Assembly (NCBI GenBank): GCA_032718475.1 | Contig: JAUCBJ010001819.1 | Location: 1 to 37,568 of the forward strand | Origin: Nemertoderma westbladi | Lineage: Eukaryota; Animalia; Xenacoelomorpha | Reading direction: 5' to 3' | DNA: 37,568 bases | Shown: piece after piece, positions 1-37,568 of the stretch | Layout: every line of letters begins with the position of its first letter | Position numbering within the stretch: the first letter of the stretch is position 1 | The notes under the pieces: generated by a model | Databases searched by the model: none | Seen by the model: only the letters and a program-made list of their open reading frames with translations | Told to the model about the DNA's origin: nothing | Made by a program: the position numbers and the translations under genes

Positions 1-191
1 CCACCACTCCTCAGCCATCATTGCTTGACAATCTCCCCCATCCACCACTCCTCAGCCATCATCGCTTGACAATCTCCCCCACTCGCCACTCCTTAGCCAT
101 CATCACTTGACAATCTCTCCCACCCACCACTCCTCAGTCATCATCGCTTGACAATCTCTCCCACCCACCACTCCTTAGCCATCATCGCTTG
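1..191. repeat. 41-bp minisatellite, about 4.6 copies, continuing off the left edge
   Basis: Unit ccaccactcctcagccatcatcgcttgacaatctc(c/t)ccca(t/c) starts at 1, 42, 83, 124 and 165. Confidence 0.9.
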
Positions 192-514
192 GCTAAGGAT
201 TTGGAAGTCACCGAGAATTAATCGGAAACTTAAGGTCCGATTATTTAGAGCAGCAGTAGTTCCAGTACTCTTCTATGGGAGTCCATGCTGGGCTCAAACT
301 GCTGAGGACACCAAATCTCTGGATGGCACATTCACAAGAATGCTACGCCGGGTTCATTGTGTCAAGTACAATGCACACATCTCCAACCAGACACTATATA
401 ACATTGGAGGTGTCTCATTGGTTCCCCCAAGCACCCCATTGAGTGAATAAGCATGGTGGACAGCCCATGACTTTCTTGAGACGCATCTTTAAGGACACTG
501 GCCTTGAAGATGCG
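192..514 (+). pseudogene. RTE-type LINE ORF2 C-terminal fragment with an internal deletion
   Basis: Translation IWKSPRINRKLKVRLFRAAVVPVLFYGSPCW...TRMLRRVH is typical of the post-RT region of RTE elements; near-identical to the minus-strand fragment at 24652-25029. Confidence 0.8.
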
Positions 515-672
515 TCTCAAGAAAGTCATCATCGACAGTTATCGACTGTTACCAACACCCCATCATCATTATGATGATCGAAGGACATGTGTAGAATATT
601 GCTTACATGCAGAAAGTTACTTAGTATTATATTTTATTTAATTTCGACAACGTATCTCCCGTTTTCTATTAG

Positions 673-749
673 AACAATGTTACACTGAAAATAATTGCGA
701 GAATTTCGAAGACATCGTTGCTGATGGATTGATTAGTGATGTGGATCTG
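673..749 (+). CDS. Candidate host-gene internal exon A, (E)QCYTENNCENFEDIVADGLISDVDL; product unknown
   Basis: Acceptor ttttctattAG at 671-672, donor CTG|GTGAGT at 750, open acidic frame, ends in phase 0. Confidence 0.5.
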
Positions 750-758
750 GTGAGTAAC

Positions 759-1070
759 AATTTACTAACTAACATGGTATTTACCAACGTTAACAAAGTG
801 AGTTTTTGGTTATATAAATTTACTAACTAACATGGTATTTACCAACGTTAACAAAGTGAGTTTTTGGTTTTATCAATTTACTAACTAACATGGTATTTAA
901 CAACGTTAACAGAATGAGTTTTGGGTTATATCAATTTCCTAACTAACATGGTATTTAACAACGTTAACAGAATGAGTTTTGGGTTATATCAATTCCCTAA
1001 CTAACATGGTATTTAACAACGTTAACAGAATGAGTTTTGGGTTATATCAATTTACTAACTATCATGGTAT
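759..1070. repeat. 58-bp minisatellite, about 5.4 copies
   Basis: Unit aatttactaactaacatggtattt(a/c)caacgttaaca..tgagtttt.ggttatat repeated at a 58-bp period. Confidence 0.9.
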
Positions 1071-1116
1071 GTTTATTTATTATAATCTTTAATTATGATT
1101 AGACAAATTAACGTAA

Positions 1117-4009
1117 TTAGCTATAGCTACATAGATATTCGGTATTACGCATTGCGCAAATTCTAGAACCCTTGGCAATGGTGCAAATGGCACGCAGAAC
1201 GTAGTTATCTAGTTTGGTTATGCGGCAAAAAAGGCCAGCGACCGCCCTATAACGAATATGAATAAAAAGAGGGACATTTAAGGACCCTAAAGCTAATCGA
1301 ATGCTAGTAGTTTCATCATCAACAACTCTGGGTATATTGAAAAACCGTCTAGCACAATTATTATAAGCTACTTTGAGTTTGTTGTGAACAGACTCAGAAT
1401 AGTTTTGTCTGGCCCAAAGAGCATTGCAATATAACGGTGTACAATATGCACGAAATAAAGTAACTTTAACGGGGACAGGGCATGAACCGAATTTGCGAAT
1501 CAAAAAATTACCCCTAGAATAAAGCTTACAAGTTTGATTCCTGATATCGTAGTCGTCATCTAAAGTACTGTGTACAATATGGCCAAGATAATTAAACTTC
1601 TCAACGACTTCAATAGGAGAGCCATTAAGATAAACACTAGGGCGACAAATAATTGTCGACCCCTTAGGATACAAATATAAACACTTACTTTTCTTTTTAT
1701 TGAAAGTTATAGAATTACCTTTTGCGTAGGTAACACATATATCTATTAAGTGCTGTAAACCAAAAATAGAGTTTGAAATTAAACATAAGTCATCAGCGTA
1801 ACCAAGGTGATTAATCCTGGTTCCATCAATAACGCAACCTACATCAGCACTGGACATTTGCTTGCTTAAATCATCGATATAAATGTTGTAGAGCAAAGGC
1901 GACAAAATACCACCTTGCTTAGTACCATTGGTAACAGTAAACTTAGCAGATGTAAAACCACCCCAGATTACATGCATCGACTGAGCTCGATACCAATATA
2001 AAATAATGCGGACTACATATAATGGAAAACCCCGCGATATCAGTTTACTAAATAACTTAAAATGATTTATTTTGTCGAATGCTTTACTGGCATCCAACAT
2101 ACATACGTAAATGGGCGTATTGTTAGAAATATAGTAATTAAGTATCTCCTTAAGTGTAAAGATACATAATTCCGTACCTAATTTTGTCTTAAATCCAAAC
2201 TGATTATCAGTCGTATACATCAAGGACAAGCACCGTGCCAAAATAATATTTTCCAGTAATTTACTAAGAACAGTAGCTATCGAAATACCCCTATAATTAT
2301 CTTTGCTTGTATGGTCCCCGGTTTTATCCTTTATTAAAGGAATAATAACGGATTCCATCATAAGCTGGGGAATATAACCATGGCTGAAAATTAAGTTAAA
2401 AAATAGAGTTAAAATATTCAACAGTGGTACACAGCACCCATGGATAAAATGCTCAGCTTCAAGGCCATCAGGGCCTATTGCCTTACCGCTACACAAACTA
2501 TTAATAGCTTCAAATATTTCATTAACTACTACCTTATTTGTTTTACTAAAAGTAGTTCCCGATAACTTATTAGTTACAAACTCCTTACTACTGTCATCAG
2601 ATACTGAATTAAATAGATCACAAAAATGATCTTTCCACAACCCACAAATCTGTTCGGGACCAACTGCGTCACCTACTTTATTCGGTAGTACAGTTGTTTC
2701 CGAGCAACATTTGTGTACATCAGACCAAAAGTTCTTTATTGGGTTACCTTTATTTGAAGTACTGCCCAATAAAGACTCAGCTAATTTTGTATCACGTATG
2801 TTCTGTTCATCACGCTTACATGCCCTGAGCGCTCGTTTAAAATTGGCTTTCGACCGCAGATAATTATCGTGAATATAACCTTGCCTGGGAGACCCGGCTG
2901 ATCTCCAGGATAAAAACTTATTTCTGGCGTCGTCATGTTTCTCGCGTACAAAGTCATTCCACCCAGGGATGTGGCGTTTAGAAGATGACACAGACGTTTT
3001 ACATTTAATAGTTTCATTAGCACAAGTGTTTAAAGTATTAACTATAAAGTTAAAAATATTATCAATATCGATTCTATGAGAACTATTACTGCAATGTGGA
3101 TCTGTACAGTTTACAAATTCATTATCAACAAAATAGGTATCAAGTTGGCTTTTAACTTTAAAAGCATAATTATTAAGTGACTCAGGAGATGTCTTACACC
3201 AATCTAACTTGGGGCACCTGGGAGATGCGTTACAAGTACAATTAGCTTTAATTGCAGGCGAGGGGGAAATATAAACTGAAAAATCTACAACTAGAGGCAT
3301 GTGGTCTCTAATAGACAGTGAATAGTCCACAGAAACTGAACTAATAATACTACCAGTAGATGGAGGACACACAATATGATCCAGCCAAGATGTGCTGGAG
3401 TGTGCGTCACTTATGTACGTAAAGGTGTCCGAAGGCAGATGTTCAATATCTAATATTATTAACCCCTCGTTATTGCACCATTCGGTAAGGTGAGCATAAA
3501 AAGAGCGCGAAATATCTGGATGAGCATTAAAATCACCAATAATGCAAAAGTTAGTAAAACCAATTGATTCATAAATGGATTTTATCTCACCCAGGCAACT
3601 TGTATACAATGTGTCATTTTCTGCACATTGGTAAGGCATATAAACATTGAGTAATAATAGTTTATGTAAATTACTGAGGTTAACAACTGCACCAATAAAT
3701 CGTGAATCATTAAATTGAATAACGTTAACAGCGTGTGCAATTGTGTTTCTGTACACTACGGCTACTCCACCATAAGGGCGCCCGGATAGTATACCAGAAC
3801 TACTGCAAACAGGAGATACACCAACACCTAGAAAACCAGGGTGTAAATTATTAACAATACCAAGCTCCTGCTTGGTTACACAGTTCTTGCAGGAATAAAA
3901 TATCGGTTCCTGATTCGCACAAATTGAAAATAATTTTCTGCGAAGCCGCATTTTTAATAGAGTTGCAATTGTATGAAGTTAAACTAAGTTTCATATTATT
4001 ATTCGCCAT
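1117..4009 (-). pseudogene. LINE ORF2 (apurinic endonuclease + reverse transcriptase) with one frameshift near 3881
   Basis: N-terminus MANNNMKLSLTSYNCNSI...DILFLQEL (ATG at 4009) lies in a different frame from the 944-aa ORF; motifs GRPYGG, IGDFNAH, WLDHI, DHMPL, NYRGIS, QFGFK, LDASKAFD, QGGILSP, YADD. Confidence 0.92.
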
Positions 4010-4135
4010 TGAAAACACTAGTAAGATGATAAAAAGGAATTAATAGTATAAAAATATATATTTATAAAAGGAAAAGATGTCGGGTTATTAAAAATACACG
4101 ATAATACATGGAATATAGCCCAGTTGCGCAGTTGG

Positions 4136-5352
4136 CTACGTGGACAAACCTATTGGTTGAGTAGATTCCGAAGTGTTGGTCAAGACGACCTGGGTACCTG
4201 ACATAACAGAGTCACCGCTGGGCAGGAGTCCCGAGGAAGACCCAGGGACCTGTGGAGCTACCGGACGCCGATTCTTTGGAGGGAAATAAGAGTTGATTCT
4301 AGCATGTCGAGGCCATGTGGTGGGGTTAAAAAGAGTTTCGCGCTCGTTATCTTTGCACGTTAAGATAAAAGAAGACTGCGTGGCACCTTCCCTATTAACC
4401 AGTTCGACTGAAACGTTTAGATCAACAGTATCTTTTATATATGCTTCGATATCTTTAGGCACAACCTCGATGCCGAGCCCAGTTAAATACAGTTTTCTAA
4501 TAGGCTGCACTGTCCTGAGCGCAGTTGACGAAGATGCGCCTTCAATAGCCTAAACTTCCTCCGTTGCGGTTTTCGGCCGCCGGGGTTAGACTTAGCAACG
4601 TTGTTATTTCCGGCATGTCGTGGATGCTTAGACGCTACGGGTTTCGCCGCCCGATGTTTACCGTCTGCACCTACAACAGCAAAACTATCATCATCGTCAA
4701 TAACGATCATGCTACCAGCAGCGGATGAATTATTCCAGGTAGCATTCGTGGTTTTAGCTTTGTCAGCATAGGAGTGAATCCGTGGTTCCGAAGGAGAAGG
4801 AGTAACGACCGAACCACCTTTCTTGCCTGTACATAACGCAGCTGTTTGAGAAGCAAGAGGGGCCTCCTGTCGCCCGTAGTTTGCCTCGAGAACAGCGACC
4901 CTGTCCTGCAGCATGCTGACGGTTCGACACAGCATAGAGATGTCAGCGCTGCCTAAAGAAAACGGTGGAAGACTCGCTAGGTTGACCGGAATAAATTCAG
5001 GAATACGAGTAGCAGTAGAGTTATCGGAGGCGGAACCTCTGTCACAGAATCCCGGATACTCGAACATATCTAGGATGTCGACGACCAGATTTCGCCGTAA
5101 GGAGTCACCATTCTGGCGAACTTTAGAGAAGCTTTGCTTGGACTTGTTCCTATCCGAAGAAGGGATTAGCCCGAGGAGAACAGTCTTTGCCTCCTTCAAC
5201 AGTGCGTCGTTAAACTTCGGCCAAGATTGAACGATAGCAATTATTGTATCGTGCGTTTGCGCCTCGGCAACGTGAGATGCCCAGATGTAGGCAAGTACGT
5301 CGTTCTTTATATGATTACAGTTGCAGATATCAGGCTCCGCCGCTCGCGCCAT
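4136..5352 (-). pseudogene. LINE ORF1, frameshifted near 4551
   Basis: MARAAEPDICNC...NDVLAYI...PEFIPVNLASLPP, a coiled segment, then an RRM-like C-terminus LYLTGL...SSFILT...TWPRHARINSYF in a second frame; lies directly upstream of ORF2. Confidence 0.75.
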
Positions 5353-6563
5353 AGTGAAGTTGGCATTCACGCGAAGAAGAGAAATATAAATAGTAGGGTA
5401 AGCCCACGTTCTTAATACTGCTGTACTGTGTAAGTTATGCAAAACCGGTACAGCAGTATAGCAGTCGTACTTGGAAAACTCCATGGAAAACTCCATTACT
5501 GTATGTAATGGATTTCTCGTGCTCCTTGGATGATAAGCTCCTAAAACGGCTTTGAATCTCAAAAAGGTTCCAGGGAGTGCTTTACTTCGCTTAGTGTTTT
5601 GGTTTACCGGCTAACACAAAATATTTCCCACTAGAACACGGACCTTCAATGACTTGTTATTTACGGACATCAACAACCTTTTAATATAGTACAAAAACAC
5701 AGTGATTTTCTGTTCTTCCCAAATAATACTGTATATTGCTTCCTTCTGACATATAAAATAATGTACTGTAACACCTTAGAAAAACCCCTGGGATGAGTAA
5801 AAAGTAGAAACCGGGTGAAGGGTGCTTTGGGTCCATTAGGATCCAAAGTATAGCCTCAAAAATAATCCAAAATGCAGAGAAAAATATAGTGTTTTTAGCC
5901 GTTTTGTTATGCTAAAAATACACCGTAAAAATATACAAATAATGGGAAAAGAAAATCTAATAATTCGTGAAAAAAGCCTATAAATACTATAAGCAGGAAA
6001 AAAGTCGTACAACGTCGTAATAAACTTGGTGCTTCACACATTGTTACGGTAGTCACGGTAGTGTAGAACACCAGATAACCTTCTGAGTCCAAACAGGTGT
6101 GGGACCGATTGGATGCAAATGGTTACCTGCAATTGCTCTCAGACCATACAGTTTATCCTGGCGAGTCTGGGATAAACATATAGCCTGCGGACAGTGCACC
6201 AGCACTACCGTGATTGTCAGAGCCGGGCCGATGGAGACGCTGCCACTTTGCCTTTAGAACTAAATAGTCAGTCCCTCCCGACGTAAGTAGCCAGAGGGCA
6301 AAAGTAAGCACACAAGCAAGCGCTCCGGGCTTATTTAGCCAGTGAACTCAAACCAAGGCGGAATCGTCTTACCTTCCTGGTCCGATCACAAAGCCTTTCT
6401 CAGGCCCGACCCAGCAACAAAGACGCCCAACTTTGGAGCAGAGCTGACTTCTAGGCTAAACTTTTGCTGACTTTAGGAGCAGAGCTCATTTCAGGCAGCT
6501 GGGGTTGAAGACTCTAATTTTCTGTCCCAATGTGGCCCTTGTTTGACTTTCTTGTGCAGAGAT

Positions 6564-7083
6564 TGTTAGCTTATCCAATTCCGCTAACACAAACCCATAG
6601 AGTGAGCCATTAAGCAATATTGGGGGCCACGAGGTTGGTTACCCAATCTCGCGTCACCCCAATAAAGTGGGAAGGAGAAACACACAATAGGGGTCAGGGG
6701 CCAAACCCCTAACCGAGAGAGAACACAGGGAGTGAAGGGAAACACTCCAAAGGGTGCCAACAGGGATATTAGCCAATGGGGGGACAGCATCGACTAGGTA
6801 CTGTAACAAGGCCAAACCGTGCAATATATATTACCGGTCGATGCAATCAGTTAGTCAGTTTACTCAGTTAGTTCAGTAGGGTGGAACGGTGACTTCTATC
6901 ACCGTCCGCTACCGCCATCATACTTATCTACCGGTAACCGTGTCATACTATACTATATATATCAACTATATTATACCTTTATACATATTACCGAACATCA
7001 GAACTCTTTTACCTTTCACACACGGCGGGGACGCGTAGATAGAAAACCCAACGGATAAACCGGGATCCGTAGATCCCGTCACA
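6564..7083 (+). repeat. 5' LTR of element 1
   Basis: tgttagctta...cccgtcaca; by eye only 2 substitutions relative to the 3' LTR. Confidence 0.97.
6772..6876 (+). promoter_or_regulatory. Putative LTR core promoter (CCAAT, TATA-like element, several TCAGT initiator-like motifs)
   Basis: agccaat...tatatatta...tcagtt in the same order in all three related LTR types in the window. Confidence 0.5.
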
Positions 7084-7092
7084 GTGATAGAA
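7084..7092 (+). promoter_or_regulatory. Non-tRNA primer-binding-site position (GTGATAGAA), complementary to its own LTR at 6894-6902
   Basis: Directly follows the LTR CA, lacks TGG, and is the reverse complement of TTCTATCAC. Confidence 0.7.
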
Positions 7093-7190
7093 ATCCAGCT
7101 GCCCGAGACTGCGACTGCCAACCACAGTGATAGAACTAGATCCAACCAACTGGCCTGACAGACTGTGGCTGCCAGCCACCAAAGACGAAG

Positions 7191-10100
7191 ATGAGTCGAG
7201 AGAGAGGGACAACACCGCCGCGGACCCCGGACGGCGATCTAACGATCCGCGAGGCCGCGACGAGACGGTATAAACCCACGACGCCGGACCCATCGATAAC
7301 GGGCCATCCGGCGATCCGAGATGAGGGGGGCCGTCTACAGCGAGAGGACGAGTTTGGAGAGGAGAGAGACGAGTCGACACAGGGCGGCGGTCGATATGCC
7401 GATGTCGCCGGCCAGCCACAGGCCGAGGGCGACGGACGGCCCACCGGAACGGCAAAGGTGGGGCCGACGGTACGACGCCGAACCCGGAGGGAGAGAGGAG
7501 ATGTCGACGACGAGGACGTCGGGGTCGTCCGGCTCCGACGAGCCTACGCCGCGACCCGGGAACAACTGAAGGAAGCTAGAGGAGGGGCTGAGATAGACCA
7601 GGTGAAGTTGAGGAGACGACTAGGTGAGTCGAACAGATACTTTGATTACCTAGTGCGTTCTGGGCAGGGAGAACTGGCCGAGGAGAGAGCGAGAGGGGTT
7701 GCCTTCGAACTGTTTGGGCTATGGGAACGTAGGGGTATGGGGCCTGGTGTAGTGTACATAGGGCCATACTTAGTCGATGCCAGGGAAGTTAAGTTAGTGG
7801 GTTGGGCGGGACCGCACGAGGGCGAATCCGAGGTTAGCTCCGAGGATTCGGCCTCGTCGGTCAGCGAGGACCCCGGAAAGCGGGGGAAAGTTAGTAGGAC
7901 GGAGGGGCGGCGGGAGTCCGTCGCAACCGATAAGTCTGCTACATCCTCCGCAAAAGAAAGAAGGGTGCAGGAGATAAATCTGGCAGCGTATGAATTAAAA
8001 ACTAGAGAGATATTAGAGAGAACTAGAGAGAAATTAGAGTGGATAATGGGGAGAAGGAAGGAGCAAGAGAGTGAACGCGAAGTGCGTGAGGCAAGAGAAC
8101 AGAGCGTGCGGTACACGTACAGTACATACAGTAACCGTACGGGCGGGGGGGGGGGGGGGGGGGGGTAGTAGTAGTGCGTTAGGAAATATTGGTATTAATA
8201 GTACCGTAGTAAATAACCCTAATCCCTTCATAATAATATTAATTCAAATATTCAGAATAATCAAAATAATTCAAATAATTCGAATAGCTATTTAAATTTT
8301 GAAAATAATAATAATTCTAACTTAAATAATTTAAATAATAATCCCGTTTCAAATTCTAATAATTTAATTGATTTAACAAATAATATTGGGAATGGTGCTA
8401 TTAATGTGAACGCGTCAGACTTGTATAGCCCGGCAGACGGCAGCCTGGTAGGCCACGTAGTTAGTAGGCAGGAAGTGGCGGGGTTGAGCCAACCCGAGGT
8501 GGGCCTGGTAGGCCACGTAGTAGTAGAGAGAGAGGCGGGGGTGAATAGACCCGGCCGCAGTAGAGACAGTGTGTCGACTAGAGAGGGGTGTAGAGACGAA
8601 GTAAGAGATATTGAAGTTAGATGTGGCGGGTGGGGGGGGGGGGGCTACGGGTGCCCCACCACATGAGATTAGCGGCGAGAGAGGGGGGGCAGAGAATGCC
8701 CCACAAGAGGGGTGTAGAAGTGTAGTAAGAGGTAGTGAAGTTAGAAGTGGCGGGTGGGGGGGGGGCTACGGGCGCCCCACCACAGAAGATTAGTGGCGAG
8801 AGAAAGGGGGTAGAGAGTGTCCGACAAGAGGGACGCAGAAGTGTAGTAAGAGATAGTGAAGTTAGAAGTAGCGGGTGGGGGGGGGGGGGCTACGGGCACC
8901 CCACCGCGAGGGATTAGTAGCGAGAGAGGGGGGGCAGGGAGTGTCCCACAGGCGTCGGCGGATAATGCGCAGGCCGAATTAGGTAAACCGCAACACCCGG
9001 CGACGGAGAGTAATAGGGGGATTGCGAGTATCCCCAGCGGCGTGCGATCGAGCAGAGAGAGACAGGTTGACGTCGCGAGAGGGCGGGCGACGGAACGTCG
9101 AGCCCAGTCAGAAGAGAGAAGATTAGTAGAGTTTAATAGAGAGGTCGAAGATAGGAGAAGATTAGTAGAGTATAATGGAGAGGTCGAAGATAGAAGAAGA
9201 TTAGCAGAGTTTAACCGAGAGGTCGAAGAGAGAAGAAAGGAAGATAATAGAAGAGTCGTTGCTAGGAGCAACCAGAGAGCGAGGACGGATAGCGAGCCGT
9301 CGATAGTAGAGATGGAGCTAGGGAGTCAGTGGGGTCGAACATCGGGAGATTGCCGTCGCCCCGGAGAAACGCACCACACACCAAGAGAGGGGTACAGGAC
9401 GTACCGATACGAAGAAGAGAACAGGAATGGGGATCAAAGAGAAGCTTCCCGACGGGATATAGCTGCCGATCGAGAGTACGGTAGTCGCGGGGAGATTCGA
9501 GATTCGAGAAGAATAAACTTCGATTCGGAAGGGCACATGCAGACTGCAGGACATACTGTAGGCCTTACTGCACATACTATTATAGGCCATGCTAGAGTAG
9601 GCGATAGGGTAGCGCGGACGACGGGATTAAACCCGGAAGTCGCGGAGTACATACCGGTAGGTAGGCAAGAAGTGAATAGGCCTATATCGGTACCGGTACA
9701 GCAGCATGACTATAATTTCCAGGGATACAACATATATCCAGGGGAGGGGGGAATTATTGCAGATAGATGTATGGGCCCCAATATATTAACATCAACCCCA
9801 GTACCAAACATACCGGCCGGGGGGGGGACAGGGTGACATTCCCCCATCACAATATCGACAATATACCCCAATAGGAGCGAGAACATCGAACCCCTTGGAC
9901 GAGAGAAGGTTGTGCGGACAGTCGCTACCACACGCGGCCATACAGGCTGGTAGTAGGGCCACACTGTGGCAGGGACAGAAAGAAAATAACACCAAAAATA
10001 AACATAATCCCAATATACCCAGTAGGCCGAGTGTAGACAATCGAAACACTAAATCGGTACATATAAACCTAGGCGCGATACGTGAAGGACTATACAGGAA

Positions 10101-10380
10101 ACGCTATAATCCAGGATTCGAATGTCAATTACATCGGGACGGAACCCATAAGACCAGGAGTTGTAAGTACTGGCAAGCGTTGCCCAAACGAGATCGTGTA
10201 GCCTACACAGACGCAAATGGACTATGTCATCGATGTGTGGTAAAAGGACACAGATCCGGAGAGTGTTGGAAAGGGAGAGGATGTGAAAGCACTAAACCAG
10301 GGGCAGAGAAGCCCATGAGTAAACATAAAGGAGTCGGGAAAGTAGAAGAGGAGGCGTGTTGCATACACACGCAGGACTAA
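7191..10380 (+). pseudogene. Fragmented gag-like coding region of element 1 (ORFs 7191-8168, 8856-9836, 9895-10380)
   Basis: ATG about 110 nt after the LTR and conserved with element 2; several frame breaks at poly-G runs; C-terminal CQLHRDGTHKTRSC...R...LCHRCVVKGHRSGECWKGRGC matches the BEL/Pao gag knuckle pattern. Confidence 0.7.
8540..8950. repeat. About 123-bp tandem repeat (3 copies) inside the gag-like region
   Basis: gaagttaga.gt.gcgggtgggggggggctacggg..cccca repeated near 8613, 8737 and 8858. Confidence 0.85.
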
Positions 10381-10694
10381 CACAGTGCGAGGGGGCATTA
10401 CATGGGCAGACGCCGTGTATACCGAGGGACAAGCGGGGGTCGTCGAGGCCTTTAATGCCAGCGCACATACAAAGGGGGAGGCCAGCAGAGGTAGTACCGA
10501 AGAGAATGTGGCGAAGAGTTAGAGGACGTATAGGAGGGCAGCGGGAGAGTGCCTACTGGAAGAAGGGGCACCAGAGAGTTTTTATTCGTCCAAAGTTTTG
10601 GACTGAGGGGGGTGGGAATGAGGGCGAGACGCCCTTCCCACGCATAAAATACAAAATAATTATTTAATTAAAAACAATAAAATAATTAAATAAT

Positions 10695-12065
10695 AAAGTA
10701 GGTAGAAGTTAGGTAGTAAGAGAGTTAGTCAGTTAGTTAGTTAGGAGGTACGTAGTACCGAGAGATAGAGTTAGTCAGTTAGTTAGTTAGGAGGTACGTA
10801 GTACCGTTAGAGAGAGAGAGTAAGAGTAAGAGGGTACGTAGTACCGTTAGTAGAGCAAGAGTTAGAGGGTACGTAGTACCGTTAGTAGAGCAAGAGTTAG
10901 AGGGTACGTAGTACCATTAGTAGAGTTAGAAGAGTTAGAGGGTACATAGTACCGTTAGTTAGTGGAGTTAGAGTTAGTGAGAGGGTACGTAGTACCGTTA
11001 GCAGGGAGTGTTAGAGAAGTTAGTTAGAGGGTACGTAGTACCGTTAGTTAGGTTAGTAAGAGGGTACGTAGTACCGTTAGTTAGAAAGAAAGTAGTAGCA
11101 GTAGAGGGTTGTGGGCACCGTAAGCGCCACGTAGAAAGTAGTAAGCAGAGTGGTTGTGGGCACCGCAAGCGCCACGTAGTTAGAGTTAGTAGGGAATGCG
11201 TTGAACTTAGTGGGGCACGGGCGTGATGACGTGTTTGATGTAAGAGCAGGGTATGTTAATTAGGGTGGGTGCTGGGCACAAGAGGTGCCGGGCACAAAAG
11301 AGTTAGTAGAGAGTTAGTAGTAGAGTTAGTAGTAGAGTTAGTAAGAGTTAGTAGAGAGTTAGTAGAGTTAGTAAGAGTTAGTAGTAGTTCACATGATTAA
11401 CGTACCCACTCTGCCGGCATTCAGAGCGTCACGTGTAGGCGAGTAGACGTAAAGGCGAGTAGATGTAAAGGAAGTAAGTTAGAGATAGAGAGGGCACATA
11501 GTGTGCCAGGTAGTAGAGTGGAGTGTTAGAGGTAGTAGAGAGGGCACATAGGGTGCCAGAGAGTAGAGTAGTAGAGAGGGCACATCGGGTGCCAGCTAGT
11601 AGAGTTAGAGTTTTAGAGGTAGTAGAGAGGGCACATAGGGTGCCAGAGAGTAGAGTAGTAGAGAGGGCACATAGGGTGCCAAGTAGTAGAGTTGTTAGAG
11701 GTAGTAGAGAGGGCACATAGGGTGCCAGGTAGTAGAGTTAGAGAGGTAGTTGAGTAGTAGAAGGGCACATAGGGTGCCAGATAGTAGAGTGGTTGTGGGC
11801 ACCGCAAGCGCCACGTAGAAGGAAGTAGACAGTAGAGTGGTTGTGGGCACCGCAAGCGCCACGTAGTTAGAAGAGTGGAGTAGAGTTAGTAGAGCTAGTT
11901 AGCAGAGTTGGTAGACTTAGAGGAGTCAAGTAGAGTTAGTAGAAGTAGAGAGTTAGTAGGAGTTAGTTAGACTTAGTAGAACTAGTTAGAGTCGGAGAGT
12001 TAGTAGAAAGTAAGATAGTTAGATAGTTAGCAAGTAAGTAGTAGATAGTTAGATAGTATGATAGC
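10695..12065 (+). repeat. Purine-rich compound minisatellite region with short hairpin motifs
   Basis: 9x GGTAC(G/A)TAGTACC, 8x GGCAC-N5-GTGCC and 4x GGTTGTGGGCACCG(C/T)AAGCGCCAC, separated by gttagtagag-type linkers. Confidence 0.85.
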
Positions 12066-12427
12066 ACAGGGGTAGCATTAGAGGTCAGGGCCTTAGAGAG
12101 TGGCAGAGATTAGAGAGGAGATAGTGAGAGGAGCTGTTGGCGAGAGGGAAGAGTGCGATTCAGGTGTGGGGAGAGGGTAAGAGCGAGTTGAGTCAGACAG
12201 CGGAGTTAGAGTGGCGAGAGTGTTGGGGAAACAAAAATTGTGTGAGAGAAGCGCACGATCGGCCCGACACGAGACGCCAGAGGGTAGTGACATCATACCC
12301 ATAGGGAGCGGCCTGGAAAGCCGACTCCGAGAAAATAAACCCACCCCACACCCGATAATAGATCGGGATCCAGCGGAATTGTAGCGCACTTTAGTTGGAT
12401 GCTATCTTCTCACCGGGAAGATAGCAT

Positions 12428-12436
12428 GGGGGGGAG
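12428..12436 (+). promoter_or_regulatory. Polypurine tract of element 1
   Basis: gggggggag immediately 5' of the 3' LTR TG. Confidence 0.85.
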
Positions 12437-12956
12437 TGTTAGCTTATCCAATTCCACTAACACAAACCCATAGAGTGAGCCATTAAGCAATATTGGGGGC
12501 CACGAGGTTGGTTACCCAATCTCGTGTCACCCCAATAAAGTGGGAAGGAGAAACACACAATAGGGGTCAGGGGCCAAACCCCTAACCGAGAGAGAACACA
12601 GGGAGTGAAGGGAAACACTCCAAAGGGTGCCAACAGGGATATTAGCCAATGGGGGGACAGCATCGACTAGGTACTGTAACAAGGCCAAACCGTGCAATAT
12701 ATATTACCGGTCGATGCAATCAGTTAGTCAGTTTACTCAGTTAGTTCAGTAGGGTGGAACGGTGACTTCTATCACCGTCCGCTACCGCCATCATACTTAT
12801 CTACCGGTAACCGTGTCATACTATACTATATATATCAACTATATTATACCTTTATACATATTACCGAACATCAGAACTCTTTTACCTTTCACACACGGCG
12901 GGGACGCGTAGATAGAAAACCCAACGGATAAACCGGGATCCGTAGATCCCGTCACA
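12437..12956 (+). repeat. 3' LTR of element 1
   Basis: 520-bp direct repeat of 6564-7083, followed by TSD GAGAT. Confidence 0.97.
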
Positions 12957-13338
12957 GAGATTTTACGTTCAAACCATGTAAAATATGATTACTCATTATG
13001 ATTGACTGACTAATAATTGGTACCTGGATGGAGTCTTGAAGGTGACTAGTCAATTATTCCGTACTGCTATTGGGTGATGGCAGTAGGCTGTATACTGAGG
13101 GCCAGTGATAAGGAAGGAATGTATTGGATGAGTAATGTTAGTACCCTGGATCGATTGGGTTGGGTGGATAAGGCAGGCCGACTAAGGATGTCTGGGTTGG
13201 GATGATGAGTCATACTATTTGGGATATTGGATAATATTCTGAGATGAATATTACGGTGAATATTTCTGAGATGAATATTACGGTGGGATAAGGAAGAAAG
13301 GGAATAATTGTGTAGTAATTATTTCGTTTTTAAAATCA

Positions 13339-13721
13339 TGTAAGCGGATTCAATTCCACTTCATTACCCACCAGAAAATGGGACTAGTGGCATTTTAGCA
13401 ATATGTTGGGGATATGAGATTACCAATATTAATCTTGTATCATAACCAACATTGGGGGGGGGGGGGGGGGGCGACACAAGCCCCAAAGCCACAGAGAAAG
13501 GTGAGAGGTCAAACCACCTCAGAGGGAAGGCAGCTAGTAGAGGCTAGCAGCGGAGGGGAAACACTCCCAGGGAGTGCCAAAGTGACAAGTAGTATATTAG
13601 CCAATAGTGGGGAGGGAAGCACGTGATAGGGAACAGGAAAGCATCCATTGGGTAGAGGGCTAAAGTAGACATATATCATCTTGCATTACTGGTTTACCGG
13701 TCAGTTGTGTTATTCAGTTCA
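13339..13721 (+). mobile_element. Truncated, diverged LTR of the same family (U3 part), interrupted by element 2
   Basis: Starts tgtaagcggattcaattcc (compare tgttagcttatccaattcc and tgtgagcgtattcaattcc); shares gaaacactcc, ttagccaat, TATA-like and tcagtt motifs. Confidence 0.75.
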
Positions 13722-16193
13722 TGTGAGCGTATTCAATTCCGCCACACTAACCCCATAAAGTTGGTGTTAAGCAATATTGGGAACACGAGGTTGATTACCA
13801 ATATCAACCTCGTGTCACCCCAACAAAGTGGACGACAAACCCCAGAGGGCCTCACACAATGGAGGTCAGAGGTTAAGCCACCGGGTAGAAGGAAAGTAAC
13901 AGCAGCGGGGGGGGGGGGGGGGGGGGGGGAAACACCCCCGCAGGGCAGAGGGTGTGAAGTAGGTTACTAGCCAATGGGGGGAAGGCATCGGCTGAGTAAC
14001 AAGGCCACAAGTGCAGTAAAATATATATTATGTTGCATGCCCCACTACCAGTCAGTTTACTCAGTAGTTTACCCAGTACAGTCACGGCAGTACGGTGACA
14101 GTTAAGACCATCACCGCCGTCACCATATTACCGGTTTCATTCAGACATTAGTGCCATCTGCTATTGTATCTTATCTATACCATACTTCTATATCATTAAC
14201 AACATCGGAACAACGTAAACTCCTTTTCCATCACGGTACGGCGGGGACGCGTACACAAACAACACCGGATAAACCGGGATCCTCTCGGATCCCGTCACAG
14301 TCTTAACTCTAGGACCTGCCGGGCTGTAACTATTAAAGATGAGTCAAGAGGAAGAGACGACACCGCCGCGGACCCCGGACTACAACCTAATGATCTGCGA
14401 GGCCACTGCGAGACGGTATCGACCCACGACGCCAGATCCGTCGACTACAGGCGATCCGGCAATCCAAGAGAAGGGGGGCCGTCTACAACGAGAAGGGAGA
14501 GATGAGTCGACGTATGACGGCGGTCGACGTACCGATGTCGCCGGCCAGCCACAGGCCGAGGGCGATGGACGGCCCACCGGAACGGCAATGGTGGAGCCGC
14601 CAGTACGACGCCGGACCCGGAGAGATGGAGGAGATGTCGGCAACGAGGACGTCGGGGTCAGTGACCGGCTCCGACGAGCCTACCTCGCGACCCGGGAGCA
14701 GTTAAGAGAAGCGAAAGGAGGGGCCGAAATAGACCAGGTGAAGTTGAAGAGGCGGCTAGGTGAGTCGAACAGACATTTTGATTTCCTAGTGCGTTTTGGG
14801 CAGGGAGAACTAGCCAATGAGAGAGCGAGAGGGGTGGCCAGCGAACTGTCTGAACTATGGGAATATAGGGGTATGGTGCCTAGTGTATTGTACATAGGGC
14901 CATACTCAGTCGATGCCCGGGGAATAGAATTAGTGGGTTGGAGGGGACCGCACGAGGGCAAATCCGAGGTTAACTCCGAGGATTCGGTTTCGTCGGTCAG
15001 CGAGAACCCCGGAAAGCGGGGGAAAGTTAGTAGGATGGAGGGGCGACGGGAGTCCGTCGCACCGATAAGTCTGCTACATCCTCCGCAAAAGAAAGAAGGG
15101 TGCGGGAGATAAATCTGGCGTATAAGTCAACAATTGCGGCACTAGACCATAAAGAGTTAGAGAGGCGACGGAGTGAGGAAACCGCAATGTTGGAGAGAGA
15201 AAGAGAGTGGGCGAGGGAGTGTAGAGAGAAAGCCGAGGAGTGTAGAGAGAGAGCCGAGGAGTGTAGAGAGCGGGAGATGAGAGTAGAGAGCGAGCCGGCG
15301 AGGCGGTTTGAGATGGTTGCGAGAGGGGCAGAGTTGGCCGAGCAGAGTATACGAGAGAGAGGGATAGAGAGTAAGCGCGTGCGGGATGATTTGCATGCCC
15401 GACTAAGGGGGATTATGCAACATCAAGCCAAACTGAAGCGCCGACTAGAACTGGCGCGGTTGGGACTATCAGAGAGTGAGACCCCACTTACAGGCACCGG
15501 GCGAGGGAAGCAGAACCGGTGTAGCCGTACGGGCGGGGGGGGGGGGGGGGGGGGGGTAGTAATAGTATGTTAGAAGTAGTTAATATTAATAGTACCGTAG
15601 TAGATAACCCTAATCCCTTTATTACAGGAAATATTTTACCTGGTAGTAGTAATTTAAATTTAAATACAAATAATCTAAATAATAAGTTCAATTCAAATGC
15701 GAAGAATAATTCGAATAATAATTTAAATTTAGAAAATAATAATAACTTAAATAATTTAAATAATAACCCCGTTTTAAATTCTAATAATTCTAATATTTTA
15801 ATTGATTTTGGGGATTTAATTGATCTAACAGATAAAAATAATAATCCCGTTTCAAATTCTAATATTTCAATTGATTTGGGGGATTTAATTGATCTAACAG
15901 ATAATATTGGGAATGGTGCTATTAATATGAACGTGTCGGACGTGCATAACCCCAACGGGGGCCTGGCAGGCCACGCAGTTAGTGCGCAGAGAGTGGCAGG
16001 GGCGAGAAACCCCGACGGGGGCCTGGTAGGCCACGTAGTTAGTAGGCAGGAGGCGGCGGGGTTGAGTCAACCCGAGGGGGGCCAGATAGGCCATGCAGTA
16101 GTGGAGAGAGAGGCGGGGGTGAATAGACCCAACCGCAGTAGAGACAGTGTGTCAACTAGAGAGGGGTGTAGAAGTGGAGTAAGAGATAGTGAA
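13722..16193 (+). mobile_element. Element 2: 5' part of a diverged member of the same LTR family (LTR 13722-14299, 578 bp)
   Basis: TGT...cccgtcACA LTR homologous to the element 1 LTR; internal region aligns to 7180-8615; homology stops at 16193. Confidence 0.9.
14339..16193 (+). pseudogene. Frameshifted gag-like ORF of element 2 (R/E-rich coiled coil, Asn-rich tract)
   Basis: MSQEEETTPPRTPD... is homologous to MSRERGTTPPRTPD... at 7191; split over ORFs 14339-15112, 15100-15573 and 15567 onward. Confidence 0.75.
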
Positions 16194-16208
16194 TGTGATA
16201 TACATAAA

Positions 16209-17594
16209 GGCAGTGATTTTTTATGTCAATTTATTTGACTTTTTTTGTCACTTTTTTTACGAATTATGCATAATGACTTTTGTTGTCCATTTAATGACTT
16301 TTATTGTCAATTTTTATGTATGTATTTCTTCAAACTGTCAGACTGCTAATTTCTGGACTGTCAGACAGTTGATTTCACTATGCCTGTGCCAAAACATTCC
16401 ATGATTCCATGATTTATAGACTATGAGGTAGATTTCCATATGCGCCTGTGGTAAAAAGACTCTATATTAAATAGTTTGTGGTTGTTGTCGATAATCGATT
16501 ACCACATGACGTAGCAAAACACTCATTTTATAGCCAAAAACAATTACCAATTGATGGAAAGGAGCAGGTTAAGGCCGAGTTTTCTAACCAAAACAATAAA
16601 CAGTCACTTTACCAAATCAGGAAAAGGAGCAGGTTACAGAGACGAGATTTTCTAACCAAAACAATAAACGATCATTTAACTAATTGAGGGAAAGGATCAG
16701 GTTACAGAGACGGGATTTTCTAACCAAAACAATAAACGATCATTTAACTAATTGAGGGAAAGGAGCAGGTTACAGAGACGGGATTTTCTAACCAAAACAA
16801 TAAACGATAACATTACCAATTGAGAGAAAGGAGCAGGTTACAGAGGCGGGATTTTCTAACCAAAACAATAAACGATAACATTACCAATTGAGGGAAAGGA
16901 GCAGGTTACAGAGGCGGGATTATCTAACCAAAACAATAAACGATCATTTAACTAATTGAGGGAAAGGAGCAGGTTACAGAGACGGGATTTTCTAACCAAA
17001 ACAATAAACGATCATTTAACTAATTGAGGGAAAGGAGCAGGTTACAGAGACGGGATTTTCTAACCAAAACAATAAACGATCATTTAACTAATTGAGGGAA
17101 AGGGGCAGGTTACAGAGGCGGGCCTTCTGTGCTGTTGGAAGTAGTGGAGCCGCTATCCGTAACACTACTCAGACAGTAGTCATGATCCATTATTGATTAT
17201 AAAACTAATACAGTAAGGCCTAAATTATGTGAAAGGTATATCCACATTTTCCACAATCCTGCAATCCAGTTTCGCCTATCAATTATTTAAAATTTATTAG
17301 CACAACCGGTAGGCCTACCATTACCGTATTTAAATGGTAGGCTACACAGTAGGCCTATAGCAGTACCAGTGCCGGTACCGGTACTAAAATACAGAAATAC
17401 CTGCTTTATACCTACATCTGTACATACAATACAGCAAAATAGTGCTATATATATACTAACCGGTACTGATAGCCTGAGAGAACAGCAGTAGAGAAACCGG
17501 TAGCATGGAACCTAACATTAGACCTTTGGATGACATAAAAAATCAAAAAAAATTGACAAAAAAATGATAAAAATGGACAATAAAAATTATTGCG
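16209..17594. mobile_element. Non-autonomous DNA transposon, Mutator (MULE)-like
   Basis: 9-bp direct repeat ATACATAAA at 16200-16208 and 17595-17603; imperfect TIRs ggcagtgattttttatgtcaattt and (reverse complement) cgcaataatttttattgtccattt; subterminal TGAC-T/A tract-GTCA motifs; no transposase. Confidence 0.65.
16553..17121. repeat. 68-bp minisatellite, about 8 copies
   Basis: Unit taattgagggaaaggagcaggttacagagacgggattttctaaccaaaacaataaacgatcatttaac. Confidence 0.92.
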
Positions 17595-17801
17595 ATACAT
17601 AAATTACATTATTACCGTATTGGCGGGAATTTCAAATAGCGTACTACCTGTATTATTATACCGGTGTAGTACAAGTTGGGCCCTAGGCTAATAGGGAACT
17701 TACTATGATATTTTAAACTATAAACTATCAAATAATAATTAATATTAAGTATTTTAATATGTTATTATATTTTGGGATCTGATCGGGAGCCAGATATCAC
17801 A

Positions 17802-17811
17802 TGGCGCTGCG
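17802..17811 (+). promoter_or_regulatory. Canonical tRNA primer-binding site of the Gypsy element (tRNA-Ser-like)
   Basis: TGGCGCTGCG directly after the LTR CA; resembles the complement of eukaryotic tRNA-Ser 3' ends. Confidence 0.7.
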
Positions 17812-17894
17812 TTATGTACCTATGTAATAAGCCTACCTAATATTCATTAATGATGGATGTTTGATCTCTACCGGTAAACGCCACAAAATTGTCA

Positions 17895-20800
17895 ATGAAG
17901 GACGATATTACGACAGCCCGGCGAAGCCGTGGCCAGTACGCCTTACAAGCCAAAAGGGATATTGATAAACTGGAAACCTACGTTAGTTGTTTAGTTGACA
18001 AAGACACTGATGATCCAGATTATGAAATTGACTTGGCGGAAACGGAGGATGAGTTTACGTTGGCCAAAGGATCCATAGAGAAATTCCTGAATTCAGTCAA
18101 TGAAAGTCACCGGATTGAGGGACTCGATGAAGATACTTCCGAACAAGAACCTAGATATATTGAATATTTAGGTTTGGAAGATGATTTGGGACGTCTGCGC
18201 CGTCACATTAGACGCTGTAGAATACAATTTAACACAAAAACTCCAGTTCATGTAAATCTACAGGCTGCTAGAACTACAACACCTGAACGCAGTGATAGAC
18301 ATCCAAAGATAGATTCTTCTCTGAAACCTGAGATATGCCTCGAAACCGATACAACATTTATTGGATTCAAAAGCTGGAAAAAAGCGTTTATTCGATATTC
18401 CACAGCTAATAACATGAATCGCCTCCCGTTAGATGCATACCGGGGCCACTTGGAGAAATGTCTCTCAGAGAAAATGAAACACGAACTGACACAAATCCTT
18501 GGGGCAGATGATTCAGTCCCTATAAATGACTGTTTGGATCGACTTACTAAACACTTTGAGCAGAAATATTCTGTACTGACACGGAGAGTAAATTTCCAAA
18601 AATGTCGCCCAGCTAAAGGGGATCGACTTAGCGATTACCTGGTACGACTTAAAGCAATTGGGGCAGAAGCAGAACTCGACGGTTTATCTTATGAGGATCA
18701 ACTCGCAACTATGATTGTTGTATTCGTGATTGATGAGGAGTTACAAAATAAACTTATGGAGTTGGATAGTCCTACTTTAGATGATATTTGGGTAAAATGT
18801 TTAAAGTGGGAGGCCAATAAATCCAACCAAGCTGTCCTTCATGGTTCTGAATCATGTTCTATTAATAAGACGTCAACCTACAAGCAAGGGAAAATTAATA
18901 CACAGCATGGTGGGTTAATGAATAAAAATCGTAGTAAATCTCAAGACCGCTGGCGACAGCAATACCGCACAGCCAAAGATGGTAACTGTTTTTGGTGTGG
19001 TGGAAATCCACATAGAAAAGACAATTGCCCTGCTAAAGATATAACCTGTAATAATTGTAACAAAAAAGGTCATTATAAATCAAGGTGTGTCGCAGTCAAA
19101 AAGGTTGGAAAATCTGCAAATGGGCAATATACAGCTAAATCAAATACTATACAGGTATATAGTAGATTTATTGCAGTCAAAGTATCAGCAACTCATAGTG
19201 GTAAATCGACACCACTAGCAAGAGTTCGAATTTCACCAGCCAATGGTCATGGTATACCTTTTGAAAATGATATATTACCAGATACAGGTGCATCTGAAGC
19301 CATTGTCAGTTCTAGAATGCTTGAAAATTTTGACTTTCAAATTAACACCAATAATAAGGTTTCAATTATCGCTGCAAATGGTTCCTCTATGGTTTGTGAG
19401 GGTTCTGTTTACCTCAACATTGAATGGTTGCACCATCAGGCAAATGTCACGGCATATGTAACCCCAGATGTTGATAATATTCTACTAGCATGGCACAATC
19501 TTATTGATCTAGGCATTATTCCATCTGCCTTTCCGTATTCACTAGAAGATGCGGCGAAGTATGGTGTTGCCATTAATAAAGTAGAATCTAACCAGGAAGA
19601 ACCAGTTGAAAAGTCAGTTAAATTCGTGGCCAGCACAAATACAGCAGTGGATGAAGTTGAAGAATTTAAACATATCATTTGGAAGAATATTCTGATGTCT
19701 TCAACAGTGAAATTCAATTAAAGTCTATGAAAGGTCCACCAATGAAAATATATTTGAAACCACTGCTTCCAGGAACAAAGCCAATGCACTGCAATGTTGC
19801 AAGGAATATTCCTTTTGCTTACAGAGAAAAAGCAAAGTTCGAATTGGACAAAATGGAAGCTATGGGGATTATAGAGGATGTCAAAGATGGTCCATCTTAT
19901 TGGGTATCTCCTTTTCTAGTTGTTGGTAAACCACATCAACCAGGTGAGATAAGACTGGTGGTTGACTATAAAGGTCTCAATGAACTTGTCCAGCGACCAG
20001 TCCACCCTTTCCCAACACCACAAGATATTGCCTCTTCTGTCCCAGCTACATCGAAATGGTTTGCTACTCTAGACGCCACAAAAGGTTACTGGCAGATTCC
20101 TTCGGACAATGACAGTAAACCATTCACAACTTTCTTAACTCCATGGGGCCGGAAGAGATATGCCCGAGCTCCAATGGGTTTGTCAAGTTCTCTGGAGATG
20201 AATATTGTGCACGAGGTGATGCAGCTCTAGATGGCATTGCATCAAAACTGAAAATTGTGGATGATATACTTGTCTATGGTGATACATTTGATAATGTTAA
20301 AGTCACTATAAGAGAAATAATGGATAGATGTCAAAAGCATCAAATTACCTTATCAAAAAAGAAATTCATAATTGCTCAGGAAGTTCGTTTTGCTGGTTTT
20401 ATTATTAGTAGCAAAGGTACTAAACCAGATCCAGAAAAAATTGCTTCAATCCGTGACTTCCCTACTCCTAGCACAATCACTGACCTAAGAAGTTTCTTTG
20501 GGTTAGTCAACCAACTCTCACAATTTTCCCCTGGAGTTGCCCAGAAGTCAGCACCATTACGTGGACTTTTATCTCCGAAGAATGCCTATCAGTGGTTGGA
20601 TGAACACACTGAAGCCTTTGAAGCAACTAAATTGTCATTAACAACTACACCAGTTCTAGCACATTATGATCCGAAATTGGCAACGTTCTTATTAACTGAT
20701 GCTTCCAGAACCGGAATTGGTTATGCCCTGTTACAAGAACACAATGATGGAAGTAAACGGTTAGTGCGTTGTGGATCACACTACTTATCAGATGCCGAGA

Positions 20801-22092
20801 CAAGATATGCTGTATGTGAAATAGAACTCCTTGCTATTCAGTGGGCAATATATTGTTGCAAACTATACCTTATTGGTACAGCATTTGTCGTCCACACTGA
20901 TCATAGACCGCTTATTGGTATATGCAATGGTACTAATCTTGATGCTATACAAAATCCACGTCTTCAAAGATTACTTGAAAAATTATCGGGTTATGTGTTT
21001 AAACTAGAGTGGGTGAAAGGAAAAACTCATAATATTGCTGATGCTCTTAGCCGCTCGCCAATATCAGATCCCGATCCAATTGACAAAGTTGTTGATAAAA
21101 TATCCATTCAAGAGATTATTTGTCAACATCTTCAATCAAATGATATTGGCATAGATAAAGATAATTCACTTGGAATTATTAGAGCAGCTGCAAAAGATGA
21201 TGATGATTATCAGATCATATACAATGCAGTGAAGGACAAAGTTGATGTTGTGAAACTTTCCATCAACCACCCAGGTCGGTGCTATAAAAAGGACTGGAAT
21301 CGCTTATCTGTAGATGATGGTCTGATCATGGTTGATGCTACAAGGATTGTGGTACCAGCCAGTCAACGACGTAATATATTGAAGATTCTTCACCTATCTC
21401 ACCAGGGAATAACAATAACAAAGTCTCGTGCTCGAACTTTGTTTTGCTGGCCTGGAATGGGAAATGACATAAAACAAGTCATAGAAGACTGTGAGATATG
21501 TCAAACCATGCGTCCAAGTCAGACTCAGGAACCAATGAAACCTGATTCATCTGAAACAACAGCAAGGCCATTCGAATCAGCTAGTACCGACATGTTTGAG
21601 TATGCAGCAAAACACTTTTTAGTTTATGTTGACAGATATTCCGGATGGCCATGTGTAGCTTCATTCGGAAGATACCCAACTAGCAAGAATGTGATCGATA
21701 CTCTACGAACTTTATTTGCTGATTGGGGTATTCCCAACCGTCTTAGAAGTGATGGAGGACCCCAATTCAGTTCAGGTGAATTTGGAAAGTTCTGCACAGA
21801 AAATGGAGTAGAACATGAAACTTCATCAGCAGGATATCCTCAGTCCAACGGTCATGCTGAGGCTGGCGTTAAAGCAATGAAGACATTAATTAAAAAACAT
21901 TGGAAAAATGGGTGACTTGATAAAGTATCCTTTGAACCCGCTCTATTAGAATGGAGAAACACACCAAGAGAAGATGGGTTGTCCCCTGCACAATGGCTGT
22001 TTGGCAGGCTTCAACGACCCAATCTTCCAGCACACCAGTCTGCATATAATTTGATACACCCGATGGAGATAGATGAAACGTATAAAGCTTAA
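17895..22092 (+). pseudogene. Gypsy gag-pol polyprotein with frameshifts near 19680 and 20190 and a premature TGA at 21913
   Basis: Two CCHC knuckles (CFWCGGNPHRKDNC...CNNCNKKGHYKSRC), protease DTGA, RT LDATKGYWQI and IVDDIL, RNaseH TDAS, integrase HLSHQG...CEIC and D,D,E core. Confidence 0.93.
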
Positions 22093-22440
22093 GTGTGCAC
22101 CTAATAATGTTACAAGTGATTCGTGCAATTTGATTAATTGGTTTCCAGACCCACGCGCTGTTTCATATAGTGATTTGTGCAAAGTACAACTATTTGGAAG
22201 TCCCTGGTTTCTCTAAGGTTGAATTAGACACAATTTTAAATTTTATATGTACCGATTAAGTATCATCCAGTGTATACTATTTCACGAATCATTAGGATAT
22301 TATGTTTTTACTATCTCATTTATATTTATAGACTATAACAACTTAATATTTTGTGCTAATGCTCTAACATTTACCGGTTTTATGTATACTGTGCTATACG
22401 CTTAGTTATATAACTATATGCACGAAATTAAATTAAATTA

Positions 22441-24130
22441 AATTGAGAAAACTCAGTTTCACCATCTGGTGAGAGTACCTGCGCTTCTGTGTCACAATAT
22501 AACAATCCAATGCCAGCAACAATTACTTCTGGTATTCCATAAGCTCTTAGGATTTCAAGCATTTTACCTCTATGGATGGAGTCGAATGCCTTCTTGAAGT
22601 CCACAAAAGTCATGACTGCGGTGAGATTCTTTGACTTAATTCTTTCAATCAGTCTCCGTAGTGCAAGTATCTGAGCTATTGTTGATCTACTTGGTCGAAA
22701 TCCGTTTTGGCTCTTACGCAGTAGTTTCTCTATGTGAGGTCTAATCTTATATAGAATCATTTTATTGTATATTTTGGCAGCTACCACAAGCAGACAGATC
22801 CCACGATAGTTTGTTGGTATGTCGAGGTCTCCTTTCTTGGGGAGAGGCTTTAGTTGACCTTTAGTCCAAATTAGTGGTGGCTTTTCCCCTTTTAACATGC
22901 GGTTGCAAACATTCAATAATGGTCTATTTAGCACTCCGGTTTTCCATACCTCCGCTTGGATTTCATCTAATCCACTCGCTTTATTATTGGACATGCTTTT
23001 AATGCTTCTTTGGAGTTCGGCAGGTGTGAAGTCCCCTGTTTCTATAGGTAGTGTCTTGTCATATATTTTCCTTGTAGGGCTGACCTTGATGTTTGGTGGC
23101 TGCCCAAGCAAGTTGCTGAAGTGATTTTTCCACTTCCCAACACGTTCTTCAGGACTATCGGCTTTGAGGCGCCCCTTTGCACAACTTTTCCGACCAGATA
23201 CCTCATTTACAGTTTGCCAGGTAAGTCTTGATTGTTGCTGTATGTGAGCAGTTGTAATTGCTTCGGTTTTATCCTGTATGTACTTTTCCTGGCTGATGTT
23301 GTAGGCCAATTTAAGATCGTCCTTAGCTTTCTCAACCTTGTTAATGTTTTCGGTTGTTGGTTGTTCGGTTTTAACTTTGTAGGCTATCTTAAGATCTTCT
23401 CTCTTACAAGTAACCTCAGAGTTTTGCCATGGCACATACTGTTTTCGTTTAGGTTTCTGGGGGATATGCCTCTTAGCTGATTCCTTGTGGGCTGTTATTA
23501 TATTCTGGTATATTGAATAGGTGGATTGGTCTTTATCCATTGACTGAAGTGCTTCAAAGCGGTTTTGAACTTCTACTGTATAAGCATCCTTTACAGCATT
23601 GTCAGTTCTGAGTTTCTCCCAGTCATAGTTGATTTGCTTGCTTGTCCTGGGTTTGCTGGCTCTCAAACTGAGTCTGATCTCTGCGGTCACAATTCTGTGG
23701 TCCGAACCAATTAGGTTGAACAAGCTGTATGCCTCGCAGTTGATCATGCTATTTCTCCACTTTTTGTTTATAAGGATGTAATCCAGTTGTGCTTTGGTTC
23801 CATTAGGGTATTGAAAGGTCCATAGCTTCCCCTTACTCTTTTCGAATGTGTTGTTTGTTGGTATCGATTCACATTCTTCCATTAGGTCTAAAAGTAAGTA
23901 CCCATTTCTGTTAGAACTGGTGTTATAGGTGTAACCCTTGATGTCTTCTGGGCCAATTTGCGCATTCAGGTCACCAGCAATGACTTTAAACATTGTGTTT
24001 CGGGATGTCCTTAATAAGTCCAGTCAGTTCTTCATAAAACTTGACTGCTTGTTCTGGCTCTGATGCATTGGTTGGACTGTAGCAACATATAACTGTTGTC
24101 TTGGGATTCCCATCAAATGTTGCGATCATT
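22441..24130 (-). pseudogene. Internal fragment of an RTE-type LINE ORF (endonuclease C-half to RT N-half)
   Basis: CYSPTN (upstream frame), GDLNAQIG, QLDYILI, SDHRIV, LPKKGDL, NYRGI, QNGFR, FVDFKKAFDSI; broken at both ends. Confidence 0.9.
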
Positions 24131-24289
24131 TTCATTAGTACCTTTACACAAACAATATGAATATAGACAAAAACTTTATGAAATAGAGAAACAACAAAAC
24201 TTTGGTTTACACGTAGTATTCAGCAAAAGGAATAGTAAAATAAGTGACAACACTGTGAAAACACTTAATTAATTGCTAAAATACCAAAT

Positions 24290-24600
24290 TTACATTCACT
24301 GCGAGAGTTTAACGCATTAAAATTCTTTTACAAATATACGCATAACTTCTCCATCCCATTCAAACACATAGATCTACCATACTTACCAATTACTCTGTTA
24401 ACTTATTGTTCCCACAGACTTCGAAACCCACGCACGTACAATATTAAAATTCCAAAAACTTACTCAAATTATGGTACTTACAGTATAACAGTGGCACTGA
24501 TTAAAATGTGGAATAGTATCCCCACGGAAATTATAAAACAAGACACCTTTAAATTATTTTTACGGGACTTAAAACCAAAATATCTGAAACACTATACTCG
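24290..24600 (+). pseudogene. Old L2/CR1-group LINE ORF2 C-terminal remnant
   Basis: HRLRN...IPKTYSNYG.YSI...KMWNSIPTEIIKQDTFKLFLRDLK resembles the end of the ORF2 at 37200-37331. Confidence 0.55.
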
Positions 24601-24603
24601 ATA

Positions 24604-25308
24604 TTTCAATCAGAATTTCAGGCAGTTGCTAGGGAAACGTCACCTTGTTGCTACTACTAGGATCGGCATGCTGCATTGCAGCTGCATTTTTAAGAATGCT
24701 GTACCGGCTTGTCGACAAAATTGCGCCGCCACAACTCCCTATCACCCATGACATCTGCTAGATCATCCGCATCTTCAAGGCCAGTGTCCTTTAAGATGCG
24801 TCTCAAGAAAGTCATGGGCTGTCCACCATGCTTATTCACTCCATGAGACTGCCAAAGTACAAGATTATGCACTGGCTGGTCCTCACGGCGAAAGCAATAT
24901 CCTGCAAAGCGGAGGCGATTTTGTTCTAGTGTCAAGCTTGGGGGAACCAATGAGACACCTCCAATGTTATATAGTGTCTGGTTGGAGATGTGTGCATTGT
25001 TCTTGACACAATGAACCTGGCGTAGCATTCTTGTTGCCAAGGAAACGTCTATGAGCACCGATGTCACTACTAACCATCTTCTATTGCTAGTCAGGTTGAT
25101 TATCCCAAGTTTCAATCATAATTTCATTAAATATACAGCGGTTGCTAGGGAAAGATCACCCTGTTGCCATGGAAATGTGTATCAGCGCCAATGTCACTAT
25201 TAACCATCTTCTATTGCTAGACAGGTTGTTTAACCCAAGTTTCAATCAGAATTTCATTAAATACACAACGGTTGCTAGGGAAAGGTCACCTTGTTGTTAT
25301 GGAAACAT
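24604..25308. repeat. About 130-bp tandem repeat rich in GTTGC-N4-GAAAC motifs, interrupted by an RTE insertion
   Basis: tttcaatca.aatttca...gttgctagggaaa..tcacc.tgttg repeated at 24604, 25110 and 25240. Confidence 0.7.
24652..25029 (-). mobile_element. 5'-truncated RTE-type LINE insertion (3' end)
   Basis: TRMLRQVH...RLRFAGYCFR...DRELWR; TAG-repeat tail; flanking repeat CTTGTTGC at 24644-24651 and 25030-25037. Confidence 0.85.
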
Positions 25309-25331
25309 GTACCCGACTTCTATTTTTAAAC

Positions 25332-25393
25332 CAACTCTGTTATATAATCGTAATTTTTCTATATAGAAAAATTACGATTATATAACAGAGTTG
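25332..25393. repeat. Perfect 62-bp palindrome with no spacer
   Basis: caactctgttatataatcgtaatttttctat|atagaaaaattacgattatataacagagttg. Confidence 0.95.
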
Positions 25394-25913
25394 TCTATAT
25401 GGCGAGTTTTAATAACAGATACGACCAAAAGTATCCGGTTTGCTAGGGTAGTAGTCTATTATTTTGGTACACAGGCTCAGATTTATCTACACATTTTTTC
25501 ACATATTTCCACATTTTCATACTTTTGTCCGGCAATTAACGATTTTGCTATATTTTAGCCTTAAGCGACCCCACTATCGTGAATACCCAGTTAAATTAAA
25601 ATTTTTGTTTGATGCGTCTACAGTAACAGCCATCAGAGATAAAGTGGTAGGCTTTATTACCAGGGTTTGCATCGTAATTAGGTTTAATAATTACCAAATT
25701 AATATAAAATATTAATTAGTTTATATATAGTAAGTGTTCAGGTTCGGGGTCTTGCCGAACACTTATTATTTTATAATAATTTGTTCATTAGTAGACCTAA
25801 TCAGAGTAGATCGATTACCTTCGGATGTCTTGAACAATCTTCAATTTCCGAAATTGATATATAAAATTTAGAAATTTTATTTATTTTTTTGCTTTTGTAA
25901 TTTGCTGTTTTAG

Positions 25914-26014
25914 ATTGAGGATAATTGTAACGGAGAACTCGATATGGCTTCTAGTCAAGAAGATTATGAGGATGATAGCGGACTGCATGTGGGATGCGTC
26001 GATGATAAAATACG
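25914..26014 (+). CDS. Candidate host-gene internal exon B, IEDNCNGELDMASSQEDYEDDSGLHVGCVDDKI(R); product unknown
   Basis: Long T-rich tract with ttttAG acceptor (25912-25913), donor CG|GTAGGT at 26015, open acidic frame, phase-0 start compatible with exon A. Confidence 0.55.
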
Positions 26015-29000
26015 GTAGGTTAATAATTAATTAGCGCGATTGCGGACTGCATGTGGGAGGCTTTGACGATAAAAACTGTAGGTTAATTAGGACGATAGAG
26101 GACTGCATGTGGGAGGCTTTGACGATAAAAACTGTAGGTTAATTAAGATGATAGCGGACTGCATGTGGGAGGCTTTGACGATAAAAACTGTAGGTTAATT
26201 AGGACGATAGAGGACTGCATGTGGGAGGCTTTGACGATAAAAACTGTAGGTTAATTAAGATGATAGCGGACTGCATGTGGGAGGCTTTGACGATAAAAAC
26301 TGTAGGTTAATTAAGATGATAGCGGACTGCATGTGGGAGGCTTTGACGATAAAAACTGTAGGTTAATTAAGATGATAGCGGACTGCATGTGGGAGGCTTT
26401 GACGATAAAAACTGTAGGTTAATTAAGATGATAGCGGACTGCATGTGGGAGGCTTTGATGATAAAATACGGTAGGTTAATAATTAATTAGCGCGATTGCG
26501 GACTGCATGTGGGAGGCTTTGACGATAAAAACTGTAGGTTAATTAGGACGATAGAGGACTGCATGTGGGAGGCTTTGACGATAAAAACTGTAGGTTAATT
26601 AGGACGATAGAGGACTGCATGTGGGAGGCTTTGACGATAAAAACTGTAGGTTAATTAAGATGATAGCGGACTGCATGTGGGAGGCTTTGACGATAAAAAC
26701 TGTAGGTTAATTAAGATGATAGCGGACTGCATGTGGGAGGCTTTGACGATAAAAACTGTAGGTTAATTAAGATGATAGCGGACTGCATGTGGGAGGCTTT
26801 GACGATAAAAACTGTAGGTTAATTAAGATGATAGCGGACTGCATGTGGGAGGCTTTGACGATAAAAACTGTAGGTTAATTAAGATGATAGCGGACTGCAT
26901 GTGGGAGGCTTTGACGATAAAAACTGTAGGTTAATTAAGATGATAGCGGACTGCATGTGGGAGGCTTTGATGATAAAATACGGTAGGTTAATAATTAATT
27001 AGCGCGATTGCGGACTGCATGTGGGAGGCTTTGACGATAAAAACTGTAGGTTAATTAAGATGATAGCGGACTGCATGTGGGAGGCTTTGACGATAAAAAC
27101 TGTAGGTTAATTAAGATGATAGCGGACTGCATGTGGGAGGCTTTGATGATAAAATACGGTAGGTTAATAATTAATTAGCGCGATTGCGGACTGCATGTGG
27201 GAGGCTTTGACGATAAAAACTGTAGGTTAATTAAGATGATAGCGGACTGCATGTGGGAGGCTTTGACGATAAAAACTGTAGGTTAATTAGGACGATAGAG
27301 GACTGCATGTGGGAGGCTTTGACGATAAAAACTGTAGGTTAATTAGGACGATAGAGGACTGCATGTGGGAGGCTTTGACGATAAAAACTGTAGGTTAATT
27401 AGGACGATAGAGGACTGCATGTGGGAGGCTTTGACGATAAAAACTGTAGGTTAATTAAGATGATAGCGGACTGCATGTGGGAGGCTTTGACGATAAAAAC
27501 TGTAGGTTAATTAAGATGATAGCGGACTGCATGTGGGAGGCTTTGACGATAAAAACTGTAGGTTAATTAAGATGATAGCGGACTGCATGTGGGAGGCTTT
27601 GATGATAAAATACGGTAGGTTAATAATTAATTAGCGCGATTGCGGACTGCATGTGGGAGGCTTTGACGATAAAAACTGTAGGTTAATTAAGATGATAGCG
27701 GACTGCATGTGGGAGGCTTTGACGATAAAAACTGTAGGTTAATTAAGATGATAGCGGACTGCATGTGGGAGGCTTTGACGATAAAAACTGTAGGTTAATT
27801 AAGATGATAGCGGACTGCATGTGGGAGGCTTTGACGATAAAAACTGTAGGTTAATTAAGATGATAGCGGACTGCATGTGGGAGGCTTTGACGATAAAAAC
27901 TGTAGGTTAATTAAGATGATAGCGGACTGCATGTGGGAGGCTTTGATGATAAAATACGGTAGGTTAATAATTAATTAGCGCGATTGCGGACTGCATGTGG
28001 GAGGCTTTGACGATAAAAACTGTAGGTTAATTAAGATGATAGCGGACTGCATGTGGGAGGCTTTGACGATAAAAACTGTAGGTTAATTAAGATGATAGCG
28101 GACTGCATGTGGGAGGCTTTGACGATAAAAACTGTAGGTTAATTAAGATGATAGCGGACTGCATGTGGGAGGCTTTGACGATAAAAACTGTAGGTTAATT
28201 AAGATGATAGCGGACTGCATGTGGGAGGCTTTGACGATAAAAACTGTAGGTTAATTAAGATGATAGCGGACTGCATGTGGGAGGCTTTGACGATAAAAAC
28301 TGTAGGTTAATTAAGATGATAGCGGACTGCATGTGGGAGGCTTTGACGATAAAAACTGTAGGTTAATTAAGATGATAGCGGACTGCATGTGGGAGGCTTT
28401 GATGATAAAATACGGTAGGTTAATAATTAATTAGCGCGATTGCGGACTGCATGTGGGAGGCTTTGACGATAAAAACTGTAGGTTAATTAAGATGATAGCG
28501 GACTGCATGTGGGAGGCTTTGACGATAAAAACTGTAGGTTAATTAAGATGATAGCGGACTGCATGTGGGAGGCTTTGACGATAAAAACTGTAGGTTAATT
28601 AAGATGATAGCGGACTGCATGTGGGAGGCTTTGACGATAAAAACTGTAGGTTAATTAAGATGATAGCGGACTGCATGTGGGAGGCTTTGACGATAAAAAC
28701 TGTAGGTTAATTAAGATGATAGCGGACTGCATGTGGGAGGCTTTGACGATAAAAACTGTAGGTTAATTAAGATGATAGCGGACTGCATGTGGGAGGCTTT
28801 GACGATAAAAACTGTAGGTTAATTAAGATGATAGCGGACTGCATGTGGGAGGCTTTGACGATAAAAACTGTAGGTTAATTAAGATGATAGCGGACTGCAT
28901 GTGGGAGGCTTTGACGATAAAAACTGTAGGTTAATTAAGATGATAGCGGACTGCATGTGGGAGGCTTTGACGATAAAAACTGTAGGTTAATTAAGATGAT

Positions 29001-31178
29001 AGCGGACTGCATGTGGGAGGCTTTGATGATAAAATACGGTAGGTTAATAATTAATTAGCGCGATTGCGGACTGCATGTGGGAGGCTTTGACGATAAAAAC
29101 TGTAGGTTAATTAAGATGATAGCGGACTGCATGTGGGAGGCTTTGACGATAAAAACTGTAGGTTAATTAAGATGATAGCGGACTGCATGTGGGAGGCTTT
29201 GACGATAAAAACTGTAGGTTAATTAAGATGATAGCGGACTGCATGTGGGAGGCTTTGACGATAAAAACTGTAGGTTAATTAAGATGATAGCGGACTGCAT
29301 GTGGGAGGCTTTGACGATAAAAACTGTAGGTTAATTAAGATGATAGCGGACTGCATGTGGGAGGCTTTGACGATAAAAACTGTAGGTTAATTAAGATGAT
29401 AGCGGACTGCATGTGGGAGGCTTTGACGATAAAAACTGTAGGTTAATTAAGATGATAGCGGACTGCATGTGGGAGGCTTTGACGATAAAAACTGTAGGTT
29501 AATTAAGATGATAGCGGACTGCATGTGGGAGGCTTTGACGATAAAAACTGTAGGTTAATTAAGATGATAGCGGACTGCATGTGGGAGGCTTTGACGATAA
29601 AAACTGTAGGTTAATTAAGATGATAGCGGACTGCATGTGGGAGGCTTTGACGATAAAAACTGTAGGTTAATTAAGATGATAGCGGACTGCATGTGGGAGG
29701 CTTTGACGATAAAAACTGTAGGTTATTTAAGATGATAGCGGACTGCATGTGGGAGGCTTTGACGATAAAAACTGTAGGTTAATTAAGATGATAGCGGACT
29801 GCATGTGGGAGGCTTTGACGATAAAAACTGTAGGTTAATTAAGATGATAGCGGACTGCATGTGGGAGGCTTTGATGATAAAATACGGTAGGTTAATAATT
29901 AATTAGCGCGATTGCGGACTGCATGTGGGAGGCGTCGATGATAAAATACGGTAGGTTAATTAGGACGATAGAGGACTACATGTGGGAGGCTTTGACGATA
30001 AAAACTGTAGGTTAATTAAGATGATAGCGGACTGCATGTGGGAGGCTTTGACGATAAAAACTGTAGGTTAATTAAGATGATAGCGGACTGCATGTGGGAG
30101 GCTTTGACGATAAAAACTGTAGGTTAATTAAGATGATTGCGGACTGCATGTGGGAGGCTTTGACGATAAAAACTGTAGGTTAATTAAGATGATAGCGGAC
30201 TGCATGTGGGAGGCTTTGACGATAAAAACTGTAGGTTAATTAAGATGATAGCGGACTGCATGTGGGAGGCTTTGACGATAAAAACTGTAGGTTAATTAAG
30301 ATGATAGCGGACTGCATGTGGGAGGCTTTGATGATAAAATACGGTAGGTTAATAATTAATTAGCGCGATTGCGGACTGCATGTGGGAGGCTTTGACGATA
30401 AAAACTGTAGGTTAATTAAGATGATAGCGGACTGCATGTGGGAGGCTTTGATGATAAAATACGGTAGGTTAATAATTAATTAGCGCGATTGCGGACTGCA
30501 TGTGGGAGGCTTTGACGATAAAAACTGTAGGTTAATTAAGATGATAGCGGACTGCATGTGGGAGGCTTTGATGATAAAATACGGTAGGTTAATAATTAAT
30601 TAGCGCGATTGCGGACTGCATGTGGGAGGCTTTGACGATAAAAACTGTAGGTTAATTAAGATGATAGCGGACTGCATGTGGGAGGCTTTGATGATAAAAT
30701 ACGGTAGGTTAATAATTAATTAGCGCGATTGCGGACTGCATGTGGGAGGCTTTGACGATAAAAACTGTAGGTTAATTAAGATGATAGCGGACTGCATGTG
30801 GGAGGCTTTGATGATAAAATACGGTAGGTTAATAATTAATTAGCGCGATTGCGGACTGCATGTGGGAGGCTTTGACGATAAAAACTGTAGGTTAATTAAG
30901 ATGATAGCGGACTGCATGTGGGAGGCTTTGACGATAAAAACTGTAGGTTAATTAAGATGATAGCGGACTGCATGTGGGAGGCTTTGACGATAAAAACTGT
31001 AGGTTAATTAAGATGATAGCGGACTGCATGTGGGAGGCTTTGATGATAAAATACGGTAGGTTAATAATTAATTAGCGCGATAGCGGACTGCATGTGAGAG
31101 GCGTCGACTATTAAATACAGTAGGTTAATTAGGATGATAGCGTACTGCATGTGGGAGGCGTCGACGATAAAGTACGGT
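25971..31178. repeat. Satellite array with a 56-bp unit and a 64-bp variant, about 90 copies (estimated from length)
   Basis: Unit gatgatagcggactgcatgtgggaggctttgacgataaaaactgtaggttaattaa, highly homogeneous. Confidence 0.98.
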
Positions 31179-31196
31179 AAATAGAATAGGATAAAA

Positions 31197-32265
31197 TAGG
31201 TCCTGTAACTAGGACCCCCTTCGTTCCGGGATAAGGACGCCCTTGGTCCTGGATTAAGGACCCATATACTTGGCTGCAGGGGTATATGGCCTGGCCAGGC
31301 AGATGGTGATCTACCAATGGCTGGTCAGGAGTATAGTGTTCTCATGTCCACTCTGAGTGCACTTTACTGCGATCTGCACCTGGCAGCAGGGGTACAGGGC
31401 ATGACCCAGCAGATGAGCTGCACAGCCAATGGTGGGTCATGTGCGCCAGAGTAGATATGGGTGATGGGCCTCATATCCGACTCCATTGCGACACCCACCC
31501 TGTGGAATGGCAAACCAGGGTGTGGTATTTGCCCCGAGAGCTGACTCGGCAAAAAAGCACCCCCCAACCCCCACTATGGATTACATTAGTAATGCGTAAT
31601 CCAGCCAATAGAGGCCAGTGGAATTACCGGACACATTCGGCCTCACAGGCGTCATTTATCTCCTGACCGGCTGCCTGTCTCACCCCCTACTGGAGAGAGA
31701 GCAGCCAACAATTCTTTGAGTCCCTTTCCTGATGACCTTTCTGGCCCAAACCCTGGGTCACCAGGGAGGCCAGATTGTGAGGGGGAGAGGGATTCTGGAG
31801 TTGGAGGCTACTCTCATGTTCCACCCCGACCAACAAAGGCATTGGTGAATCTGAGGGAAGTCACTAGACTAGCCTCAGTAAACACCCTAACACTCGGGTC
31901 CCCAATGCGTCAAGGTGAGCTGACTGCCTTGGCAGATAAGCTTTCTCTTAGCGCAGTGGGTGTTCAAGAGCACCGAATGCAGACTGGACAGACTGGTGAG
32001 GTTCTGATTAAGGACATGGGGGCGGTTGGCGACTCGCCCTCGCGTCAGCAGATGATAGTGGCAATGGTGGAATTGGTCTATTGATGAATCCAACTGCACA
32101 TGCAGCATTGGACAAAATAGACCAAATCTCTAACCACGTCATCCGTTGCCACTTCTCATGTTCTGGAAGACTGGCTAAGAAGTTTCCTAAGGTGGTTCTG
32201 ATTGTGTGCTACTCTCCAACTAGTGTTGCCCCTGTAGAGGAGGTGGAAAGTTTCTACCATGACCT
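31197..32265 (+). mobile_element. 5' part of an RTE-type LINE (structured 5' UTR and frameshifted endonuclease N-terminus)
   Basis: LASVNTLTL, VGVQEHR, GGIGLLM, VCYSPT...FYHDL; the overlapping region differs from the 22441-24130 copy, so a separate family. Confidence 0.75.
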
Positions 32266-32828
32266 CGGGTATTCAAAGTAATATCAGAGAAAGAGATAAT
32301 TGGTAGGTAGACAGAGGGGTCCACCGTGACTTTGGGTCATCACGCATTTTTATTTGCTTAAACTTTAGTCGGACCTTAGAGTAATCAAAATCCGTCGGGT
32401 GCCACTTCGGCACCTTTGGGGAACTTTTTATAAAGGAACCTAAGTTTCCATAGCAACCGGCATACAAGGTTTTATTTTGAGATATCTGCGACCTTGCACC
32501 TATTGCCACAGCTCTTGTTAATTATTCTGAATAAGATTTCTAGACGATTAGTTCCCATAGCAACATTATTAATCATAAATTTTGGCCTTTGGGATGTTTA
32601 TTAAGATGTGCCAACTATTAAACTTTAGATTATTTATGTAACTATTTTATAAAAATTGTACATGTACATGAATTGTACATGTACCCAATGTGACCGGTAC
32701 TACTGTACTATGGTACAGCTGTAGGCCGAAATACTGCAAGCTGTCGCAAACTATCTGACTGTACCGATCCGGTTTAGCCTTACATAACTATAGACCTTTT
32801 CTGGTGAATTACACAAACTGTGATAATA

Positions 32829-33737
32829 ATGGCGCCGACAAAGATAGATACAAATTCACTTAATGCGCGCATGGACCGGCTCGAAAACCTACTAACTAAA
32901 GTATCTAATAACCTAGAGAGAATTGACAACCAACTAAACCCGTCTGACGGATCTCCTTCCTTAATACAGTCAATTACTCAACTGAAGCAAGACAATTCAA
33001 CACTTCGAAAAGATAATGGTAATTTGATATCCGAAATTAACATTTTATCTGCGAGAATCGATAAATCTGAACTTGCCAACGATTCCCTTGCCCAGTACGT
33101 ACGACGTAACAACGTGCTATTCCACGGAATCGAGGAGGGAAATAACAAATCCGATAGGTTAGCTATTGAAAGGATCGTAGAGTTTTGCGGGGTCGATATT
33201 AATGATATCGACGTATCTCACCGATTAGGTCAACCGAAAGCGGGTAAGCGTCGTCCAATAGTTGTACGGTTCCTACATCATGCTACTCGTTACGCAATCT
33301 TCTCCAGGAAATCCGATTTCAAGGACGGGTTCTATTCGACGGACCACCTGACACCATTTCGCGCGGAACTCCTTCGAGAAGCAACGAAATTAAAGAAGGA
33401 GGGTAGAATATACGCCGCGTACTCGTCCAACGGAAACGTACAGATTCGCATTGAACGCGATTCTCTACCGAGAAACATCAACTCATTGCACGATATCAAA
33501 GATATTACTGCAAATACATCCACTCATAGTGTTACTCAACGACCGAATAAGAAGTCTCTTCAAGGAGGTCCTAGTCGAGACAAACGAGTTACCAGGAGTT
33601 CATCTCTAGGGGGTGGCGGGCATTCCAACCGGGATGGTAAGAAGGTGAATAAGAACGCGCTCCCAGGTTCGTACCCGGCGGTTGATCCGACCCATCCATC
33701 TCGACGCCGTTACCACCTTCCAACAACGCCAGAATAG
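32829..33737 (+). CDS. LINE ORF1 (coiled coil plus L1-ORF1-like RRM/CTD)
   Basis: Heptad region, RRNNVLFHGIEE, DIDVSHRLG, RPIVVRF, HLTPFRAELL. Confidence 0.85.
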   Translation: MAPTKIDTNSLNARMDRLENLLTKVSNNLERIDNQLNPSDGSPSLIQSITQLKQDNSTLRKDNGNLISEINILSARIDKSELANDSLAQYVRRNNVLFHGIEEGNNKSDRLAIERIVEFCGVDINDIDVSHRLGQPKAGKRRPIVVRFLHHATRYAIFSRKSDFKDGFYSTDHLTPFRAELLREATKLKKEGRIYAAYSSNGNVQIRIERDSLPRNINSLHDIKDITANTSTHSVTQRPNKKSLQGGPSRDKRVTRSSSLGGGGHSNRDGKKVNKNALPGSYPAVDPTHPSRRRYHLPTTPE

Positions 33738-34037
33738 TTCGCCAATTACTCCCTCTTTAAATCCTTATAACTCTCTGGACTGTGATGGAAATTAATACGC
33801 ATAGGATCCTAGGAAACCCCTAATCTGGTCATCCAGAAAGGCAATTCAAATTATTATTAACTCTTGGAATAATTTACAGAATTAATTTAACTGACTTACA
33901 ATATCACTAGTGGCCCATATATGGTCAGGGCTTAACGGGATGTACTGATTTATTAATATTATATATTATAACATAGTGTATAATATATATATACATTGTA
34001 TTAAGCGACAGTATGCAGTGTGCAGGCTGTCAGCTGA

Positions 34038-37000
34038 GGCATTATTGCAGGTGGGAAGATTGATACGAACTCTAATTGTAGTAATTCATGTGCTCTCTGT
34101 TTTTCAGGATTCAAAAATAACGATAATACCATTTTATGCGCGGTGTGTAGAAACAGTTATCACCAGCAGTGTGGAACTTGCCTGACATATGGAGAAACCG
34201 CAGAGCTTGAACAGTCTCAGTTTTTTACGAGTCACTACTGCATTTTTTGTTTACAAGGGATTTTTCCTTTTAGCGATATTCCGTCTAACGACTATGATAT
34301 TTTTGGAATTTCCGACGATTTATACTTGCTCAACGAAAATGCTGATAATCCTAGTTTTGCTACTATTGATCCGGATAATAACATTCAAAATTTAGCGCGA
34401 AATAGCGAATACTATAATGATACTAAATTTAACAGTGAAATCGAGCGTATAGGTTCTCATCATAACTCTTTTTCTGTATATCACCTAAATTGTAGAAGCC
34501 TAAACAATAATCTTTCTTACACTGCTGAATTTTTAAGTACATTAGACGAAGATTTTGATGTTATCACTTTTACTGAAACATTAGTAGGTGCTAAAGACAA
34601 TCACTGTAAATTAAAACTTGACAACTATGTAGGACCGCTACTATCAGACAGACCAGAGGGACGTTCCTCAGGTTCCGGTTGGGGTGTGGGAATTTACATT
34701 AAGGATACGCTAACCTTTACGGAACGAGACGACTTGACTGTGTCGGGAATTCATAATAAATGGATCCAAATTAAAAAATCCAACAATAAGTCCTTAGTGT
34801 TAGGTGTAATATACAGACCACCGTCTGTCAATTACAATAATTTTATTAATATTCTAGAACCCGCATTGGCGAAAGTATCTGATAAAAATATAGATATCGT
34901 CCTCACTGGTGACTTCAATGTTAACTTAAACAAAATGACATCAGAAAGTGCACGATACTTACAGATACTTTCATCATACGGATTTTCCCAATTAATAAAA
35001 CAACCCACTCGAATTGCACACGGTGCTAATTCAACGCTTGACCATATTATTACTAATATTACGAATGATTTTACTACTGCCGGCGTTTTTTTATCAGAAA
35101 TTGGCACAACAGACCACCTTGGAACATTTGCGTTATTTCATAATTATTCTGCTTTTTTCAAACAACCCAATACTAAAATGTGCTATGATTATAGCAAATT
35201 TAACTTAAATAGTTTTTTGCTCGACCTTTCATTACCACCTCTCGCAGCTTACCGATCCCATAATATACCGACAGATAAAAAATTCGACACTTTTTACAAT
35301 TCTTTTGATCAATTATGCCAAAAACACTTACCTAAAAAAATAATTACAAAAAGAAAAATTGCACGCAAACCATGGCTAACTCCTTTGCTAATTAAATCAA
35401 TTTCTAAAAAAAATAAATTATATGAAAAATATATTAAATCACCGTGTTCTGAAACCCAAAAAGCCTATAAAACATATCGTAATAATTTAACGACTGTAAT
35501 CAGAGCCGCTGAAAAATCATTCTATAATCAAGAATTTTTAAAAAACAAAGGAAATATGCGCAAGACGTGGTCTGTAATTAACTCTGTATTACACAAAAAT
35601 AAGAAATCCCTAAGCCCTACCAAAATTGCTTTCAGAACAGAAGTAGGGGCAAAAATAACGTCTGATCCCCATAAAATAGCATCTATTTTCAACGAACATT
35701 TTTCAACTATTGGACCAAAACTTGCCAGTACAATACCCCGATCTAACCGATGCCCTACCCGCCACATTAACCATCGACACTCGAATTCATTTACTCTTAT
35801 TGAAACTTCTGTAGCTGAAATTCACTACCTACTTTTACAAATAAATGAAAACAGCGCTACTAATGACAACTTTCCCAGTAAATTATTAAAAATTGCTGCT
35901 GAACACATTGCACCTCATCTAGCATATTTATTTAACCTATGTATCACAACAGGTCATTATCCAGTTTCTCTTAAACAATCTAAAATAATCCCATGTTTTA
36001 AGGGGGGTGATCCACTAGATTCTAATAACTATAGGCCAATATCATTATTGCCAGTTTTTACAAAAATTCTAGAACAGGTTATATACTCACAGCTTCAATC
36101 TTATTTAGATCGTTTCTGTATTTTGACTGCATCACAATTCGGTTTTCGAAAGAGGATTTCTACGGCTTCGGCTATTCTAACGGTTACAGAAAAAATTAGA
36201 TTTCACCTTGACTCAAAAGAATCTATCTGCGCAATTTATCTAGATTTAAAAAAAGCGTTTGATACGCTGAACCACTCTACCTTATTTAAAAAATTAGAAT
36301 CTTACGGAATTCGAGGCACCCCCCAGACTTTACTTAGGAGTTTTCTAACAGACCGTACACAATCAGTATCCTTAAATGGCGTAATCTCACCCACTCTTCC
36401 GGTAACCTGCGGAACGCCCCAGGGTTCAGTCCTTTCACCATTGCTGTTTCTTTTATATGTGAACGACTTACCGGACGCATCCAAATTTTTGACAACTTTA
36501 TTTGCCGACGATACGACGTTACTGGGCTTCAATTCAGACTTAAATTTATTGATTAACAACACAAACACTGAACTGGAAAAAATTTCGGACTGGCTTATAG
36601 ACAACTCATTATCACTTAATCTTAGTAAAACAGAATACTCTATTTTTAGTAACAAAAACTGTCTTGGACTACCGAAAGTTAAAATTAAAGCCAATGAAAT
36701 TACTAAGGTAAATAGCACTAAGTACTTAGGTATCTTTATCGATGACAATTTGAGCTGGAAAACGCATATAAATTACATCCTTAAAAAAATATCTAGATCC
36801 TCCGGACTTTTTTATAAATTAAGACACTTTTTCCCAAGCCAAATTTTACGTACGCTGTATTATACATTAATTAATCCTTACATCACTTATGGAATTCTTG
36901 CTTGGGGTACTGCCTGCAAATCAATAACACGTCCACTAAGAATTAAAGTTAATAAAATCTTGCGTTGCATAACATTTAGTGACTACCGGGCTCACTCTGT

Positions 37001-37331
37001 GCCACTTTACAAATCACTAAATGTTTTGCCAATCGAATCTATATTTGAATTACAATTAGGCCAGTTAATGTACGATATATCAAAATCTTCTAATAATCAC
37101 CCTCTTTCAAATTTTTTTACTAAATTGTCTGATATTCATTTATATAACACCCGTTCATCTACTTTAGGCAAATTCGTAGTACCGTTAACCCGTCTCAATG
37201 TAGCACACCAAGGATTATCAGTCACTGGGCCAGTATTGTGGAACAGTCTCCCCTCTAGTCTAATTATTAGCAAATCTAAATTTTCATTTAAACGTCAATT
37301 TAAAACATACCTATTTGAACACATGACGTAA
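34038..37331 (+). CDS. LINE ORF2 (PHD finger, endonuclease, reverse transcriptase); start codon unclear
   Basis: Frame open from 34038; CALC...CAVC...HQQC...CIFC, HLNCRSL, YRPP, GDFN, LDHII, NYRPISLL, QFGFR, DLKKAFD, PQGSVLSP, FADDT, LWNSLP. Confidence 0.93.
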   Translation, partial: GIIAGGKIDTNSNCSNSCALCFSGFKNNDNTILCAVCRNSYHQQCGTCLTYGETAELEQSQFFTSHYCIFCLQGIFPFSDIPSNDYDIFGISDDLYLLNENADNPSFATIDPDNNIQNLARNSEYYNDTKFNSEIERIGSHHNSFSVYHLNCRSLNNNLSYTAEFLSTLDEDFDVITFTETLVGAKDNHCKLKLDNYVGPLLSDRPEGRSSGSGWGVGIYIKDTLTFTERDDLTVSGIHNKWIQIKKSNNKSLVLGVIYRPPSVNYNNFINILEPALAKVSDKNIDIVLTGDFNVNLNKMTSESARYLQILSSYGFSQLIKQPTRIAHGANSTLDHIITNITNDFTTAGVFLSEIGTTDHLGTFALFHNYSAFFKQPNTKMCYDYSKFNLNSFLLDLSLPPLAAYRSHNIPTDKKFDTFYNSFDQLCQKHLPKKIITKRKIARKPWLTPLLIKSISKKNKLYEKYIKSPCSETQKAYKTYRNNLTTVIRAAEKSFYNQEFLKNKGNMRKTWSVINSVLHKNKKSLSPTKIAFRTEVGAKITSDPHKIASIFNEHFSTIGPKLASTIPRSNRCPTRHINHRHSNSFTLIETSVAEIHYLLLQINENSATNDNFPSKLLKIAAEHIAPHLAYLFNLCITTGHYPVSLKQSKIIPCFKGGDPLDSNNYRPISLLPVFTKILEQVIYSQLQSYLDRFCILTASQFGFRKRISTASAILTVTEKIRFHLDSKESICAIYLDLKKAFDTLNHSTLFKKLESYGIRGTPQTLLRSFLTDRTQSVSLNGVISPTLPVTCGTPQGSVLSPLLFLLYVNDLPDASKFLTTLFADDTTLLGFNSDLNLLINNTNTELEKISDWLIDNSLSLNLSKTEYSIFSNKNCLGLPKVKIKANEITKVNSTKYLGIFIDDNLSWKTHINYILKKISRSSGLFYKLRHFFPSQILRTLYYTLINPYITYGILAWGTACKSITRPLRIKVNKILRCITFSDYRAHSVPLYKSLNVLPIESIFELQLGQLMYDISKSSNNHPLSNFFTKLSDIHLYNTRSSTLGKFVVPLTRLNVAHQGLSVTGPVLWNSLPSSLIISKSKFSFKRQFKTYLFEHMT

Positions 37332-37568
37332 CGTCATAATAATACATTACACAATATCTCCCTATATGTCTGGCTCTATCTTATTATATTTCCTTCTCAC
37401 ATACACTGCGACTGGACTGTTTCTTCACTACAGTGTATTGTAAAATGGTTAATTAAATTATTATATTTCCTTGTGATCCTGATCAACAATTATTAAAGGT
37501 TTATAACAGTTCTTATTTTATCTTTTTTCAAATATATAATACTTAGTTACATATACAGTACATTTACC

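Follow-up and report, generated by a model that had tools for sequence, protein, structure and literature searches.

Complementarity between primer-binding site and LTR suggests self-priming in a non-autonomous, BEL/Pao-derived retrotransposon family of Nemertoderma westbladi

How does an LTR retrotransposon start minus-strand DNA synthesis when no tRNA-binding site follows its 5' LTR? The question is raised by two related elements, E1 and E2, on a 37,568-nucleotide contig of Nemertoderma westbladi (GenBank assembly GCA_032718475.1, contig JAUCBJ010001819.1), the whole of which is referred to here as the window. A preliminary description of this DNA had proposed that a BEL/Pao-like family primes reverse transcription from its own 5' RNA, independently of tRNA. 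Judged from the sequence, the best explanation, to which we assign a probability of about 0.78, is that E1 and E2 belong to a non-autonomous, BEL/Pao-derived family with Tf1-like self-priming, in which the primer is likely longer and internally cut.

E1 (6564-12956) is complete, and all of its features, like those of E2, are read on the forward strand, except for the unstranded target site duplication. Its 520-bp LTRs (5' LTR, 6564-7083, TGT...ACA; 3' LTR, 12437-12956) differ at only two of 520 positions and the 5-bp target site duplication (left copy 6559-6563, right copy 12957-12961) is intact, which indicates that E1 transposed recently without a tRNA site. Between the LTRs lie a degenerate gag-like region (7191-10380), broken into several ORF fragments that contain tandem repeats and long runs of G, a Cys-His nucleocapsid (10123-10323), non-coding purine-rich tandem repeats where pol would be (10700-12100), and a polypurine tract adjoining the 3' LTR (12428-12436). 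No Pfam family and no remains of a capsid, protease or reverse transcriptase (RT) were detected in the gag-like region, and neither E1 nor E2 encodes pol. E2 starts at 13722 with a 578-bp 5' LTR (13722-14299, likewise TGT...ACA) and runs to about 16193, where it is cut off, such that the window holds no E2 3' LTR; the first 0.8 kb of its truncated gag-like 5' part (14339-16193) shows 87.5% identity to E1. Also present is the U3 part (13339-13721) of a third LTR from this family, an older one with 74% identity to the E2 LTR (alignment score 134 against 34 for the best of 200 shuffles); it stops at its own initiator-like block, exactly where E2 begins. The LTR lengths, which fall within 0.2-1.2 kb, the polypurine tract and the 5-bp duplication are general features of BEL/Pao elements.

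Neither element has a TGG within 20 nt downstream of its LTR, and the 18-nt tRNA-Arg or tRNA-Gly primer-binding site (PBS) of BEL/Pao is absent from both. The 9 nt at offset 0 after each LTR (7084-7092 in E1, 14300-14308 in E2) are the exact reverse complement of a 9-mer within that same LTR (6894-6902 and 14100-14108, respectively), the candidate self-primer; the E1 PBS has a second copy (7127-7135) where the leader is imperfectly duplicated in tandem, and the E1 primer recurs in the E1 3' LTR (12767-12775). From the start of the 9-mer to the LTR end (7083 or 14299) is 190 nt in E1 and 200 nt in E2. The conserved octamer ACGGTGAC (6886-6893 in E1) occurs in the window only at 6886, 12759 and 14092, each time adjoining the 5' side of a 9-mer, and position 6890 within the E1 octamer is variable among other family copies. 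Upstream lie what we take to be a TATA-like box (6823-6833) and an initiator-like TCAGT block (6854-6868), both kept in E2, from which a transcript start near 6857-6875 would be predicted for E1. In both elements the pairing ends exactly at the terminal CA of the LTR. The 9-mers, their complementarity, the lack of a TGG-starting site, the octamer and spacing, the position downstream of the promoter-like motifs and the pairing geometry had all been put forward in the preliminary description, and each of these observations proved accurate.

Each PBS finds a match of exactly 9 nt in its own LTR and of no more than 5 nt in the LTR of the other element. Between E1 and E2, five of the nine primer/PBS pairs are changed on both sides and none on one side only, and it is these two-sided changes that are informative, because the two matches are not independent. 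The earlier estimate of about 2e-3 for a chance match was borne out by dinucleotide shuffling (20,000 shuffles per element), in which a complement to the 9-mer arose anywhere in the LTR at frequencies of 0.00195 (E1) and 0.00235 (E2); its use of the two cases as separate evidence does not stand, as the LTRs are 78% identical over aligned columns. That the complementarity is due to chance, or is a by-product of sequence duplication, could appeal to this common ancestry and to the empirical finding that 13 of 5344 and 6 of 1882 internal 9-mers (about 0.2-0.3%) have a complement in the LTR. The chance per site is 3-5e-6. Coincidence is highly improbable, as both matches fall at offset 0, their LTR partners occupy one anchored position, five pairs have changed on both sides, and the pattern recurs in unrelated loci. 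As a control inside the window, the neighboring Gypsy element has a TGG site and a match of no more than 4 nt to its upstream 520 nt. A primer assembled by splicing was also sought; taking out GT-AG introns downstream of the TATA box never yields a match of at least 10 nt in E1 or E2.

Public contigs of the same organism reveal a large and varied family, with 902 contigs aligned over 481 nt (run X1). Three contigs, representing two distinct variants (records 9, 17 and 25), span the primer, and all of their listed substitutions lie outside it, in a listing that covers the inner part of the stretch and shows neither 6890 nor 7088. A PBS variant, T7088C, accounts for 47-70% of the depth at position 7088 in four runs, and its partner change, A6898G, is not among the variant positions listed (40 of 64 rows). 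Primer and PBS could be read as linked in two family members only, E1 and E2. The proposal of tRNA-independent self-priming is supported by the five two-sided changes between these two members and by the similar RT-bearing BEL/Pao loci described below.

The predicted folding of the RNA bears on whether the pairing serves priming at all. An R:U5 helix is predicted between 6903-6916 and 7024-7033 (E2 counterpart, 14114-14120 with 14238-14244), which would draw the primer towards the LTR end. A terminal U5 hairpin (7061-7078; pairing probability 0.96-0.99) is conserved in E2 at 14275-14294 with a different loop; no leader:U5 duplex common to both elements appears in the predicted folds. In E2, an outer helix is predicted between sequence 5' of the primer (14077-14090) and the leader (14316-14328), and this extra pairing is better than that of shuffled leaders, only 7 to 8 of 500 shuffles equaling it. 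The predicted E1 counterpart comprises 6 bp (6879-6884 with 7099-7104) and is not better than shuffled leaders (P 0.31-0.36). The primer:PBS helix itself is absent from the minimum-energy fold, with a pairing probability of 0.001-0.075 and a cost of 1.4-6.3 kcal/mol across eight trial start sites, and local hairpins compete with it. Given this energetic cost, formation of the primer:PBS helix would probably be chaperoned. The same alternation with local hairpins could also suit a conserved regulatory or packaging structure, the true primer being a host RNA that binds these 9 nt, for instance an internal tRNA fragment of the sort used by some Copia elements; half-tRNA priming is described for Copia lineages in the available excerpts of PMC6317226, and the T7088C variant counts in favor of such a reading. 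Such a primer is nonetheless unlikely, as two different 9-mers would each require their own fragment and, in addition, a mirrored copy within the LTR. In both elements the pairing stops precisely at the terminal CA, and related elements form the complement only across a splice junction, which fits a primer acting at the RNA level. Moreover, no tRNA gene or Rfam family was found in the region 6400-16300, and the four 9-mers are absent from seven supplements of PMC13524379, a set informative on tRNA 3' ends only.

The affiliation of the putatively self-primed family was addressed through its nucleocapsid, a BEL/Pao-type arrangement of CxxHx4Hx4C, a 20-residue spacer, Cx2Cx4Hx4C and a degenerate third knuckle. 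A search of 1.84 billion proteins returned three credible matches, all with BEL/Pao-type Cys-His boxes and one of them a DUF1759+DUF1758 protein. Two of the five matches (P0001 and P0003) were rejected as unrelated repeat proteins, and an E-value near 1e-4 in this search is accordingly weak on its own. Against a profile built from 22 BEL/Pao nucleocapsids, that of E1 scores E 4e-11 and the knuckles of the window's Gypsy element E 6.2. The E1 nucleocapsid is 36% identical to P0002 over 67 residues; knuckles one and two and the spacer can be aligned with BEL/Pao proteins, and the third knuckle is degenerate. It scores 29.6 bits with a CxxH profile and 25.2 bits with a CxxC profile, a difference too small for clade assignment. 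Pfam, tblastn and a polyprotein profile built from 11 sequences all gave no match to the capsid domain (DUF1759) or to a pol region of PR-RT-RH-IN in the window's elements. No longer proteins were found using the nucleocapsid ORF, the E2 N-terminal ORF or residues 205-310 of P0002 as query, and an Atlas search gave zinc-knuckle clusters only, under 0.9. The LTR-end motif was absent from the metagenome and viral contigs searched, and P0006 and the RT motif had no matches in viral contigs. The earlier designation of a BEL/Pao-like family holds for the nucleocapsid domain. As neither capsid nor pol was detected, E1 and E2 are filed as BEL/Pao-derived and non-autonomous rather than as full members.

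With no RT and no DUF1759 capsid to consult, self-priming could be real and yet depend on a helper from Ty3/gypsy, either Tf1/sushi or Gmr1-like. The nucleocapsid of BEL/Pao type would then be captured or convergent and the mechanism already known. The LTR 3' end, CGTCACA, does fit the Gypsy rGmr1 (CGTNACA) and Sushi (CNTNACA) end motifs (PMC3601003, Table 3), whereas the 5' end, TGT(T/G)AGC, fits them incompletely. The spacing and best matches of the nucleocapsid are those of BEL/Pao, a TGG site is present in the window's Gypsy element, and RT-bearing BEL/Pao loci commonly carry a self-complementary PBS, so that a Ty3/gypsy helper is quite improbable. E1 and E2 contain no Ty3/gypsy chromovirus proteins; RT and integrase are absent, and the sole recognizable domain is of BEL/Pao type.

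The RT-bearing BEL/Pao loci (L001-L078; metagenome contigs, other animals) resemble E1 and E2 in lacking a TGG and in having a self-complementary PBS. None of 28 has a TGG, and 20 of the 28 show a self-match of 9-14 nt, the remaining eight being without one. In this comparison, the LTR ends of 23 of the 28 loci were set by eye, the loci include three near-duplicate pairs, and three loci were checked by Pfam. Unlike in E1 and E2, the complement mostly arises where a GT-AG intron within the LTR is spliced out (14 of the 20), and the letters of the PBS are different. Ten loci have the match at offset 0 and fall, with L052, in one RT clade (FastTree support 0.998) that also shows a CxxH first knuckle; these ten carry seven different 9-mers, and in every case the matching sequence lies in the element's own LTR. 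The tree included 30 of 32 chosen loci and was rooted on the Gypsy RT of the window, with L017 and L062 excluded as too short. One locus, L031, has the intron-less layout of E1 and E2; it is complete, with a 5-bp duplication and two LTR ends, and has a direct 11-nt match at offset 0. The LTRs of the window's elements show no DNA similarity to those of the metagenome loci, with a best E of 0.018, and the proposed link between them rests on about 65 nucleocapsid residues. A wider proposition, towards which the balance tips slightly, is that a marine-type BEL/Pao branch abandoned the tRNA primer and primes with its own internally cut RNA, mostly splice-built but intron-less in L031 and the E1/E2 family, with primer codes private to each subfamily. 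Such private codes would follow from primer and PBS both being element-encoded and drifting together.

Under self-priming as proposed for E1 and E2, the transcript would start about 20-45 nt before the 9-mer, and the R:U5 helix and U5 hairpin would fold the LTR, bringing the 9-mer to the PBS. A helper RT/RNase H would then cleave 3' of 6902 or 14108, much like the RNase H of Tf1, and release a 3' end that is paired with the base immediately following the terminal CA. The cut 5' piece, longer than the 11 nt of Tf1, may stay bound through extra leader pairing. Extension by RT would cover about 180-190 nt of U5-R before a jump to the 3' R, after which synthesis would be completed as usual from the polypurine tract. 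Capsid and enzymes would be supplied in trans, from another genomic location, by an autonomous BEL/Pao element. This model yields exact predictions, namely the start site, the cut site and a primer attached to strong-stop DNA.

Self-priming is described for Tf1-like elements of yeast, and the literature search found no publication on it in BEL/Pao. A self-encoded primer is reportedly known from Cer7 of C. elegans, with no such report located in that search. If the wider proposition is true, BEL/Pao would become the third LTR superfamily, beside Gypsy and Copia, to use self-priming. The mechanism would then have arisen separately from that of Tf1/sushi, and the textbook account of Belpaoviridae as tRNA-primed would be overturned. 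PBS-based annotation would then miss or misplace self-primed BEL/Pao elements. In the high-copy, recently active and pol-less E1/E2 family, the signal would represent a cis element that outlives the loss of all enzymes.

Among known systems, the Belpaoviridae as defined by the ICTV have an 18-nt PBS for tRNA-Arg or tRNA-Gly and host tRNA priming, with replication poorly understood (PMC8742986). E1 and E2 share their LTR size, polypurine tract and, in the first two knuckles, Cys-His nucleocapsid pattern (PMC8742986; PMC554778, as far as the available text extends) but lack the tRNA PBS, capsid and pol. For the plant Copia TAR/Houba/Osr-1 and Gypsy Tcn1 lineages, self-priming was predicted from PBS-LTR complementarity alone, according to the accessible sections of PMC6317226; the class of evidence is the same as for E1 and E2, while superfamilies and hosts differ. 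The screen described there required at least 10 nt, so the 9-nt sites of E1 and E2 would escape it. In Tf1, the first 11 bases pair with the PBS, and the RNase H cleavage falls between bases 11 and 12 (excerpts of PMC7175516 and PMC4600332), and primers of this type form the very 5' end of the RNA within a three-duplex "pretzel" (bioRxiv 2022.12.06.519325, in excerpt). Tf1, Tf2, Tj1, Tosmo and the Tf1/sushi group of Ty3/gypsy chromoviruses resemble E1 and E2 in having no tRNA site and a PBS immediately after the terminal CA that pairs with their own R region. In contrast to Tf1, the match in E1 and E2 is 9 nt long and its predicted place is 20-45 nt from the 5' end of the RNA; folding predictions pair the leader with sequence upstream of the primer. 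In contrast to the Tf1/sushi group, their Gag remnant is of BEL/Pao type.

The candidate self-primers of the two related LTR elements, E1 (6894-6902) and E2 (14100-14108), are exact complements of their respective primer-binding sites (PBS; 7084-7092 and 14300-14308), as the preliminary description had held, and each PBS begins with the first base after the LTR-terminal CA, in agreement with the geometry described there. Its estimate for a chance 9-mer match anywhere in one LTR was likewise reproduced, with shuffles giving ~0.002. Each PBS matches its own LTR over 9 nt and the LTR of the other element over no more than 5 nt. With the register fixed on one side by the conserved octamer directly 5' of each primer (from 6886 and 14092) and on the other by the LTR end, five of the nine pairs are changed on both sides between E1 and E2, four are unchanged and none is changed on one side only, as the proposed covariation would require in this one pair of elements. 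Because the elements are kin (78% LTR identity), this table of two-sided changes is the telling fact, and the complementarity is a genuine feature of both.

E1 (6564-12956) has two 520-bp LTRs that differ at 2 positions; a 5-bp target duplication flanks it, and a polypurine tract adjoins the 3' LTR. E2 retains a 578-bp 5' LTR (13722-14299) followed by 1.9 kb of gag-like sequence that stops near 16193, and is cut off by an AT-rich insert (16214-17591), which contains a 68-bp tandem array and has weak inverted ends. A Pfam scan of seven ORF pieces from both matched no family. The 3' half of E1 is a purine-rich tandem repeat, and the sense strand over 7084-12436 is strongly purine-biased (G 1829, A 1644, T 987, C 893); G runs of 9-21 lie near the ORF breaks, and some of these runs may be assembly errors. 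The sole classifiable piece is the nucleocapsid at 10123-10323, for which a HMMER search of 1.84 billion proteins returned five matches at E <=0.001; two were rejected as unrelated proteins, and three carry BEL/Pao-type Cys-His boxes, including the protein P0002 with DUF1759 and DUF1758. A profile of 22 nucleocapsid sequences from RT-bearing loci, searched in 309 six-frame segments, scored the 10123-10323 ORF at E 4e-11, the next-best segment at 0.38 and the Gypsy knuckles of the window at 6.2. In PMC554778, a triple Cys-His box counts as a Pao/BEL hallmark; the third knuckle is degenerate in E1. An 11-sequence polyprotein profile found no remaining capsid, protease or RT in either element. 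From these nucleocapsid matches and the absence of pol and capsid, E1 and E2 are classed, on sequence criteria, as non-autonomous, BEL/Pao-derived elements; the earlier assignment to a BEL/Pao-like family stands as to nucleocapsid type, but full membership fails because pol and capsid are missing. The pol at 17865-21915 was rejected as part of either element, as it belongs to an unrelated Ty3/gypsy element (17760-21915) in which pol is frameshifted, a TGG primer site follows 17801 and no 3' LTR was seen.

Adjoining E2, the family has a third, older LTR, of which the window holds the U3 (13339-13721) but not the R-U5. As this U3 stops at its own initiator-like block exactly at the E2 start, the arrangement suggests, in this one case, that E2 inserted at a relative's start site. 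The window also holds a 56-bp satellite (26038-31171; ~90 copies, periodic 64-bp units) and LINE-type elements with endonuclease and RT at 1117-5610 and 22428-24023 (both minus strand) and 32808-37331 (plus strand), the last with a 1097-aa open ORF2 plus ORF1.

A TATA-like box 70-80 nt and a TCAGT block ~30-50 nt upstream of the 9-mers are conserved in E1 and E2, in keeping with the placement first described, and we take both to be promoter motifs. Given their positions, the transcript is predicted to include the 9-mer, though not as its first bases. In the predicted folds of both elements, an R:U5 helix follows the primer immediately on its 3' side and a hairpin in U5 immediately precedes the PBS; the primer:PBS helix (~-10 kcal/mol alone) is compatible with both structures. 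The primer:PBS helix lies 1.4-6.3 kcal/mol above the best fold (probability 0.001-0.075), so chaperoning or co-transcriptional folding would be needed. Sequence 5' of the E2 primer can pair with the leader over 13 bp (P ~0.015 against shuffled leaders); the E1 counterpart spans 6 bp, in which one pair is changed on both sides and two show wobble changes, and is not significant against shuffled leaders. In the U5 of E1, 7 nt (7038-7044) repeat part of the PBS, a potential decoy able to pair with the primer; this copy is absent in E2, and the region is indel-rich among contigs.

Taken together, E1 and E2 probably self-prime from their own RNA, a reading to which we assign a probability of roughly 0.78. 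The 9-mer would pair, so aided, with the PBS. We infer the subsequent steps: a helper enzyme would cut after 6902 or 14108, by analogy with Tf1, in which RNase H cuts after base 11 (PMC7175516), and synthesis would extend from the terminal CA.

The stretch was matched in five public DNA runs (one organism, three studies), compared on contigs, the depth of which is not equal to copy number. In run X1, 902 contigs with many variants align over 481 nt, and the family is therefore large and varied. Every substitution listed for three primer-spanning contigs (two distinct variants) lies outside the primer. Counting against pairing is the PBS variant T7088C, at 47, 50, 53 and 70% of aligned depth in runs X1-X4; the matching primer change, A6898G, was absent among the 40 of 64 variant rows listed, the second listing covering places away from the stretch ends. 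The single long contig with T7088C does not align to the E1 LTR upstream of 7050, and may thus represent a subfamily with a different primer. No contig piece among those listed joins primer and PBS. Position 6890 is T in the window, and G predominates there in the contigs; judged by eye, this change would move the local hairpin of E1 such that the primer lies wholly in a loop, as in E2 (14093-14116).

The self-priming signature was also sought outside the family. A scan of metagenome contigs with the RT motif of the protein P0006 yielded at least 119 loci, 113 of them, among the matches listed, with tblastn similarity to P0006 at E <=1e-5. Peptidase_A17, DUF1759, DUF5641 and RVT_1 are present in L056, L020 and L031, and DUF1759, DUF1758 and RVT_1 in L011. 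Among the matches listed, the leader is readable in 28 loci (three near-duplicate pairs included; for 5 of them a pair of LTR copies defines the LTR ends, which in the other 23 loci were placed by eye). None of the 28 has a TGG site, and 20 contain a self-match of 9-14 nt, a length equalled by at most 1 in 60 random 30-mers of the same locus. In fourteen (L003, L008, L020, L021, L028, L032, L040, L042, L056, L071, L073, L001, L002 and L015), the PBS complement exists only across a GT-AG intron junction in the LTR, and in several of these a 2-4-nt gap separates LTR end from PBS. The other six matches are direct; four of these overlap an AG acceptor, and the contigs concerned do not extend far enough to reveal a donor. 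Eight loci lack a self-match: four have <160 nt of LTR, and four with full LTR regions gave no 9-nt match under the rules used. For one of the latter, L078, a separate computation gave an 11-nt match with a GC donor. The complete locus L031, with a 5-bp duplication, has the layout of E1 and E2, in that the site is intron-free and the match, of 11 nt, is direct and lies at offset 0; in L010, the locus nearest to it by RT, the site carries an acceptor. The ten offset-0 loci, with 7 different 9-mers among them, fall in one RT clade (support 0.998). Neither a splice-extended match in the LTRs of the window nor DNA similarity of these LTRs to the metagenome loci was found.

The preliminary description knew of no self-priming in a BEL/Pao-like lineage, and no report was found in the literature searched; as subscription journals and Repbase/GyDB entries lay outside that search, absence from print is not established. 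The available parts of PMC3118150 and PMC554778, searched by term, contain no mention of PBS or tRNA, and Belpaoviridae are described by ICTV as tRNA-primed (PMC8742986). Self-priming has been demonstrated in Tf1 and is implied for the Tf1/sushi group (PMC4600332, bioRxiv 2022.12.06.519325, PMC5341516); Tcn1 and Copia TAR are predicted to self-prime (PMC6317226). E1 and E2 are not members of the Tf1/sushi group, but are proposed to work as Tf1 does; self-priming would be a known mechanism in a new variant, that of BEL/Pao-derived elements.
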